Assembly (NCBI GenBank): GCA_000002435.2
Contig: CM018793.1
DNA from: Giardia intestinalis
Taxonomy: Eukaryota
Direction: 5' to 3' (one strand)
Length of the DNA: 64,000 nucleotides
Shown: positions 1-64,000 of the stretch, in pieces
How positions within the stretch are numbered: the stretch's first letter is position 1
How the letters are laid out: each line of letters opens with the position of its first letter
Made by a program: the position numbers and the translations under genes
Notes under the pieces: model-generated
Database searches by the model: none
Told to the model about the DNA's origin: nothing
Seen by the model: the letters and a program-made list of their open reading frames with translations, nothing else

Positions 1-68
1 CAGGCAATGAGGGACGAGATTGATGCCAAAATAACTGCGGGGCTGATATAAAAAATAGAGACCACGGC

Positions 69-971
69 ATGGCACGGAATTTTTCGTGTATTTATACTAT
101 CCAGCATACTTTGGCAGACGTTCCGTTTGGGGTGCTCCATCGGATACGCCGTAATTTCGATGATAAACTGTTTTGTGCCCGAGAATTGGAGTACGCTGAC
201 ACCTGCACCAGTCACCATAAGCTACTAAAACTAGATATAGACCTGCTCCAGAAGTTCAAGCACAACCGGATAGTGCGCGTTCTGGAGGTAATTCACGAAG
301 AAGACGCGGGGGTATACTATGTCATCCAGGAGGATGCTACTGATAAGTATCTGTTGGAGATGCTGCAAGCGGCAAGGGCTGGCCATCCACCCGCCGAGGA
401 GATGATCTGGGGGTATATAGCTCAACTGGCTGAGGTTCTGTCAGTCATGCACAATACATCATACCAGGTCGATGAGGAGGGCAGTGTTCCTGTGGTACTA
501 GTACATGGAAACCTAGCTACAGACATTGTGCATACAGATCCGGGAGACCTGCACATTATCAAGCTCCAGACGCTTGGTGTAGGGCGAGAGGTTGCATTGG
601 GATGGAATCTTGTAGATACGCGGGGATCGAAGAGCTACATTGCCCCAGAGATTCATAAGCAGGTTATGGATTGTTTTGCTTCGTCTAAACCAGTATATCC
701 TCTTCTGACACCGGAGTGTGATATGTGGTCTCTCGGAGCCTTGGTTTACGAGCTATGCACAGGGACTCCATTGATAAAGCAGAAGACAAAGGATTACCCA
801 GCAGTTCTGGAGGCAATTCAGCGCCCCATTACGCTTCCGAAATATGGGGAAGAGCTGGCACATTTAGTCAACAGCCTCCTGGACCCCAACCCCACTAGAC
901 GGCCATCGGCATCTCAAGTCCTGGCACTCCCGTTGGTCCAGGAGATGCTACGTAAGCTTTCCACCAAGTGA
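69..971 (+). CDS. NEK-family protein kinase domain protein, probably a catalytically inactive pseudokinase
   Basis: Kinase subdomains VIII-IX are present (SYIAPEI, DMWSLGALVYELCTG). The catalytic loop is degenerate, HGNLATD instead of HRDLKPxN, and there is no clear DFG or GxGxxG. ATG at 69 has an AT-rich upstream context (tataaaaaatag). Confidence 0.8.
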   Translation: MARNFSCIYTIQHTLADVPFGVLHRIRRNFDDKLFCARELEYADTCTSHHKLLKLDIDLLQKFKHNRIVRVLEVIHEEDAGVYYVIQEDATDKYLLEMLQAARAGHPPAEEMIWGYIAQLAEVLSVMHNTSYQVDEEGSVPVVLVHGNLATDIVHTDPGDLHIIKLQTLGVGREVALGWNLVDTRGSKSYIAPEIHKQVMDCFASSKPVYPLLTPECDMWSLGALVYELCTGTPLIKQKTKDYPAVLEAIQRPITLPKYGEELAHLVNSLLDPNPTRRPSASQVLALPLVQEMLRKLSTK

Positions 972-1009
972 ATTGCCAAGTTCCACTTGTTCTCATTTAC
1001 ACGCGTTCT

Positions 1010-1522
1010 CTAGCACATTGGCAGTACCAACTCGGGCCTTGTTTCTGCAAGCAAAACCTTGAATTCGTCGTAGTCCAGTTCCTCCGGAATGACTATCTTC
1101 TTGGTTTGAACGGTTAAAGAGGCAGAGAGCCTTCTTTCTATCTGCGCCCTAATAATAGAGTCAAGGTTGATCTGCATATCAAATTTGGCAACCACTTCCT
1201 TGAGCGAGGCTAGAGGAATCTTACCCGATTTATCATATGCACCGCCTAATGCCTGCCAAGCGCTGAGAACATCTTGGTCGTCATCTGACCCAGAGCCCCG
1301 CGTTTTCTGATGCTGTATGATTCGCAAGAGCTCCTGAAAAGAAAGAAGACCGTCAGAGTTAACATCTGCGTCGGCTATCATGGTAAAAAGCTCCTCGTCA
1401 GTAGGTTCGAGTCCAATGGCTTGAAGAATTTCTCTTATGCGCCACATATCAACCGTCCCTGTGTTGGAGGTGTCAAATGTTTCAAAAACTTCTCGACATC
1501 TGTTGATCTCGTTAGGATTCAT
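1010..1522 (-). CDS. EF-hand calcium-binding protein (calmodulin/centrin superfamily)
   Basis: 170 aa with a canonical EF loop DVNSDGLLSFQE and further degenerate EF-hand pairs (FDTSNTGTVD...). The ATG was verified at 1520-1522 on the minus strand. Confidence 0.75.
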   Translation of the reverse strand: MNPNEINRCREVFETFDTSNTGTVDMWRIREILQAIGLEPTDEELFTMIADADVNSDGLLSFQELLRIIQHQKTRGSGSDDDQDVLSAWQALGGAYDKSGKIPLASLKEVVAKFDMQINLDSIIRAQIERRLSASLTVQTKKIVIPEELDYDEFKVLLAETRPELVLPMC

Positions 1523-1595
1523 TGAGCAGAAACAGTCTAGGGCTCAGAATCTGAGAACTCAATTAAAATGTGACGCCAAGAGAAATTAAAAATGG

Positions 1596-3020
1596 ATGCA
1601 GGCCAGTGCCGCCGTTCTCTTTACCCGCGACGGCTACATTCTTCAGGTTGCAGTCAGCCCACAGCTAGAGCCTACTTTGCCCGCGGATGAGTTTATTTCC
1701 ATAGCACGCTTTGCTTCATTTCTTCTTATTTCAGGAGAGTCTCGCGTGACAAATGCAAGGATTCGCAAGTACTATGCCATTGTATCATCTATAGGCCACG
1801 TAGGATGTGTGCTATTATACATATCTCCACTAGCAACAGATGCCGTCCAGTATGCCTTGGTCCAATCGGTATTCCTTTTGTCAATGGTTCATCACTACTC
1901 TGGCCCTACCATCATCAGTATATCTGAGTACATTGAGTACTTCAATTCTCAGTATGAGCAGAAGATGACTGCGTCTCAACCTTCTGAGGCACTCGGCTCT
2001 GAGAGCGTTTTGAGTCTGAGTACCGCATCAACTATTCAACCATTGTCTTCTCCTGTGAGAAGATTTTACACTTGTCAGCCCATCTATCCCAAGATACGGA
2101 AACATTTCAGGCACGAAACTTTGGATTACTTTACTCGTTTAGCCTTCCTTACCTGCCTAACCCCGCCTCGCTCGGCCAGGAATTTGTTGTGTCAAAGAAA
2201 TGTCCATGACAAAGAACTTTTTATTCTTAACTTATCGTCTTGTCTTGGTCTTGTTTACGTGGTGTTGCCATATTCGGCGTCCCGGAGTGGGTGTATTCTG
2301 AGGCTTGTAGGTGAGAGACTGAAGTGGACTCTCCAACAGAATCCAGGACTCAGCGCGGAGATAGGTTATTTGTGCTGTCTTTCTAGTCAGGTCAGCTGGT
2401 GTTATCAGGACAACCCTACTGATGAAGCTGGTCTTGTGCCTTCCACAGCCTACTTGTGCAACTCTTATCAGCTGGTCACCCAGCCCTGTCGGTTTGTAGG
2501 GCCATCATTATTGGATAATGACGAGTCGACCGATAACCAGCCGCCATGCTCATTTTATCTTTGCTTGGCTGCACTTTTGACGCGAGAGTCACTAAAGGAT
2601 GTGGAGATTTTAGAATACGTTACAGCAACATCGGCCAGACTTCAACTCACACCTTTTGAAACGCATAAGCAGTTATTTCAACTTGCTATTATGTTGTGCC
2701 ATCCGTTCCACGACGAGGCCCGAGCGATCAAAGAGAGGCCAGAACGAGTGCCTACAGCTTCCGCAGTCACAGTCATTCCTACGCAGCCCCCACTCTTTGC
2801 GAAGAAGGCCGTCTCTGGGACCATTGCGCTAGGATCGACAATACCTCATGGAGCGAATAAGAAATCAAGCTCGGAGTTGACTGTGAATAGCAAAGGAAGC
2901 AGGGTCAGCATCGTAGGCATCAGTGACTCATCCAACAGCACCGGTTCAAACATACGATTTACTACAGATGACGAGAAGGTCACGGCGGCCAAGCCTCTTA
3001 AAGTTCCTCGACACCGCTAG
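1596..3020 (+). CDS. hypothetical protein
   Basis: 474-aa ORF with ATG in an AT-rich context (agaaattaaaaATGG). No recognisable domain. Its 3' end overlaps the convergent Lsg1-like gene by 23 bp. Confidence 0.55.
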   Translation: MQASAAVLFTRDGYILQVAVSPQLEPTLPADEFISIARFASFLLISGESRVTNARIRKYYAIVSSIGHVGCVLLYISPLATDAVQYALVQSVFLLSMVHHYSGPTIISISEYIEYFNSQYEQKMTASQPSEALGSESVLSLSTASTIQPLSSPVRRFYTCQPIYPKIRKHFRHETLDYFTRLAFLTCLTPPRSARNLLCQRNVHDKELFILNLSSCLGLVYVVLPYSASRSGCILRLVGERLKWTLQQNPGLSAEIGYLCCLSSQVSWCYQDNPTDEAGLVPSTAYLCNSYQLVTQPCRFVGPSLLDNDESTDNQPPCSFYLCLAALLTRESLKDVEILEYVTATSARLQLTPFETHKQLFQLAIMLCHPFHDEARAIKERPERVPTASAVTVIPTQPPLFAKKAVSGTIALGSTIPHGANKKSSSELTVNSKGSRVSIVGISDSSNSTGSNIRFTTDDEKVTAAKPLKVPRHR

Positions 3021-4521
3021 TATCTTCCTCATATTCAGTATCGCTCTCGCTCTCGTCGCGCGCTTCTTCAGCATTTACATATATTGCTGGACAGATGCTT
3101 GGTAAGTTTTCCAAAACACTATTGAGATTTTTGTCGAGGTCCTGTGATGGATAAACCGTGTATGCAATGGATCCATTAACAATTAATTTAAATAGCTCCA
3201 TTCCTGCTCTGTTTATGTTGGGGGTTAAGCCTTTAGAAAAGTAGCTCCACATATATGCATAGAGCTCTAGAATCTCTCCAGGAGAGTCAGGCTTCTTCTG
3301 ATTCAGTTCAGGGTACCGTGTATACAGTGAATCTAAGTTTAGTCGCTCAACAATGTCCTCCTTGAATCCCGGGACACACTCAACAAGCAGTCGCAGAGGG
3401 GTGAGAAACTCCCTCGTTCGCGCTAGCGGGAAGACACCAGTTATGACCTGCAGAGGCCTAGGAGACCCCTTAACTGCAAACACAAGTCCAGGGCAATCAC
3501 AGAGCACAAATGAACGATCTGTCTCTCCCTCCACCACACCGCTGAGGGGCAAATAATGCGTCTGGAGATGCTTTGTATGACCAGGGGTAAGCTTTACGCT
3601 CACAACTTTCTTCCCATAAATCCCGTTGATGAGGCTGCTCTTTCCAACGGATGGCTGGCCAAAGAAGCCAATGGTGATCCTCTTTGGAGTGGAGATACCC
3701 GAAAGAGCTCTAGATGCGGAAACAAAGGCCTCCATGAAGTGCTTATGCTCTTCCTTGTTTTCTTTCAGAAGCATAGAGTTGCAAGTCATGATAGCAAATT
3801 GCTTTTGTCCGTTAACCTCTTCCAGAACAGCCCCTACATATTTGTTCAGAAATGCAACCCAAGCATCAACGCTGTCTTTTTCCGCTAGGTCTATTTTGTT
3901 TAGGACAATGATGACTGGACGAACACAGATTTTAGCATAGCGAAGTATGCTGACAGGAAGATGGGCAAGCGGGAACCGAGCATCGACGACGATGCACATC
4001 AAATTTGAGCGTTCAGTAACACGCCAGACCTGTCTATAGACGTTTTCGTTACACTCAAATACGCAATACTCCGTGGCTATAACATCCAAATCAGGGGAAA
4101 TACCCTTGAAAAAGGCCTCAAACACTGCGGTTTCTGCTTGCAGTAACTCATCCTTTGACATTTTTAACACGCCTTCGGGTCTTCTTGGTATGTCTGCACA
4201 GCAGGAAGGAAGAAGATAAACGTGCTGATCCAGAGAAAAGGAGTCGCCTGTGGTATTGAAGGGAACATAAGCAGCTTCCTTGTTCTTCTGAACAACTGCA
4301 TCAGAGTCGTTAATGAACCGGAGAAAGAAGTGTGAGGGGTCCTGCTTTGCCTTTGTTGAGGGGAGCTTCTTTTGTTCCCTAGAAGTAGCGTCATGCTCTT
4401 TTGCTATATTCGCTTGTCGTTTCTCCTTAAGTTGCTCCTTTTTCTGTTTGTGAGAAAAGGGCTTACGTCTAGCAGGCATAAATCTATTTTTAATCTTGAT
4501 TTTTTGTGCACGCTTACTCAT
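2998..4521 (-). CDS. LSG1: Circularly permuted GTPase, Lsg1/GNL1-like (large-subunit GTPase 1 family)
   Basis: The G4 motif VLNKIDL precedes the G1 P-loop GFFGQPSVGKSSLIN (permuted YlqF/YawG order). KHLQTHYL and LCDCPGLVF motifs are also present. ATG at 4519-4521 (minus) has ttattaaagg just upstream. Confidence 0.85.
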   Translation of the reverse strand: MSKRAQKIKIKNRFMPARRKPFSHKQKKEQLKEKRQANIAKEHDATSREQKKLPSTKAKQDPSHFFLRFINDSDAVVQKNKEAAYVPFNTTGDSFSLDQHVYLLPSCCADIPRRPEGVLKMSKDELLQAETAVFEAFFKGISPDLDVIATEYCVFECNENVYRQVWRVTERSNLMCIVVDARFPLAHLPVSILRYAKICVRPVIIVLNKIDLAEKDSVDAWVAFLNKYVGAVLEEVNGQKQFAIMTCNSMLLKENKEEHKHFMEAFVSASRALSGISTPKRITIGFFGQPSVGKSSLINGIYGKKVVSVKLTPGHTKHLQTHYLPLSGVVEGETDRSFVLCDCPGLVFAVKGSPRPLQVITGVFPLARTREFLTPLRLLVECVPGFKEDIVERLNLDSLYTRYPELNQKKPDSPGEILELYAYMWSYFSKGLTPNINRAGMELFKLIVNGSIAYTVYPSQDLDKNLNSVLENLPSICPAIYVNAEEARDESESDTEYEEDTSGVEEL

Positions 4522-4561
4522 CCTTTAATAAAGCTTCAGACAGCAGCCAAAAGCTCCAATG

Positions 4562-7500
4562 CTAACTTCTAAAGATCTCACCCGGAGAATCTAAGTCAAG
4601 GAAGGTCTCCAGACAAGTTCGTGCATGTCGCTCGTGACTGATAAGGGGATTATCAAGGTCGTCAATAATGGTACGACAGAATACGTCTATAAGCAATGCA
4701 AAGTAGCCCTGCTTGCGAATAAACTCACTGTCCAGTGATCGCTTGACCACAGCAGGAAGCCAGGTGACAAATCGGTACATGACTTTTGGAGTTAGATGGG
4801 CTTTAGATGCGTATAGCTCGCTAAGGTTTTTAATAAAGCTGCTTCCAATCTCTATAGCATGATCATACGCGCTGCGACCTTTGTTATCTGTGAGAGTGAG
4901 TTCCTCTGCGAGGTAGGGAAATGCAAATGCATTCTCGTGTCTGACTGCGTAGATGAGGGCTGTGAGGCCCTGGTTGTCTTTCGCTGTAACCTCCGCGCCT
5001 GACAAAAAGTTTATGCACGGTCTCATGGTGTTAGCTGGAAGGGTCCCAACGGATGCTGCATGCATAAGCGCAGTCTGGCCCTTGAGGTCTACCATGTGCG
5101 CTTCATGCGGAAGAAGACAGCTAAGTCCCACGATATTACCGTTCATAGCCGCGTACATTAACGCGGTATAGCCTTCTCGTGTGGCTTGCCTTGCCTGCAG
5201 AGGTAAAAGAATTCTTACTATGTCATTGTGCCAATTCTTTGCGGCGATCATCATGCAGCTCATATTGTCTTCAGTTTTACGGAGCTTTGCTTCCTGTCCC
5301 ATGAGTATCTTCACTATCTCTGTGTGACCTAACATGCTAGCGGTCCAGAGAGCAGTGGTTCCGTCTCGCCTCGTCATCTGCGCCTCTGCAGCCAATAATA
5401 AACGCGTCGCCTCGCGATTGTCGTACTGTGCGGCAAACATTAGAGCTGTTTCACCAGTTGTAGTGGTCATTTTTCCTTCACGACTGATCAGTAGGGGTAT
5501 TGCAAAATTAAGTCCGCGCTCTACGGCCATCATAAGTGCCGTCTTACGGTGACTATCTGCGCGACCAGCTTGCACAGGTGCGAGTATTTTTACTGCGGCT
5601 TCACAGCCTGCACAGATAGCAGCCATTAGTGGTGTCGTTCCATCATCTAAGCAGCAGTCGCCTTCATACTTTAGTAGCTCCTTAAGTACTTCGTTTCCTT
5701 CTCTGCGTGCGCATATGATTATGGCGGTTTCTCCAGTTTTTGTCCTAGCCCGAAGTTCTTTGAATCCAACCCTGGCATACTCTTCTGGTCTTTGATAGAC
5801 AACGCCCCTGGCGTGCTTTTCATAGTCCATGTGTATGATCTGCTTAGCAATGCTCATGTGTCCACACTCAATGGCATACATTAAAGCTGTCTTTCCAGAA
5901 TTTTCTGCTATGCCTACCTCTCGAGATAGCAACAGATCCACAACCTTCAAGCTGTTCGCTTGTAGTGCCAAGATGAGGGCAGTGCAGCCAGAGTAGTCTT
6001 GCTGACCTATTTCATTCGTAATCAATATCACTACCGACTCGACTGCGTTTGACTCTGCAGCCATCATCAGAGCCGTCCGGCCCATGTCATCCATTCGTCT
6101 AGACTGACCTTTAAACAACATCTGTACGATCTCCTTGTGATTAAGTTTAGAGGCAATCATAAGAGCAGATGTACCCGCTAATGTATTCATATTTATTTCT
6201 AATTCCATCAATCGTTGGACAATATCTGTGTATCCTTTTTCTGCTGCAATATGCATTGCAGTCAATCCGTCTTTGCGTTGCGTACCACCCTCTCTCTCTA
6301 AAAGCAAGTCGGCTGCATCTGGGTGACCATACATTAGTGCATACATCAGTGCCGTAGTACCATCAACATCCACCATTCGCGATTCATAATCCAGGAGTTC
6401 TTTAATCAGCTTAAGATTTCCCAGTCGTGCCGCCTCCATGAGAGCAGTTAGCCCGGTAAGATCTGTTTTCTTCCGCTCGCTAGGTAGCAAGGTAAAAGCA
6501 CAGCTTATGGCATTCTTAGCAATGGCCTTCATTAGAGCTGTCTTTCCTTCCTTGTCCTGTCTGCCTAACTCAGACTTTAGGGCCCCGCATAGTGTGTCGA
6601 AACCAGCTTCTGCCGCATACATAAGGGCTGTGCATCCATTTATATCTGCACGTCCAGCCTCCTTGTCAACAAGTAGCAGTGCTGCGCTTTGGTGACCCGC
6701 AAGAATCGCCTTAATAAGAGCTGTTCTCCCGTCCTTATCTACACATGAAGATTCTACAGACAAAAGAGAAGGAATTATCTTCTCGTGATTTCGTTCTGCA
6801 GCCCTCATAAGTGCTGTGCAGCCATCACGATCCTGAATGCGCAGTTCGCTTTTTAAAGCGTCAACACTTCCCTTGTCATTAGTTTCTGCAGCTCGCATTA
6901 GTGCTGTTCGACCTTTCTTGTCTCGAATCATTGCCTCCTCCATCAATGCAAACGCAGCACGTGTATGCCCATTTTGTGTAGCATACATCAGTGCTGTCTG
7001 AGATTCAGCATCCTTCATCAGCTTCTCCCTTGGAAAGAGAAGCTTCACTGCCTCCGTATTTCCAGAGCGAGCTGCATACATTAACGCAGTCATGCCGTTC
7101 TTATCCTGGATACCTGCCTCCTTGTCTATGAGCGCGCGAACTGCAGAAATATCTCCATTGTCACTGGATATCATCAAAGCTGTGACACCATCTATATTTT
7201 GCAACCCTGCCTGCATAAGGACCAATTTTAGAACTATTTCCGTATGTTTGTGCATGGCCGCTATATGCATTGCGCTATTTTGCTTAATGTCTGTATATTC
7301 AATCTGGTAAGGATAAAGAAGATCTACTATATTAGAGTATCCCTTTTCTGCAGCAATTAGTATGGAAACAAAATTGTTCTTGTCCTGATTTGCAACTTCG
7401 CCCTCATGGTCGCCGTGTGCGATAAGATATTCAACTAGCTTATAATTTCCTTTCTCTGCTGCAAAGTATGTGGCTGTGGCACCCTTTTTATTACACATTT

Positions 7501-8242
7501 TGGCTTCACCATCAATAGCTAGCTTCACACCCTCTAGGGATCCCCTGCTGGCAGCTATCATGAGTGATGTAGTCCCGTCTGTTTTCTGCATCCCTATTTC
7601 GCGCTCCCGCAGCATCTCTGCTATCTTTCGATTCTCGTTTTCAACAGCTAGCATGAATGCTGTGGTGCCGTCGTGTGCTCGTCGACCAGCTTGTGTTATG
7701 AAGAGAGCTTCAGCTGCGTTAAAACGATTATCCTTTGTCGCATACATTAGCGCAGTCATCCCTATGTCATCCTTCAGATCCTCTTCATCATCAAGAAGCT
7801 TAAGCACAAGATGGTATTGATTCTGTTTTGCAGCTAACATCAATGCGCTGGCACCATCGTTCCGTTGCCGTCCTTTTTCGTAAGGGAGTAGCAATTCAGC
7901 GATTCCTGTACGAGAAGCTTCGATAGCTAGCATCAAGGCGGTTGATCCATTGCTGTCGACCCGATTGGCTTCAAAATCCTTAAGTATATTAACTGTCTTT
8001 TCATCTGCGTACTTTACCGCTAACATAAGTGCAGTGTAACCCTGGGAACTCACGGCACCGGCTTCATGTTCAAGTAAAATAGAGACCATCTGCGTATCTG
8101 AATGACAGGCAGCGACCATAAGCCCTGTCTCTCCTTTCTCGTTTTTAGTGGTCCTCATACTTTTGACACTTAACTTCACCACCTCATATCGTCCGGTGCT
8201 TATAGCATGAAACCACTCGGCTGCAGTAAAAACAGCTGTCAT
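4562..8242 (-). CDS. Ankyrin-repeat protein, Giardia protein 21.1 family
   Basis: 1226 aa made of about 33-aa ankyrin repeats with the characteristic G(xT)ALM(xAA) motif. ATG at 8240-8242 (minus) with AT-rich upstream. Confidence 0.9.
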   Translation of the reverse strand: MTAVFTAAEWFHAISTGRYEVVKLSVKSMRTTKNEKGETGLMVAACHSDTQMVSILLEHEAGAVSSQGYTALMLAVKYADEKTVNILKDFEANRVDSNGSTALMLAIEASRTGIAELLLPYEKGRQRNDGASALMLAAKQNQYHLVLKLLDDEEDLKDDIGMTALMYATKDNRFNAAEALFITQAGRRAHDGTTAFMLAVENENRKIAEMLREREIGMQKTDGTTSLMIAASRGSLEGVKLAIDGEAKMCNKKGATATYFAAEKGNYKLVEYLIAHGDHEGEVANQDKNNFVSILIAAEKGYSNIVDLLYPYQIEYTDIKQNSAMHIAAMHKHTEIVLKLVLMQAGLQNIDGVTALMISSDNGDISAVRALIDKEAGIQDKNGMTALMYAARSGNTEAVKLLFPREKLMKDAESQTALMYATQNGHTRAAFALMEEAMIRDKKGRTALMRAAETNDKGSVDALKSELRIQDRDGCTALMRAAERNHEKIIPSLLSVESSCVDKDGRTALIKAILAGHQSAALLLVDKEAGRADINGCTALMYAAEAGFDTLCGALKSELGRQDKEGKTALMKAIAKNAISCAFTLLPSERKKTDLTGLTALMEAARLGNLKLIKELLDYESRMVDVDGTTALMYALMYGHPDAADLLLEREGGTQRKDGLTAMHIAAEKGYTDIVQRLMELEINMNTLAGTSALMIASKLNHKEIVQMLFKGQSRRMDDMGRTALMMAAESNAVESVVILITNEIGQQDYSGCTALILALQANSLKVVDLLLSREVGIAENSGKTALMYAIECGHMSIAKQIIHMDYEKHARGVVYQRPEEYARVGFKELRARTKTGETAIIICARREGNEVLKELLKYEGDCCLDDGTTPLMAAICAGCEAAVKILAPVQAGRADSHRKTALMMAVERGLNFAIPLLISREGKMTTTTGETALMFAAQYDNREATRLLLAAEAQMTRRDGTTALWTASMLGHTEIVKILMGQEAKLRKTEDNMSCMMIAAKNWHNDIVRILLPLQARQATREGYTALMYAAMNGNIVGLSCLLPHEAHMVDLKGQTALMHAASVGTLPANTMRPCINFLSGAEVTAKDNQGLTALIYAVRHENAFAFPYLAEELTLTDNKGRSAYDHAIEIGSSFIKNLSELYASKAHLTPKVMYRFVTWLPAVVKRSLDSEFIRKQGYFALLIDVFCRTIIDDLDNPLISHERHARTCLETFLDLDSPGEIFRS

Positions 8243-9182
8243 GATATATTTTTGAAATTTGACCCAATAGTTCTGCCTTAGGGCAACTACGAGCCTTTAA
8301 AGCACTATTGTAATTCATCACCATACATGCTTCAGAAAAGCACATGTATCGTCATCTGTATTTCCATTAATTTCTACTCTGGACTGCAGCCAACCTAACT
8401 AGCCTGAAGAAAAGTTGCTTGCATAAATCGCCTTTAAGGTAATTATATGTTAATGTTTCGAAGAGTATTTACTTGTCCACACACTAATACAATGATAGAG
8501 ACACAAGCTATCGAAAAGATTACAGATTGCAAGTTTGCATAATAGTTAGCGCATTTCAAGAAGTCAAAACAGATACCGAAGAGCATAGATACACATCAGG
8601 GAATATAATTTGACTGAGGTTACCAACAGCAAGATTAAGTTTAGGATTTTCGTGGAACTAGATGTATTGTTCTGCAGTTTGAGCTTAACTGTGCATTCTC
8701 TCTTAGTTAACTAAAGTAGAGCAAACCAACATCTATACAAAATCCAAACTCAAAGCACATTGGCAGATATCCGTATTTACAACAAACCTTCTGGATTCAA
8801 AGGCTAACGTTAGCACTTTCTTCACACTATAATAGAGTAAGACCCAGCTGTCATCTGTTATCAATTGCATCATATTCCACCGCCCTCGATGTCTGCATGC
8901 TATTAGGATTGTTGTCCGCTACCTACTATGCTCCCCATAGTACTTTCGACATTTCTCTCTCAGTGGCGCAAAGGCCACCACCCAGTGATCGCGGATACTA
9001 CACATTCAAATGGGACGATAGATCGCGTTATTGTCATGCAACAATACTATCTTTAAGGTTGCTACATCTTCACATAAAGGCTTAGTTGTGGGGTGCGCTC
9101 CTCCAAGGCTACAAATTCAGACAGAGGCTTCTTCCTGTGGTGGCGTTGAGAAGAGAATTCACCGCCGCCCTGCACGCATGCC

Positions 9183-9623
9183 TCAGTGCATGCGGACGGG
9201 GAGGCCCCGGAGGCGGGCGACGCGGCGCGAGAGCAGGGCGACCTCGGCGTCGAGCTCGCAGACCTGGGCCCGGCGGCGGCGGATGAGCGCGTCGGCCTCG
9301 AAGGGCGAGAGGCCCAGGGCGGTCCCGGCCGGGAAGAGCGCCTGCCAGCGGGCCCCGGGGGAGGGCGGCATCGGGCGCTGCTGCGGGGCGTCCGGGGACG
9401 GGGGCGGGGCCGGCGCCTCCCGGAGCCCGGCGAGCACGGACAGGGCGTCGCGCGCGAACTCGTGCCCGAGGCGCTCCGGGGGCGGGACGTTCGGGTAGCC
9501 GGCGTCCGTGCAGCGGCGGAGCAGGTGCAGCAGCCCGCGCACCTCCCCGAGGCCCCCCGGGCCGGCCGCGCACCGGGCGAGGGCGTCGGCGAGCTCCAGG
9601 TACGCCTGCTCGGCGCTGGCCAT
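9183..9623 (-). CDS. hypothetical protein, GC-rich gene
   Basis: 146-aa ORF in 70% GC DNA. ATG is preceded by an AT-rich initiator (tttattaaacagcgATGG). C-terminal region is coiled-coil-like. Other GC-rich ORFs on both strands overlap it, so confidence is moderate only. Confidence 0.45.
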   Translation of the reverse strand: MASAEQAYLELADALARCAAGPGGLGEVRGLLHLLRRCTDAGYPNVPPPERLGHEFARDALSVLAGLREAPAPPPSPDAPQQRPMPPSPGARWQALFPAGTALGLSPFEADALIRRRRAQVCELDAEVALLSRRVARLRGLPVRMH

Positions 9624-9776
9624 CGCTGTTTAATAAATGAGTGTGGCCGGGCCCCTGCGCCGGGCTGGCGCTCGGGGGCGTCGGCGGGCTCTGGGAGGGC
9701 CGACTCTGCCCCGGGCCCCGGAGCCTTAAGTGCCCTCCGCGGGCAAGGACTGCCCGAAATTATTCGGGGAAGGCGT

Positions 9777-10172
9777 TTACAGGCGGTCCCCCTGGTCCTC
9801 CTCCAGGACGACGGCGGAGACGCCCCCGAACTGCTGGCAGAACGCGAGCATGTGGTAGAGGAGGGGGATCTCGTTGTTGATCGCGTCGGGCGACAGGCCG
9901 AGGGTCCGGATCAGGTACTCCCGGCTGACGGGGAGCGTCGGGATCCCCGCCTCGACCTCGAGGGTGCCGGCGGTGGAGTGGAGGCCCATGAAGCGGAAGA
10001 ACTCCGTGATGAGCTCCAGGATCACGTACGTCTCGCCCTCGGGCTGCGGGGGCGGGCTGGCCTTGTGGCCCTCGAGCGCGCGGAGGACGGACTCGCGGAC
10101 CTTCGCCTGCAGGACCGCGAGCTCGCCCCGCTGCTTCATGTTCTGGAGGATGATGCTCTTGATCTCGTCCAT
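9777..10172 (-). CDS. FOPNL: FOR20/FOPNL-like protein (FOP N-terminal dimerisation domain with LisH; centriolar/basal-body protein)
   Basis: From MDEIKSIILQNMKQRGELAVLQAKVRESVLRALE...YVILELITEFFRF...LPVSREYLIRTLGL...IPLLYHMLAFC the protein aligns by eye to FOR20 (LKARIRAEVFNAL...NELIREYLEF...VPLDRQFLIHELN...IPLLYGIL). The real ATG is at 10170-10172 with aaaataaagacc just upstream. The ORF track's longer form uses an upstream non-conserved Met. Confidence 0.7.
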   Translation of the reverse strand: MDEIKSIILQNMKQRGELAVLQAKVRESVLRALEGHKASPPPQPEGETYVILELITEFFRFMGLHSTAGTLEVEAGIPTLPVSREYLIRTLGLSPDAINNEIPLLYHMLAFCQQFGGVSAVVLEEDQGDRL

Positions 10173-12124
10173 GGCCCGGGTCTTTATTTTTATCCCGGCC
10201 CGGGGCTGCCCGCGGGCTGCACTTTCGGGGCTTGAATAGACACTCAATAGGCCACCGAGTAGCGCAAGATAGGTCTCATAATTGTACTAGCATCAAAGTA
10301 GACTATTGGTCTTCAGGCTAATTCATATGCAAACTTTCACGCCTATATCTCCTTCTACTCCTAATAGGATCCTCGAACCCATTAGATTATGCATATAAAA
10401 GGATGTGCTTCTCCAATAGGGATGAGACAACTAGAAGTATCAACGTCCATTGTGGCTACAACACACGTAGAAGAACCAAGGGATTAGTAAGCTTGGCAGC
10501 CTACGCATATAACAACCGTTAGTCATGATAATTTCAGAGAATTCTTACTGGATGTGAAGGAGGTGACCAGAATAAGGGTGACGTGATTAATCTTCTGGTG
10601 GCAGCAATTATAATGATCGATAGTGCGCTAGGCTGCGGCAGAGCAGAAGGCCACGCCGGGCGCCGTGATGTCGTTGGCAGCATTCTGCTTTGCAGCGAGT
10701 GCCATTGTGGCGACTGAGCCTCTGTTTGCAACCAGAGCAGCCGGGCTATCTGGAGCGATACATGCAGAAAAAAGCCTCACCAATGTCGTTGCGCCACGTA
10801 GTTCCGCCGCAGCCACACCGTTAATCCTGTCGGTTACGGCCTGCACAGCAGAGAGTCGGCGCCGGTCAACTTGCGCGCCCGCTTGCATGTGAGAAGCACC
10901 TGGAAAGTGTCGCTCGCTGTAAGAAGCCTGGGGAAGGCCGCCGGGCCAGCGGGGGCAGCCACGGATTGACCGACGAAGCGGCTCGATGGGCTGGGAATGC
11001 GCATGCGTCAGCCCTCAGATTCTCCAGCAGCGGAAGGCAAGCGCTGAAAGGCTCTCCGCAGCCCTTGCCAAAGCCCAGCAGCATGCACAGCAGCGCTGTA
11101 CCACACGCATAAACGCTCAGAAACGGAGCTGCGCCGGTGCCCAGGGGAGCGGTCAAGACGTCCCGCACAGTGTCTACGCCCCCGGTGACACAGAGCTCCG
11201 CAAGGGCTGCTCCGAATGTGGTGGCGTCGAGTAAATGCGCGCACACAAGACACAGCAGCAGCCTCGTTGTAGGCCAGTTGAGGACGCACTCGCTGCTCCA
11301 CCCCGAGCTGTAGGTCTGACAGCAGGACGATCCGCTCCAGCCTCTCGGGCCCCTCCCCTGCTGTGCGCGTTGCAAGGCTCGCTGCGAAGGCACACGAGGC
11401 AGGGCCGCGCCGTGCATCCTCGAGCAGGCCGTCACTCAGCGCCAGCAGCTCCGCGTCCTGCACGACGCCGCCGGTGGCGTGGTAGTTCGCCATCAGGGAG
11501 CGCAACGAAGACGCAAGCATGAGCCCTCCTCGGCAGCCTCTCCGGTTGTCCGCCTGTCCGGGAATTATTCTTGCCAAATTGCATACGATTGCATTTTGAG
11601 ATTTCGTCTCCTTCCGTGGTGGACTGGAGCTTCAGCGTAGCGTCGTGTCTCCCGGGCCCGTCCACGCAGTGGCAGGCTACAGAGCCCGTTTGGCTGTCGC
11701 ACAATGTACTGGCCTACCGGGCACGCTGGGCAGCATCTTAGCGCCTCCGACGACGAGGAGCCACTGGCCCTGGACTGCACCACTAGGTCGCCTATCGGGC
11801 ACGCGCATGCTTCTTTCCGGATCCCGTCCATCCAGCTGCCAGCCCCGGAGGCGGAGCAGGTCGGGAGGCACCCTTCTGGCGAGAGCACGACAGGCAGCAA
11901 GGGCCAGCAGCCTTGCCATGGTCGCCCTCCTCGGCAGAGAGCCCGGCCCATCGCCCACTCCCCGCGGCCTCCGAAGAGTCCTCGCCTCCTGGTCCACCGG
12001 TCCGCATGCGTATCTACTTGCCACGTTATAGTAGCGAAGCCCCTCACCTGTCTGGCTATTCTTCACTCGACGTGGAAGGTGTTTACATGCGTAATGCACC
12101 GGCCGTGGACCAAATCTTAAGTTT

Positions 12125-13453
12125 ATGGCGCCCAGGGCGTCGTCGCCGGCGGAGGCTCCCTCCTTTCCGCCTGTGTCCTCTGCGCTGCAGATGCTTGTGC
12201 GGCCGCCTGTTCCAGCGTCAACCGGCGGGCATGACCCCGGTGGGGCGAGTCGTCTCCGAGAGGGACGCAGAGCCTGCGACCTGCGTTCTAGGCTGGGCCT
12301 TCTTCTGGGCCAGGCTGACGCGATGTCGGGGAGAAGCCGAGTGGGCCCGGAGACGCACTGCGCAAGGCTCCACCAGCTTCTAGCGCGGCTCGCAAGGCTG
12401 CAGGAAACAGACCGCTTGCTGGACGCCATTGAGTGTTCGAGTGCCTGCATGGCACAGATCAGCGACCTGGCCTGCCTCCGGTGCCTTCTTCGCGCACACT
12501 CCGCCCTAAGCATATCCCCGCCTCCGGCTGGCCGTGGCGTCTCTCTAGAGAGGCAGCGGCAGTGCATAGCGTCGTCCATCTGTGAGCACTTTTCAGCAGG
12601 AATCCGAGGGGCGCTGGACAGGATCCTTGCTTCGCGCCTCCGCGCCTGCCACGAGACGCGCGCTCAAGCGCATCTTACAAAGCCAGAGGCCTCCGACCAG
12701 CTGGCTAGCCTCCTGTCCGGCCTCCGTGTGGAGGATGCTGCCCCCATTTCGGCGCACTGGAGCGACCAGCTCTTCTACACGGCTCTCTGCCGCGAAGCAG
12801 CCGTTGTCTGCGAGTCCCTGTCTTCACTCGCCCTTTCGGTGTCGGAACAGGTTAGGCGCCGTATGCACCTGGGCGACAGCGGACCCTTGACTGCGCTGCT
12901 CCACGCCGCGAGGTCTTTCGTTTCTGCGTGCGAGCACGCCTTTTCTGTGTCCTTCCCGACTGGGCTGATGAGTGAGAGCGGAGAGGCAGGCCTTTTGCTG
13001 AGCGGGATCGAAGAGACGGGGCCCTACTTTTCTGCGCGATTGAAGCTGGCCCGAGCAAGGGAGCGGCCTCGTTTAATCGGGCGGCTGTTCGGTCGGTCCG
13101 CTGCGTCCCCCATCGAGGCATATGTAGAGCGTATTCGTCAAAACTTCAGCGGCCCTGCAGCATGGGCTCCCCCCTACCCAGAGCCGGGCCAGAGCCTTAT
13201 GTCTGACAGCTCTGCTGCGAGGCGGTGGCACACTACCGGCGCAGGCCAGCTCTTCGTCGACTTCCTTGTTTTGTTTCTGGGGTCAATCTTTGATGCATTT
13301 ACTCTCGGGGATCAGATTGCAACCTTCCCCTCTATAGGCCTGTATCTCAGCAACAATCCAGTGGCGGAGGAAGGCGGGCTATTCGCACGGGTCTTCGCTA
13401 CATACTCAGGAATGGTTGCCAGTGAAGCAGGGAGTCTAAGGGCTATCGAGTAG
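12125..13453 (+). CDS. hypothetical protein, GC-rich gene
   Basis: Longest ORF (442 aa) in the GC-rich block. The ATG context is fairly AT-rich (aaatcttaagtttATGG) and the second half looks protein-like. Alternative-frame ORFs overlap it, as expected in 70% GC DNA. Confidence 0.4.
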   Translation: MAPRASSPAEAPSFPPVSSALQMLVRPPVPASTGGHDPGGASRLREGRRACDLRSRLGLLLGQADAMSGRSRVGPETHCARLHQLLARLARLQETDRLLDAIECSSACMAQISDLACLRCLLRAHSALSISPPPAGRGVSLERQRQCIASSICEHFSAGIRGALDRILASRLRACHETRAQAHLTKPEASDQLASLLSGLRVEDAAPISAHWSDQLFYTALCREAAVVCESLSSLALSVSEQVRRRMHLGDSGPLTALLHAARSFVSACEHAFSVSFPTGLMSESGEAGLLLSGIEETGPYFSARLKLARARERPRLIGRLFGRSAASPIEAYVERIRQNFSGPAAWAPPYPEPGQSLMSDSSAARRWHTTGAGQLFVDFLVLFLGSIFDAFTLGDQIATFPSIGLYLSNNPVAEEGGLFARVFATYSGMVASEAGSLRAIE

Positions 13454-13543
13454 AGCCATTACTCTGTCCCGACGAGCCGATCCCGCCTGCCACTCGTCGC
13501 CCGTGCAGCACTGTCCCTCCGGGCACACGACAAGGCGCCTCGT

Positions 13544-15691
13544 GTGCGACCAGGCCAGCGGGCTCCCCCCTGGGGCAGCCCTCGGAGTGGGAGTCTCAGA
13601 GAGGAGGCCGCCGGGGCACCCCCACCCGCTGCGCGCAATCCGGTCCACACCACAGCCTCTCTACTGATACCCCTGTTCGTGGTGAGCGCGCTTGCAGTAA
13701 CCTGCCAGACCGGCAAGTGCGAGACGGTCGGATCAGCCGAGATTTGCACCCAGTGCAGGGCCGGGGGCGTCCCGGTCGACGGCTTCTGCTGGCCCCCCGG
13801 CTCCCCCCAGGCCGCGGCAGCCGGGTGCACCGAGGAAGACGGGGCTACCCTCGACAAGACGGCAACCACCTGCGGGAAGTGCGGCGACGGGTACTTCCTC
13901 TTCATGGGAGGGTGCTACAAGGTAGGACAAGATCCTGGCAGTGAGATATGCACAACAGCCAGTGATGGAGTGTGTACTACTTGTAAGACAGATAACGGCC
14001 TGTTCAAGAACCCGGCTACAGCACCGAAGCCTGGTAGTGAGTGCATCCTGTGCTCTGATATCAAGGGAGCAGATGGATATACGGGAGTAGAGAACTGCGC
14101 ACAGTGTACCAAGTCAGACAGTAACAAGGGGGCTGCCACGTGTACAGAATGCCAAGATGGATATTATAAAGATGCTAAAGGCGCATGTGTACAATGCCAG
14201 GGGAACTGCGCCACTTGTGAGACATCGGCGACCCAGTGTACCTCTTGTAAAGCGGGCTTCTATCTGAAGGACGGCAATAGCTGTGTGGCAGAAGGAGAAT
14301 GCACAAACACCGTTTATCCTGACCCAGAGTCGGGGAAGTGCAAGGCATGTAGTACAATAACTGATTGCACAGAATGCTCCTTCGACAAGGCCACGGGGAA
14401 GCCTCAGTGCACAGCCTGCGGTAGTCAGAAGACCCCCAGGACGACCCTTGATGGGACCTCGACCTGCGTCGATAAAACGCTTGACGGGTGCAAGGGCGCT
14501 GACGGGGCCTTATTTATGAAGGACGATACCACATGCGCCCTTTGCGGCGATGCGTCCCCTGGCGCTGGCGCAAACGATAAGGGGATTGCCGGGTGTAAGA
14601 CATGTACTAAGCAGCAAAGTCAGAAACCAGAATGCACAAGTTGTTTGGATGGATACTTCTTTGAACAGTCATCAAAGACTTGTTCGGCTTGTGCCTCCAA
14701 CTGTGCCACCTGCACGTCAGCTGATGTGTCAACTTGTACTGAGTGCCTTCCTGGGTACTTCCTAAAAACCGAGGGTGAAACGAAGTGTGCTGCATGCGAC
14801 AGTACACCAGATGGTGGCCGCGAAGGGTGCAGTCTATGTTCTAGCAACGGTGGATTTAAGTGCACTGAATGTAAGCCTAACTATAAGAAGCAGTCCAATG
14901 GAGGAGCAGGGGATGACTATACGTGTACAAAGGTGTGTGAAGACCCCACTGCTTGTGGGGGGACAGCTGGCTCTTGTGATGCCATAGTGATCGGTGCTGA
15001 TGGAAAGGAGCTTCACTATTGCTCATACTGTGGGGAGAGTACTAAGGTACCAATTGATGGCATCTGTGCTACTGATAAGAAAGGTAATACTTGTAACAGT
15101 CATACATGTACACAGTGTGCTCAAGGGTACTTCTTATACATGAATGGCTGTTACAAGGTTGGTCAAGAACCAGGTAGTCATATGTGCAAGACAGCAGGTA
15201 ATACTGGGATATGCACAGAAGCGGCCAACAATAGATACTTCGTAGTCCCAGAGGCAACCAATGCTCAGCAGTCTGTACTAGCATGTGGTAACCCATTAGG
15301 CACACTAATAGGTACTCAAGACAATGCTAAGGCATACGTGGGGGTCGAGGGCTGCTCCCAGTGTACAGCCCCAGTAGCTCTGACTGAGGCTGGTATGGCT
15401 GCCGCTACATGCACCTCCTGTGACAGTGATAAGAAGCCCAACAAGGATGGCACCGGGTGTGTGCTGTGCTCTGTGGGTGATTGCAAGAGCTGTGTGGTGG
15501 ATGATGTGTGTGGGGAGTGTGTTGATGGGTACAGTCTAGACAGCAGTGGGACCTCCTGTGTGTCTATGAGTACCAACAGGAGCGGGCTCTCCACGGGGGC
15601 CATCGCGGGGATCTCCGTCGCTGTGGTCGTCGTCGTGGGGGGCCTCGTGGGCTTCCTCTGCTGGTGGTTCATATGTAGAGGGAAGGCATGA
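13544..15691 (+). CDS. Variant-specific surface protein (VSP) copy V1; has a signal-peptide-like N-terminal region but no in-frame ATG, so possibly a pseudogene
   Basis: Classic VSP: SLLIPLFVVSALAVTCQTGKCETVG...CTQC..GGVPVDGFC, many CxxC motifs, GGCY motifs, a TM segment (AIAGISVAVVVVVGGLVGFLCWWF) and a CRGKA tail. The ORF-track start is GTG. The signal-peptide codons begin at about 13656 but the Met position is tct (Ser). The 5' 380 bp are GC-rich. Confidence 0.8.
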   Translation: MRPGQRAPPWGSPRSGSLREEAAGAPPPAARNPVHTTASLLIPLFVVSALAVTCQTGKCETVGSAEICTQCRAGGVPVDGFCWPPGSPQAAAAGCTEEDGATLDKTATTCGKCGDGYFLFMGGCYKVGQDPGSEICTTASDGVCTTCKTDNGLFKNPATAPKPGSECILCSDIKGADGYTGVENCAQCTKSDSNKGAATCTECQDGYYKDAKGACVQCQGNCATCETSATQCTSCKAGFYLKDGNSCVAEGECTNTVYPDPESGKCKACSTITDCTECSFDKATGKPQCTACGSQKTPRTTLDGTSTCVDKTLDGCKGADGALFMKDDTTCALCGDASPGAGANDKGIAGCKTCTKQQSQKPECTSCLDGYFFEQSSKTCSACASNCATCTSADVSTCTECLPGYFLKTEGETKCAACDSTPDGGREGCSLCSSNGGFKCTECKPNYKKQSNGGAGDDYTCTKVCEDPTACGGTAGSCDAIVIGADGKELHYCSYCGESTKVPIDGICATDKKGNTCNSHTCTQCAQGYFLYMNGCYKVGQEPGSHMCKTAGNTGICTEAANNRYFVVPEATNAQQSVLACGNPLGTLIGTQDNAKAYVGVEGCSQCTAPVALTEAGMAAATCTSCDSDKKPNKDGTGCVLCSVGDCKSCVVDDVCGECVDGYSLDSSGTSCVSMSTNRSGLSTGAIAGISVAVVVVVGGLVGFLCWWFICRGKA

Positions 15692-15698
15692 CTCAGGT

Positions 15699-15705
15699 AG
15701 TGAAT
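15699..15705 (+). terminator. Giardia-type polyadenylation signal AGTGAAT (AGTRAAY) 8 nt after the VSP stop codon
   Basis: The same motif sits at the same offset after every intact VSP stop, at 17496, 19387, 21261, 23152, 25043 and 26917. Confidence 0.6.
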
Positions 15706-15844
15706 GCTATACAATGTGTGATAGTGTGTGATAATGGGTGATAGAGGGTGATAGTGGAGTGAGATATGTACAAAGGCCAGTAATGGACTGTGCACTGCTT
15801 GTAAGACAGATAACAAGTACATATTCCAGAACAGGGCAGACAAG

Positions 15845-17488
15845 GTGACCCCTGGTAGTGAGTGCATCCTCTGTCATGATGCCACGGGAGCGAATGAGAA
15901 CAAAGGAGTGGCCAACTGCCTCAAGTGCACGGCACCTGGTGGCAATACAGGACCTGCCACGTGTACAGAGTGTCAAGCAGGGTTCGTTACGAAGGACAGT
16001 GCATGTGAGAAGTGCGGAGAGGGCTGCTCTGCCTGCTCAGAGAGTGATCCAAATCAATGCTCGGCATGCCTTGAGGGGAAGTATCTGAAGGGTAATGCAT
16101 GTGTAGGACCCACTGAATGTGGTGATGGTAAGTATGCAGATCCAACAACAGGCCAATGCAAGGCATGTGGAATACCTGACTGCGCCACCTGTGAGTACAA
16201 TGCAACTATTAGTCAACCACAGTGTAAGACCTGCAATAGCAATAAGATGGTGAAGACAGCGGCAGACGGGACGACCACTTGTGTCGATGATGGTGGATGT
16301 ACAAATGGCAATACGCACTTTGTTGAAGGTACTAGCCCAAAGCTTTGTGTCCCGTGCGGTGATACTACAAATGGTGGGATTCTAGGTTGTAGTACTTGCT
16401 CCTCTAAAACTACATGTACAAAGTGCCTCGACGGATATTACGATAATGATGATAGTCAAGATACAGCTACGTGTGTCGCTTGTGGTGGACAAAATTGTGA
16501 GACATGTGCTAAGGCTACGAGTGATAAATGCACGACCTGTAAGCCTGGATTCTTCTTGAAGGATAGCTCCTCTGGTGAGTGCATCTCATGTAGTGACACA
16601 GCAAATGGTGGTCGCGAAGGCTGCAGTGTCTGCTCGAATGATAGTGGATTCAAGTGCACTGACTGTAAGCCTAACTATAAGAAGCAGCTTAATGGAGGAG
16701 CAGATGATGACTATACATGTGTGAAGACCTGTGAGGATGACACTGCTTGTGGTGGTACCTCTGGTGCTTGCGATGCCATAGTGATCAATGAGAATGGAAA
16801 GGAGCTTCACTACTGTTCATACTGTGGGGATAACAGTAAGTATCCTATAGATGGAAAATGTACAAATGTCAATGCTGGAAATACAGGATGCACCAATAAT
16901 GTCTGCAAGTCTTGTACTGCAGGGTACTTCCTCTATATGGGAGGGTGTTATAAGATTGGTGCAGAACCAGGCAACCTCATGTGCAAGACCGCTGAAGGTG
17001 GTAAGTGCACTGCTGTTAATGCCAATAATAGGTACTTCGTAGTCCCAGAGGCACAGGCTACTGATCAGTCTGTGTTGGCATGTGGCAACCCCCTTGGCAC
17101 ACTAGTAGGCACTGATAGTACCTCTAAGGCATATGTGGGGGTAGATGGCTGCTCCCAGTGTACAGCCCCAGTAGCTCTGACTGAGGCTGGTATGGCTGCC
17201 GCTACATGCACCTCCTGTGACAGTGATAAGGTGCCCAACAAGGATGGCACCGGGTGTGTGCTGTGCTCTGTGGGTGATTGCAAGAGCTGTGTGGTGGATG
17301 ATGTGTGTGGGGAGTGTGTTGATGGGTACAGTCTAGACAGCAGTGGGACCTCCTGTGTGTCTATGAGTACCAACAGGAGCGGGCTCTCCACGGGGGCCAT
17401 CGCGGGGATCTCCGTCGCTGTGGTCGTCGTCGTGGGGGGCCTCGTGGGCTTCCTCTGCTGGTGGTTCATATGTAGAGGGAAGGCATGA
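15845..17488 (+). CDS. VSP copy V2, 5'-truncated (no ATG or signal peptide); candidate silent or pseudogene copy
   Basis: In-frame VSP homology (ICTKASNGLCTACKTDNKYIFQ...) begins at about 15755, right after the spacer stop codons. The track start is GTG. Ends ...WWFICRGKA then TGA. Confidence 0.8.
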   Translation: MTPGSECILCHDATGANENKGVANCLKCTAPGGNTGPATCTECQAGFVTKDSACEKCGEGCSACSESDPNQCSACLEGKYLKGNACVGPTECGDGKYADPTTGQCKACGIPDCATCEYNATISQPQCKTCNSNKMVKTAADGTTTCVDDGGCTNGNTHFVEGTSPKLCVPCGDTTNGGILGCSTCSSKTTCTKCLDGYYDNDDSQDTATCVACGGQNCETCAKATSDKCTTCKPGFFLKDSSSGECISCSDTANGGREGCSVCSNDSGFKCTDCKPNYKKQLNGGADDDYTCVKTCEDDTACGGTSGACDAIVINENGKELHYCSYCGDNSKYPIDGKCTNVNAGNTGCTNNVCKSCTAGYFLYMGGCYKIGAEPGNLMCKTAEGGKCTAVNANNRYFVVPEAQATDQSVLACGNPLGTLVGTDSTSKAYVGVDGCSQCTAPVALTEAGMAAATCTSCDSDKVPNKDGTGCVLCSVGDCKSCVVDDVCGECVDGYSLDSSGTSCVSMSTNRSGLSTGAIAGISVAVVVVVGGLVGFLCWWFICRGKA

Positions 17489-17555
17489 CTCAGGTAGTGA
17501 ATGCTATACAATGTGTGATAATGGGTAATAGAGGGTGATAGTGTGATAGTGGAGT

Positions 17556-19379
17556 GTGATATGTACAAAGGCCAGTAATGGACTGTGCACTGCTTGTAAG
17601 ACAGATAACAAGTACATATTCCAGAACAGGGCAGACAAGGTGACTCCTGGTGGGGAGTGCATCTTGTGCTCTGATATCAAGGGAGCGAATGGATATACGG
17701 GAGTGGCCAACTGTCTCAAGTGTACGGCACCAGGGAATGCAGGACCTGCCACGTGTAATACCTGTCAAGAGGGGTACTTCCTAAACAACAAGCTTTGTAA
17801 GCCATGCGAGGGGAACTGTGCCACCTGTGAGACATCGGCGACCCAGTGCACATCGTGTCCAGAGGGGAAGTACCTCAATGGGAATCAATGTACTGATAGC
17901 TGTGGTAATGATAAGTATGCTGATCCAGAGTCTGGAACGTGCATGGCATGTAGTACAATAACTGATTGCACGGCATGCAAGTACAATGCGACTGTCAGTA
18001 AGCCCCAGTGCACTAACTGTGGCAGTAAGAAGGTGAAGACGGCCATCGATGGCACCACAACGTGCGTTGATGTGAGCTCTGGATGCCAGGATGCTGATCA
18101 CTTCAAGGCAGATGGTGATGCTGCGTGTGTCTTGTGCAGCGATACCAGCGGAGATAATGAGAACACAAATAAGGGACTGGAGGGCTGTAGTGCGTGCACA
18201 AAACCTAATAACAACCAACCACCCGCTTGTACCGGATGCTTACCCGGATATTACGATTCTGCGCCCGGCACCTTCAAGTGTAAGGCCTGTGCTCCCAACT
18301 GTGCCACCTGCACTCAAATTGGAGACGATAAGTGCTTGACCTGTAAGGAGGGGTTCTTCATGAAAGTCAGTGGCCCCGGTGAGTGCGTCCCTTGTAGTGA
18401 TACAGCTAAGGATGGCATCGATGGATGTGCAACGTGCACCTTCTCTAGCTCGTTGACCTGCAACTCCTGTAAGGTGAACTACAAGCAGAGCGGTACCCCT
18501 TCAACTGGGGTCACATGCACCAGGACTTGTGAAGATGATACGGCCTGCGGGGGTACCTCTGGTGCCTGCGATGCCATGATAATTGATGATAAGGGCACCA
18601 CAAAGCACTACTGTTCATACTGTGGGGATAGTTCACAAGCTCCTATAGATGGACTATGCACTAATAACAAAGAAAGTAATACTTGTACTAGTCATACATG
18701 TACATCATGTGCTGCTAACTACTTCCTCTATATGGGTGGCTGTTATAGCACTCAGAAGGCTCCTGGCAACTACATGTGCAAGACCGCAGGTAACAATGGG
18801 ATATGCACAGAAGCGGCCAACAATAGGTACTTCGTAGTCCCAGAAGCAACCAATGCTCAACAGTCTGTCCTGGCATGTGGTAACCCCCTTGGCACACTGA
18901 CAGGCACTGGTGATACTGCTAAGGCATACGTTGGGGTGGATGGCTGCTCCCAGTGCACAGCCCCAGCAGCTCCATCTGATGGTGGTATGACCCCCGCTGT
19001 GTGCACCTCTTGTGACAATAGTAAGAAGCCCAACCTGGCTGGGAGCGGGTGCTTCCCATGTGCCGTTGTTGGATGCTCGCACTGTGATATGGACAACAAG
19101 TGCTCCGCCTGCACAGAGGGGGGCAAGAGACCCAACAAGGAAGGGACAGCATGCTTTGAATGTAACGTGGAGGGGTGCGCTTATTGTAGTGGTGCTAATA
19201 AGTGTGAAGAGTGCAGCGATGGGTTCAAATTAGAGGGTGACAAGTGCGTGTCTTCTGGCACCAACAGGAGCGGGCTGTCTACTGGCGCCATCGCGGGCAT
19301 CTCCGTCGCTGTGGTCGTCGTCGTGGGGGGCCTCGTGGGCTTCCTCTGCTGGTGGTTCCTCTGCAGGGGGAAGGCGTGA
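17556..19379 (+). CDS. VSP copy V3 (type A, copy 1), 5'-truncated with no ATG
   Basis: 607-aa ORF whose start is GTG, immediately after a spacer TAG. Ends WWFLCRGKA. Nearly identical to copies at 21321 and 23212. Confidence 0.8.
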   Translation: MICTKASNGLCTACKTDNKYIFQNRADKVTPGGECILCSDIKGANGYTGVANCLKCTAPGNAGPATCNTCQEGYFLNNKLCKPCEGNCATCETSATQCTSCPEGKYLNGNQCTDSCGNDKYADPESGTCMACSTITDCTACKYNATVSKPQCTNCGSKKVKTAIDGTTTCVDVSSGCQDADHFKADGDAACVLCSDTSGDNENTNKGLEGCSACTKPNNNQPPACTGCLPGYYDSAPGTFKCKACAPNCATCTQIGDDKCLTCKEGFFMKVSGPGECVPCSDTAKDGIDGCATCTFSSSLTCNSCKVNYKQSGTPSTGVTCTRTCEDDTACGGTSGACDAMIIDDKGTTKHYCSYCGDSSQAPIDGLCTNNKESNTCTSHTCTSCAANYFLYMGGCYSTQKAPGNYMCKTAGNNGICTEAANNRYFVVPEATNAQQSVLACGNPLGTLTGTGDTAKAYVGVDGCSQCTAPAAPSDGGMTPAVCTSCDNSKKPNLAGSGCFPCAVVGCSHCDMDNKCSACTEGGKRPNKEGTACFECNVEGCAYCSGANKCEECSDGFKLEGDKCVSSGTNRSGLSTGAIAGISVAVVVVVGGLVGFLCWWFLCRGKA

Positions 19380-19387
19380 CTTAGGTA

Positions 19388-21253
19388 GTGAATGCTGTAC
19401 AATGTGTGATAATGGGTGATAGTATGATAGTGGTGTGTGGGGGTGATAGTGATAGTACGGGACTTCTCTTCATGGGCGGGTGCTACAAGACAGAGAGTCA
19501 GCCCGGCAGTGACATATGCACACAGGCTGAGGGAGGAGTGTGCACTGCTTGTAAGGCAGATAGTCAGTACATATTCCAGAATGGGGCAGAGAAGGTGACC
19601 CCTGGTGGGGAGTGCATACTGTGCTGGGATACTATAGATAGAAACGGGGTCATGGGAGTCAAGGACTGTCTCAAGTGTACGGCACCAGCTAATAACAAGG
19701 GGGCTGCCACGTGTACAGAATGCCAAGCAGGGTACGTTAAGGATAACGCTTCTAATACGTGTAAGAAGTGCGGAGAGGGCTGCTCCGAGTGCTCAGAGAG
19801 TGATCAGCAATCGTGTACTGCCTGCTTTGAAGGGAAGTTCCTGAAGGCTGACAGTAAGACTTGTGTAGAGGCTAATCAATGTGGTAATGATAAGTATGCA
19901 GACCCGACAACAGGCCAATGTAAGGCATGCACAGACACAAGTGTCAATGAATGTGCTACGTGTACATACAGCGACACTCTTCAGAAGCCGGTGTGCACTG
20001 GATGCGGGGGCCAAAAGCCGCTTCTCAAGCAAAAAGCTGATGGCACAGTAGAATGTGTTGATGATGGCGGCTGCCCTACTGGTGATACCCACTTCCTTGA
20101 ACAATATCCAAAGGCTTGTGTCCCATGTGGTGATAATACACGAGGCGGCGTTGTCGGATGTAGCACCTGCACTGCAAAGGGAGGGTGCTCTGCCTGTTTA
20201 GCTGGGTATATAAAAGAGGGAAGTAGCGACCCAGTTACATGCACCCCCTGTCACGCCAACTGTGCTACATGCTCTGCTGCTGGCAAGGATAAGTGTGATA
20301 CATGCAAGCCAGGGTACTTCATGAAAGGCAGTGGTCCTACTGGTGAGTGCGTTGCTTGTGACAGTGAAGCCGACAATGGCATCGAGGGCTGTGGTGCATG
20401 CACAAACGATGGCGGTGCTTTCAAGTGCACCGATTGCAAGCCCAACTATCGCAAGCAGAGCGATAGCAGTTCTGGCTCTGTTACATGTACAAAGGTGTGT
20501 GAAGATGATACTGCCTGCGGGGGCACTTCTGGTGCCTGCGATGCAATAGTGATTGATGCTAATGGAAAGGAGCTTCATTATTGTTCTTATTGTGGGGATA
20601 ACAGTAAGGTACCAATTGATGGCATCTGTGCTACTGATAAGAAAGGTAATACTTGTAACAGTCATACATGTACACAGTGTGCTCAAGGGTACTTCTTATA
20701 CATGAATGGCTGTTACAAGGTTGGTCAAGAACCAGGTAGTCATATGTGCAAGACAGCAGGTAATACTGGGATATGCACAGAAGCGGCCAACAATAGATAC
20801 TTCGTAGTCCCAGAGGCAACCAATGCTCAGCAGTCTGTACTAGCATGTGGTAACCCATTAGGCACACTAATAGGTACTCAAGACAATGCTAAGGCATACG
20901 TGGGAGTGGATGGCTGCTCCCAGTGTACAGCCCCAGTAGCTCTGACTGATGGTGGTATGACCCCTGCTATATGTACCTCCTGTGACAGTGATAAGAAGCC
21001 CAACAAGGATGGCACCGGGTGTGTGCTGTGCTCTGTGGGTGATTGCAAGAGCTGTGTGGTGGATGATGTGTGTGGGGAGTGTGTTGATGGGTACAGTCTA
21101 GACAGCAGTGGGACCTCCTGTGTGTCTATGAGTACCAACAGGAGCGGGCTCTCCACGGGGGCCATCGCGGGGATCTCCGTCGCTGTGGTCGTCGTCGTGG
21201 GGGGCCTCGTGGGCTTCCTCTGCTGGTGGTTCATATGTAGAGGGAAGGCATGA
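19388..21253 (+). CDS. VSP copy V4 (type B, copy 1), lacks a signal peptide; first in-frame ATG at 19412
   Basis: 621-aa ORF whose start is GTG. The reading frame runs through the translated TGATAGTG spacer repeat (VIMGDSMIVVCGGDSDS). Ends WWFICRGKA. Confidence 0.8.
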   Translation: MNAVQCVIMGDSMIVVCGGDSDSTGLLFMGGCYKTESQPGSDICTQAEGGVCTACKADSQYIFQNGAEKVTPGGECILCWDTIDRNGVMGVKDCLKCTAPANNKGAATCTECQAGYVKDNASNTCKKCGEGCSECSESDQQSCTACFEGKFLKADSKTCVEANQCGNDKYADPTTGQCKACTDTSVNECATCTYSDTLQKPVCTGCGGQKPLLKQKADGTVECVDDGGCPTGDTHFLEQYPKACVPCGDNTRGGVVGCSTCTAKGGCSACLAGYIKEGSSDPVTCTPCHANCATCSAAGKDKCDTCKPGYFMKGSGPTGECVACDSEADNGIEGCGACTNDGGAFKCTDCKPNYRKQSDSSSGSVTCTKVCEDDTACGGTSGACDAIVIDANGKELHYCSYCGDNSKVPIDGICATDKKGNTCNSHTCTQCAQGYFLYMNGCYKVGQEPGSHMCKTAGNTGICTEAANNRYFVVPEATNAQQSVLACGNPLGTLIGTQDNAKAYVGVDGCSQCTAPVALTDGGMTPAICTSCDSDKKPNKDGTGCVLCSVGDCKSCVVDDVCGECVDGYSLDSSGTSCVSMSTNRSGLSTGAIAGISVAVVVVVGGLVGFLCWWFICRGKA

Positions 21254-21320
21254 CTCAGGTAGTGAATGCTATACAATGTGTGATAATGGGTAATAGAGGG
21301 TGATAGTGTGATAGTGGAGT

Positions 21321-23144
21321 GTGATATGTACAAAGGCCAGTAATGGACTGTGCACTGCTTGTAAGACAGATAACAAGTACATATTCCAGAACAGGGCAGA
21401 CAAGGTGACTCCTGGTGGGGAGTGCATCTTGTGCTCTGATATCAAGGGAGCGAATGGATATACGGGAGTGGCCAACTGTCTCAAGTGTACGGCACCAGGG
21501 AATGCAGGACCTGCCACGTGTAATACCTGTCAAGAGGGGTACTTCCTAAACAACAAGCTTTGTAAGCCATGCGAGGGGAACTGTGCCACCTGTGAGACAT
21601 CGGCGACCCAGTGCACATCGTGTCCAGAGGGGAAGTACCTCAATGGGAATCAATGTACTGATAGCTGTGGTAATGGTAAGTATGCTGATCCAGAGTCTGG
21701 AACGTGCATGGCATGTAGTACAATAACTGATTGCACGGCATGCAAGTACAATGCGACTGTCAGTAAGCCCCAGTGCACTAACTGTGGCAGTAAGAAGGTG
21801 AAGACGGCCATCGATGGCACCACAACGTGCGTTGATGTGAGCTCTGGATGCCAGGATGCTGATCACTTCAAGGCAGATGGTGATGCTGCGTGTGTCTTGT
21901 GCAGCGATACCAGCGGAGATAATGAGAACACAAATAAGGGACTGGAGGGCTGTAGTGCGTGCACAAAACCTAATAACAACCAACCACCCGCTTGTACCGG
22001 ATGCTTACCCGGATATTACGATTCTGCGCCCGGCACCTTCAAGTGTAAGGCCTGTGCTCCCAACTGTGCCACCTGCACTCAAATTGGAGACGATAAGTGC
22101 TTGACCTGTAAGGAGGGGTTCTTCATGAAAGTCAGTGGCCCCGGTGAGTGCGTCCCTTGTAGTGATACAGCTAAGGATGGCATCGATGGATGTGCAACGT
22201 GCACCTTCTCTAGCTCGTTGACCTGCAACTCCTGTAAGGTGAACTACAAGCAGAGCGGTACCCCTTCAACTGGGGTCACATGCACCAGGACTTGTGAAGA
22301 TGATACGGCCTGCGGGGGTACCTCTGGTGCCTGCGATGCCATGATAATTGATGATAAGGGCACCACAAAGCACTACTGTTCATACTGTGGGGATAGTTCA
22401 CAAGCTCCTATAGATGGACTATGCACTAATAACAAAGAAAGTAATACTTGTACTAGTCATACATGTACATCATGTGCTGCTAACTACTTCCTCTATATGG
22501 GTGGCTGTTATAGCACTCAGAAGGCTCCTGGCAACTACATGTGCAAGACCGCAGGTAACAATGGGATATGCACAGAAGCGGCCAACAATAGGTACTTCGT
22601 AGTCCCAGAAGCAACCAATGCTCAACAGTCTGTCCTGGCATGTGGTAACCCCCTTGGCACACTGACAGGCACTGGTGATACTGCTAAGGCATACGTTGGG
22701 GTGGATGGCTGCTCCCAGTGCACAGCCCCAGCAGCTCCATCTGATGGTGGTATGACCCCCGCTGTGTGCACCTCTTGTGACAATAGTAAGAAGCCCAACC
22801 TGGCTGGGAGCGGGTGCTTCCCATGTGCCGTTGTTGGATGCTCGCACTGTGATATGGACAACAAGTGCTCCGCCTGCACAGAGGGGGGCAAGAGACCCAA
22901 CAAGGAAGGGACAGCATGCTTTGAATGTAACGTGGAGGGGTGCGCTTATTGTAGTGGTGCTAATAAGTGTGAAGAGTGCAGCGATGGGTTCAAATTAGAG
23001 GGTGACAAGTGCGTGTCTTCTGGCACCAACAGGAGCGGGCTCTCCACGGGGGCCATCGCGGGGATCTCCGTCGCTGTGGTCGTCGTCGTGGGGGGCCTCG
23101 TGGGCTTCCTCTGCTGGTGGTTCATATGTAGAGGGAAGGCATGA
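21321..23144 (+). CDS. VSP copy V5 (type A, copy 2)
   Basis: Differs from A1 and A3 by point or patch changes (CGNGKYADP instead of CGNDKYADP). Its 3' end is the B/V2 type (WWFICRGKA). Confidence 0.8.
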   Translation: MICTKASNGLCTACKTDNKYIFQNRADKVTPGGECILCSDIKGANGYTGVANCLKCTAPGNAGPATCNTCQEGYFLNNKLCKPCEGNCATCETSATQCTSCPEGKYLNGNQCTDSCGNGKYADPESGTCMACSTITDCTACKYNATVSKPQCTNCGSKKVKTAIDGTTTCVDVSSGCQDADHFKADGDAACVLCSDTSGDNENTNKGLEGCSACTKPNNNQPPACTGCLPGYYDSAPGTFKCKACAPNCATCTQIGDDKCLTCKEGFFMKVSGPGECVPCSDTAKDGIDGCATCTFSSSLTCNSCKVNYKQSGTPSTGVTCTRTCEDDTACGGTSGACDAMIIDDKGTTKHYCSYCGDSSQAPIDGLCTNNKESNTCTSHTCTSCAANYFLYMGGCYSTQKAPGNYMCKTAGNNGICTEAANNRYFVVPEATNAQQSVLACGNPLGTLTGTGDTAKAYVGVDGCSQCTAPAAPSDGGMTPAVCTSCDNSKKPNLAGSGCFPCAVVGCSHCDMDNKCSACTEGGKRPNKEGTACFECNVEGCAYCSGANKCEECSDGFKLEGDKCVSSGTNRSGLSTGAIAGISVAVVVVVGGLVGFLCWWFICRGKA

Positions 23145-23211
23145 CTCAGGTAGTGAATGCTATACAATGTGTGATAATGGGTAATAGAGGGTGATAGTGT
23201 GATAGTGGAGT

Positions 23212-25035
23212 GTGATATGTACAAAGGCCAGTAATGGACTGTGCACTGCTTGTAAGACAGATAACAAGTACATATTCCAGAACAGGGCAGACAAGGTGAC
23301 TCCTGGTGGGGAGTGCATCTTGTGCTCTGATATCAAGGGAGCGAATGGATATACGGGAGTGGCCAACTGTCTCAAGTGTACGGCACCAGGGAATGCAGGA
23401 CCTGCCACGTGTAATACCTGTCAAGAGGGGTACTTCCTAAACAACAAGCTTTGTAAGCCATGCGAGGGGAACTGTGCCACCTGTGAGACATCGGCGACCC
23501 AGTGCACATCGTGTCCAGAGGGGAAGTACCTCAATGGGAATCAATGTACTGATAGCTGTGGTAATGATAAGTATGCTGATCCAGAGTCTGGAACGTGCAT
23601 GGCATGTAGTACAATAACTGATTGCACGGCATGCAAGTACAATGCGACTGTCAGTAAGCCCCAGTGCACTAACTGTGGCAGTAAGAAGGTGAAGACGGCC
23701 ATCGATGGCACCACAACGTGCGTTGATGTGAGCTCTGGATGCCAGGATGCTGATCACTTCAAGGCAGATGGTGATGCTGCGTGTGTCTTGTGCAGCGATA
23801 CCAGCGGAGATAATGAGAACACAAATAAGGGACTGGAGGGCTGTAGTGCGTGCACAAAACCTAATAACAACCAACCACCCGCTTGTACCGGATGCTTACC
23901 CGGATATTACGATTCTGCGCCCGGCACCTTCAAGTGTAAGGCCTGTGCTCCCAACTGTGCCACCTGCACTCAAATTGGAGACGATAAGTGCTTGACCTGT
24001 AAGGAGGGGTTCTTCATGAAAGTCAGTGGCCCCGGTGAGTGCGTCCCTTGTAGTGATACAGCTAAGGATGGCATCGATGGATGTGCAACGTGCACCTTCT
24101 CTAGCTCGTTGACCTGCAACTCCTGTAAGGTGAACTACAAGCAGAGCGGTACCCCTTCAACTGGGGTCACATGCACCAGGACTTGTGAAGATGATACGGC
24201 CTGCGGGGGTACCTCTGGTGCCTGCGATGCCATGATAATTGATGATAAGGGCACCACAAAGCACTACTGTTCATACTGTGGGGATAGTTCACAAGCTCCT
24301 ATAGATGGACTATGCACTAATAACAAAGAAAGTAATACTTGTACTAGTCATACATGTACATCATGTGCTGCTAACTACTTCCTCTATATGGGTGGCTGTT
24401 ATAGCACTCAGAAGGCTCCTGGCAACTACATGTGCAAGACCGCAGGTAACAATGGGATATGCACAGAAGCGGCCAACAATAGGTACTTCGTAGTCCCAGA
24501 AGCAACCAATGCTCAACAGTCTGTCCTGGCATGTGGTAACCCCCTTGGCACACTGACAGGCACTGGTGATACTGCTAAGGCATACGTTGGGGTGGATGGC
24601 TGCTCCCAGTGCACAGCCCCAGCAGCTCCATCTGATGGTGGTATGACCCCCGCTGTGTGCACCTCTTGTGACAATAGTAAGAAGCCCAACCTGGCTGGGA
24701 GCGGGTGCTTCCCATGTGCCGTTGTTGGATGCTCGCACTGTGATATGGACAACAAGTGCTCCGCCTGCACAGAGGGGGGCAAGAGACCCAACAAGGAAGG
24801 GACAGCATGCTTTGAATGTAACGTGGAGGGGTGCGCTTATTGTAGTGGTGCTAATAAGTGTGAAGAGTGCAGCGATGGGTTCAAATTAGAGGGTGACAAG
24901 TGCGTGTCTTCTGGCACCAACAGGAGCGGGCTGTCTACTGGCGCCATCGCGGGCATCTCCGTCGCTGTGGTCGTCGTCGTGGGGGGCCTCGTGGGCTTCC
25001 TCTGCTGGTGGTTCCTCTGCAGGGGGAAGGCGTGA
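23212..25035 (+). CDS. VSP copy V6 (type A, copy 3), protein identical to A1
   Basis: 607-aa ORF. It is part of the second copy of the 3.77 kb duplicated unit. Confidence 0.8.
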   Translation: MICTKASNGLCTACKTDNKYIFQNRADKVTPGGECILCSDIKGANGYTGVANCLKCTAPGNAGPATCNTCQEGYFLNNKLCKPCEGNCATCETSATQCTSCPEGKYLNGNQCTDSCGNDKYADPESGTCMACSTITDCTACKYNATVSKPQCTNCGSKKVKTAIDGTTTCVDVSSGCQDADHFKADGDAACVLCSDTSGDNENTNKGLEGCSACTKPNNNQPPACTGCLPGYYDSAPGTFKCKACAPNCATCTQIGDDKCLTCKEGFFMKVSGPGECVPCSDTAKDGIDGCATCTFSSSLTCNSCKVNYKQSGTPSTGVTCTRTCEDDTACGGTSGACDAMIIDDKGTTKHYCSYCGDSSQAPIDGLCTNNKESNTCTSHTCTSCAANYFLYMGGCYSTQKAPGNYMCKTAGNNGICTEAANNRYFVVPEATNAQQSVLACGNPLGTLTGTGDTAKAYVGVDGCSQCTAPAAPSDGGMTPAVCTSCDNSKKPNLAGSGCFPCAVVGCSHCDMDNKCSACTEGGKRPNKEGTACFECNVEGCAYCSGANKCEECSDGFKLEGDKCVSSGTNRSGLSTGAIAGISVAVVVVVGGLVGFLCWWFLCRGKA

Positions 25036-25043
25036 CTTAGGTA

Positions 25044-26909
25044 GTGAATGCTGTACAATGTGTGATAATGGGTGATAGTATGATAGTGGTGTGTGGGGGT
25101 GATAGTGATAGTACGGGACTTCTCTTCATGGGCGGGTGCTACAAGACAGAGAGTCAGCCCGGCAGTGACATATGCACACAGGCTGAGGGAGGAGTGTGCA
25201 CTGCTTGTAAGGCAGATAGTCAGTACATATTCCAGAATGGGGCAGAGAAGGTGACCCCTGGTGGGGAGTGCATACTGTGCTGGGATACTATAGATAGAAA
25301 CGGGGTCATGGGAGTCAAGGACTGTCTCAAGTGTACGGCACCAGCTAATAACAAGGGGGCTGCCACGTGTACAGAATGCCAAGCAGGGTACGTTAAGGAT
25401 AACGCTTCTAATACGTGTAAGAAGTGCGGAGAGGGCTGCTCCGAGTGCTCAGAGAGTGATCAGCAATCGTGTACTGCCTGCTTTGAAGGGAAGTTCCTGA
25501 AGGCTGACAGTAAGACTTGTGTAGAGGCTAATCAATGTGGTAATGATAAGTATGCAGACCCGACAACAGGCCAATGTAAGGCATGCACAGACACAAGTGT
25601 CAATGAATGTGCTACGTGTACATACAGCGACACTCTTCAGAAGCCGGTGTGCACTGGATGCGGGGGCCAAAAGCCGCTTCTCAAGCAAAAAGCTGATGGC
25701 ACAGTAGAATGTGTTGATGATGGCGGCTGCCCTACTGGTGATACCCACTTCCTTGAACAATATCCAAAGGCTTGTGTCCCATGTGGTGATAATACACGAG
25801 GCGGCGTTGTCGGATGTAGCACCTGCACTGCAAAGGGAGGGTGCTCTGCCTGTTTAGCTGGGTATATAAAAGAGGGAAGTAGCGACCCAGTTACATGCAC
25901 CCCCTGTCACGCCAACTGTGCTACATGCTCTGCTGCTGGCAAGGATAAGTGTGATACATGCAAGCCAGGGTACTTCATGAAAGGCAGTGGTCCTACTGGT
26001 GAGTGCGTTGCTTGTGACAGTGAAGCCGACAATGGCATCGAGGGCTGTGGTGCATGCACAAACGATGGCGGTGCTTTCAAGTGCACCGATTGCAAGCCCA
26101 ACTATCGCAAGCAGAGCGATAGCAGTTCTGGCTCTGTTACATGTACAAAGGTGTGTGAAGATGATACTGCCTGCGGGGGCACTTCTGGTGCCTGCGATGC
26201 AATAGTGATTGATGCTAATGGAAAGGAGCTTCATTATTGTTCTTATTGTGGGGATAACAGTAAGGTACCAATTGATGGCATCTGTGCTACTGATAAGAAA
26301 GGTAATACTTGTAACAGTCATACATGTACACAGTGTGCTCAAGGGTACTTCTTATACATGAATGGCTGTTACAAGGTTGGTCAAGAACCAGGTAGTCATA
26401 TGTGCAAGACAGCAGGTAATACTGGGATATGCACAGAAGCGGCCAACAATAGATACTTCGTAGTCCCAGAGGCAACCAATGCTCAGCAGTCTGTACTAGC
26501 ATGTGGTAACCCATTAGGCACACTAATAGGTACTCAAGACAATGCTAAGGCATACGTGGGGGTCGAGGGCTGCTCCCAGTGTACAGCCCCAGTAGCTCTG
26601 ACTGAGGCTGGTATGGCTGCCGCTACATGCACCTCCTGTGACAGTGATAAGAAGCCCAACAAGGATGGCACCGGGTGTGTGCTGTGCTCTGTGGGTGATT
26701 GCAAGAGCTGTGTGGTGGATGATGTGTGTGGGGAGTGTGTTGATGGGTACAGTCTAGACAGCAGTGGGACCTCCTGTGTGTCTATGAGTACCAACAGGAG
26801 CGGGCTCTCCACGGGGGCCATCGCGGGGATCTCCGTCGCTGTGGTCGTCGTCGTGGGGGGCCTCGTGGGCTTCCTCTGCTGGTGGTTCATATGTAGAGGG
26901 AAGGCATGA
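25044..26909 (+). CDS. VSP copy V7 (type B, copy 2)
   Basis: 621 aa. Near-identical to B1 except for a 3' patch (VEGCSQCTAPVALTEAGMAAATC) that matches V1. Confidence 0.8.
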   Translation: MNAVQCVIMGDSMIVVCGGDSDSTGLLFMGGCYKTESQPGSDICTQAEGGVCTACKADSQYIFQNGAEKVTPGGECILCWDTIDRNGVMGVKDCLKCTAPANNKGAATCTECQAGYVKDNASNTCKKCGEGCSECSESDQQSCTACFEGKFLKADSKTCVEANQCGNDKYADPTTGQCKACTDTSVNECATCTYSDTLQKPVCTGCGGQKPLLKQKADGTVECVDDGGCPTGDTHFLEQYPKACVPCGDNTRGGVVGCSTCTAKGGCSACLAGYIKEGSSDPVTCTPCHANCATCSAAGKDKCDTCKPGYFMKGSGPTGECVACDSEADNGIEGCGACTNDGGAFKCTDCKPNYRKQSDSSSGSVTCTKVCEDDTACGGTSGACDAIVIDANGKELHYCSYCGDNSKVPIDGICATDKKGNTCNSHTCTQCAQGYFLYMNGCYKVGQEPGSHMCKTAGNTGICTEAANNRYFVVPEATNAQQSVLACGNPLGTLIGTQDNAKAYVGVEGCSQCTAPVALTEAGMAAATCTSCDSDKKPNKDGTGCVLCSVGDCKSCVVDDVCGECVDGYSLDSSGTSCVSMSTNRSGLSTGAIAGISVAVVVVVGGLVGFLCWWFICRGKA

Positions 26910-26966
26910 CTCAGGTAGTGAATGCTATACAATGTGTGATAATGGGTGATAGTATGATAGTGGAGT

Positions 26967-28658
26967 GTGATATGCACAGCAGCCAGTAGTGGAGTGTGCA
27001 CTGAGTGTAATACAAATAGTCAGTACATATTCCAGAACCCTGCTACAGCACCAGAGAAGGGTAGCGAGTGCATCCTGTGCTGGGATACCAAGGGAGCAGA
27101 TGGATATACGGGAGTGGAGAACTGCGCCACATGTACAGCACCAAGCACCCCAACGGCTGCCACGTGTGATACCTGTCAAGATGGATACTATAAAGATGGT
27201 AACGGCGCATGTACCAAATGTCATACCGACTGCGAGACGTGTAATGGAGCTGATCAGAATGCGTGCACCTCTTGTAAGGATGGAAAGTATCTGAAAGGTG
27301 GAAATACGTGTTCATCTACATGTGAAGGAAACACTTACCCTGACCCTGTGACAAGGACATGCAAGGATTCTAGTATAGTAGATTGCACCACGTGTGAGTA
27401 CAACCCGGCAACTGGGGGCCCAAAGTGCACAGCCTGTAACGGTAAGATAGTCAAGGAAGAGGCCGACGGGACGACAACGTGCGTCGAGGCAAATGGGTGC
27501 GCTCGAGATGGCCAAGCAGGCACGCACTTTCTGAGTGACAACAACGATAAGTGCATTCTGTGTAGCGATACAACAACAGGAACAGGAGCAAGTAACCAAG
27601 GAAAGGACAACTGTAAGACATGTACTAAGGCTGGTTCAGGACAAGCACCGGAATGTTCAGAGTGTCTGGATGGATTCTTCTTTGAAAAGTCATCAAAGAC
27701 TTGTTCGGCTTGTCATCAGAACTGTGCTACGTGCTCTGAAGCTACGACAGAAAATAGGTGCGAGTCCTGCTATCCAGGATACTTCTTGGTTGTATCTGGT
27801 GCTGATAAAAAGTGTGTCCCATGCGATGATGCACAGAATCAAGGGATCGAGGGCTGTGCCGAGTGCACTGGTACTACAGGATCCCTCAAGTGCACAAAGT
27901 GCAAGCCTAACAGGAAGCTCGCTGGAAACGAGGGGGACCTCACATGCACAGAGAAGACCTGTGAAGATGATACTGCCTGCGGGGGGACATCTGGAGCCTG
28001 CGATGCCATAGTGATTGATGATCAGGGCAATGCAAAGCACTACTGTTCCTATTGTGGGGATAACAGTAAGGTACCAATTGATGGGAAGTGTGTTGATAGT
28101 GGTCAAAAGAATGGGAATACTTGTACCAGTCACATATGTACACAATGCACCAACAACTACTTCCTCTACATGGGAGGGTGTTATAAAGCAACAGAGGTGC
28201 CTGGTAGCTATATGTGCAAGACAGCAGATAATAAGGGGATATGCACAGAGGCGGCCAACAATAAGTACTTCATAGTCCCAGGGGCATCCAATCAGAATCA
28301 GTCTGTACTAGCATGTGGTAACCCCCTAGGCACACTAGTAGATACTAAGGCATACGTGGGGGTCGAGGGCTGCTCTCAGTGTACAGCCCCGACAGCTCTA
28401 ACAACAGCTGGCATGACCGCTGCTGTGTGTACCTCTTGTGGTGAGAGTAAGAAGCCCAACAAGGATGGCACTGGGTGTGTGCTGTGCTCTGTGGGTGATT
28501 GCAAGAGCTGTGTGATGGATAATATATGTGGGGAGTGCAACAGTGGCTTCAGCATAGACAATGGTAAGTGCGTGTCCTCTGGCAGTAATAGGAGCGGGCT
28601 CTCCACGGGGGCCATCGCGGGGATCTCCGTGGCTGGTCTCGTTGGGCTTCTGTGTTAG
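26967..28658 (+). pseudogene. VSP copy V8, truncated at both ends (TM disrupted, CRGKA tail and poly(A) signal lost)
   Basis: Protein ends ...GAIAGISVAGLVGLLC then a stop. Relative to intact copies, about 18 nt are deleted and the sequence then diverges into GC-rich DNA at about 28650. There is no AGTGAAT after the stop. Confidence 0.75.
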
Positions 28659-29276
28659 TGATGACTACTGGCCCGGGGTGGGCATCCGCTGTCCATCCGC
28701 CCGGTGCTGCTACGTGCCCGTGGAGGTCTGGACGCCCGCTGCAACCAGGGTGGAGAGAGTCGGCGCTGCAGCACCCCCGCTGGGTCTCGCCGTGAGTGAG
28801 GGCAGAAGCTCTCGGGGGCCCCGGGGGCAATGCCTGATGTGCAGAGCAGTGGACAGCTCAGCCGTGGATTTAAAATAGCGCGTCGCTCGATGGCGCTCCC
28901 CGGCCTGCCGAAGCAGCGGGTGCTCGACTGCGTAGCATAGGCGCCGAACCACGCCTGCAGCCGTGGGAGGCCGGCGCAGCATGGGCGGTCCCTGCACCGG
29001 GTGGCTCGGACCCGCCACCCGGCCGTTGCGTGCAGGCACCGCCCACTCGGTCCGCTCGGCTGGCCTCTGCAAAAGACCGGCACACGGAGTGGCAGGACCT
29101 GTGCACCCCCGAGGGACAGGGGCTCGACTCGCCCTCTGAGGATCGCTCCGTGCCGACTCCGGGCCCGCCGTTCGACCACGCGGAGGCCGGGCATCCGGGA
29201 GCCTCCACAGCAGAGGTAGTGTGGCGGATCCTTGCTGATCCGGACACATTAAAAACTTGTATCCTCAGGGATTCAC

Positions 29277-31778
29277 ATGAGGGTTCTCATCCTTCTTCTT
29301 CTGCACGGTATTTTCTCAGAGTGCACCCAGGACAGCGACTGCGGGGGTGCGACCGGCGTCTGCAACGTCACGATCGGCGGCAAGAAGTACTGCTCCAAGT
29401 GCGACGGAGCGCGGGTCCCCGTCAACGGAGACTGCAGGCTGCTGAGCCTCTCGCGGGGTATATGCATAGTGCCCACGGGCAGCAACCCCACTCCGGGCTC
29501 CTGCTCGGGCTGCATCCGGGACTTCCTCTTCTACAGGGGCGGGTGCTACCGCACGGCATCCCTGATCAACGCCATATGCAAGGAGAAGCACATCGTCGAG
29601 GAGGGGATGTACTGCGGGGCATGCGCCATCGAGGGCGACGTCCCGATCGACGGGGTGTGCGTGCCGGCTGGGAGTGCTGCGGGGAACACGTGCAGTAAGG
29701 GCGTGTGCACAACATGCACAGGCGGCTACTTCCTCCACTACGGGTCGTGCTACAAGTTTGATAGTTCTCCAGGCAGCATTGTGTGTCCTAATCAATCTGA
29801 CACCACTGGCTCTGTCTGCGGCTCTTGCGGATCGAAGTTCGTCAAGAACCCCAGTGCGAGCTCGTCTGCCACCTCCTGCCTCGCGTGCTACGGGCTGGAC
29901 GGGACTCTCTTCTGCGAGCGCTGCCGGATGAACGTGCTCACGGGCGCAGACGCGAAGCCCACCCTCTGCACGCAGTGCCAAATAGGCTACGTGCCCGTCG
30001 ACGGCCGGTGCCTCTCCAACTACTCCGCCCTGGCCGCGCTCGCCGGGTGCTCCGACCCCCGGGGCAACGGGCTCTGCGACGCGTGCTCCTCCGGCTTCAT
30101 GCTCTTCTACGGGAGCTGCTACTCCGTCGACGGCCCCCTCGCCCAGGCCATCTGCGCGGCCGAGGACCAGATCTACGTCAACGGCCGGGTGCTCTGCAAG
30201 AGGTGCGCCCAGCCCGACCACTACCCCCTGAACGGCGTCTGCATCGGCCAGAGCTCGGACGGGACCGACGGACACACGTGCAGCGGCGGGTCGTGCACGG
30301 CCTGCAGCACCAAGCAGACCGCAGACGGTACCCCCGAGTTCTTCCTGTTCTACAGCGGCTGCTACGACATCACCCACCCCATCGGGAAGTCGATCTGCTC
30401 CGCTGTAGCTGATGGCGCCTGCACAGCATGCGCGTCCTCGGACTCCTCGAGTGTGATAACCATCACTGCAGATGGCCAGTCATCCAAGTGCCTCGCCTGC
30501 TGGGACGACACGGTGGGGGGAGTAGCCAACTGCGGGGGCTGCTCGCTCGCCAGTGATGGCCCCGCCAAGGTTGTGTGCACCAGGTGCTCGGACTCGACGG
30601 AGCCCGGCGAGGACAATACGTGCCCCCGAGCCCTCCCGCCCGCAACGCCTGAAGGGTGCGCCGTCCAGGGCTGCCAGGCGTGCTCGAAGGACTCTGCCAC
30701 GACGTGCGACGCCTGCTTCGAGCCTCTCATCATGAAGGAGGACAAGACGAAGTGCTTCGGGAGCTGCCTGGCGCTGGGCCCGGGCTACTACAACGCCAGC
30801 GGGACCTGTGCGCGCTGCGTGGAGAACTGTCTCTCCTGCGTAGACGGGACCTCGTGCTCCCGGTGCGCAGACGGGTACTACCTCGAGGTGTCCGGCAGCG
30901 ACTCCTCAACGGGGGCGTGCAGGCCGTGTGCCGCCGGGTGCTCCACGTGTAATAACGGCAGCAGCACGGGTTGCACGACGTGTCTCCTCGGATACTACAT
31001 CGCGGCCGAGGGAAAAAGGCAACCTGGGCAGTGCGTGAAGTGTGACTCCGATGGAAACGGTTATGTGGGCGTCCAGCACTGCATTGTCTGCCGCAGCACC
31101 GTGGGGGACGGGGGAGCCAAGAACGTCGTCTGCCAGAAGTGCGAGGACGGGTATCTCAAGGAGACGGACCAGGGCAAGACCGTCTGCGAGGCGCCCCCGC
31201 CCACATGCACCGTGGAGCTGTGCGCTCTGTGCGTGGCCGACGACCCCAATAGATGCGAGCACTGCACGGCCGGCGCGTACCTCTGCCCGCGGACGGCGGC
31301 GTGCACGAAGGACTGCGCCAGCTGCGGCGGCTCGATGTACCCCGACGAGGACCTCGGGGAGTGCCAGCCGTGCGACATTGCGAACTGCCGGGTCTGCGCG
31401 ACGGGGCTCAAGTGCGAGAGCTGCGCGGAGAACGCCGTCCCCATCTCCCCGGACGTCTACCACACGGCGTGCATGGGCTGCAGCGACACCGGGGGCATGG
31501 ACGGCTGGGTGGGCCTCGCGGGGTGCACGACCTGCGAGCTGACCGACAAGGGCGGCGGGAGCGTCAACTGCCTCGACCCTGGCTACTACCGGCGGGGCGG
31601 GCTCGGCGGGGGAGCAATCGCCGCCATCGTCATCGTCGTCCTCCTCGTCCTGGCCGTCGCCGGCTTCCTCGTCTGGTGGTTCGTCTTCAGGAGGGGCGGC
31701 CGGCCCAGACGCGGCGGGACAAAGTACACGTCGCTCATGCGGGGCGAGTCCTACGACTACCGCCAGTCCCTGATATGA
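29277..31778 (+). CDS. High-cysteine membrane protein (HCMP), GC-rich
   Basis: Signal peptide MRVLILLLLHGIFSEC. Many CxxC and GGCY motifs (FLFYRGGCY, FLHYGSCY). C-terminal TM (GGAIAAIVIVVLLVLAVAGFLVWWF) with a basic cytoplasmic tail that is not CRGKA. ATG at 29277 is preceded by attaaaaacttgtatcc. Confidence 0.85.
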   Translation: MRVLILLLLHGIFSECTQDSDCGGATGVCNVTIGGKKYCSKCDGARVPVNGDCRLLSLSRGICIVPTGSNPTPGSCSGCIRDFLFYRGGCYRTASLINAICKEKHIVEEGMYCGACAIEGDVPIDGVCVPAGSAAGNTCSKGVCTTCTGGYFLHYGSCYKFDSSPGSIVCPNQSDTTGSVCGSCGSKFVKNPSASSSATSCLACYGLDGTLFCERCRMNVLTGADAKPTLCTQCQIGYVPVDGRCLSNYSALAALAGCSDPRGNGLCDACSSGFMLFYGSCYSVDGPLAQAICAAEDQIYVNGRVLCKRCAQPDHYPLNGVCIGQSSDGTDGHTCSGGSCTACSTKQTADGTPEFFLFYSGCYDITHPIGKSICSAVADGACTACASSDSSSVITITADGQSSKCLACWDDTVGGVANCGGCSLASDGPAKVVCTRCSDSTEPGEDNTCPRALPPATPEGCAVQGCQACSKDSATTCDACFEPLIMKEDKTKCFGSCLALGPGYYNASGTCARCVENCLSCVDGTSCSRCADGYYLEVSGSDSSTGACRPCAAGCSTCNNGSSTGCTTCLLGYYIAAEGKRQPGQCVKCDSDGNGYVGVQHCIVCRSTVGDGGAKNVVCQKCEDGYLKETDQGKTVCEAPPPTCTVELCALCVADDPNRCEHCTAGAYLCPRTAACTKDCASCGGSMYPDEDLGECQPCDIANCRVCATGLKCESCAENAVPISPDVYHTACMGCSDTGGMDGWVGLAGCTTCELTDKGGGSVNCLDPGYYRRGGLGGGAIAAIVIVVLLVLAVAGFLVWWFVFRRGGRPRRGGTKYTSLMRGESYDYRQSLI

Positions 31779-31809
31779 CCCAGTAAACGGAGCCGTCAGA
31801 GCGGACGGC

Positions 31810-34028
31810 TTGCTCTGCAGCGACTTACAGGGGGCAGGCCAGGCAGCCGTGTCCAGGATGGGCGCGCCCGGCTGTCCCGGCAGAAGGAGGCGCCGGAAGT
31901 GCTCGGAGACGGTGTCCTCCGTGTGCTGCATGCAATCAGGAGGCAAGCACACTCTATTCTACGGCAGCTGCTACACGAGCACACCAGCACGGGACGGAAG
32001 CTTAGGTAGCCCTCTGTGCTCCGACACAGTCGGGTCCGGTGGATACAGGGGCGCCTCTGGTGTCCAAGCCGCGTGTCCCCCGTACGTGGCAAAACGGCAT
32101 CGCCCTGTGTGCTAGGTGCTGCCACACAACAGAGAACAGAAGCGTTTATCCAACCGACCATCATGCCAGCTAAGGGACCCCGTACTTGTGTCAACGGATA
32201 CTCACATCCTGCCACAAGACACGCCGCCCTACAGGTGTGGATGCTAGGGCCGGCACAGCTCGACCGGGCTTGCTATAGGTGCAGAGCAGGCCAGTACGAA
32301 CTGGAGCATGCGACCATCTGCACAGAGTGTGCGAACAACTCCTGCGCCTGGGAGCGGTGCATGCGCCCTTGCTAGGGAGAGCTCGTCCCTCGAAGAGATC
32401 GCTTTGAGCGCACAAAGGACCAACCAAGGGGCGTGCACAGCCTGCTCCAACTCTGTAAAGCCCTTCCTGCTCTACGGCGGCTGCTCCGAGGACAGGCTCT
32501 ACATCTGCTCAAGACCCTGCTCAGAAAGCGGGTCGAATGCTTGCGAACAGTGGAGCAGTGCTTCCGGGTGGATCTTCTCTAAGAATGCGGGAGCAATGGA
32601 GACCGATATCTGTGCGATGACGCTCCAAATGGGGGCATTTCTGGCTGTGCCACGTGTAGGTACAATAACGGTGTGACGTGTACGCGGTGCTCGGCGAGGC
32701 ACCTCGGGGTGGATGGGAAGTCCTGCAGTGAGAGCTGCAGTGGAGACACTCAAGGAGTGTGCACAAAGGTAGCAGAGGGGAGCGAGTCAACTGAAGTGTC
32801 GTGCCGGTGCGTCTGCAGGATGGGCCTCTACAACAGCTCCGGAACCTGCACACCATGTACGGACTCGTGCGCTGTCTGCAAGGATGGCACACTAACCGGC
32901 TGTCAGCAGTGCAGCCCCGGCAAGATCCTGGAGTCGTTAGTCGTTGCAGACGATAATGCAAAGTGTGTAGATGAGTGCGCTGTTGGTGACGACTGTGCAG
33001 AGTGCGGCATCACCATCGATGGCAGCAGGTACTGCACGCGCTGCAAGGACTCGAATATATACCCTCTCAACGGGGTGTGTATTCCGAACACACAAAAAGA
33101 CACGTACTGCACCAGCAAGGCAAATGGTGCTTGTACTACATGCTCAGGAGCGGCCTTCCTGATGAACGGGGGCTGCTACACAACGGAGCACTATCCAGGA
33201 AGCACTATCTGTGACAAACAGGCAGGCGGGAAGTGTGAGAAGACCAAGAAGGAGTACGGGATATCGGACGATGGAAAGCTGCTGGAGTGCGACCCGACAT
33301 GTCTGGGGTGCACCGCCCCTGGCCCCGGCCACTGCACCAGGTGCCCCTCTGACAAGCTCCTGAAGAGGGCCTCAGGTGCCGCCACCGGGAGCTGCATTGA
33401 CCCCAACGCCTGTGTAGACGGGTACTATGCAGACGGAGACGCGTGCCTGCCCTGCGCCACTCCGGGGTGCAAGGCCTGCGGGCATACCTCCTTCTGCACA
33501 GAGTGCGCGGGGGAGCTCTTCGTGAGCCTGGACGGGCGGTCGTGCCTGGGGGAGTGCAGCGGGGACAAGGTGGTGGGAGAGGTGCCCGGCGGCGTACGGA
33601 GGTGCTGGTGCGAGCGGGGCTTCCTGCCGGCGCTGGACAGATCCGAGTGTGTGCTCCCAACCGAGTGTCCCCCTGACATGCCGTTGTGTGCTGCCTGCGA
33701 TACGTCGGGTAAGTGTCTCTCGTGTGCCGCCTCGAATCATAACATCCAGACAGATCAGCGGACGTGTGCAGAGGGGTGCGGCACCAGGGCCTCATCGAAC
33801 CAGGGGGTGTGCATGTGCGAGCTCGACGCGGTTCTCACGAAGGACATCTGTGTCTCAGCCAAGGAGCTGGCCAAGAAGAGAACGGCGGCGATCGCAGGAG
33901 GGACAGTGGCCGGGGTCATTGTGATTGGGAGCTTGGTTGGCTTCCTATGCTGGTGGTTTCTCTACCGGGGCAAGCGAATTGGTGCCTCTTCGAGTACTGT
34001 GGGACTCGTTCAATCCAAGTCTATGTAA
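31810..34028 (+). pseudogene. Fragmented HCMP-like gene: HCMP motifs split over at least four frames; only the last 451-aa ORF (32673-34028, GTG start) is continuous, with TM and tail
   Basis: ORFs 31810-32115 (TLFYGSCY), 32016-32375, 32308-32676 (GACTACSNSVKPFLLYGGC) and 32673-34028 (TM: IAGGTVAGVIVIGSLVGFLCWWFLYRGKR) carry successive HCMP motifs in different frames. This means frameshifts, or errors, within one former gene. No signal peptide is present. Confidence 0.55.
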
Positions 34029-34586
34029 CGCTCCCAAGAACTTGTTGATATACGTGTCTATGATAGGGCTATCCCCATATTGTGCTGAGCACCGTTCTCG
34101 GTGTCCTTCTACAGTGAACAACTTGATCTGCGTCCACGCTGTCTTGCTGTGGTGCTCTGTGTGGTACTTGTCAGTTGTGAATTCTCTGAGACTAGGATTG
34201 CTCTGCCTTAATGATCGTTCTTTGGATACTTGTCTGCTACTAGTCTATTCAGTGATCAAACCTCTTTCGATCCCTCTCTATGCTGAGCAGTCCTGGATTT
34301 GAACAAGGTAGTAGTTTAATTCATCTATAGACCCATCTGCAATGCCATAGATGGTCTGTGGCTACTTCTAAGGTAGAGCTTGTTTGCTGGACAATTCAGT
34401 TTAGGATACAGTGCCTTGCCTTTTGCGTGATCCAAGAAGGCAACCAAGCCACAGAGCGGTAATTCGACATATCGATCACTTCTTTACAGTTTGATATGCT
34501 GTCTGAACCAAGAGTGAACTATTATACCAATCAGATTTACAGAACACTAAGTTCCGATCATCACTGCTAGAAGAGTGGAACAGAAG

Positions 34587-35231
34587 TTAACAAAACTCGG
34601 GCACCTTATAGTTCGGAGAGCAAACGATGCTCCTCATCAACGAATACGGACCCAGGCTAGCTTTAGTAAGATTGCTTGATGTTGGAAGCACAATCTTATT
34701 ACATGCAGCTGCCTCGATGAATGGCACTAAGCATATAGGAAGCTCCATATTCTTCTTGGAAAAGAATGCGGCAAATGCTAGTAAGACAGAGCGAGGAGCT
34801 CTAGCAAGGATGTCGCAAACTCTTTCGTCGATGTCGTAGCCGGACCAGACCTGTGCCCATAAATATCCCTCTGGAATTGGCGTCGCCTGACTGTCTTCTT
34901 CGTCTCCATCCCGGATATCGGCCTCCAGTGCTTTGTGCTGTTCAAGAACCTCTAACTCAAACTGCTTCTTGGCTGTAATAAGTTGGAATAGCTTTTGAGG
35001 TAAAATGGTGTTGATCTTTTCCGTCATGATGGCTCGCTTGAGGTGCACCTCTCGCAAGTCTTTGGGGCTGAGAGACAGATAATCAATGGAGATGTTCTTG
35101 GACAGAGTGCGAAGCTCATCCATCATCTGGCCGTACTCTTCTACCTCTGCATCAACCTCCATGAGATAGGCATAGTTCTTGTAAAATATGCGCATGGAGA
35201 GGTCGCGAAGGCGTGCGTTTCGTGTCGACAT
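34587..35231 (-). CDS. hypothetical protein
   Basis: 214-aa ORF. ATG at 35229-35231 (minus) with AT-rich upstream (aataaattttgaaaaATG). Confidence 0.55.
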   Translation of the reverse strand: MSTRNARLRDLSMRIFYKNYAYLMEVDAEVEEYGQMMDELRTLSKNISIDYLSLSPKDLREVHLKRAIMTEKINTILPQKLFQLITAKKQFELEVLEQHKALEADIRDGDEEDSQATPIPEGYLWAQVWSGYDIDERVCDILARAPRSVLLAFAAFFSKKNMELPICLVPFIEAAACNKIVLPTSSNLTKASLGPYSLMRSIVCSPNYKVPEFC

Positions 35232-35339
35232 TTTTCAAAATTTATTCTTTACATCACCGCGCACAACGCCGAGTCTCTGCCGCTCTCTGTTTGATACATA
35301 GACTATACTGTCCTACCTTGGCATTAGCACAATCTAGCT

Positions 35340-38300
35340 ATGACAACCACTAATCAGCTGCTTGATCGAATCCAGTCTCGTGCAGTTAAGAAAACACTCT
35401 TTTCCGAGATAAGTAAGAGCGAGCATCGTTTAACCACAGCTGCGTCTGCAGCTTACCAGCCGTCCTCATTTATGGACGCCAACGGATACAACTTTAATCC
35501 CTTCAAGAACACGAAAAGCTCTGATCCACCACCCAGTAACTGTTCACTCCCTAGTTTTTCTGCCACGGAATTAGAAGAGAAGGCTGTCAGATCAAAGACA
35601 AAACGCTTACTGAGTAAAGTTGAAGGCCATCTTCTCAAAGCCAAGGCGCGGAGCTTATCTAAGCCGTCTCCTGAAGAGCTCTCAAATACTCTTATGCAGA
35701 CTGTCTCTGATGTACCCATATCTTCTGCTTTGGTGTCAAACTTATGCGGCATTGACATCCCAGTTAGGATAGCAGAAAAGCGTCTTGCGGTCAGTTGTGA
35801 CGAAGGAATTGATCTCAAACCAGCTCTCTACGAACAAGTTAATCAGATACCTGGGAAGGAGGAACAGGGATCCACCACCAGACTCCAGAAGTATATGACT
35901 TACAAATACGATCCTCCCACAGAACTTAGCAGCGGTATTGACTTTATAGACAACAAAGTGCCGTTCTTAGTACATGAGCGACTAAGCACTGCTGCAAGTG
36001 GACGCTCTTGTAACAACATCGGTCATAGTAGCAAGCTTGATAAGCGATCGAGCATGTTAGGGATGGACTTAGCTACAGCAGGGCCAGAAGATCTCCGGGC
36101 ATACTTTTCTCGGTCGTCCAGTCCCAAGATATCTGTTACATCAACAAACACCAATGTTGCCACACCTCGAAAGAGTCCTGGAGATAGCAGCAGTGTAAGA
36201 TCTGCCGGGTCCAAACGGACGCCACTTCGACAAGAACGCTCTCATCTTCGTGACGCTCTTCTTGAGGCACCGAAGCAATTTCTCCCCGAGCAGACTCTTC
36301 AGAATTATGCAGACTATAAGACATCTGTTACTATTAACCAAATGCCCCATTTAGAGCAGGATGTTTTGGATCTCGAAACCACAGTCGAGCGGCGGAAGTT
36401 TGAAAGAGTTTTGCACTCTCCAGCAAAGCTCCAAGAAAAAGTGTTTCAGGTCAATCCGGAGCAAGTGATAGCTGCAGATTCTTGCAGATGTGATTGCCAC
36501 ACGTTGCCGCCGCACCAAATTGAGCTTCTACCCTATCTTCGCTGTCCCATGTGTCTGTGTAAAATACGGTCTGCTATGGAGAACGAACCAGAACCAGGGA
36601 CGACTTCTCTTTATCAGCATCTAAAGAAGGCTGCCAGTATGAAGAATAAGAATATGCCTAGGAATCTTTTGCACAACTCAAAGACTAACGTAGATTCCTT
36701 AGTTTATCGAACAACTGTGTTGCCCCCAGAAGAAGACTCGGCCAGCACTGCCGCACACGACAATTCTACCAAGAGCCTTCTAAATGAACTGAGAGAGGAA
36801 AAAGAAGAAACTGCTCAATTCATAGGAAGTCCGCTTGGTGCCATTAATGTCTCTCCACAAGCAATCTCGCCACGGCTAGCACAACGTTTGATCAACAGGG
36901 GACTTAATAAGGTGACCACACGTAATGAAAAGCTTCTTAGAGCCGCACTACAGCAAGCGATTCTTGCCGATAAGCTTTGGACCGACAGACTCTTGATGGA
37001 CATTTCCCCCGGTATAACCCCACAAGAGATTATAGACATTCTTCAGAAGCGTCGGTATGACCGGGCACCCTCTACTGTTGCAGTACCACTTATTCGAAAG
37101 ACCGCCACGTATCGGAGCAAGGTTGCCAACGATGATCTTGACCACGATGATCTTTTGCTTTCCTCTACTCTTCCACTGATCCAAGACTATGATTTGCAGA
37201 GCAATTCGTTGATAGATAAGGGGCTTGAAGAATCAGAACATGGCACCATCAGAGATGGATTTTATGGTATGGATGAACACACAAACAAGGAATTTGAAGA
37301 CTACACTCCCAATCCAACTGGAGCGCAGCCGCTGCGTCGCGTGAGGCTATCTGTTCCGGAATCAGTTAAGATACAATCACCAGCAGTACTACACATGCGA
37401 GATAGTATAGCTGATCCCACTGTACTTGATTCTCTTGGTGCACAGAAGCTTAAAGAGGCAAGAGCACATGAGGCTAATAAGGCGTTTATACCGAGGAGAC
37501 AAAAGCCTAATGTCTCAAATGCCGAAGCATTGGCGAAGAAAGTGCTGTACTCACGGTCTCGTGAGCAGCGTGCATCTAAGAGCAAAGAGATTATTGCCGA
37601 AATGGCCAGCGCTATCAAAGAAACATCATCCACAGCACGTTCTCGAGGGTCTCTAACAGGCTCATATTACTTACCACCCAGCTCAAGTGTCCGCATGCGT
37701 CCAGAGGAGTTGGCCGAATTCCAAGCCAATGTGACGAATGGATTTAAGGTCCAATCTACTAAGAAGGAGTATGTATTTAGATTTAGTCTTGCGTGTCTTT
37801 CTGTTAACGAGTATATATCCCTTCATTCTGTCAAGTATTTTAAATATAGATCGGTGTGTGGCTCACTAAACCTTTTTGTATATCTTAGCGATACAACACT
37901 ACAAGCTATCACAGAAGCATTTTACTTAGCAAAAAAGGTTGTAGATGTGGTGGTCGCAGGGGTTACCAACACACACGATCACTGCAACTCTCCAGGCCAG
38001 CCGAGCGTTTACAATTTGGCACAGAACAAAGACTTAGACTTAAATGTAGTGAACGGGGAATCTAAATCTGTAACCGATTCCATAGAGTTTACAGCCAAGA
38101 CTCGCTTGTCAAAGGATACATTATTATCTACATCAGGTCATCTCAGCTTTTCGTGCCCCTGCAACGGGCTTTACTATGTAGCACTACATATAGATAACAA
38201 GGACATCATGTATGTGGATGAAAGAGACTACAAGCAACTGATGCTAACGCAGCGGAAGGAAAATGCTCCTACAGCTGTTTTGCACAACCTAATAGAGAGC

Positions 38301-38831
38301 CAGCTGAAACTGTCAGAGGATAGTGGCACAGTGTCAAAGTCTATGCGTAAGCCGCAAGCAATTTTATCCAATAGGCTGTCCCATAGTGACCGTGAGGAAG
38401 AGTCTACAGATGCCATTCCTCCTGTTCCTCCAAATGAACGTGAGCCTTCGCCTCAGCTTATGGAGCACGATCTCGCTCTCAGTGATCAAGACACGTCAGA
38501 ATCTCGGCAGCACGCTGACGCTTCTAACCCACGGGCTGCAATTGCATCGGAATCGGTTTGCAGACGTACCCTAAGAACGGCCACGGACGATCACAAGCGC
38601 GACCTACCAGACGCTGACCAGTCCTTGCAGCATCATAGCGCTGAGGAGATGATGAATGAGACCCTTAGGTCAATTTACGCAGATAGCCGCCTTTCAGTAG
38701 ATATCCAGAGAACGATAGTCCCAGAGGCCTCTAACGGCTATATAGAAAAGGCTCTTCCGGTGAAATCCGTTGTCACGGCAATCCACCGGGCACAGAGCCG
38801 GCTCCGTAAGCTGACTGGCCAAGCGACATAG
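35340..38831 (+). CDS. hypothetical protein, Ser-rich with largely low-complexity sequence
   Basis: 1163-aa ORF, ATG verified. No recognisable domain. Confidence 0.6.
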   Translation: MTTTNQLLDRIQSRAVKKTLFSEISKSEHRLTTAASAAYQPSSFMDANGYNFNPFKNTKSSDPPPSNCSLPSFSATELEEKAVRSKTKRLLSKVEGHLLKAKARSLSKPSPEELSNTLMQTVSDVPISSALVSNLCGIDIPVRIAEKRLAVSCDEGIDLKPALYEQVNQIPGKEEQGSTTRLQKYMTYKYDPPTELSSGIDFIDNKVPFLVHERLSTAASGRSCNNIGHSSKLDKRSSMLGMDLATAGPEDLRAYFSRSSSPKISVTSTNTNVATPRKSPGDSSSVRSAGSKRTPLRQERSHLRDALLEAPKQFLPEQTLQNYADYKTSVTINQMPHLEQDVLDLETTVERRKFERVLHSPAKLQEKVFQVNPEQVIAADSCRCDCHTLPPHQIELLPYLRCPMCLCKIRSAMENEPEPGTTSLYQHLKKAASMKNKNMPRNLLHNSKTNVDSLVYRTTVLPPEEDSASTAAHDNSTKSLLNELREEKEETAQFIGSPLGAINVSPQAISPRLAQRLINRGLNKVTTRNEKLLRAALQQAILADKLWTDRLLMDISPGITPQEIIDILQKRRYDRAPSTVAVPLIRKTATYRSKVANDDLDHDDLLLSSTLPLIQDYDLQSNSLIDKGLEESEHGTIRDGFYGMDEHTNKEFEDYTPNPTGAQPLRRVRLSVPESVKIQSPAVLHMRDSIADPTVLDSLGAQKLKEARAHEANKAFIPRRQKPNVSNAEALAKKVLYSRSREQRASKSKEIIAEMASAIKETSSTARSRGSLTGSYYLPPSSSVRMRPEELAEFQANVTNGFKVQSTKKEYVFRFSLACLSVNEYISLHSVKYFKYRSVCGSLNLFVYLSDTTLQAITEAFYLAKKVVDVVVAGVTNTHDHCNSPGQPSVYNLAQNKDLDLNVVNGESKSVTDSIEFTAKTRLSKDTLLSTSGHLSFSCPCNGLYYVALHIDNKDIMYVDERDYKQLMLTQRKENAPTAVLHNLIESQLKLSEDSGTVSKSMRKPQAILSNRLSHSDREEESTDAIPPVPPNEREPSPQLMEHDLALSDQDTSESRQHADASNPRAAIASESVCRRTLRTATDDHKRDLPDADQSLQHHSAEEMMNETLRSIYADSRLSVDIQRTIVPEASNGYIEKALPVKSVVTAIHRAQSRLRKLTGQAT

Positions 38832-38876
38832 ACCACGGTCATCCAGAAGTAAAATCTTTTGGGTTCAATTTCTGGT

Positions 38877-41800
38877 ATGGAGAACGAAAAACCGGGTCGC
38901 TGTAGGTTTTATCCGTTGACTAGTATTGTCTGGGATACCGACACGGGTATATCTGCCACTACACCTGTAGATGACACTACTTACCCGGAGCTTTTGTTTT
39001 CCTGCACAGGACGCCATCTAGTGATGGGTCCAGCCAATGGGCGTGATTTTTTGTCCGTCTCACTTGATAACCTCGCGCTGGAAGAAAATATTTCCATCAA
39101 AGCGCGCGGAGAGCGTGTGCTGAGCTTTGAAGGCAGAACAGAGGCAGGAATTACTGGAATTCTCGCCGTTCCAAACGGGCACGTCCTTTGCTGGGAGGAA
39201 GATCACGCTCTTCGAGAGTATCACTTAGCCTTTGAATCAGATAATAAGACTGTGCTACTGGCAGAACTTGCCACTGACGTACAGCAACTTTATGCTCTCC
39301 CTCACCCCATATTGCTGACGTTGGACCCACCTGGTGATGACACTGTCTGCAAACCCCAGGAGATGCTTTGCTTGGGCACGTACATCACAGATACGTGTCT
39401 TACAGCTATCATCTTGATCGACAATGCACAACTAGCGTTCTGCAAAATAGCAGCGTTAGATGATTATATTAAGCATGGCACAGCTCCAACACTAACGAGC
39501 TGTGTGACGTCATCTAGACGCTTGGTGTTTGGTGTCTTCCAGTCGCCTGAGACCTTGTTAATAGTAGAGGCTGACGATCTATCTACACCACAAATCTATG
39601 ACGTAAGTCAAGTATTTGATGACAACCTCCTTGACGAAGGCACTAGTTATGCTGATCCAAAAGAAGTCGTTTTATTAGGACTATTTGACGGAAAATTTGC
39701 GATATTAGCATCTTATACCAGCGATTATGATACTGTTGTTGCTATTTATAACATTTTTGATAAAAAGCTAGAGTTTAGTACAGTTGTTAAGCAATATGTT
39801 GTAGGCTGTACCGTGACCCCATACTGCCCTGGTCCTTACGATTTCTTCTTTAATATGCTATTTCTAAACATGAGTGACATTGTTTCCCTAGACTTCTTTT
39901 ATTTTTCGTACGCCGCACGCGACAATTACAATGCAATTCTGGAGAGGCTCGACTCCTATATGAGCAAAGAAGGTCACTCCACAAACCACTTTATTAATGT
40001 ACTGGTTAAATCATGTGAGGAGTTCTTCCAATCTCTCAAGGTTTCTGGTGATTACGCCCACACCTTTATTCCGTTATTGAGTGGCTCTGAACTGTTCGGG
40101 ATGGTTCCCAGTGCACGCTTCTCTAGGGTTCCATGCCTTCCGGAGGTAGATCAGAGTATCTTTTTTTCTCCACAGAACATAGTCCTTAGTACCCCGGTCA
40201 TTTCATCTGCCTCAGCAATCGCAGATAACCCATCCATACCAGGCATCAACCATAAGGAAGACCTTATTAAACAAAAGATTATTACGATGGGCGACACAAT
40301 TGACTGGAGTTATTCAACCAACGCTTGTGAAATTAAGGACAAGATAAAGGAATTGGTCACTAATAGTTGCACTGAGTATAACCTAAGTGTTACGCTTTCA
40401 GAGTTACCTCCATTTCATCTGGATTCGCCTAATTGTGGCTATGATAAAATCTATGCCAATCTGGTGTTTGCTCACCTTGGTGGAACCAATCAAATGACCG
40501 TCTATGTAGAGACAGTTTCTCGCGTGTACATCTCAGACTTTTTACCTCTCTACATACTACAATTTGACATTAGAAATTCCCAGGACGGAAGTAGCTGCAT
40601 CAGTTCCTTAAAAGTTCCTCAGAACGAAGAAACTACTGCTCTGGAAACTGCTACTCTCTTAGATGATACTCTCCTTACTGATTACCCCACTGACATGCTA
40701 GGCCTAGCTATCAGCGATGAACCTCCATTAATGGAGGTCAGTGAAAAGAAACCAAGCAATGCCCATGAGCAGCCACTAATCTGTGCGTCTATCGAGGCGC
40801 ACTCTTCTCCTAAGACAGGCTCAGCTGAGCCGGCACCTTTGCATCAAGGGGAATCAAAGTTCTCTCCTTCGGGATCATTAAAGAACGACTTAAATTATCT
40901 AGAGGCAGAGCTAGATACACAGATTAATAAAAAGATTGATGAAGCCAAAGAAAAGTATGCTCAAGCACTTAGTAGTCTAATAACTGCATATGCTGTTAAA
41001 GGGGAGCTCACCCTATTTCTGGATTCTATCTTACCGGACTACTTTGCTACAAGCCCATCATACTTGTCAGTCATGAAACAACTCAATCAACTTAGAGGAG
41101 TTCATATCATGTTAGAGAGTAGAACTGTCGATGGGTGTTCTCTTAGCACCAACTTCCTCAGAAACCTTTATGCGATGAAGTCGCAAAACGCGTTTCCTTC
41201 CCTCACACCTATGTTTGGAGCGGACTCGCTGACATTTTCTACGGCAATCATAAAGGATATTAACGGATTATTGTGTTATCGTCTGAGCTCTCCGTTGTTA
41301 CCTAGCCATGCTTCTAGCGAGGAGACTACAATAGGTATTCACCACTTTTGCGATGTCATGGACACTGTACTCTCTGCTTATGAGCACCAGCTCGATGTAT
41401 TTCAACTGGGATATAGACTGTATTGGAACATGGACGAGTCACTAAAACTGTTGAACTCCAAAGAGCCTTGCACTGAACACTTTAATAATGCTGCTAGCTC
41501 TTTACCCACATCAACGATACAGCCGGACAGCACGTTATTTGGCACCTCCTCAAGTGGGGTTCGCACTAGCAGGCCTAAAGCTAATACCATTGACTCTCTG
41601 GATCTCAGCAACTATGAAGATGCTTCCCTTGAAGAGCTCACTTTAACTCAGAATAGGGTTTCAAATTCGGGTTTTTCTTCTTTATTTAACAGTATGAACT
41701 ATAAGTCATCCTATACCGGGATAGCACAGTCATACTCTTTAGATAACACAAACCTGCCTCTACGGTTAACCCGGCCTTTGGAAACAACGTATGAAAACGG

Positions 41801-43463
41801 CAACCAAATGAAGATTGCAAATAAATTTAAAGCATCGAGCCTTGATGAGGTCTTTCGTAAACTCGGCTCTGGGATTACTATGCGGATGTCTGTGAAGCAG
41901 CAGAGTCTTCCGCACGTGCAAGATAATTACTCACTTCCCCCGTGTACCAGCTTTATTTTGTCGGAGTTTGTGGAAGACGTGGACAGGATGGAGAATGCCT
42001 CAGCTGGGTCGGCTTCCTCTAGAAAGAAGTTGCCCAGCAAAAGGAGCTCGGTGTTCCAGCACTTTCCTAGCATAAAGCCGACTTTCAAGACTTCAGATGG
42101 GAAACAATATTCTAACGTTCTAACGGTAGCATTTAAACCGAGTATATATGATAACAACAATACCCTTAGTACTGCTACGTCAACTATATGCTGTGAGTAT
42201 CCAGATGGTTCATATTTAAGAGGACTCGTACAGAGCTTGGCACCGCCTCCTTTCTTCGAAGAAGTCTCGCCGAAAATAACAAAGTCCACGCTCTGCATAA
42301 CGGATTTATATGCATCCCATTCATTTGAGACAATTGTCGAACAGTCAAAGCAACTGTCTGGAGGCAATGTAGTTACTCATAAAGATGCTATGCATCAGAG
42401 GATCGAAAGCACTAGTCAGACCCTTTTTGGCGCCGAGAACAGTCTATCAAAATCTCAGACCAGTTTCAGTTTTGGTGTACCCATTCAGAAACATACTAGC
42501 CAGCCGCAGATGATAAACGAATCCACTCAGCAGAAGAGCGCCTGGCCAGAAGCAAAGCCATTTACATTTGTAGCACCAATAAAGTCAGAAGTGCAGTCAG
42601 AAAAACCACTGTTCTCGTTTGGACCAAAACTAGAACCTAGTAACTCTGTCCAGGCAGAAAAGTCGCCCGATGATAAATTGGAACCAGCTCAGAATAGGGA
42701 CGCAGCAGATATGACTCTACCGGTCCCCCATCCAGTACCATTATCAGTATCAACGGACACAACACACGAAGAGCAGAAAACATCAATATCTGACTCTAAA
42801 CCTGCAAGCGAAGCTCGTGAAAATATCAAAGATGAATCTACCAGCGAGACAGCAAGTGGTAGCAAGGCACTGTCATCTGGGTTTAATTTTAATGTTCTAA
42901 AACCCATCATAGCACAGGATGCAGGAAATAAATCAAAGAGTTGCGAATCTAGCTTCCAGCCAACCGCGCCTACTAAGACAGCTGGCAGTACTTCTAGTTT
43001 GTCCGAAGTATTTAATAACTTCACCAAGACCACCAAGACTGAACCAAATGGCAATAATGTACTTCAACCTAGTCCTAGTCAGCCAGCTGCAAATTCATTT
43101 GCTTTTGGTGTACCAAAAGAACCGCCTGAGAGTAATGTGGTGAGTACAGTGACTACTTTTGGCACTGGATTTGGCACCAGCACTAATTTTGGCTTTGATA
43201 CAGTAACTATCAATCCAACTCCCAACGTCGGAGCCCAGATGACAACACCGGTTACTACTTTCCAAAATTCCTTTTCATTTCAGGGAGTATTTGGTCAAGG
43301 ATCACAACAGACAGCACCAACCGCTAAAATGTTTAATCCTCCTTCCTCTGGCACAACAACTAATTCAGTTTTTGGCAATGTGGGATTTCCAGGGACCTCT
43401 AATCCATTTGGATCTGGCACGGCACCAATAAGCTTTAACTTTGGCGGCGTGGCGAACAAATAG
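38877..43463 (+). CDS. Large protein with C-terminal FG/FxFG/GFG repeats; candidate FG-nucleoporin
   Basis: The track start 38859 is TTG. The first ATG is 38877, with an AT-rich context. The C-terminal roughly 330 aa contain SFSFGVP, PLFSFGP, GFNFNV, SFAFGVP, TFGTGFGTSTNFGFD, SFSFQGVFGQG, VFGNVGFPG, PFGSGTAPISFNFGG in a Ser/Thr/Asn/Gln-rich background. Confidence 0.6.
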   Translation: MENEKPGRCRFYPLTSIVWDTDTGISATTPVDDTTYPELLFSCTGRHLVMGPANGRDFLSVSLDNLALEENISIKARGERVLSFEGRTEAGITGILAVPNGHVLCWEEDHALREYHLAFESDNKTVLLAELATDVQQLYALPHPILLTLDPPGDDTVCKPQEMLCLGTYITDTCLTAIILIDNAQLAFCKIAALDDYIKHGTAPTLTSCVTSSRRLVFGVFQSPETLLIVEADDLSTPQIYDVSQVFDDNLLDEGTSYADPKEVVLLGLFDGKFAILASYTSDYDTVVAIYNIFDKKLEFSTVVKQYVVGCTVTPYCPGPYDFFFNMLFLNMSDIVSLDFFYFSYAARDNYNAILERLDSYMSKEGHSTNHFINVLVKSCEEFFQSLKVSGDYAHTFIPLLSGSELFGMVPSARFSRVPCLPEVDQSIFFSPQNIVLSTPVISSASAIADNPSIPGINHKEDLIKQKIITMGDTIDWSYSTNACEIKDKIKELVTNSCTEYNLSVTLSELPPFHLDSPNCGYDKIYANLVFAHLGGTNQMTVYVETVSRVYISDFLPLYILQFDIRNSQDGSSCISSLKVPQNEETTALETATLLDDTLLTDYPTDMLGLAISDEPPLMEVSEKKPSNAHEQPLICASIEAHSSPKTGSAEPAPLHQGESKFSPSGSLKNDLNYLEAELDTQINKKIDEAKEKYAQALSSLITAYAVKGELTLFLDSILPDYFATSPSYLSVMKQLNQLRGVHIMLESRTVDGCSLSTNFLRNLYAMKSQNAFPSLTPMFGADSLTFSTAIIKDINGLLCYRLSSPLLPSHASSEETTIGIHHFCDVMDTVLSAYEHQLDVFQLGYRLYWNMDESLKLLNSKEPCTEHFNNAASSLPTSTIQPDSTLFGTSSSGVRTSRPKANTIDSLDLSNYEDASLEELTLTQNRVSNSGFSSLFNSMNYKSSYTGIAQSYSLDNTNLPLRLTRPLETTYENGNQMKIANKFKASSLDEVFRKLGSGITMRMSVKQQSLPHVQDNYSLPPCTSFILSEFVEDVDRMENASAGSASSRKKLPSKRSSVFQHFPSIKPTFKTSDGKQYSNVLTVAFKPSIYDNNNTLSTATSTICCEYPDGSYLRGLVQSLAPPPFFEEVSPKITKSTLCITDLYASHSFETIVEQSKQLSGGNVVTHKDAMHQRIESTSQTLFGAENSLSKSQTSFSFGVPIQKHTSQPQMINESTQQKSAWPEAKPFTFVAPIKSEVQSEKPLFSFGPKLEPSNSVQAEKSPDDKLEPAQNRDAADMTLPVPHPVPLSVSTDTTHEEQKTSISDSKPASEARENIKDESTSETASGSKALSSGFNFNVLKPIIAQDAGNKSKSCESSFQPTAPTKTAGSTSSLSEVFNNFTKTTKTEPNGNNVLQPSPSQPAANSFAFGVPKEPPESNVVSTVTTFGTGFGTSTNFGFDTVTINPTPNVGAQMTTPVTTFQNSFSFQGVFGQGSQQTAPTAKMFNPPSSGTTTNSVFGNVGFPGTSNPFGSGTAPISFNFGGVANK

Positions 43464-43464
43464 G

Positions 43465-45699
43465 CTACATACCTTCTATTTCCTTGGCATCCCAAAGCTT
43501 CCTTTGGACACACTTCTGTAAGCGCATCTCGGACCGTCCTGTTGACAGGGGCACACGGTCCTCCGGATACTTTCTGGCAGCCAGTCTTGTCTGAAGAAGT
43601 GGTTGCAGGATTGCCTTTGCAGATTCATAGAGGTTCAGTTTGCTATCATTGCTTTTAAGGTTGCTCCTTGTAATTGCCTTCTTCACATTTAATAGCCGAT
43701 GCACGACCTCCTTCTTGTAGGAAGCAGTATCCATGGAACTGAGGGCAGAATATGCGGCAAAGGTTTGCATCCTATCTTGAGGCATGATGATTCTCAGTAT
43801 TGAGGAGAAGTCATCCTCTTGCTTTGGAGGAGATGCGGTTCGCGTAGTCGTATCCTTATACTCTTTTATGTGCTGCTCATAATCCTCCATCGACTTTGCC
43901 TGTTCAAGCTTTTCCAAAAGCTCACTATTGTGAATATAAATAAGGATCTTTTTGTATTTGTTTATGTCATCCTTGGACAGAAAGTTGAACTCGTTTTTGG
44001 CATCATATCTGTTGTCCGGAATAACCACATCGAAGAGTGTTTCGTCGTCAGCCATTTCTATGCTCTTTGTCATCTTCTTTGTGTGTAGCTTAAAGCCTGT
44101 GCTAATGGGTTGCTTTGCAAAACGTTTTCGATCATGGATATGAATGCTATTGATCTGTAGAGAGCTCAGCTGAGGTGTCTCTGACTCTGTGAGAGAAATG
44201 GCAGGGGCAGATTCTGAAAAGGAGCTATCTGTAGGCATTCCTCGCATCACAGCACTGTTCATTATCGTCAAATCGCTATCATCAGAACCCCCCTCTGCGT
44301 CTTCACGAAGCTGTGCCACTCTGTTGGAGTGACGAGACTTAAGTAATTGGGAGTTGATCATGGGATTCTGAGAACGAGCTATGTCAGTAAGGCTCTTTAG
44401 ATTCCCACTACTTATGAGGTTTCGTGCCAGCGAGGCATTTTCTGCACTCTTTTCTGAAATTTCGGCGGTTAGTTCTTTGATAATACGATCACTGAGGCCA
44501 CTATTCGGAGTGGCCAACTGGTCTCTTAGCGCTTTCTCGTGACGCCGCAAACACCTCCATGCTCGCTTCTTCCCGTGGTCAAGCGCTGAACCGAGCGGTT
44601 CAGTAATAGGTGGGGCTTCTTCAAGATGCTTGCAAAGTGGTTGTTGAGTTGAGTTACTAACAGGCTGATGAGGTAGAGGTGCAATCCACAAGCTTTTCTT
44701 ACTGGCTGTAGCATGCCCCCGTGCGAGTGCAGTTGCCATTATTTCATTCTTTGCTGAATTGACCGTTGGTGCAGATACAGGGAAATCAGGCTTTTTGGCA
44801 AAGTTGCTAGCACCTTGATAGTTATAGAACTCCTTCCAATCTCTATCTATGGAGCAAACATTACCCCCTTGTCTGTTGCGAACAGATGGAGCGGAGCAGG
44901 CGGAGCTTATGATAGAAACTAATTGATTTTCTCGCACAGAGATGACGTCAGCAATACGGTCTTCTACAGATTTAACACGCTGCTCCGTTTTTTTGCGGCT
45001 ACTGTGTGCTTGGTCCTGAGGCTTCTGCGTAGATGTCTGTTTAGTGTTGTAACTGTCCATAATCAACTTTACATTAGAAACATATGGGTCCTCGTGATAG
45101 AACTTTGCTAGAATAATATCTGGATCTGTGCTCACCTCACCATTAACTTCTGCAGTGTCAATGATCTCTGCCACGCGATTCAGTGTGTGTTTAAGCCTCT
45201 CCTTCTTCTCTGCTGCCTCATCCTCCGATAAATAGGACACCTCATCGGCTGCGTCAGCCGTGGTAGTTGTCTGTTTGATCTCATCTGAAAGAAACTTCTC
45301 AATGTGTTGAGGGAGTGGCCGTGGCTTGTGGATAGCACGCATTGGAGAAGAAGAACCAGCCACTGTCAGATGGGCGCTGCTCCCTGTTTCATACGCGGCT
45401 CTGCCCTCATCGATGATAGACTTTGTTAAGGCATTTCGATGCATCACCTGCCGCCGTTTGATAGCATTTCTCATCTCCTTTAGATCTGCAGCAGTAGCTG
45501 TCTGTTGTGATAAAATAGATGGTCCTGGCTGCTTGCGTGTGAGAGACGCAGTGCTCCCACCAGTCATGCTTCCGTCTACACAGCGCTCGGAATCAGTCAC
45601 TAGTCGAGACAGCTCCTCATATATCCGTAGGTTTTTATCTATTCGTGTAGCTAAACTGTTGAAATAGGTGCTGCGTAAGGCATTCTCTGAAAGAGCCAT
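43465..45699 (-). CDS. hypothetical protein
   Basis: 744-aa ORF. ATG at 45697-45699 (minus) with AT-rich upstream. Its stop lies 1 bp from the convergent upstream gene. Confidence 0.6.
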   Translation of the reverse strand: MALSENALRSTYFNSLATRIDKNLRIYEELSRLVTDSERCVDGSMTGGSTASLTRKQPGPSILSQQTATAADLKEMRNAIKRRQVMHRNALTKSIIDEGRAAYETGSSAHLTVAGSSSPMRAIHKPRPLPQHIEKFLSDEIKQTTTTADAADEVSYLSEDEAAEKKERLKHTLNRVAEIIDTAEVNGEVSTDPDIILAKFYHEDPYVSNVKLIMDSYNTKQTSTQKPQDQAHSSRKKTEQRVKSVEDRIADVISVRENQLVSIISSACSAPSVRNRQGGNVCSIDRDWKEFYNYQGASNFAKKPDFPVSAPTVNSAKNEIMATALARGHATASKKSLWIAPLPHQPVSNSTQQPLCKHLEEAPPITEPLGSALDHGKKRAWRCLRRHEKALRDQLATPNSGLSDRIIKELTAEISEKSAENASLARNLISSGNLKSLTDIARSQNPMINSQLLKSRHSNRVAQLREDAEGGSDDSDLTIMNSAVMRGMPTDSSFSESAPAISLTESETPQLSSLQINSIHIHDRKRFAKQPISTGFKLHTKKMTKSIEMADDETLFDVVIPDNRYDAKNEFNFLSKDDINKYKKILIYIHNSELLEKLEQAKSMEDYEQHIKEYKDTTTRTASPPKQEDDFSSILRIIMPQDRMQTFAAYSALSSMDTASYKKEVVHRLLNVKKAITRSNLKSNDSKLNLYESAKAILQPLLQTRLAARKYPEDRVPLSTGRSEMRLQKCVQRKLWDAKEIEGM

Positions 45700-45819
45700 A
45701 CGTTTTTAAATTTGACCAAAAGCCTTCTTCTCCTGGGGTAAAACAAGGGCAGGAACGAAGGCCACACACCAGCAACACGCCATGCACAGCAAACGCTTAA
45801 ATAAATTCACTTTTGCCCT

Positions 45820-46371
45820 TCATAACTTCACCTTTCGAGTTTCGCCCTCAGACCCTATTCCCAAGTCAACTCTCCGGACAGTACTTTCTCGCGGTCTGAC
45901 AAAGATGATACGTCTTGTGCTGTTTAGTATATCTGGGCGGATAAATGAGCAAATAGCCGTCGCCTTAGAGAGGTTACCAGATGCTCGGAGGAGACACGAT
46001 CCTAGAACGGCAAAATTACACTGCTCGCCATATATCTTCCGAAGAAGCTCTATTCTGACTTCAAACTCTGTCTCGTCGATTCCCAAGACAGCCCAGGGTG
46101 ACTGCCTGAGCGTTTCTGCCCACTTCTCGTCAGGCGTTGCCAGCAGCTTTTCGCCCTCTGTCAAGACGACGCCCACAACGTCTGAAGGCAATAGGAGATC
46201 CTTAGCTGATGAGAACCTGCTCAACATGCTAAACTGGGGGGAGATAGCTAGCGTGTACATCTGCTGAAACTCCCGCTCAATTTGACAAATGTAGTTCTTG
46301 ATGGTTACCTGTGGGTCCGTAACAATAGATACAAAACGAAAGATTCCCAAGACATCGACTACCAGTTTCAT
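45820..46371 (-). CDS. hypothetical protein
   Basis: 183-aa ORF with a more protein-like composition than the overlapping + strand ORF 45782-46267. ATG verified. Divergent from the UAP56 gene. Confidence 0.4.
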   Translation of the reverse strand: MKLVVDVLGIFRFVSIVTDPQVTIKNYICQIEREFQQMYTLAISPQFSMLSRFSSAKDLLLPSDVVGVVLTEGEKLLATPDEKWAETLRQSPWAVLGIDETEFEVRIELLRKIYGEQCNFAVLGSCLLRASGNLSKATAICSFIRPDILNSTRRIIFVRPRESTVRRVDLGIGSEGETRKVKL

Positions 46372-46486
46372 TAGCGCCTATTCTCTGTGCCTCGTGCTTC
46401 AATCCCTGAACAAAAAAGTTTTATCCCTTATGGCGTGCGCTACTTTTGCATTTTTTTGCCATTTCAATAAAGAGTTTTTTAAAAGC

Positions 46487-47851
46487 ATGGCACCAAAGGC
46501 AGACAAGGAAAGCGGAAAGAATGCAGCCGGCGTTTCTTCTAAAGAGTCAGTGCCTCAGAAGTTGGTCAGTAAGGACGATACTGGCGACGAGTTGGCGCTG
46601 CTGGCGGATACAGGAGCTGAAGTGGCGTCTGGAGCGCTTAGACAAGCACGAGCAGGCTCGCCGCGATCTGGTGCCTTGCTCACACGTTTCTCAGATTTTA
46701 ATCTCAGGGAAGAGGTCTTGCAGGCCATCATAAGCAACGGATTCGAGAGCCCTTCAGATGTACAATCAATGGCAATACCCCCTGCTTTGGAGCACAAAGA
46801 TGTGATATGTCAAGCAAAGAGTGGTAAGGGCAAGACAGCCGTTTTTGTACTATCCCTGCTACACATGATAGATCCTCAAGCGGCCCCGCACAAAGTCCAG
46901 GCCCTCGTTCTATGCAACACACATGAGCTTGCAATGCAGATATACAAAGAGTTCACTCGCTTTGCAATCAACCTCCCAGATATTAAAGATAAAATACTTT
47001 GTGCTATTGGAGGTGTTACGGTGAGCCTACACGTCAGGGCTCTAAAGTCTAAGGATGTCTCCATAGCGGTTGGAACCATTGGCCGCGTGAGCGACTTAGT
47101 GGAGAGAGGAGCATTAGACCTCAGCTTCATTAAATATCTGGTGTTAGATGAGTTCGATGCGCTGTTCAAAGAAGAAGATAACTTCAAGAAGATTGCCGGA
47201 TTGATCTCTAAAATGCCCGCCACACACCAAACATTGCTCTTCACTGCTACCTTCACCGAGCACTCTGAGAAATTCGCCCGCTCCATCCTCAGGGATGGGT
47301 ACGTGGCAATCCTGGTTGACGATAAGCAGTTAGTTCTTACAGGGTTGATGCAGTACTACTTCAACGCCCCTGAGGAGAAGAAGCTTCATATTCTTCTTGA
47401 TTGTCTAAGGCTCTTGCCGTTTTCGCAAGCAGTTATCTTTGCAAGGGACATCTCGCGTGTCACAGCTCTAAATGAGTTCCTCAAGGAAGAAGGCCACGAG
47501 TGTGTGTGCTTCTTCGGAAAAATGCACCACAAGAAGCGAGAGGAGGTCTTCCAGGGGTTCAAAGATAAGAAGGCGCGGATCCTTGTCTCGACCGACATCT
47601 TCCAGCGTGGTGTTGACTTCGCCAATGTGAACCTGGTCATCCACTATGATATGCCGGACTCATCCGACGCATATCTTCACAGATCAGGGAGAGCCGGGCG
47701 TTTTGAAACCGCGGGGATGGTCTTGTTGTTTGTCGGGACTGCCGAAGAGTCGGAAATGTTGTCACAGATTCAAGGCCGTTTCGCCACCTCCATCCCTCAG
47801 GTGAAGTCCCCAGAGGAAATTGATGTCAAGGCGGCCTTCACTGGGAAGTAA
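46487..47851 (+). CDS. DExD-box RNA helicase UAP56/Sub2 (DDX39B) ortholog
   Basis: CQAKSGKGKTAVFVLSLL aligns to UAP56 CQAKSGMGKTAVFVLATL. Also LVLDEFD (a DEFD variant of DECD), LQQYYF-like GLMQYYF, ILVSTDIFQRGVDF and YLHRSGRAGRFETAG. The real start is MAPKADKES at 46487 (atttcaataaagagttttttaaaagcATG). The track's 46298 start is an upstream extension. Confidence 0.9.
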   Translation: MAPKADKESGKNAAGVSSKESVPQKLVSKDDTGDELALLADTGAEVASGALRQARAGSPRSGALLTRFSDFNLREEVLQAIISNGFESPSDVQSMAIPPALEHKDVICQAKSGKGKTAVFVLSLLHMIDPQAAPHKVQALVLCNTHELAMQIYKEFTRFAINLPDIKDKILCAIGGVTVSLHVRALKSKDVSIAVGTIGRVSDLVERGALDLSFIKYLVLDEFDALFKEEDNFKKIAGLISKMPATHQTLLFTATFTEHSEKFARSILRDGYVAILVDDKQLVLTGLMQYYFNAPEEKKLHILLDCLRLLPFSQAVIFARDISRVTALNEFLKEEGHECVCFFGKMHHKKREEVFQGFKDKKARILVSTDIFQRGVDFANVNLVIHYDMPDSSDAYLHRSGRAGRFETAGMVLLFVGTAEESEMLSQIQGRFATSIPQVKSPEEIDVKAAFTGK

Positions 47852-47897
47852 AAAGACTCTCACTTTAATCGTTTTGTTTGATGTTGAAAAAAATTCC

Positions 47898-49901
47898 ATG
47901 GCTGACAAGACTGATAAGCCAAGAACGTACGTTCCGCCATCCCAGCGCAGTAGGATGCAGTCAGATAGCTTCTCCAGCGTATCGGATCTCAACTCGAGTC
48001 CCGGCCTCAAGTTATCTATTAGCACTCCTAGCATATCAACGGAGGTGATGAATCCCAATGCCCCCTTTGTGAGTGTCAGTGGCCAGACAAAGGTAAAGCA
48101 AGAATATCAGGGGCAAGAAAACGGGTATGAAGACGGTACTCGCTCCGTTACCCTAGGTGCTCGATCTTTTGATGTCCTTCTCAACCCGTCGACCTCCGGC
48201 TCCAATCTTACTGTTAGGCATATAAAATCCCAACAAAGGTTGTCAGATAAGCTCGACATGCTAATTCCACCTCCAGAGATAATTCTCTTCAAGCGCAGCG
48301 CGGAAAACAAGATGATAATCGACTATAACTCCATGGAGCCAGCCAATATAAAGATCGAGTATCCACAACTGGAAGGGAAGAATAAGGGGGTAAATAAAGG
48401 CAACTTTAGAGACCTGGACTTCAAAGACTTCTCTTCGGAGACCCTTCAGAAGCTTGGCTTTCCTCAAGACTTGATCAGGAACGTTGGAAAGCTCCGCTAT
48501 ACACAGCCGACGCCCATCCAAGAAAATGCGATCCCCCTTGTGCTGTCTTCTATGGACCTTTTAGCAACGTCCCAGACAGGCTCTGGAAAAACGTTTTCCT
48601 TCTTATCTCCCATCATTGCACAGCTCATTAGTAGTCGTGCAAAGGATGCTATCTCGGACGATGATAAGAATATGGAACAATCCATGTCTTTTCCTTTGGC
48701 TGTTATCCTGTCCCCAACTAGGGAGCTCACCCAACAGATTGCATTCATGTGCTACCAGCTCACCTTCAAGACCAACCTTATTGTGAGGCTTGTTTATGGG
48801 GGTGAGGGGGCTAGGGAGCAGAGAGGCCTATTAAAGAAGGGCTGCGACATTGTGATAGCAACACCTGGTCGCCTCAAAGATTTCCTCGAGAGGAGGTGTC
48901 TTAGCTTAAAATATGTTCGTGTCATGGTGCTAGACGAGGCAGATAAAATGCTCGATATGGGATTCGAACCTCAAATCCGCGATCTTGTATACAAGTTTGA
49001 TATGCCTGGTAATGGACCTAACGGCAATCGGCAAACCCTTATGTTTAGCGCTACCTTTGGGACCGGGGTTCAGGCCATGGCCAAGCGATATCTCCACAAT
49101 GAAGCCCGCATACACGTTGGGCAAATAGGTAGCACAACTACGATGATAAAGCAGCAATTTGAATACTTTGCCGAAACAGCTATAAAGTCAGTGGACAAAC
49201 GCATTGATAAACTAATACATATCTTGAAGAGCCCCGGTTCTATCCCTACGGCCTCATTTCTTACTCTGATATTTGTAGAAACAAAGAAGGATATCGGGTA
49301 TATCATAACAAAGCTCCTCAATGCTGGCCTGAGGGTGTGCGAGATGCATGGGGATCTTGAGCAGCGCGAGAGGCAGAACAATCTCAAGAGCTTCAAGGAC
49401 GGAAAGACTCCCGTTCTCGTTGCTACTGACGTAGCCCAGCGTGGCATCGACATAGGAGCAATCCGACACGTCATTAATTTCGATTTTCCAAAAGATATAG
49501 ATACATATATACATCGCATTGGTAGAACGGGACGCGCTGGGGCAGAGGGGCTTGCTACATCTTTTATTCTTCTCGACACACCCCACTACATATTGAGGGA
49601 CCTGAAGAATATCCTTCTGCAATCCAAGCAACCGTTGCCAAAGTTCCTTCAGGACAGCATGCCAAGCAAGTACGGGCAGGTGAGTGGTAGGGTGAGATCC
49701 AGGGAATATGAGTCTGTGAAAAAAGGTGCACGGATTGACTCTGATGAAGATTTGTCCGACTCAAGTGATTGTGCTGAACAGCTCCACTCGCGGTCTAGTC
49801 GTCATACAGGAGCCTCCGAAGCTGTGACTCCGGCTAAAACCCCAGCCAAACCGTCAGCCTCTATAAACGACACGAAAGAACCCGCTGAACGTTGGGATTA
49901 A
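47898..49901 (+). CDS. DEAD-box RNA helicase, Ded1/DDX3/Vasa family
   Basis: TSQTGSGKT, PTRELTQQI, TPGRL, VLDEADKMLDMGFEPQIR, MFSATF, HGDLEQRER...LVATDVAQRGIDI, INFDFPKDIDTYIHRIGRTGRAG. The real ATG is 47898 (MADKTDK), with an AT-rich context. Confidence 0.9.
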   Translation: MADKTDKPRTYVPPSQRSRMQSDSFSSVSDLNSSPGLKLSISTPSISTEVMNPNAPFVSVSGQTKVKQEYQGQENGYEDGTRSVTLGARSFDVLLNPSTSGSNLTVRHIKSQQRLSDKLDMLIPPPEIILFKRSAENKMIIDYNSMEPANIKIEYPQLEGKNKGVNKGNFRDLDFKDFSSETLQKLGFPQDLIRNVGKLRYTQPTPIQENAIPLVLSSMDLLATSQTGSGKTFSFLSPIIAQLISSRAKDAISDDDKNMEQSMSFPLAVILSPTRELTQQIAFMCYQLTFKTNLIVRLVYGGEGAREQRGLLKKGCDIVIATPGRLKDFLERRCLSLKYVRVMVLDEADKMLDMGFEPQIRDLVYKFDMPGNGPNGNRQTLMFSATFGTGVQAMAKRYLHNEARIHVGQIGSTTTMIKQQFEYFAETAIKSVDKRIDKLIHILKSPGSIPTASFLTLIFVETKKDIGYIITKLLNAGLRVCEMHGDLEQRERQNNLKSFKDGKTPVLVATDVAQRGIDIGAIRHVINFDFPKDIDTYIHRIGRTGRAGAEGLATSFILLDTPHYILRDLKNILLQSKQPLPKFLQDSMPSKYGQVSGRVRSREYESVKKGARIDSDEDLSDSSDCAEQLHSRSSRHTGASEAVTPAKTPAKPSASINDTKEPAERWD

Positions 49902-49924
49902 AAGTAAATAGAATTTCAAAAAAA

Positions 49925-52048
49925 ATGTCAGATAGTTCCCGGATAAACAGGTCTGACACTACTTCCAACGATTTATTAAAGGCTATAAATGTACGCCTGC
50001 AGGGTAAATCAGTACATCCCTGGGGCTCAGATCAATATTCAAGTCAAGATCTTCCTCGTAACATTAATGCTGCACCGCCCCTTCTCAGTGTACTTAACTC
50101 CGAAGAGGTGGGCCTATACCGATTTTTTCCATCTGAGTTGCAGGTGGATACATCTGTGCCATTAATAAAGCGAGCCGCTCCCAGGATAAATCCTAAATCT
50201 GATCAAGAAAGCGACATCTTAGTTTCTACTTCTACCTCTATTCCACACGACGACGTGGTCGATGGTACAAATGGGTCAATCACTTCAGATTCGAGCGACG
50301 ACGGAGAGCTTTTCCGACGGCCTACTCCTCAAGCTGGCACCCGCAGCAACTCAATAGCATCAATTCCGCAGTCAAAGCCTGCGCCTCCTTCTCTAAAGCC
50401 AGTTCTACCTTTAACTATGCCAGCACTAAACACAGACACGTCGAAGGAGAAGCTAACACTGACGCTCCCCTTATCTTCTAAGGGTCAACCTTCCCCGTTG
50501 GAGAGCGGACTTAAGCGTTCTCGGCCTATGTCCATGTCTGAAGACAAGGCGCTCAAAATAAAGCAGTACGATGCAATAATGTCGAAAATAACAGAGTTTC
50601 TTTATTTGAGTTCACTCACGGCTGCTCAAAATACAGAGCTATTACAGAAAAATAAAATAACGCATGTGATAAATTGTTGCCTGGAGAGTCAGTCTCCGAA
50701 GTATGGCGTACCCAACTTAGCGTGTCTGCTTCTAAAGTTGCGGGACACTGGACTCGAAAACATCGACTCCTTATTCCTCGAAGCAATAGCCTTTATCCAC
50801 GAGGCACGAATGCAGGGCAAGGCGGTCCTGGTCCACTGCTATCAGGGGGTCTCTCGCTCTGCGTCGCTGGTGATTGCCTACATCATGTGGGCTAATGACT
50901 TATCTTACGAGGAGGCGTATAGCCACGTTCGCTCATGCAGGGGTGTAGTCGCCCCAAATACTGGCTTCGTTTTCAGATTAGTCTCCTGGTGGAGGAGGCG
51001 GCACTCAGATCTCACGACTGCACGGATCGCAGCCAAGTATGCAGAAGAGCACGCCGTCAAAGGGATCATTTCACTAGAAGAAGGATGCAACATCGATGCA
51101 GCGATTCAGGGAATCCGAGGCTCCCACCTAATTAAGTGTACACCGCCAGAAGAACTACACTCCAGACCAGCACTTTACAGACTAGCCCCTTACAACGACA
51201 TGATGCCAGACATGATTGTTTTAAAGCCAGTGGACACTGTTATAAAAAATGGAAAGCCAAACTTTCTCTTAGATGAGAGATTCATATATGTTGCACCGCT
51301 TCCATGCTTTATTATTATCTTCATTGGCGCTGAAGTAGACACACTGCATGATAGTCCAGAGAAAAGGCAGTATTTGAATGTAGCTCTGAACAGACAGCTA
51401 ACACTTTTGAGGTCATATGAAGGTGCTCCATCACAGACTGTTAAGATCTTCCAGAGACAGCTTCGCAACGCCTGTATATCTATACTAAAAGGAGAACACT
51501 CCTACAAGGCCACACTGACGGTTCCGCGAAGCATAATGTTCAGGAGCTCTTCTACTTCTCTCATTCAGCAGCGCCACAACAGCAACAGAGTGCACACAGC
51601 CTTGGCTGTGCTACGGACCAGTGACTTTTCTGCCCCGAAGGGCCACTTTCTGTCTCAGCACAAGTACAACATACTAGATGACTATGAAGGTAGATTTGAA
51701 ATGACCTATGAAAAGGTTGTTACGTATGCCGCCGTTGCATTGGGCATGCTTGGGCTTATTAAGGTAGAGCCCTATGACAAGGATAATCATTTTGAGCACA
51801 CTAAGTCGCAGATCCTTGGCTCCTCGTCTACAGGAGGTCAATCTGGTCTGGTTCACACCAGTGCTCAACCCCAGGCCCGGGTTCAGGTTCGGACAGAGAT
51901 ACTCTACGTTGAGGGTCTGTATGAGCCAACTCCCGTGCTGTATGACTTGGCTAGCGCAGCACTAGCGATAACTGATACTACCATCTGGTCTCCGCTTAGG
52001 ACTCTAGACGTAGATGCTAGCATTATTAGCAGGTTAGAGAAGCAGTGA
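49925..52048 (+). CDS. Dual-specificity protein phosphatase (DUSP) domain protein with a long C-terminal extension
   Basis: Catalytic signature VHCYQGVSRSASLVIAYIM (HCxxGxxRS). The real ATG is 49925 (MSDSSRINR), preceded by gaatttcaaaaaaaATG. Confidence 0.8.
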   Translation: MSDSSRINRSDTTSNDLLKAINVRLQGKSVHPWGSDQYSSQDLPRNINAAPPLLSVLNSEEVGLYRFFPSELQVDTSVPLIKRAAPRINPKSDQESDILVSTSTSIPHDDVVDGTNGSITSDSSDDGELFRRPTPQAGTRSNSIASIPQSKPAPPSLKPVLPLTMPALNTDTSKEKLTLTLPLSSKGQPSPLESGLKRSRPMSMSEDKALKIKQYDAIMSKITEFLYLSSLTAAQNTELLQKNKITHVINCCLESQSPKYGVPNLACLLLKLRDTGLENIDSLFLEAIAFIHEARMQGKAVLVHCYQGVSRSASLVIAYIMWANDLSYEEAYSHVRSCRGVVAPNTGFVFRLVSWWRRRHSDLTTARIAAKYAEEHAVKGIISLEEGCNIDAAIQGIRGSHLIKCTPPEELHSRPALYRLAPYNDMMPDMIVLKPVDTVIKNGKPNFLLDERFIYVAPLPCFIIIFIGAEVDTLHDSPEKRQYLNVALNRQLTLLRSYEGAPSQTVKIFQRQLRNACISILKGEHSYKATLTVPRSIMFRSSSTSLIQQRHNSNRVHTALAVLRTSDFSAPKGHFLSQHKYNILDDYEGRFEMTYEKVVTYAAVALGMLGLIKVEPYDKDNHFEHTKSQILGSSSTGGQSGLVHTSAQPQARVQVRTEILYVEGLYEPTPVLYDLASAALAITDTTIWSPLRTLDVDASIISRLEKQ

Positions 52049-52245
52049 GGAGATGCCCTACAGGTGTCTGTGTTCTTGCATAGTTCAAGAAGCAATGCAT
52101 TACTGGTTCAGCATCTTTTTCACTTAAGTGAATAGTTAATGTTTTTTACTGATTGTACCTGGATTGATTTTTGGAGTGTGGTTTTTTATCGTAAGACCCT
52201 GAGAAATTTGAAATTGTAAAAAGAATAATTTAAAGTTTTGCACTC

Positions 52246-53058
52246 ATGTCAAGCATCACTGTCAACGAAGCAACCCTCACGGAATTACTACAGAAGACCG
52301 TAAAGCTGACTATCTCCAATGGGTCATCGTTCATTGGAAATATTATAGAGGTCCACAATATCTTCTGCGTCTTGGATAACGTTTATCGAGAGACAACTTC
52401 GACTGCGCTTGAGATTATACCGCGCCCCGTGAAATTCAATTATGATCTGATCACAGAGATGAGTCTAATAGATAGGACAGTTGACGCGGCCCACGGGCTT
52501 CCGGCGCTCCCAAATGCAAATAGCCCTGCACATGGTGGAGGAAAGTTCTCTTCTCAAAGGCCTCAAGGGTTTACTTCTGAGAGCAATCGCTCAGAAAGAG
52601 ATGCCGCCGGTGGGAACGTTGAAGATGGCGAAGAAGACCTATTTGGGGACTTAGACTTAGACGCTGAACGTGAACGGTATAAGAAGCAGTTAGCCCAGCG
52701 AAACTTTATTACTACAGGTGCCCAGCCTGATGAGAGCTCCGCTCCGCTTTCGTACGATTCTAAAAAGAGCTTCTTCGATACTCTGACCGTGCAGAAGGGA
52801 ACACGAAGGAATAATAATAATGGAGCCAATCGTTTCCAAGATAATAGGCGCAGTGATCGCAACGAAGGAAGTGGCAGTTCTGGTTCTAATAACGTCAATA
52901 ACAGGAGAAAGAACGAGCAACACAGGGGGCACGACAATGATGGCGGATATCGTAATAGAAATCGTAATAGACAGCAGAGCTCTGCTCAAGCAGATTCGGA
53001 ATACAGGCATCGTGGCACAGGCGGTAGGCCCCCGGGTCGCTTCGCCAATGCTACGTAG
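52246..53058 (+). CDS. Sm-like (LSm) domain protein with an FFD-like box and RG/N-rich tail; LSm14/Scd6-like
   Basis: N-terminus KTVKLTISNGSSFIGNIIEVHNIFCVLDNV has an Sm-fold pattern. SFFDTL lies mid-protein. The C-terminus is rich in RNRNRNR/RGTGGRPPGRF. Confidence 0.55.
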   Translation: MSSITVNEATLTELLQKTVKLTISNGSSFIGNIIEVHNIFCVLDNVYRETTSTALEIIPRPVKFNYDLITEMSLIDRTVDAAHGLPALPNANSPAHGGGKFSSQRPQGFTSESNRSERDAAGGNVEDGEEDLFGDLDLDAERERYKKQLAQRNFITTGAQPDESSAPLSYDSKKSFFDTLTVQKGTRRNNNNGANRFQDNRRSDRNEGSGSSGSNNVNNRRKNEQHRGHDNDGGYRNRNRNRQQSSAQADSEYRHRGTGGRPPGRFANAT

Positions 53059-53144
53059 GCATGCAGCTAGTAGTATGTGCGGCGTAGTCAGCGCAATATG
53101 TGAAGTATAACAAAGTAAAGAGTAAATCACTAAATTAAAGTGCC

Positions 53145-54548
53145 ATGCTCGTGCCAAGCCTCTCTGTTGCTCCTGAGGCCCCCGTGAATGTGGTGGATCT
53201 AGGGTCATTTGAGATACGTGCAGGAGTTGCAGGGCTCGACGGTCCGACGTATGTGCGGCCATCATTTATAGTAGGCGAATCATTACCCTCCGGAGGAGCC
53301 GCAGAGGCTATTTCCTCCGACCAGGCTATATCTTATCTGCCTGATGAGCGGTACCTTTTCAAGCCCATGCCAAATCGTGTGGTTTCCCAAATTATAGCCA
53401 ATGGATGTGTAACTAGGGAAGATCAATTTTCTTCGCTCTGCAATCTATTATTCAATGGAAGTTCGCGATGCAAATCACACGCATTTCGTGAATTGGATCC
53501 TGGTTATCCTATGGCCCTGTTTCAGCCTCACTTTGTTCAGCCCTTAGAACGAGACCTCATAGCTTCTTGTCTATTTGAAACACACAGCATCCCTGCTTTG
53601 TACATAGGAGACCAGGAGGCTGCGGCTGCATATTCTGTCGGTAAAACCACCGCCCTAGTCATAGATGTCGGATATGGAAAGACTGTTGTCTCGCCAATAG
53701 TAGACGGCCATTGCATTCATTCCAAGAGCTACCGCTCTGACGTGACCGGAAAGCTTCTTCACGAGATACTGGAGCACGAAATATATGCACAGCTTCGGAC
53801 ACAACATGGTTCACTGGGTACTGGTCAAGACCTTAACGCACAGGACGCTATTCGGCCCAAAGAAAGTGTCTCCTTGTTGACCAATGTCCAGGTAAAGCAG
53901 GTGTATGACGCTACGACGAACACATACACACGCACACAGCTGCCACCAGAGCTTTGTGGACCATCATTCGTTGCCTTTCACAAGCAGCTCCTTCTGTCCG
54001 AAATAGTACAGTTTTGCTTCCAAGCATCTCACAAACCGATGGACATGCAGCTAGACTACCGTGGGATGCAAAAGGAGCTTCACGAGAAGGGGTCTGTATC
54101 TCACTACCTGTTGCCAGACGGCAATAAGATTGACCTGTCCTTTTCAGCCAGTCTTATACCAGAGGGCCTTTTCAACACATCCGTGTATCCTATCTTCTTC
54201 AACACCCGTCTTCTAGATCCTACCTCAATTCAAATGCATGCTCACAAGGCGATAGTTTCCCTTCATGACAGCGTACAGCCAGAACTGGCGTCAAACGTGG
54301 TTGTTGTGGGAGGGCTTAGCAATATCAATGGGGTGTTGAACCGCCTAAAGCTAGAACTGGAGTCCGTCATACCATCTGTTCTCAAAGTTAAGCTCGTGAA
54401 CTCGCAGTACAATAACCTATCGCGCAGGTTCGCCGTGTGGTATGGAGGAAACGTGCTCAGCAGCTTGGGGACCTTCCCTTACTTCTGGGCCAGCAAGGCG
54501 GAATACGAAGAGTACGGCATAAGCATCCTCGACAGGCGGCGCCTCTGA
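53145..54548 (+). CDS. Actin-related protein (actin fold)
   Basis: VVDLGSFEIRAGVAGLDGP (phosphate-1 loop), VIDVGYGKTVVSPIVDGH (phosphate-2), and a C-terminal WYGGNVLSSLGTFPYFWASKAEYEEYGISIL that matches the actin [31 protein letters not shown]. Confidence 0.8.
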   Translation: MLVPSLSVAPEAPVNVVDLGSFEIRAGVAGLDGPTYVRPSFIVGESLPSGGAAEAISSDQAISYLPDERYLFKPMPNRVVSQIIANGCVTREDQFSSLCNLLFNGSSRCKSHAFRELDPGYPMALFQPHFVQPLERDLIASCLFETHSIPALYIGDQEAAAAYSVGKTTALVIDVGYGKTVVSPIVDGHCIHSKSYRSDVTGKLLHEILEHEIYAQLRTQHGSLGTGQDLNAQDAIRPKESVSLLTNVQVKQVYDATTNTYTRTQLPPELCGPSFVAFHKQLLLSEIVQFCFQASHKPMDMQLDYRGMQKELHEKGSVSHYLLPDGNKIDLSFSASLIPEGLFNTSVYPIFFNTRLLDPTSIQMHAHKAIVSLHDSVQPELASNVVVVGGLSNINGVLNRLKLELESVIPSVLKVKLVNSQYNNLSRRFAVWYGGNVLSSLGTFPYFWASKAEYEEYGISILDRRRL

Positions 54549-54566
54549 CTCGAATTCGTTTACTGC

Positions 54567-54995
54567 CTAGTGGACGCACTCAGCCGTCGTGGAGATCTTG
54601 GGCCATCTGTCCGCTGCTTCCTTAGCCACGGGCCCCGTGATAGACGAGCCCTTGAGCTCACCCTTTGGGTTGATAATGACCCCTGCGTTATCCTGGAAGT
54701 AGATCCAGACCCCGTCCTTGCGGCGCCAGACCTTTCGCTGGCGAACGACGACTGCTGGTGTTACTTTTCGACGAAGCTCCGGCTTCCCGTCGCGGCCAAC
54801 TGTGATAAGGACCATATCGCCAACAGAGGCTTTCGGGAACCTGTTCAGATGCCCCTTCCAGTTCTTGACAGCTATCATGTTGAGAGACTTTGCGCCAGAG
54901 TTGTCTGCGCAATTGATCACCGCCCCGACCGGGAGACCGCACGAGATGCGGAACTTGTTGCCAATGCCTCCGGACCTGCCACGCTTCGACGCCAT
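54567..54995 (-). CDS. RPL23: 60S ribosomal protein L23 (uL14)
   Basis: Near end-to-end match to eukaryotic RPL23: [31 protein letters not shown]...[61 protein letters not shown]. Confidence 0.95.
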
Positions 54996-55081
54996 CTCCT
55001 CGATCCGTCATTAGGAAACGAGTAAAAAGCGAAATTAAAGTTGTAATTATTTTTTAAATATTTTTTGAGGATTTATCGGAA

Positions 55082-56671
55082 TCATTCGGTCTCGTAGACC
55101 AGCTCTGGAGGCGTGATGGTCTTTCCCCGGCGTATAAGCTCCATAGCGGCTATGCATGCCTTTTGTATCATAATATAGTGGTCTTTCGAGGCCTTGTCCA
55201 GATCGACAAGTATAGCAGCAGCCCTTTCGGCATACTGATACTCCCCAGCAGCAAAGCATTCGTTAGCAATGACCTTCATGAGGAGGATTGTTTGCAGGCT
55301 ATTCTTCTCTGCGTCTCTGTAGAGGTCAAAGGCCTCTGCAGAGCGCTGCGCTCTGATAAGAAGGCGTCCAAGCCACGTTCTGTGCACAGGAGTAAAGTTG
55401 GTACTACCCATTACGCTCATGAGCCTCTCAAGGGCTTCTGTGACCTTGCAGGTTGCCGCAAGACAGAGAGAATAATTCAGCATAAACGAATCCTCAGACT
55501 CCTTTGGTATGTCAGCAATGGACTCTAGATACATGCTTGCCTCCTCAAACTCTCCTGTCAGAAAGTACGCTGCGGCCATAGCCCTGCGTCCCAGAACAGT
55601 GTCCCTATCTGCATCCGACTGTCCAACCGTGCTGTATGCTGCCTGGGCATACTGTAGCACGGCCATATCCTGCACGGTTTGGCCGTAGTATGCATATGCA
55701 GCGGCCTTCAGTGTGTACTCTGCAGACACTGCAGGCTCGAAAGACTGTACAACCTTATAGGCATCCTCATATTGGCCCTTTTCAATATACAACTTGACGA
55801 GGTTTTGGCGTGCTTCTGAAACAATCCCGACTAGAGGTGGAAGAATGTGCACTGCGGCGTTCATTTCCGTGTATAAACACTTGTTATGCTTGAATATTGG
55901 AAGCCCTACAATCGTTTCGTCGTTTTGGAGCTCTTCCAGTATCTTAAGTGCTTCAGCCATTTTTCCTTGTCTGAACTTGGTGGCTGCATACAGGTTGAGG
56001 GACGTCAGGGAGTCCTCTGCATTCTCCCGATACAACATCAGAAACTCTTCTGACTTTAGATAATCCCCCAGTTTGTAGTAGCAAAGAGCCATGTGCATAT
56101 AGATCGCAAAGCACTCCGGCTGCACCTGAAGAACCTCTTCGTAACACTCAAGAGCCTGCTGGTAGTGCGTCCTAAGAAAGTGCACGGCAGCCAGTGCCAT
56201 CTGGTCTGCAGATACGTTTCTGAGTTTTGTGTGATACGTAACAAGCGATTCCTCATCTAGAAGCCGCGAGCAGGCGTGAAATAGCAATCTGTTAGAAAGA
56301 GGCGTAGGGGGCAGCGTAGTTGCCAACTCACGTGCGTCGCCCATCTGGCCCAGATACAGCATGCAGATGGCACGGTAGAGATCGAGGGTGTGAGCATCAA
56401 GAGGGGGGTTCTTACTCTTCTTTAGAGCAGTATAAATTTCAAGCGCCTCTTCGTGCCGGCCCAGGTGGAAGTTGCAGTAAGCAATCCAGAGATCTGCATT
56501 TCCCACCTCGGCGGTGTTCCTGGTGGACTTCAGAAATTTGAGGACTGTTATTGCTCCCAGAAAGTCACGCCTTTCAATAAAGACTTGGAAGCTAGGAATC
56601 TCGTTCTTTGCTGCTTCATGCTCTTGCTCCTTTGACCTCTCGAAGGCCGTGGTCATTCTGTTGTGTAACAT
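55082..56671 (-). CDS. IFT56: Intraflagellar transport protein IFT56 (TTC26/DYF-13), TPR protein
   Basis: IPSFQVFIERRDFLGAITVLKFLK...NADLWIAYCNFHLGRHEEALEIY and NRLLFHACSRLLDEESLVTYHTKLRNVSADQMALAAVHFLRTHYQQALECYEEVL align to human TTC26 (IPKLEELLSKRDFTGAITLLEF...[76 protein letters not shown]). Confidence 0.9.
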   Translation of the reverse strand: MLHNRMTTAFERSKEQEHEAAKNEIPSFQVFIERRDFLGAITVLKFLKSTRNTAEVGNADLWIAYCNFHLGRHEEALEIYTALKKSKNPPLDAHTLDLYRAICMLYLGQMGDARELATTLPPTPLSNRLLFHACSRLLDEESLVTYHTKLRNVSADQMALAAVHFLRTHYQQALECYEEVLQVQPECFAIYMHMALCYYKLGDYLKSEEFLMLYRENAEDSLTSLNLYAATKFRQGKMAEALKILEELQNDETIVGLPIFKHNKCLYTEMNAAVHILPPLVGIVSEARQNLVKLYIEKGQYEDAYKVVQSFEPAVSAEYTLKAAAYAYYGQTVQDMAVLQYAQAAYSTVGQSDADRDTVLGRRAMAAAYFLTGEFEEASMYLESIADIPKESEDSFMLNYSLCLAATCKVTEALERLMSVMGSTNFTPVHRTWLGRLLIRAQRSAEAFDLYRDAEKNSLQTILLMKVIANECFAAGEYQYAERAAAILVDLDKASKDHYIMIQKACIAAMELIRRGKTITPPELVYETE

Positions 56672-56892
56672 GTTGTCGACTGCTCTTTTTTGTAATTGAT
56701 TTTAAGGACGTTGTCCCGAAGAAGCCACGCATATCACTGAGTACATATTTCAGCTCAGGGCAGGTGTATACATGCCTATAAGTGTTGACGATTTAAAACC
56801 CAAATGCAAAAAAACACTAAAGTCTCACCAAAAGTGGACCACATTCAAACATAACCACAATTGAATAGCTTCTATTCGGTCTTTCTATCTAC

Positions 56893-59103
56893 ATGCTTAT
56901 TCCTAGTGTTTTAATCTTATTCTTCATAGTAAGGTCTTCTGGGACAAACTGTCCTGCTCCTGTGCCGATCGGGTGCTCACTGTGTGAAGAGGAAACGTAC
57001 AAAGATGCAATGGTCCCAGTGCCCTACTGTAAGAAATGTGACGCCCAATACACCCTCAATCCAGTCTTTAAAATCTGTGATCTGAACTGTGATAACAATC
57101 ACATTATCGGTTGCACAACGTGCTCCGGTTCAACTTGCACTGGATGTGCTGACGTATATATCTTGCTTGACGGGAAATGCATTCCGAGAGAGTGTGTTGC
57201 AGACGGTAAGGAATGCAGTGGTAGGGGGACTTGCACACAGATCGGTAGTCAGCTTATGTACCACTGCGCCTGTAGTAACCCCTTGTTTGACGAATTCTCC
57301 AATTGCGCAGAGTGCCTTGGAGGATACATTTTGTCTGGAGACACCTGTAATCCCCGGCCGTGCACAGAGCGATATACTGAGCGTTGCAGTATGTGCAATA
57401 AGGATGGCACCTGCTACTCATGCAAGAAGGGCTTTTTCAGCCCTAATCTGGACTGCGGCTCTCCGTGCCCCATTGGTTGCGATTGTGATCCAGCACTTAA
57501 CTATCTCAAGTGTACGTCTTGTCACGAAGGCTTTTCTCTATCGTCTGAAACAGGATTAATGACATGTAAAGCTGTAACTAACTGCACTGCAAAGCCTGCG
57601 TGTATGTGGTGTGACGCTAACAATGTTTGCTTGACATGCGTAAGTGGACGGTCTGACCCGCAATCAAATTGCTCTGTGCCTTGTGCAGACATCCGAGGGT
57701 GTTCAGATTGCAGTCCCACAGATCCAAATACTTGTATTCAGTGCATAGATAGTGAGACAACCGCAGATAGGTGTCGACCGTATTGCTTCCCTCCACATTC
57801 TGCTGGGTCCCTATCTGTTTGCGCAGAAATCTATGACATCTATTCCGCCGTACTTCCTTACTCGGTTGTTTCTTTCTATAACGTACGGTACTCTACTCAT
57901 TCTTACGGATTCATTGCATGCAACAAGCTGGGCAACATCACAGATTCTGGTCTCTGTGTATGCTACAACGATCCGCTGCGAGACCCTGCCACGACATGTG
58001 TGGAGTGTTTACCCGGATATATGTTGAATCGGTATACCCAGCGCTGCCTTAAGGATACATTGAATACTAAGGATACGCATTGCATGGTGGGGGATTTGGA
58101 GGCAAACCAGTGCTACACTTGTATGGATGGCTATTATGGTTTAGCAAAAAAGTGTCCGTTTGAGTGTAACATTGAAAACTGCCTCAGATGCACAGACGAC
58201 GGACAGAAGTGTATAGCTTGTAAGCAAAATTTCGATCCTTCTACTGAGGGTCTCTGTATTCCCTTAAGAATACTTTCATCATGCGAAGACGAAAGCTCCG
58301 TGACAGACGAAGGGGTGTGCACCCCAAGTTGCGGTCTACCATTTACATGCGCTAAAGAGAAGTCTGGGAGTTGGGCCTGCGTCCATCCTCGCTGTGTGAA
58401 AATAATAAATGGTGAGAAGCAGGTATGTGGGCTAAAAGGCACCTGTACGCGTGCGGGCTCGTGCATCTGTGATGACCCTCATACGTGGGACTTTTGTTCA
58501 ACGTGTGCACCCGGCTGGACAAGGTCTTCACCGTCTTCTACTTGCGACACACAAGACTGCTTCCCACAGTGCTCTAACGGTGGTGTCTGTCAGATAAAGG
58601 ATGGGAGCCCTGTCTGTCGGTGTGCTTTCAACTGGAATCCCGCTACACAGTGTGTCACTTGTCTTCCCGGCTATACTGGAAGGAACTGTAACATTCCCTA
58701 CTGTTTTATCAACGAAGACTGTGAGGCTGGGCAAACATGTGTCTCTGGAAAGTGTAATGATGACCCATGTAGTAGCAACAATAACTTGGTGTGTAATGGG
58801 CACGGAACGTGCACTTTCCACAACAATATCCGTCAATGCACTTGTAATCCTGGATATAGTAATGAGACCAATTGCCTGACGTGCACTAAGGAATATTACC
58901 TTAAGAACAATCGCTGTGTACTCGGTTCGTCGCGTGTATTGTCATCCTCGATGATCGCGGGCTTGTCTGTAGGATCTATTATCTTATTGACTGCTGTGGC
59001 TCTCTCCATATATTTTGGTGTTAGAGCGTGCCAGAAGAAGAACCGGTCCCAAGTATCTTTCTCGCGAACAGTTCCCATTGGAGATGAAGATTGCAATCCT
59101 TAA
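56893..59103 (+). CDS. Cysteine-rich EGF-like / tenascin-like type I membrane protein
   Basis: Signal peptide MLIPSVLILFFIVRSSG. Repeated EGF/laminin-EGF-like modules (CxCxxxxxDxxCxxCxPGYxGxxC: CVCYNDPLRDPATTCVECLPGYM, CICDDPHTWDFCSTCAPGW, CRCAFNWNPATQCVTCLPGYTGRNC). C-terminal TM (MIAGLSVGSIILLTAVALSIYFGV) and a short tail. Confidence 0.8.
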   Translation: MLIPSVLILFFIVRSSGTNCPAPVPIGCSLCEEETYKDAMVPVPYCKKCDAQYTLNPVFKICDLNCDNNHIIGCTTCSGSTCTGCADVYILLDGKCIPRECVADGKECSGRGTCTQIGSQLMYHCACSNPLFDEFSNCAECLGGYILSGDTCNPRPCTERYTERCSMCNKDGTCYSCKKGFFSPNLDCGSPCPIGCDCDPALNYLKCTSCHEGFSLSSETGLMTCKAVTNCTAKPACMWCDANNVCLTCVSGRSDPQSNCSVPCADIRGCSDCSPTDPNTCIQCIDSETTADRCRPYCFPPHSAGSLSVCAEIYDIYSAVLPYSVVSFYNVRYSTHSYGFIACNKLGNITDSGLCVCYNDPLRDPATTCVECLPGYMLNRYTQRCLKDTLNTKDTHCMVGDLEANQCYTCMDGYYGLAKKCPFECNIENCLRCTDDGQKCIACKQNFDPSTEGLCIPLRILSSCEDESSVTDEGVCTPSCGLPFTCAKEKSGSWACVHPRCVKIINGEKQVCGLKGTCTRAGSCICDDPHTWDFCSTCAPGWTRSSPSSTCDTQDCFPQCSNGGVCQIKDGSPVCRCAFNWNPATQCVTCLPGYTGRNCNIPYCFINEDCEAGQTCVSGKCNDDPCSSNNNLVCNGHGTCTFHNNIRQCTCNPGYSNETNCLTCTKEYYLKNNRCVLGSSRVLSSSMIAGLSVGSIILLTAVALSIYFGVRACQKKNRSQVSFSRTVPIGDEDCNP

Positions 59104-59820
59104 CTATTTCTTGCCAGAAGTTGAAGGAAAGGAGCTGTTGATGAACTGAGTACTACCATTCTGCACAGTGAGCGGTGGCTATCTGATGAGTGTGTATCTC
59201 TAAGCAGGTGTCCCCAGTAGCAGCAGCGCTTGGATGTTCTGGCGTATTAATGCTTTTCTGTAAAGTGCACATTGTCCTCCATATCGTGTTATTTTCACAT
59301 GAAACTACAGATCCCATACCTCTCATGAATCACTTCGTTACTAAGTGCGTACGGTCCATTGGAAGATGAATGGCGGTTCAGCAGGATTTCTTGCCACAGG
59401 GCTAAGTAAAGTAGCTCTTAAAAACTTGCGCTATGACTTCCATGCCACTAAGCGAGCTGTGTTAGGAGACTTGAGTGTGTGTCTTGTATCGAAAGATTGG
59501 TCCTGTATGTTAACCAAAGCCTACTTGCTTTTGTAATAGCTCAACCTTGTCGGAGTGATCTTTCCCCTGCAATGAGCCCTATCAATCTTTCACTGCTTTA
59601 CACTCCTTATAGCTCGGCTTAAATAGATTTGATAGGCAAGCAACGCAATCAAAAAGAGTTAAAGCAGAGACAGGATTTACTCGTTTGCGACACAACCTAG
59701 TGCCAGCTCACGATTCTTTTTCAGACCCTTCATGTGTGGCCTGTGAATGCACCTCTTTCCTTAGCTCTAGTTTCTATCACTTAATCCAGCACACTACTAG
59801 CCATAGAATAATACTTTGCT

Positions 59821-64000: not shown

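Follow-up and report, generated by a model that had tools for sequence, protein, structure and literature searches.

Organization of the array

The window analyzed here is the whole stretch of 64,000 nucleotides, and all positions refer to it. Between positions 13454 and 28658 the plus strand contains an array of eight head-to-tail VSP frames, V1 to V8, each delimited from stop to stop. The window belongs to the WB C6 reference chromosome of Giardia intestinalis, and the ORFs that border the array are exact matches to proteins of this reference (KAE8304725, KAE8304726 and KAE8304727). The features of the locus are as follows.

12125–13453, plus strand: upstream flanking ORF, GL50803_00d114445 (KAE8304725), hypothetical protein, exact match
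13454–15691, plus strand: V1, first member; TM domain, CRGKA tail and stop codon intact
13739–14932, plus strand: tract within V1 (aa 96–493) shared with KAE8304683/XP_001705078, 398 aa with one mismatch
15692–15754, plus strand: spacer 1; extended VSP poly(A) signal, then a GTGATAGTGG-type 10-nt repeat
15755–17488, plus strand: V2, 5'-truncated psiVSP; 3' end intact
17550–19379, plus strand: V3 (type A), 5'-truncated psiVSP; FLCRGKA tail, identical to V6
19385–21253, plus strand: V4 (type B), 5'-truncated psiVSP; alternative junction '..CGGDSDSTGLLFMGGCYK', about residue 88
21315–23144, plus strand: V5 (type A), body one SNP different from V3
23206–25035, plus strand: V6 (type A), exact copy of V3
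25041–26909, plus strand: V7 (type B), near-copy of V4
26961–28658, plus strand: V8, truncated at both ends; 5' junction of the V2/V3 type
17489–17549, 19380–19456, 21254–21314, 23145–23205, 25036–25112 and 26910–26960, plus strand: spacers homologous to spacer 1
28710–29249, minus strand: downstream flanking ORF, GL50803_00d60176 (KAE8304726), hypothetical protein, exact match
29277–31778, plus strand: downstream flanking gene, High cysteine membrane protein Group 3 (KAE8304727)

All of the copies match the Pfam VSP family PF03302 (E-values between 1e-20 and 1e-47 for V1, V2, V3, V4 and V8) and possess the VSP domain with its CXXC-rich ectodomain. The TM domain, the CRGKA tail and the stop codon are present in seven of the eight copies (V1–V7). 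Each of these seven is followed by ACTYAGGTAGTGAATGC, which includes the final base of the stop codon and represents the extended VSP poly(A) signal, ACUUAGRUAGURAAYRY, located close to the stop codon (2022 preprint). In V8, an 18-nt deletion affects the TM segment and the frame ends in '...LC*' where the other copies have LCWWF. Because this stop falls inside the TM segment, V8 has neither the CRGKA tail nor the poly(A) signal, and its 3' side directly adjoins the GC-rich flank. Consequently, the intact 3' ends that a preliminary description attributed to the entire array are a property of V1–V7 and not of V8. The C-terminal 162 and 81 aa of V8 correspond to XP_001703928 and XP_001704228, respectively, of the old annotation.

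The eight copies are thus adjacent to one another and separated by short spacers of 57–77 nt, each of which links a copy to the preceding copy's poly(A) signal. The spacers had been described as approximately 65 bp long with stops in all frames; the length is of this order and the frame of the downstream copy is closed, but the spacer between V7 and V8 leaves one frame free of stops. A resemblance of the spacer to a VSP 5' end was also considered (CAATGTGTGATA compared with the canonical CAATGTTGTTGATA of a P15 VSP). No claim of a relic is made, because by our own estimate chance would produce a one-mismatch Inr-like 7-mer in about 13% of spacers of this kind.

The sole protein accession of the WB reference between KAE8304725 and KAE8304727 is KAE8304726, and therefore none of the eight copies corresponds to an annotated protein. 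Judged by its protein accessions, the current WB reference annotation handles the array as non-protein-coding. A search with Rfam found no RNA families inside the array.

Missing 5' ends

A bona fide VSP requires an initiator ATG and a signal peptide (Xu 2020; 2022 preprint). This combination is found in none of the copies, with signal peptides judged by eye from the translated sequence, and an ATG at the head of the VSP homology is found in 0 of 8. The copies are therefore psiVSPs and not VSPs, which bears out the preliminary description of eight VSP copies lacking a usable ATG and signal peptide. The GTG starts reported for the ORF track are indeed present in all copies; they are an artefact, as the ORF tool used the bacterial start set. 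The PyAATGTT initiator (Inr) is absent throughout 13454–28658; the rest of the window has 13 occurrences, counting both strands. Like the downstream members of vsp linear arrays, the downstream copies here lack both the Inr and a proper start codon. The region upstream of V1 is GC-rich and contains neither an AT-rich element nor an Inr.

The first member retains a signal-peptide-like segment, 'SLLIPLFVVSALA', without an ATG, and reads GCC TCT at 13655–13660. The identity of the residue that replaces Met depends on the protein to which V1 is aligned. Alignment with the 'MLLI...' VSPs places Ser (TCT, 13658–13660) at this position, as first described, but alignment with the closest relative, 'MFQLIPLF...', places the preceding Ala (GCC) there. 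The orthologous contigs of DH (AII) likewise have no ATG, with ATT instead, in a comparison that covers the 5' end of V1 only, as the DH contig ends about 680 bp past the flank gene.

The other seven copies are cut at two fixed points, near residues 88 and 106 of a full-length VSP. A single start near residue 95 had been proposed for V2–V8; these copies do begin inside the mature VSP, but at two points and not at one. V2, V3, V5, V6 and V8 begin at a point equivalent to about residue 106 in the full-length VSP closest to them ('WSEICTKASNG' in V2), and V4 and V7 begin about 18 residues earlier. In V4 and V7 the frame is open through nearly the whole 77-nt spacer, and in-frame ATGs at 19412 and 25068, in spacer-derived sequence, give ATG-initiated frames of 613 aa. 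Both junction types recur in further array members, in WB as well as in other assemblies. The loci P0027 (ENA isolate) and P0121 (P15) contain isolated VSPs and not arrays, and the 'VNDPAGV...' class of GS-B is cut at a GC-rich flank and not at an array junction.

Cryptic expression of the copies could be envisioned from the ATGs of V4 and V7, through read-through of a TAG into V1, or by means of an unrecognised spliced leader. V1 shares its reading frame with the ORF at 12125–13453, from which it is separated by a single TAG, and an earlier study, cited in the discussion of the 2022 preprint, placed 'VSPs' without a signal peptide at the plasma membrane. However, a shared frame is a one-in-three coincidence, the membrane-localisation claim was rejected by the 2022 preprint, and no hydrophobic signal segment is found downstream of either ATG. 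A spliced 5' exon, which the preliminary description had recognized as incompatible with its reading, was looked for and rejected, as 13000–29300 contains neither a Giardia 3' splice/branch motif nor GTATGT. Furthermore, the protein collection contains no ATG-initiated product of these copies, and the reference annotation has a protein for 0 of 8 copies. Expression by any of these routes appears extremely improbable.

A role that does not require a protein has also to be weighed. Read-through or antisense transcripts of the array could give rise to dsRNA and small RNAs, which would feed the proposed silencing of VSP mRNAs by Dicer, RdRP and Argonaute. The array has seven copies of the conserved 3' end common to VSP mRNAs, VSP genes have abundant antisense transcripts (2022 preprint), and the literature proposes as siRNA sources the VSP-like 'Girep' repeats, which are non-coding and transcribed from both strands. 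The array is nevertheless very improbable as a source of regulatory RNA: a promoter-like element is found neither within nor upstream of it, the poly(A) signals after V1–V7 would terminate read-through transcripts, and the psiVSP arrays of G. muris are reported to be essentially non-transcribed. Open frames and conserved cysteines, moreover, are not needed for an RNA role.

Recombination and exchange

The array contains exact repeats of 3,536, 1,365, 681 and 678 bp. In the largest of these, 17369–20904 is identical to 23025–26560; together with the identity of 20975–21291 and 26631–26947, this repeat makes up a duplicated segment of ~3.9 kb whose two copies lie 5,656 bp apart from start to start. 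V5, V6 and V7 had been described as exact repeats of earlier copies. This is correct for V6, which is identical to V3, but V5 has 12 differences from V3 and V7 has 18 differences from V4, and these occur in clustered patches. The last ~110 nt of V5 are of the V2/V4 type (FICRGKA). At 20905–20974, V4 has 11 clustered differences from V7, with the V3-type base at some of them. The last 649 nt of V7 and the first 32 nt of the next spacer (26261–26941) are identical to 15043–15723 of V1.

A block that starts 350–550 nt before the end of a copy, crosses the spacer and extends ~200 nt into the next copy is near-identical across the array, while the central antigen-coding bodies share only 64–71% identity. 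The copies are truncated and promoter-less, with conserved flanks that are usable for homologous recombination. The sequence shows that the array is a recombination mosaic and that recombination has both built it and kept it uniform. The multi-kilobase exact repeats, together with the short patches, demonstrate that unequal crossing-over and gene conversion took place recently.

Exchange is also seen with genes outside the array. KAE8304683, which shares the tract of 398 aa with V1, is an intact full-length VSP on the same chromosome, and V1 diverges from it on both sides of the tract. Comparison of the two sequences shows that V1 and KAE8304683 have exchanged about 1.2 kb, with either direction possible, and it follows that array members do exchange with expressible genes. 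Another mosaic is XP_001703933 of the old annotation, in which 228 aa exact to V3 are followed by a different 3' half. The most amplified types are A (V3, V5 and V6) and B (V4 and V7), and the protein collection contains no full-length relative above 63% amino acid identity for either of them. Nothing therefore indicates that these types ever donated to an expressible gene. The proposal of a silent-cassette archive is sustained in part: the copies are start-less and promoter-less, their 3' ends are largely kept and exchange is real, but the full-length VSPs with A- or B-type segments for which the proposal suggested a search did not appear above 63% identity in the protein collection.

The copies fall into five sequence types that are separated by dS values of 0.8–1.3 with dN/dS of 0.25–0.36, a ratio that cannot separate a sequence selected as an archive from one that diverged while functional. 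There are no internal stops, and 67 of the 69 ungapped cysteine columns are invariant across the five types. Neutral drift at the dS of the five types would leave no stop-free copy. On the recent time scale (WB–DH dS of 0.038), a 1.8-kb frame would stay open by chance in about a quarter of trials or more. Selection on the array does not follow from the open frames; the bodies could have accumulated their differences as functional genes, with the headless junction spread later by conversion.

These results bear directly on whether the array is a genomic junkyard, in which it would simply have resulted from unequal crossing-over between the 3' ends of VSPs, an alternative named in Adam 2010. The lack of a promoter, Inr and ATG, the decayed 3' end of V8 and the missing close relatives of types A and B are all compatible with such an origin, as are a loss of the V1 start that predates the AI/AII split (DH also has no ATG) and the possibility that chance kept the frames open over recent time. 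It is more difficult to reconcile with five types that, at dS ~1, all keep open frames and their cysteine columns, and with the recent tract that V1 has in common with an intact VSP. We consider an origin solely as a by-product rather unlikely.

The region is a psiVSP 'linear array' of Giardia intestinalis WB, whose eight tandem genes are not expressible as surface proteins and probably form a pool for occasional exchange. The conserved tail-spacer-head block would be the place where unequal recombination makes the array grow and shrink. The array would be transcriptionally silent, or weakly transcribed at most; we infer this silence, as we do the copy number of the array. Its biological effect, if any, would be that of an in-frame VSP pool from which segments are occasionally exchanged with expressible VSPs over evolutionary time, and it would not act as a switching device within one infection. 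The tract shared by V1 and KAE8304683 and the tracts within the array fit a reservoir that operates over evolutionary time.

A more active archive, in which array bodies are copied segmentwise into expressible VSPs at a rate sufficient to create new antigens within infections or outbreaks, is improbable. The route proposed for it would use the homogenised tail-spacer-head block together with conserved internal motifs, and the V1/KAE8304683 tract would be one such event. The exchange breakpoints are near 'CEDxTACGG' and 'HYCSYCG'. If true, this activity would add a layer of DNA recombination to Giardia antigenic variation, which is now held to be rearrangement-free.

Comparison with known antigen gene arrays

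The observation is real, ordinary and already known. Adam et al. 2010 (BMC Genomics 11:424) described linear arrays with spacers that average 60 bp (overlapping to 241 bp) and downstream members without an Inr, found an Inr in about half of the first members, and already stated the cassette hypothesis. WB has 208 psiVSPs compared with 133 VSPs (Xu et al. 2020, Sci Data 7:38), psiVSP arrays have been proposed as a gene conversion reservoir (Xu et al. 2020; 2022 preprint), and gene-conversion tracts in assemblage A are enriched for VSPs according to the literature. As both the object class and the hypothesis are published, the finding leaves existing knowledge unchanged.

The present array is the same kind of object, from the same organism, as the Giardia lamblia WB linear arrays and psiVSP arrays (Adam 2010; Xu 2020, Sci Data 7:38). 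Shared features include the head-to-tail arrangement, spacers of ~60 bp, downstream members without an Inr or start, conserved 3' ends, closely related pairs within an array and annotation as pseudogenes. In contrast to the arrays of Adam 2010, the first member here also lacks an ATG and Inr. The text of Adam 2010 mentions neither the two fixed points of truncation nor the homogenised tail-spacer-head block nor the map of exact repeats; these are details and not a new kind of object. Tandem VSP copies without signal peptides also make up the psiVSP arrays of Giardia muris, for which phylogeny suggests exchange with intact VSPs and a reservoir has been proposed (Xu et al. 2020, Microb Genom 6:mgen000402). 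Nearly all of the G. muris arrays are at chromosome ends and are non-transcribed, whereas the WB array lies between ordinary genes inside the 64-kb window.

Similar to the WB array, the subtelomeric VSG arrays of Trypanosoma brucei, from which mosaic VSGs are formed, are a large silent archive in which antigen genes and pseudogenes are arrayed and conserved 3' regions are recombination substrates. Dedicated telomeric expression sites exist in T. brucei, where segmental conversion is proven to occur during infection and most VSGs of the archive contain stops or frameshifts. In Giardia no expression site is known, and switching is considered an epigenetic or post-transcriptional process. The only candidate for an expression site in cis is V1, which has no start codon or promoter. 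Borrelia vls and Anaplasma msp2 likewise comprise truncated, promoter-less, in-frame tandem copies with conserved flanks. In each of these systems a single expression locus is frequently converted in the host, segment by segment and in one direction only. We know of no such expression locus or conversion event in Giardia.

The size of the real antigen repertoire of Giardia depends on whether psiVSP arrays are dead weight or serve as a working reserve, and this in turn bears on VSP-based vaccine design. This locus is a convenient test case because of its exact 3.5-kb duplication, its mapped conversion patches and the 1.2-kb exchange of V1 with an intact gene.

The KAE8304725 ORF lies in GC-rich surroundings (~63% GC), has at least three paralogues in WB and shows a dN/dS of 0.46 between WB and DH. 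The array also has a paralogous locus (GL50803_00114445, 0060176 and HCMP).

Organization of the array and its flanks

The open reading frames (ORFs) flanking the array are exact matches to reference proteins of Giardia intestinalis WB clone C6 on a 4,018,654-bp chromosome record. KAE8304726 is the sole accession between those of the flank genes, and none of V1-V8, the eight head-to-tail VSP copies, is therefore annotated as a protein. Nor does the protein collection contain products of the copies that would start at an ATG, except for fragments of V8 from the 2007 annotation. Copy limits were set as stop-to-stop frames on the + strand.

Features of the locus (window coordinates)
12125-13453, upstream flank ORF, hypothetical protein GL50803_00d114445 (KAE8304725), exact match
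13454-15691, +, V1, stop-to-stop frame
15755-17488, +, V2, stop-to-stop frame
17550-19379, +, V3, stop-to-stop frame
19385-21253, +, V4, stop-to-stop frame
21315-23144, +, V5, stop-to-stop frame
23206-25035, +, V6, stop-to-stop frame
25041-26909, +, V7, stop-to-stop frame
26961-28658, +, V8, stop-to-stop frame
28710-29249, minus, KAE8304726 ORF, in the GC-rich flank
29277-31778, downstream flank ORF, High cysteine membrane protein Group 3 (KAE8304727), exact match

The array is embedded in a GC-rich block (8000-13700 and 28660-34000; 55-67% G+C vs 45-50% in the rest of the window), with abrupt changes of composition inside the V1 signal-peptide region and inside the V8 TM region. A second set of flank genes (114445, 60176, HCMP group 3) carries consecutive accessions on the same chromosome (KAE8304796-98), and thus the flank-gene triplet is duplicated. 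The GC-rich flank also contains a full-length match to the H/ACA snoRNA GlsR24 (Rfam RF02487; 9640-9786, minus strand; 166.6 bits, E = 1.6e-43), inside a mechanical ORF with a GTG start (9186-10235). A CXXC-rich ORF of 736 aa with an ATG start (56893-59103, +), some 28 kb downstream, is probably another high-cysteine membrane protein, as no CRGKA tail was found within its range.

Every unit tested matches Pfam PF03302. The preliminary description held that all copies lack an ATG and signal peptide and retain intact 3' ends. The first part stands, as ATG is absent from the expected VSP beginning in all eight copies, and their GTG "starts" are a product of the bacterial start set of the ORF tool. 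The second part applies to V1-V7, which end in a TM segment, CRGKA and a stop codon directly followed by ACTYAGGTAGTGAATGC, the extended VSP poly(A) signal described in a 2022 preprint. It fails for V8, where an 18-nt deletion lies in the TM segment and a stop stands where other copies read LCWWF. Likewise, the single start point described for V2-V8 does not extend to V4 and V7, which use a second junction (3' end of one copy, spacer and 5' start of the next) ~18 residues further upstream; these two copies have in-frame ATGs within spacer-derived sequence, with no hydrophobic segment after them. The PyAATGTT initiator occurs 0 times in the array vs 13 times elsewhere in the window, and Giardia intron motifs are missing from 13000-29300. 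Their sequence shows the copies to be unable to yield a secreted VSP, and cryptic expression is unlikely.

The spacers (57-77 nt) consist of the poly(A) signal and then a GTGATAGTGG-like 10-nt repeat. Each contains CAATGTG (15712-15718; e.g. 17509, 19400, 21274), one mismatch from the initiator, and its ATG opens a 5-codon frame (MCDNG*). The spacer sequence CAATGTGTGATA is similar to the canonical CAATGTTGTTGATA (Inr + Met-Leu-Leu-Ile) of one VSP from P15. Each spacer might be what remains of a VSP 5' end, but the likeness does not exceed chance expectation.

Recombination within the array and exchange with other VSPs

The copies fall into five sequence types, V1, V2, V3/V5/V6 (type A), V4/V7 (type B) and V8, whose bodies share 64-71% nucleotide identity. 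The copies described as exact repeats are so for V6 and V3, whereas V5 differs from V3 at 12 positions and V7 from V4 at 18.

Exact repeats within the array
17369-20904 = 23025-26560, 3,536 bp
17912-19276 = 21677-23041 = 23568-24932, 1,365 bp
15043-15723 = 26261-26941, 681 bp, V1 tail = V7 tail
17233-17910 = 20998-21675, 678 bp

Alignment of the seven junctions shows that most pairs are 90-100% identical across a block made up of the final 350-550 nt of one copy, the spacer and ~200 nt at the start of the next; at the divergent type-A/type-B junction between V3 and V4 this level is reached only in the last ~100 nt. Deeper in the body, past the junction block, identity falls to ~50%. Where copies are near-identical, their differences cluster: V5 departs from V3 by one SNP and by its last ~110 nt, which are of V2/V4 type, and 11 of the changes between V4 and V7 fall in 20905-20974, a stretch in which V7 matches V1 and V2 and V4 has the V3-type base at some positions. 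These patches and repeats are the marks of unequal crossing-over and short-tract gene conversion, with the tail-spacer-head block at their centre; the sequence thus shows that recent unequal recombination and conversion in this conserved block have shaped the array.

Exchange also extends beyond the array. V1 residues 96-493 (nt 13739-14932) differ by one mismatch from the intact 748-aa VSP KAE8304683/XP_001705078, which the same chromosome record carries 42 accession numbers ahead of KAE8304725. Both V1 ends differ from this protein, and the 3' third of V1 is 92-94% identical to V4/V7; thus V1 is chimeric, with the body of an intact gene and the tail of an array copy, and at least one array member evidently exchanged ~1.2 kb with an intact VSP gene. 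XP_001703933, from the old annotation, is identical to V3 over its first 228 residues and then passes into a 3' half that is V8-like yet distinct; it is another mosaic, from elsewhere in the genome or from the older assembly. Among the N-termini of 145 retrieved proteins, both WB junctions ("M..SDSDS..CGGDS..LFFMGGCYK" and "MICTAASNGVCTAC") are also seen in further array members of WB and in ENA assemblies, and therefore these junction types are common to several arrays and were not created at this locus. Full searches of a 5.8-billion-protein collection returned no relative of types A or B above 63% identity with a complete 5' end. Because the amplified types leave no trace in expressible genes, it is still plausible that the array is pure junk.

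Coding constraint and possible roles of the array

All copies are free of internal stops and frameshifts. Among the five types, pairwise dS is 0.8-1.3 and dN/dS 0.25-0.36, with 67 of the 69 ungapped cysteine columns invariant. When 17% of sites were substituted at random, 2,000 trials yielded 0 stop-free copies, so protein-level constraint was in force during most of the divergence. Selection on the array itself is not proved by this constraint; the bodies may have diverged while they were still working genes and only afterwards have been overspread by the headless junction block. At the distance between WB (assemblage AI) and DH (AII) (dS 0.038), chance alone leaves a copy-length frame open in about one in four trials, or more.

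Three observations disfavour a candidate role as an RNA source: a promoter element was looked for and not found, a poly(A) signal is present in every unit, and the open frames, which such a role would not require, are conserved. Most probably, the array would be silent, expanding and contracting by unequal crossing-over, and would at most represent an evolutionary pool of in-frame VSP sequence.

The array is a real feature, but loci of its class are already known, and the reference genome in which it lies is well annotated. According to Adam et al. (2010), more than half of the vsp genes of WB are arranged in "linear arrays" with intergenic regions averaging 60 bp, an Inr on no downstream member, and closely related pairs within arrays. 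The G. muris genome paper described pseudo-VSP (psiVSP) arrays as essentially non-transcribed, with exchange with intact VSPs, and likened them to trypanosome and Pneumocystis archives. Incomplete VSP genes were treated as a sequence reservoir in the 2022 preprint, and assemblage A gene-conversion tracts were found to be enriched in VSPs in a 2025 population study. Furthermore, a 2009 proposal held that "Gireps", VSP-like non-coding repeats transcribed on both strands, are siRNA sources. The observation and both interpretations in the preliminary description, a silent-cassette archive and an RNAi source, were therefore already in print; that reading is correct in outline, and its interpretation was published 10-15 years ago. 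With its breakpoints mapped in detail, the locus is well suited to testing the reservoir hypothesis, which is still unproven.

The V1 head and start-less VSPs elsewhere

The head of V1 (A-S-L-L-I-P-L-F-V-V-S-A-L-A) was described as carrying Ser at the Met position. This holds only against "MLLI..." VSPs; aligned with the closest full-length relative (M-F-Q-L-I-P-L-F-V-A-S-A-L), the missing Met is opposite Ala. Two DH contigs that share the 5' flank read ATT at the V1 Ser codon and also lack an ATG, which places the loss of the start before the AI/AII split. G+C makes up 75% of the 60 nt upstream of V1, where no AT-rich element occurs.

The GL50803_00d114445 ORF and V1 share a reading frame (12125-15691) interrupted by a single TAG (13451-13453), and the two DH contigs conserve both this TAG and the open frame that follows. 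In one of these, an ATG lies 7 codons past the TAG (ACG in WB), and the annotated product is a VSP of 749 aa with an N-terminal extension that is GC-rich and 60 aa long. The shared frame is probably a coincidence combined with first-ATG gene calling; the alternative is stop-codon read-through.

An isolated, non-array VSP in an ENA isolate (NODE_39, 9960-10010) has a V1-type head, "ACCACAGCC TTT CTA CTG ATA CCC", that also lacks an ATG, its first in-frame Met being inside the signal peptide. Start-less heads of the V1-type subfamily are thus not limited to arrays. Many "partial" VSPs among the retrieved proteins begin with "VNDPAGVSIDSLCRP" at ~residue 43 and form a recurrent headless class distinct from the two WB array junctions. 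One was traced to an assemblage B (GS-B) contig (AHHH01000014, 9840-11836); at this one locus examined, the "VNDPAGVSIDSLCRP" start adjoins a GC-rich flank, and a second VSP-like gene with a CRTKR tail lies 46 bp downstream.

Follow-up and report, generated by a model that had tools for sequence, protein, structure and literature searches.

The window analysed here, a stretch of 64,000 nucleotides from the Giardia intestinalis WB reference genome, contains a head-to-tail linear array of eight VSP pseudogene units at 13544-28658 on the plus strand, delineated using the map of open reading frames and stops, Pfam matches and CRGKA-TGA ends. The units occur in the order U1, U2, A, B, A, A, B, U8 (hereafter U1, U2, U3A, U4B, U5A, U6A, U7B and U8) and were matched to the Pfam VSP model (PF03302) with E-values of 1e-33 to 1e-46. 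The tail …WWF[IL]CRGKA-TGA closes seven of the eight, at 15689, 17486, 19377, 21251, 23142, 25033 and 26907. The last unit, U8, is 3'-truncated: it is cut inside the transmembrane domain (…GLVGLLC-TAG, within 28560-28660, TAG at 28656), lacks both CRGKA and a poly(A) signal and is followed directly by GC-rich sequence, and this truncation is the 3' edge of the array. The seven spacers, measured from the stop codon to the start of body homology, are 54-77 nt long.

Outside the array, two housekeeping proteins encoded at 35340-38831 and 53145-54548 match G. intestinalis WB GL50803_0021198 and the actin-related protein KAE8304739.1 exactly. Short-read assemblies of WB-like samples matched the window at 99.97% or better, all of them ending at or beyond 33,925 and none entering the array. 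A full-length Rfam match (166.6 bits) to the H/ACA snoRNA GlsR24 is located on the minus strand at 9640-9786, approximately 4 kb upstream of the array. Just downstream of the array lie two GC-rich (60-67%) genes for cysteine-rich membrane proteins, at 29277-31778 and 32673-34028, which match the Pfam VSP model and have tails other than CRGKA (…WWFVFRRGG… and …FLCWWFLYRGKRIGASSSTVGLVQSKSM); the tail of the second is similar to truncated or altered tails that a 2022 preprint mentions (bioRxiv 10.1101/2022.03.07.483299).

Units 2-8 have neither a signal peptide nor a usable start and open straight into mid-VSP sequence, the first in-frame ATG being found 131-403 codons into the A units, U2 and U8, and inside the repeat described below in the B units. 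U1 displays the leader-like sequence SLLIPLFVVSALA with no preceding ATG or initiator (13630-13720), so that even this first unit, although it heads the array, looks like a pseudogene. The GC-rich region upstream of the U1 leader is also present at a solitary VSP in contig L007 (9940-10030) and at the N-terminus of protein P0025. In published linear arrays the spacers average about 60 bp, initiator, ATG and signal peptide are missing from the downstream members, the CRGKA tails are conserved, neighbours are closely related to each other and there is evidence of recombination (Adam et al., 2010, PMC2996952; Xu et al., 2020, PMC7000408); pseudo-VSPs have likewise been reported to sit in arrays without start codons, and the linear-array members of WB have been hypothesised to be silent, either as silent cassettes or as discarded genes. 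The array at 13544-28658 shares with these the head-to-tail arrangement with short spacers, the downstream members without initiator PyAATGTT, start or signal peptide, and the transmembrane domain and CRGKA tail (in seven of the eight units). Judged by these sequence features, it is a VSP "linear array", or pseudo-VSP array, of the published kind.

A common layout was observed directly at all seven internal junctions (J1-J7), consisting of the stop codon, an extended poly(A) signal, an 11-nt box with the sequence TATACAATGTG, 27-50 nt of TGATAG-type units and a 5'-truncated VSP body. At J4, the stop codon TGA (21251-21253) is followed on the plus strand by the VSP-specific extended poly(A) signal ACTCAGGTAGTGAATGC (21253-21269, with the AGTGAA hexamer at 21261-21266), by the conserved box TATACAATGTG (21270-21280), which is invariant or nearly so across junctions and reads TGTACAATGTG in J3 and J6, by the micro-repeat tract (21281-21317) and by the first bases of the truncated body, AGTGTGATATGTACA (S-V-I-C-T, 21318-21332), which were placed by local alignment to full-length U1 from 13940. 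The stretch 21254-21320 reads as the earlier note had described it, a poly(A) signal joined to a short degenerate repeat, with the exception of its last proposed unit: 'agtgtgatatg' is VSP coding sequence (S-V-I-C), which aligns to the S-E-I-C-T codons of U1 (13940 onward), and the spacer proper ends at 21317. A search with the 30-nt core TGACTCAGGTAGTGAATGCTATACAATGTG returned seven matches, starting at the seven CRGKA-TGA positions given above (15689 to 26907), five of them exact and two with 2 substitutions, where 0 were expected by chance. The single consensus that had been proposed for every spacer accordingly describes five of the seven junctions, J3 and J6 differing from it at two positions. 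The points at which the body is entered are few, namely …GLLFMGGCY in the B copies and S-x-I-C-T in the A copies.

The hexamer AGTGAA is a Giardia poly(A) hexamer of the AGURAA type, and the first 17 nt of the spacers correspond to the published extended signal ACUUAGRUAGURAAYRY, which was reported beside VSPs or pseudo-VSPs in 323 of 327 cases (bioRxiv preprint 10.1101/2022.03.07.483299). This signal is present at all seven junctions, where its first base is also the last of the stop codon; it is exact in J3 and J6 and has one mismatch in the other five (at J4, C for U at position 4), and its hexamer starts 7 nt after the stop, inside the published limit of about 28 nt. What the array junctions add to the published motif is the conserved box beyond it. 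From the reported hexamer-to-cleavage distance of 13-16 nt in Giardia (bioRxiv 10.1101/2022.03.07.483299), poly(A) cleavage is predicted at approximately 21274-21277, inside the 11-nt box. The poly(A) signal and about 10 further conserved bases form, with the stop, a 27-nt block of the length of a normal VSP 3'UTR; given the same cleavage distance, this block would be about one VSP 3'UTR long, with the repeat beginning just past it. The hexamer was AGTGAA in 12/12 array junctions (those of the window and of contigs L013 and L014), creating an ATG in AGTGAATG, and AGTAAA in 7/7 solitary VSP sites (contigs L007-L011).

The position of the tract raises the question of a role in RNA processing or expression, either as a GU-rich downstream element boosting cleavage or as a stop-rich insulator against read-through into the next unit. 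The tract is G/T-rich and starts about 5-8 nt past the predicted cleavage point, the 3' flanks of several solitary VSPs show the same G/T-richness directly behind the poly(A) signal, and the A-type spacers contain stops in all three frames. However, in the B-type spacers the body frame stays open from the poly(A) signal on, and no auxiliary elements are known from Giardia. The literature describes a depletion of GU-rich motifs behind the cleavage sites of this organism, reports no GU-rich downstream elements for it and names candidates for CstF of low confidence only; the idea of a GU-rich downstream element was rejected on these published data. Furthermore, the pseudo-VSPs of G. muris, most of which are in arrays, are reported to be essentially all untranscribed, and the WB linear arrays are hypothesised to be silent. 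A role of this kind is therefore considered highly improbable.

The micro-repeat tract of J4, which is of the A type, is 37 nt long and consists of the units tgataatggg, taatagaggg, tgatagtg and tgatagtgg. Identical 37-nt tracts were found at J2 (17516-17552) and J5 (23172-23208), while J1 (15719-15757) has 39 nt in four units (10+10+10+9). The B-type tracts of J3 (19407-19456, with VSP-body homology from 19457) and J6 (25063-25112) are identical to each other, 50 nt long and read in frame as IMGDSMIVVCGGDSDS. J7 (26937-26963, 27 nt) is a hybrid allele with an A-type left flank, a repeat equal to the first 27 nt of the J3/J6 tract and an A-type body entry; compared with J2, J4 and J5, it has exactly one decamer fewer and one substitution. 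The seven junctions thus comprise four alleles (J1; J2=J4=J5; J3=J6; J7) of 39, 37, 50 and 27 nt. The window contains 25 copies of the motif TGATARTG where 4.7 are expected; none of 100 shuffles reached 25, and 20 of the 25 copies lie within the seven spacers, although the junctions are copies of each other and this enrichment does not represent seven independent events. Period-10 and period-8 arrays were detected in every spacer by Tandem Repeats Finder. With tandem units above chance and a copy number that varies between junctions, the tracts qualify as mini/microsatellites. Like ordinary ones, they are built of imperfect tandem units of 6-10 nt, the number of which differs from one paralogous junction to another; unlike them, they mix periods of 10, 8 and 6 nt and occupy a fixed place, after a poly(A) signal and before a truncated coding body.

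The microsatellite-like variation in unit number that had been claimed for the spacers was thus observed directly, both between the junctions of the window (27, 37, 39 and 50 nt) and between other arrays. The B copies are read through in frame, as had also been proposed, the body frame being open from 19385 and 25041. The further statement that 19412 and 25068 are the only in-frame ATGs of these copies was incorrect, as there are nine in-frame ATGs, and 19412 and 19424 (25068 and 25080 in the second copy) are just those inside the repeat. RNA folding of the spacers on both strands gave no structure beyond that of shuffled sequences (z = -0.06, +2.2 and +0.86). Two other readings of the tracts were considered and set aside. 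A G-quadruplex was rejected by eye, the tracts of the window having at most two GGG runs. The Giardia telomere repeat is TAGGG, and likeness to it was discounted by eye in the same manner, as the tracts contain only TAGAGGG and TAGTGG-like strings. A scan for sigma-70 promoters and terminators remained at chance level and is irrelevant in a eukaryote.

The same junction layout was also observed in two unrelated Giardia contigs, L013 and L014, from independent ENA metagenomes. Of the three junctions in L013, one has a tract of 72 nt made up of eight units and another leads into a mini-unit of 70 aa; the two junctions in L014 have tracts of 30 nt, in which three decamers run into TGATATGCACA. 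The body of L013 is 66% identical to U4B at the nucleotide level, and the 27-nt 3'UTR-plus-box block is identical at 26 of 27 positions. Four array VSPs of WB in the 2007 annotation (XP_001706653, XP_001707663, XP_001707667 and XP_001703902), the bodies of which are at most 65% identical to the units of the window, have N-termini that fit this junction, beginning MLYSDSDSDSAMWCGGDSGG…, MLYSDSDSAMWCGGDS… or MIVLCG…GDSDS… and falling into the types MLYSDSDS(DS)AMWCGGDS… and MIVLCG…GDSDS. On back-translation, these N-termini are consistent with MLY being encoded by the ATG inside AGTGAATGCTATAC and with (DS)n representing (GATAGT)n in 2 versus 3 copies.

Neither the box nor the repeat was found after seven solitary VSP poly(A) sites, six of them distinct, in contigs L007-L011 (assemblages A-like, B and E), all of which carry the extended signal with AGTAAA, and no tandem TGATAR clusters were detected elsewhere in 217 kb of Giardia DNA. 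The control contigs L008-L012 represent assemblage B (GS-B, Nepal and other metagenomes) and assemblage E (P15) and contain solitary or loosely linked VSPs, with no tight junction from a CRGKA stop to a next unit. On this small comparison set of 12 array junctions and seven solitary poly(A) sites, with just one solitary VSP likely to be of assemblage A, the motif was present in other arrays and was not seen after unrelated genes or solitary VSPs; the proposal of an array-specific junction repeat consequently withstood the two observations that had been named as counting against it, namely a motif common downstream of unrelated genes or missing from other arrays. Other searches were negative: the conserved VSP 3' end had 0 matches in JGI metagenome contigs, the B-unit ORF and WB proteins P0044 and P0054 had no exact-protein database match, and a profile of the junction-derived N-terminal peptides, a query too short for this purpose, gave no match at E <= 0.001 among 5.8 billion proteins.

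Tight junctions of another style were noticed in assemblage-B contigs (L012, 4114-4190; L010, minus strand, approximately 1368-1376). Here the downstream VSP unit retains its signal peptide, its start being GTG (caGTGTTGTTAGCAATC) or missing, and it follows an upstream unit with a non-CRGKA end after about 40 nt or less, without the TGATAG repeat. In addition, many assemblage-B 'partial VSP' proteins (P0018, P0033, P0053, P0055 and others; L008, 5040-5100) start with VNDPAGVSIDSLCRP…, and the GTG AAC of these starts corresponds to the AGTGAAC of a poly(A)-signal-like hexamer following the conserved GGTGCCAACAGTGTG, which suggests another recurrent, lineage-specific junction type.

An origin of the box and repeat may be sought in the 5' end of downstream genes that were once complete. 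According to this explanation, CAATGTG would derive from the initiator CAATGTT and TGATAG from leader codons (TTG ATA GCC or CTG ATA CCC, L-I), the latter having been amplified by slippage and fused by deletion to internal coding sequence; in a variant, the repeat would have been seeded by the coding motif C-G-(G)-D-S (TGT GGG GGT GAT AGT), which is next to the tract in the B copies. The CAATGTG of the box agrees with the VSP initiator CAATGTT, itself almost exclusive to VSP genes, at six of seven positions; ACAATGT also forms the start context of a complete P15 VSP in L009; the VSP leaders of U1 and L007 contain CTGATACCC, i.e. (C/T)TGATA; and the downstream unit in L012 retains a leader with its ATG changed to GTG. 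The variant draws on the B-type tract running into tgtgggggtgatagtgatagt-ACGGGACTTCTCTTCATGGG, in which C-G-G-D resembles the C-G-D-G-Y-F-L-F-M-G-G of the full-length unit. However, these likenesses are short and were noticed after the fact, no intermediate junction with more of the leader, and none that would decide between a leader and a coding-motif seed, was found, and the U1 alignment stops at 19457 with no confident extension. The box does not contain an exact PyAATGTT starting a leader frame; the frame of its ATG stops after 5 codons (ATG TGT GAT AAT GGG TAA/TGA). Such a 5' origin is regarded as a tentative and rather doubtful possibility; it is compatible with a repeat that is passive today.

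In order to relate the junctions to recombination in the array, the units were compared with one another. U3A and U6A are identical over 1891 bp, and an A-B higher-order repeat of 3765 bp is present at 17489-21253 and 23145-26909 with 99.7% identity, its A parts being 100% identical. U4B and U7B differ at 11 positions, all of which fall inside a 70-bp patch at 20905-20974 on the plus strand (unit comparison, alignment columns 100-135). In this patch U4B reads DGGMTPAICTSC, like the A units, and U7B reads EAGMAAATCTSC, so that the patch looks like a segmental gene-conversion tract within the coding body. U5A (21254-23144) differs from U3A at one position in the body and at 10 positions confined to the last 103 nt, and is a chimera: it is of A type up to gtgtcttctggc, continues with the 17-nt ACCAACAGGAGCGGGCT common to all units (23025-23041, plus strand) and ends with a tail of the U1/U2/U4B/U7B type. 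The switch from an A-type to a B/U1/U2-type tail within this 17-nt interval, which was defined by tail alignment and a check of the flanks, was observed directly. It places the exchange that created the A-A adjacency outside the spacer, some 100 nt before the stop codon, where the conserved tail encodes the transmembrane region. U5A provides the single array-expanding crossover that could be mapped. The C-W-W codons of the tails (…CTGCTGGTGGTTC…) also contain the octamer GCTGGTGG, at 15660, 17457, 19348, 21222, 23113, 25004, 26878 and 33949, which is the E. coli Chi sequence; its occurrence in the VSP tails of a eukaryote is almost certainly a coincidence.

These comparisons bear on the proposal that the conserved repetitive junction acts as the homology tract suggested in the earlier note, or as a hotspot, for the unequal crossover that expands and contracts the array. 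The repeat is found at every junction and is common to different arrays, its unit number varies, and J7 has a B-type repeat between a left flank and an entry that are both of A type, which is the only hint of exchange within the repeat tract. The likeness to short TG-rich recombination motifs, also mentioned in the earlier note, is an impression. The proposal was nevertheless not supported by the units themselves, as the sole mappable expanding exchange, that of U5A, is located at 23025-23041 in the coding tail, upstream of the stop. Furthermore, unit homology of 1.9-3.8 kb at 99.7-100% identity is available, which dwarfs an imperfect tract of just 27-50 nt and makes such a tract unnecessary for unequal crossover. 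A crossover hotspot in the spacer is accordingly considered unlikely.

Silent cassettes in other antigenic-variation systems are flanked by recombination elements, examples being the 70-bp repeats of T. brucei and the conserved recombination junction element (CRJE) of Pneumocystis MSG genes. Giardia arrays have been likened to these systems in general terms (PMC7641422). By analogy, the 27-nt 3'UTR-plus-box block and the TGATAG minisatellite might together constitute a dedicated cassette-boundary element, which would set the 5' limit of gene conversion or aid the microhomology-mediated joining of truncated bodies. A more remote variant starts from the fact that the units are 5'-truncated and end approximately where poly(A) cleavage is predicted; their addition might then have passed through an RNA intermediate. 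The resemblance to the T. brucei and Pneumocystis elements lies in a short conserved or repetitive element directly upstream of each silent, 5'-incomplete arrayed cassette, paired with a conserved 3' end. Unlike those elements, the Giardia element was not found beside complete VSP genes and would thus have no partner at an expressible locus, although the sample is small: no tandem TGATAR cluster was found near the complete or solitary VSPs of L007-L011. The recombination endpoints do not fall in the element either, the U5A breakpoint (23025-23041) being in the tail and the U4B/U7B patch (20905-20974) in the body, and antigen switching in Giardia is reported in the literature to be epigenetic or post-transcriptional rather than by DNA rearrangement. 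We regard a boundary element as quite improbable; if true, it would shape the silent antigen reservoir.

The reading that we favour, and consider likely, is that the spacers are ordinary junctions of a silent VSP-pseudogene array of WB carrying a passive, slippage-prone minisatellite, and that the array expands via the unit bodies and the 3' coding tail. Each junction would consist of the 27-nt stop/poly(A)/box block, an imperfect minisatellite of 8-10-nt TGATAG units and a direct fusion to a VSP body cut at one of a few 5' entry points. The minisatellite units would be gained and lost by replication slippage or small misaligned exchanges, and the repeat, copied passively with each duplication of a unit, is probably without a separate role; this analysis yielded no evidence of an independent function. 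Growth and homogenisation of the array would rely on homologous recombination, for which the long, nearly identical bodies and the conserved 3' coding tail would provide the substrate, and not on the spacer. Three observations argue against a purely passive repeat. Both the 27-nt block and the occurrence of a repeat are much more strongly conserved than the bodies, a difference that could be explained by selection and not only by homogenisation; the hybrid J7 indicates that some exchange or slippage happens within the spacer; and the truncations of the B-type and A-type units and of the 70-aa mini-unit of L013 all abut the repeat, hinting at a part in the formation of the junctions.

Linear arrays, spacers of about 60 bp and the extended poly(A) signal are already published. 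The published array descriptions give the length of the spacers and not their sequence, and neither the TGATAG-type micro-repeat nor the 11-nt box features in them; both appear to be undescribed details. A full-text literature search combining Giardia and TGATAG returned nothing on VSP array junctions, by title or abstract, among the matches listed. The junction signature, AGTGAATGCTRTACAATGTG followed by TGATAG units, could serve as a simple marker to find and count array units, and the length of the tract might be a polymorphism of use in typing. The silent VSP-pseudogene arrays of Giardia are suspected donors for new surface antigens, and little has been described of how the units of these arrays come to be joined, duplicated and exchanged. 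The anatomy of these junctions can now be given at the level of single bases: the extended poly(A) signal is followed by the 11-nt box and a variable minisatellite, and the truncated bodies begin at a few discrete 5' points. At least one crossover that expanded the array took place in the conserved transmembrane-coding tail.

Follow-up and report, generated by a model that had tools for sequence, protein, structure and literature searches.

Does the long open reading frame at 38877..43463 of the 64,000-nt window (the whole stretch of Giardia intestinalis contig CM018793.1 that was analysed) encode an FG nucleoporin? The frame on the plus strand is intact and runs from a first ATG at 38877 through 1528 codons to a TAG; the 1528-aa protein claimed in the earlier note is thus present as an uninterrupted, complete CDS. 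The matching gene is GL50803_15109 of G. intestinalis WB (exact match GL50803_0015109), whose record is labelled 'hypothetical protein'. Three other lineages of the G. intestinalis complex have full-length, collinear orthologues (1527-1553 aa), and the collinear G. muris orthologue has 1311 aa. Detectable homologues are confined to Giardia, and the whole-gene dN/dS is 0.20. The locus contains the following features:

38832..38876, plus strand: intergenic spacer of 45 bp, read from the sequence, with an AT-rich run abutting the GL50803_15109 ATG
38877..40616, plus strand: N-terminal module, aa 1-580, predicted beta-rich over aa 1-345, then mixed alpha/beta
39123..39227, plus strand: single WD40-like blade motif, aa 83-117, SFEGRTEAGITGILAVPNGHVLCWEEDHALREY, from the profile search
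40617..40871, plus strand: hypervariable acidic/Ser-Pro linker, aa 581-665
40872..41486, plus strand: helical module spanning aa 666-870; long helices are predicted at 669-707, 726-749 and 814-860
41487..42416, plus strand: S/T/N-rich region, aa 871-1180, dN/dS 0.14, with conserved islands KIANKF..MSVKQQ (980-1009), basic patch SRKKLPSKRSS (1047-1058) and STLCITDLYASHSFETIVEQSKQLSGGN (1137-1164)
42417..43076, plus strand: proximal tail, aa 1181-1400, with SFSFG, FTF, FSFG and FNF on long charged spacers
43077..43460, plus strand: distal uncharged FG cluster, aa 1401-1528, with 8 FG (2 FxFG) and 16 Phe, Tyr/Trp-free

All eight FG motifs quoted in the earlier note were found in the translation: SFSFGVP at aa 1196, LFSFGP at 1245, GFNFNV at 1335, SFAFGVP at 1407, FGTGFGTSTNFGFD at 1428, SFSFQGVFGQG at 1465, VFGNVGFPG at 1498 and PFGSGTAPISFNFGG at 1510. 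The tail (aa 1181-1528, 348 aa) contains 28 F and 25 G, with 11 FG dipeptides against a shuffle mean of 2.0; none of 20,000 composition-preserving shuffles reached 11. FxF occurs eight times (2.2 expected, p=0.0007) and FxFG, which is conserved, four times. Tyr is absent, Trp occurs once, and S/T/N/Q/G/P/A account for 63-71% of residues. FG/FxFG motifs in excess on hydrophilic S/T/N/Q/G/P spacers, with few other aromatics, are the hallmark of the FG-Nup class that had been ascribed to this tail, and judged by its sequence the tail carries FG-domain grammar. The designation 'FG-repeat tail' holds for FG/FxFG motifs beyond composition but not for repeats as such: the motifs are degenerate and scattered, and TRF detected no DNA tandem repeats in the tail. 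Other ORFs of >=200 aa within the window have at most one FG in any 130-aa stretch. The other three orthologues from the G. intestinalis complex show the enrichment too (p<=3.5e-4), at about 5-fold over composition in all four; in the G. muris orthologue it is marginal (4 FG, p=0.04). Composition, together with the absence of predicted secondary structure, suggests that the tail is disordered.

The FG dipeptides are spaced unevenly, with three in aa 1181-1260, none in 1261-1400 and eight in 1401-1528. The proximal tail (3 FG, D/E/K/R 21%) evolves at a dN/dS of 0.45 with 15-28% of columns invariant, while its Phe positions are retained. The distal cluster (6.2 FG/100 aa, F 12.5%, D/E/K/R 4.7%, STNQGPA 71%) has a dN/dS of 0.14 and 45-65% invariant columns; it is under purifying selection and as constrained as the N-terminal and helical modules. 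Over the whole tail, 23 of 28 Phe positions are invariant, compared with 26% for all remaining residues (Fisher p=4e-9); with G. muris added, the figures are 9 of 28 and 8% (p=7e-4). Phe is kept while spacers drift, as in FG-Nups, but the distal spacers are conserved as well. This is unusual for a purely 'fuzzy' FG domain and may reflect a specific state, either folded or bound to a partner.

Upstream of the tail, the earlier note had envisaged some 1150 structured residues. What is conserved there is not one block but two modules, aa 1-580 and 666-870: positions 581-660 are only ~2% invariant, and aa 871-1180, a patchy, low-complexity stretch whose islands were defined by conservation profile and invariant columns, is mostly devoid of regular secondary structure in a low-confidence AF2 model. 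The N-terminal module (46% of columns invariant, dN/dS 0.18) is the only region significantly similar to G. muris. In two low-confidence AF2 models, DSSP assigns 16-21 strands to aa 1-345 and places helices at 348-390 and at 481-495; aa 1-580 is presumed to be the anchoring domain. The linker (aa 581-665; ~2% of columns invariant, dN/dS 0.45, orthologue lengths variable) is probably disordered. The helical module has the lowest dN/dS in the protein (0.11) and includes LFLDSxLPxxFA, invariant also in G. muris. Its helices come from DSSP on a low-confidence AF2 model; with a heptad-like pattern at about aa 680-707, it is a possible coiled-coil anchor. The two conserved modules, both under purifying selection (dN/dS 0.11-0.18), are candidates for tying down the FG region. 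The structure prediction of the N-terminal part that the earlier note had proposed was run twice with AF2 and returned unusable models (pLDDT 29.6 and 30.8), on which fold searches yield noise.

Sequence comparison gave no homology to Nups or other families by Pfam, PDB or profile comparison. No Pfam family matched any of the five orthologues at E<=10, Nucleoporin_FG and Nucleoporin_FG2 included; in our judgement, the absent Nucleoporin_FG match carries little weight. The PDB sequence search returned no match to GL50803_15109. A match of the N-terminal region to a non-NPC family, which would have spoken against a nucleoporin, was looked for and did not appear. The protein has no TM segment. 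In the profile search, bacterial WD40-type repeat proteins matched through aa 83-117 only; as single repeats score 5-10 bits, the segment hints at a propeller blade without proving one. WD40 (PF00400) had no Pfam match, internal blade repeats were not detected in the N-terminal domain, and one blade-like segment stands against the several repeats required. We found neither a localisation, interaction, expression or proteomic record nor a publication naming GL50803_15109, and it is not in the 608-protein Giardia localisation atlas.

FG content alone is insufficient as evidence of pore residence, and is acknowledged as too little for NPC assignment (PMC2951903). Taken with the other evidence, it makes GL50803_15109 a plausible candidate for a lineage-restricted FG nucleoporin, a reading that we hold on sequence grounds to be slightly favoured. 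It is supported by the 5-fold FG enrichment in four orthologues with conserved FxFG, by the selective conservation of Phe and the distal dN/dS of 0.14 as against 0.45 in stalk and linker, by the Tyr-free hydrophilic composition with a single Trp, and by the lack of a TM segment and of a non-NPC family match. Composition, proximal/distal gradient and module order also resemble human Nup214. mAb414 prefers FxFG Nups. It stains the Giardia nuclear rim, indicating FG-type antigens there (PMC4161512), and an importin-beta-domain protein occurs at the Giardia nuclear membrane (PMC13322205 supplement); both count in favour. So does the fact that most Giardia Nups are still to be found: by our own column count, Table 2 of Neumann et al. 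2010 (PMC2951903) lists as candidates Sec13, Nup155, Nup107, Nup96-98, Rae1, Nup54 and possibly Nup35, in agreement with the earlier remark that few FG-Nups are annotated in diplomonads. The reading is weakened by the absence from the atlas and of any Pfam or Nup match, by the small number of FG for an FG-Nup of this size (11 as against 42 in the Nup214 FG domain), by the marginal G. muris signal and the unusually conserved distal spacers, and by the low confidence of the AF2 models (pLDDT ~30) of the presumed anchor.

In an FG nucleoporin of this kind, aa 1-580 and the helical aa 666-870 would attach the protein to the scaffold of the nuclear pore. Its last 348 aa would form an unfolded tether, with a charged, FG-poor stalk (1181-1400) bearing a compact FG cluster (1401-1528) that may be positioned inside the transport channel or at its entrance. 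The Phe side chains of the cluster could serve as transient sites for importin-beta-type receptors and add to the permeability barrier. If true, GL50803_15109 would belong to the pore proteins of Giardia, most of which are still to be found.

A close architectural parallel is human Nup214, also a large soluble protein in which an N-terminal beta-rich domain is followed by a disordered linker, long helices (three in the low-confidence Giardia model) and a C-terminal FG domain. In yeast Nup159 the FG domain is central. In both Nup214 and the Giardia protein the proximal FG part is charged and FG-poor and the distal part uncharged, Phe-rich and Tyr/Trp-free; aa 1401-1528 is nearly identical in composition to human Nup214 1601-2090 (5.5-10 FG/100 aa, F 9-13%, charged 1-4%). 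The proteins differ in that the Giardia FG domain is shorter (348 aa with 11 FG as against 881 aa with 42 FG), its distal spacers are strongly conserved, its homologues are found in Giardia only, and sequence or profile similarity is undetectable. A specific form of the FG-nucleoporin reading would make GL50803_15109 a highly diverged orthologue of the cytoplasmic-filament Nup214/Nup159, implying a seven-bladed N-terminal propeller as docking site for Dbp5, the mRNA-export helicase, coiled coils in a bundle with homologues of Nup88/Nup82 and Nup62/Nsp1, and an FG domain that binds export receptors. Module order and FG-domain gradient agree with it; the blade at aa 83-117 has its counterpart in the Nup214 NTD, which also has WD40-like blades (THO3/CIAO1 matches), and the slot is open, HMM screening having given no Giardia candidate for Nup214, Nup88 or Nup62 (PMC2951903). 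We nevertheless consider orthology unlikely. Hhalign of the N-terminal alignment against the verified human Nup214 NTD gave a Prob of 0.45% with a thin query profile (Neff 1.9), Pfam and PDB matches and internal blade repeats are lacking, the models do not demonstrate a propeller, and a beta-then-alpha architecture alone is common by chance to many beta-plus-alpha proteins. The missing signal does not exclude a propeller, because the profile is thin and the models are unusable.

Outside the nuclear pore, the Phe-rich tail might mediate cohesive or partner-specific contacts apart from nuclear transport, in a cytoplasmic condensate scaffold or another Giardia-specific structure such as basal bodies, flagellar pores, median body or ventral disc. 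FG-repeat proteins also occur away from the pore (review PMC8311347); as predicted for GL50803_15109, they join an FG-bearing disordered region to an unrelated folded domain. Cytoskeletal structures are, moreover, where many of the hypothetical proteins restricted to Giardia are found (PMC13322205). The Giardia-confined family, its modest FG count, weak in G. muris, and the conserved distal spacers, suggestive of a single dedicated partner more than of a general barrier, would fit as well. However, the tail is devoid of the Tyr, Arg-Gly or Pro-rich grammar of RNA-granule and coat IDRs and close to Nup214 FG composition, which may also set it apart from the non-nucleoporin FG class; none of the signatures of Giardia cytoskeletal families (motor, microtubule-binding, ankyrin, NEK, coiled-coil-rich) came up in Pfam, and the atlas table does not include the protein. 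We therefore rate a non-NPC role as a tenable but lesser possibility. A Sec31/Sec16-type component of vesicle coats or ER exit sites, with propeller, helical region and long disordered region, would share the beta-alpha-disordered order of protocoatomer-type proteins seen in the low-confidence models. Yet such proteins are known by WD40 and ACE1 profiles and a Pro-rich disordered region, and here there is no Pfam match to WD40, Sec31 or Sec16 models, the tail is Phe/Gly/Thr/Ser/Asn-rich and not Pro-rich, and no helical C-terminal domain lies past the disordered part; this assignment is the least credible of all. Hardly more probable, and already disfavoured, is a tail of neutral low-complexity sequence with incidental FG and all function in the N-terminal 1180 residues: the fast-evolving proximal part and the few FG retained in G. 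muris would suit it, but the constraint on the distal cluster, Phe conservation far over background and F-G adjacency above every composition-preserving shuffle contradict it.

For the FG-nucleoporin reading, other divergent or small Nups offer useful comparisons. Yeast Nup60 and Nup2 and vertebrate Nup50 are peripheral Nups with low FG counts and few FxF/FxFG on charged spacers. The motif layout of aa 1181-1400 may be comparable, and KKLPSKR (aa 1050-1056), within the conserved basic patch, may correspond to the NLS-like segments found in basket Nups; these Nups are, however, much smaller and without a large conserved N-terminal domain. Trypanosoma brucei has lineage-specific FG-Nups, likewise FG proteins of a divergent protist recognised by FG content, which were missed by searches with opisthokont Nups (PMC2951903 Table 1). 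They came from NPC proteomics, and their NPC membership is reported to have been shown biochemically (DeGrasse et al. 2009, PMC2742445), whereas GL50803_15109 is a candidate on sequence grounds; a sequence relationship between them is not expected.

As to the genomic surroundings, Giardia promoters can be short, AT-rich and of initiator type, and its poly(A) signals are of AGTRAA type; an AGTAAA lies at 38848-38853 within the 45-bp spacer, 3' of the stop codon of the upstream gene. Two DEAD-box genes, one UAP56/Sub2-like and one DDX3-like, neither Dbp5-like, are located 2.8 kb downstream of GL50803_15109; gene adjacency in Giardia carries no functional evidence. Other Giardia features identified were snoRNA GlsR24 and VSP genes.

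The reading frame that the earlier note proposed as a candidate FG-repeat nucleoporin is intact, running from an ATG at 38877 to a TAG at 43461-43463 on the plus strand (1528 codons), and is an exact match to GL50803_0015109 of strain WB, annotated as 'hypothetical protein'. The window is from Giardia intestinalis; it carries the snoRNA GlsR24, a VSP gene array and the gene of an ankyrin-repeat protein. Three other lineages have full-length, collinear orthologues: assemblage E (P15; 79% identity), a genome of assemblage-B type (GSB_154477 cluster; 59%) and the ERR3333378 lineage (Logan assembly, L003, gene 36-4697; 53-55% identity to WB). The last lies farther from WB than the assemblage-B-type sequence, several of its regions being saturated at synonymous sites, yet is syntenic. 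A fifth sequence, GMRT_13079 of Giardia muris, is 1311 aa long with ~24% identity. The whole-gene dN/dS of 0.20 (WB vs P15) indicates a real, constrained gene.

The candidate is separated from the upstream gene by a 45-bp AT-rich spacer and from the convergent downstream gene by 1 base; such tight packing is usual in Giardia. The neighbours (35340-38831, plus strand, 1163 aa; 43465-45699, minus strand, 744 aa) both lack a Pfam family and both adjoin the candidate in P15 too, the downstream one also in ERR3333378. Synteny around the candidate is kept within the G. intestinalis complex; it is not conserved with G. muris, where a kinase is encoded upstream and a HECT ligase downstream. The upstream gene carries AGTAAA at 38848-38853, 17 nt past its stop. 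The 100 nt past the candidate stop (43461-43560), which fall within the convergent neighbour (ORF end at 43465), show no AGTRAA-type poly(A) signal.

All eight FG motifs quoted in the earlier note were found in the translation. The C-terminal tail (aa 1181-1528) contains 28 Phe, 25 Gly, no Tyr and one Trp, with 11 FG dipeptides against 2.0 expected, a count reached by 0 of 20,000 composition-preserving shuffles, and 8 FxF against 2.2 expected. The window holds 28 ORFs that reach 200 aa or more, and in none but the candidate does any stretch of 130 residues contain more than one FG. The enrichment recurs in each orthologue of the G. intestinalis complex (7-12 FG, p<=3.5e-4), with four FxFG motifs of the candidate retained in all assemblages; G. 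muris shows it only marginally (4 FG, p=0.04). The tail showed no DNA-level tandem repeat; the FG motifs are therefore dispersed and degenerate, and recent tandem duplication was rejected as their source. Phe is invariant at 23 of 28 tail positions, compared with 26% of all other residues (Fisher p=4e-9), and with G. muris added at 9/28 compared with 8% (p=7e-4). The FG observation is statistically and evolutionarily robust. A tail-only search of 5.8 billion proteins (E<=10) gave zero matches, missing even near-identical full-length orthologues, presumably owing to low-complexity handling; as known orthologues were missed, its negatives for low-complexity queries are uninformative.

Conservation and dN/dS (WB vs P15) delimit six parts of the protein.

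Parts of the candidate protein (amino-acid coordinates; dN/dS for WB vs P15)
aa 1-580: conserved; in two models of low confidence, beta-rich to ~345 and mixed beyond; dN/dS 0.18
aa 581-665: hypervariable, ~2% invariant; dN/dS 0.45
aa 666-870: conserved; three long predicted helices; invariant LFLDSxLPxxFA, common to G. muris; dN/dS 0.11
aa 871-1180: rich in S/T/N; conserved islands, among them the basic patch KKLPSKR; dN/dS 0.14
aa 1181-1400 (stalk): charged, 21% D/E/K/R; only 3 FG; dN/dS 0.45
aa 1401-1528 (distal cluster): uncharged (4.7%); 12.5% Phe; 8 FG; 71% S/T/N/Q/G/P/A; dN/dS 0.14

The stalk evolves faster, and what stays in it are the Phe positions. From dN/dS together with Phe conservation, it follows that the terminal FG cluster is selected as strongly as the conserved N-terminal and helical modules. 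Ten of the 12 positions of the basic patch SRKKLPSKRSS (aa 1047-1058, window 42015-42050) are invariant across the G. intestinalis complex. The patch is not clearly retained in G. muris; it resembles a classical nuclear localisation signal or a site of phospho-regulation. The protein shows no apparent transmembrane segment, and a Pom121-like anchor was rejected, as the highest hydropathy score over 19 residues is 1.78, in a segment that includes Asp.

The N-terminal region, which had been proposed as a folded scaffold or anchor, was examined by structure prediction and homology searches. AlphaFold-type prediction of aa 1-1180 from five sequences gave an unusable model (pLDDT 29.6), as did prediction of aa 1-600 with G. 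muris added (pLDDT 30.8). Foldseek of these low-confidence models against the PDB returned nothing below E 0.01 and TM scores of at most 0.10; beta-propeller titles appeared in ~10 of the 50 weak matches listed, to which no weight is given. Pfam searches with the five orthologues (E<=10) gave nothing relevant, with no family for the first 1180 residues, and neither the N-terminal profile nor the tail found a match among PDB sequences. When 1.84 billion representative proteins were searched exhaustively by HMM, Giardia proteins alone were retrieved, save for single-blade WD40 noise: aa 83-117, SFEGRTEAGITGILAVPNGHVLCWEEDHALREY, gave weak matches to bacterial WD40-type repeats of 5-10 bits each, significant only because the target proteins repeat. 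A second-iteration profile including G. muris added nothing further, profile self-alignment revealed no internal blade repeats, and hhalign against the Nup214 N-terminal domain gave a probability of 0.45% with a thin Giardia profile (Neff 1.9). The fold check thus lent no support to a Nup fold and revealed no non-NPC family.

The tail was compared with that of human Nup214, whose sequence was verified by comparison with PDB chains: residues 1-433 match 2OIT end to end without a mismatch, and 7R5J chain V0 is fully covered by residues 416-2090 (3443 bits). In Nup214, residues 1201-1600 carry 0.5-2 FG per 100 aa and are 9-11% charged, whereas in 1601-2090 the FG density is 5.5-10 per 100 aa, Phe makes up 9-13% and charged residues 1-4%, Tyr is absent and Trp occurs once. 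The distal cluster of Giardia (FG density 6.2 per 100 aa, Phe 12.5%, charged residues 4.7%) resembles the latter, and a proximal-to-distal gradient of FG and charge is common to both proteins. So is the order of modules (beta-rich domain, linker, long helices, C-terminal FG domain), which for the candidate derives partly from low-confidence models. The FG domains differ in size, with 11 FG in 348 aa in the candidate but 42 in 881 aa in Nup214.

The best-supported reading, which we consider probable by a modest degree, is that the candidate is an FG nucleoporin restricted to Giardia. Its two conserved modules, N-terminal and helical, would anchor the protein, the charged stalk would project from these, and the FG cluster at the tip, compact and cohesive, would engage transport receptors. 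The FG-type tail, its enrichment and the selection on it support the nucleoporin claim in part, while no Nup homology or fold was found; a new candidate FG nucleoporin with a lineage-specific anchor is a plausible and partly supported description of what the sequences suggest. That the protein might be a diverged Nup214/Nup159 orthologue, as its module order and tail composition would have it, we regard as improbable. Neutral low-complexity sequence as an account of the tail is disfavoured by the selection data, and a Sec31/Sec16-type coat protein is likewise disfavoured, given the absence of a family match and the unfitting tail composition.

The main rival, somewhat unlikely in our estimate, is a non-pore protein using an FG-type tail. 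In its favour are the small number of FG motifs, their weak signal in G. muris, the confinement of the family to Giardia and the unusual conservation of the distal-cluster spacers, and these spacers may point to one specific partner and not a generic barrier; Neumann et al. considered FG repeats alone insufficient to place a protein at the pore (PMC2951903). A further, quite improbable reading is an FG-barrier component at a gate other than, or besides, the nuclear pore, with the exits of the eight axonemes from the cytoplasm (flagellar pores / cytoplasmic axonemes) as candidate site; a Giardia-only anchor fold would there be joined to a compact, sequence-conserved FG cluster that would recruit an importin-beta-type receptor; it is hinted at by an importin-beta-domain protein localised to the nuclear membrane and cytoplasmic caudal axonemes (PMC13322205 and its supplement).

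Very little is known of what makes up the nuclear pore of Giardia. The HMM screen of Neumann et al. (2010) yielded only about half a dozen Giardia Nup candidates (Sec13, Nup155, Nup107, Nup96-98, Rae1, Nup54 and perhaps Nup35, as we read Table 2), with no candidate for Nup214, Nup88, Nup62 or Nup153 (PMC2951903). Vicente and Cande name the FG-Nup antibody mAb414 among those they used and report rim-like nuclear-pore localisation in Giardia (Figure S7C; PMC4161512). The 2026 localisation atlas lists seven nuclear-envelope proteins and one nucleoporin, Nup54, whose tagged form gave putative inclusions; the candidate is absent from its 608 proteins (PMC13322205). A literature search found the candidate's locus tags in no paper text. 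A large, well-conserved protein whose tail is genuinely of FG type would serve as practical bait for defining the pore of this deeply divergent, binucleate eukaryote, and would help to ask whether that pore has kept a cytoplasmic-filament module altered beyond recognition or has replaced it; a site away from the pore would make the protein an example of FG-type chemistry deployed elsewhere in a protist. The evidence is compositional and evolutionary. A proteome-wide FG scan would presumably recover the same gene, which makes the candidate a useful lead but hardly a surprising one.

Two adjacent DEAD-box helicase genes (46298-47851 and 47820-49901, plus strand) lie 2.8 kb downstream of the candidate, an adjacency retained in the divergent ERR3333378 lineage; gene adjacency in Giardia is no evidence of function. 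The first is nearest to the mRNA-export helicase UAP56/Sub2/DDX39B (E 2e-84) and the second to DDX3/Ded1 (E 6e-95); neither is Dbp5-like. Elsewhere in the window, the VSP (PF03302) array spans 13544-34028 on the plus strand, with near-tandem units of 607/621/607/607/621 aa at 17556-26909 and GC-rich flanks (0.60-0.675 at 10-14 kb and 28-34 kb vs ~0.46 in the rest of the window). The H/ACA snoRNA GlsR24 (9640-9786, minus strand; Rfam RF02487, 166.6 bits, full length) sits inside a 349-aa plus-strand ORF (9186-10235), which is therefore probably not a gene. At 4562-8242 on the minus strand, a 1226-aa protein consists almost wholly of ankyrin repeats (Ank_2, E 1.6e-178) and presumably resembles the large Giardia 'protein 21.1' type.
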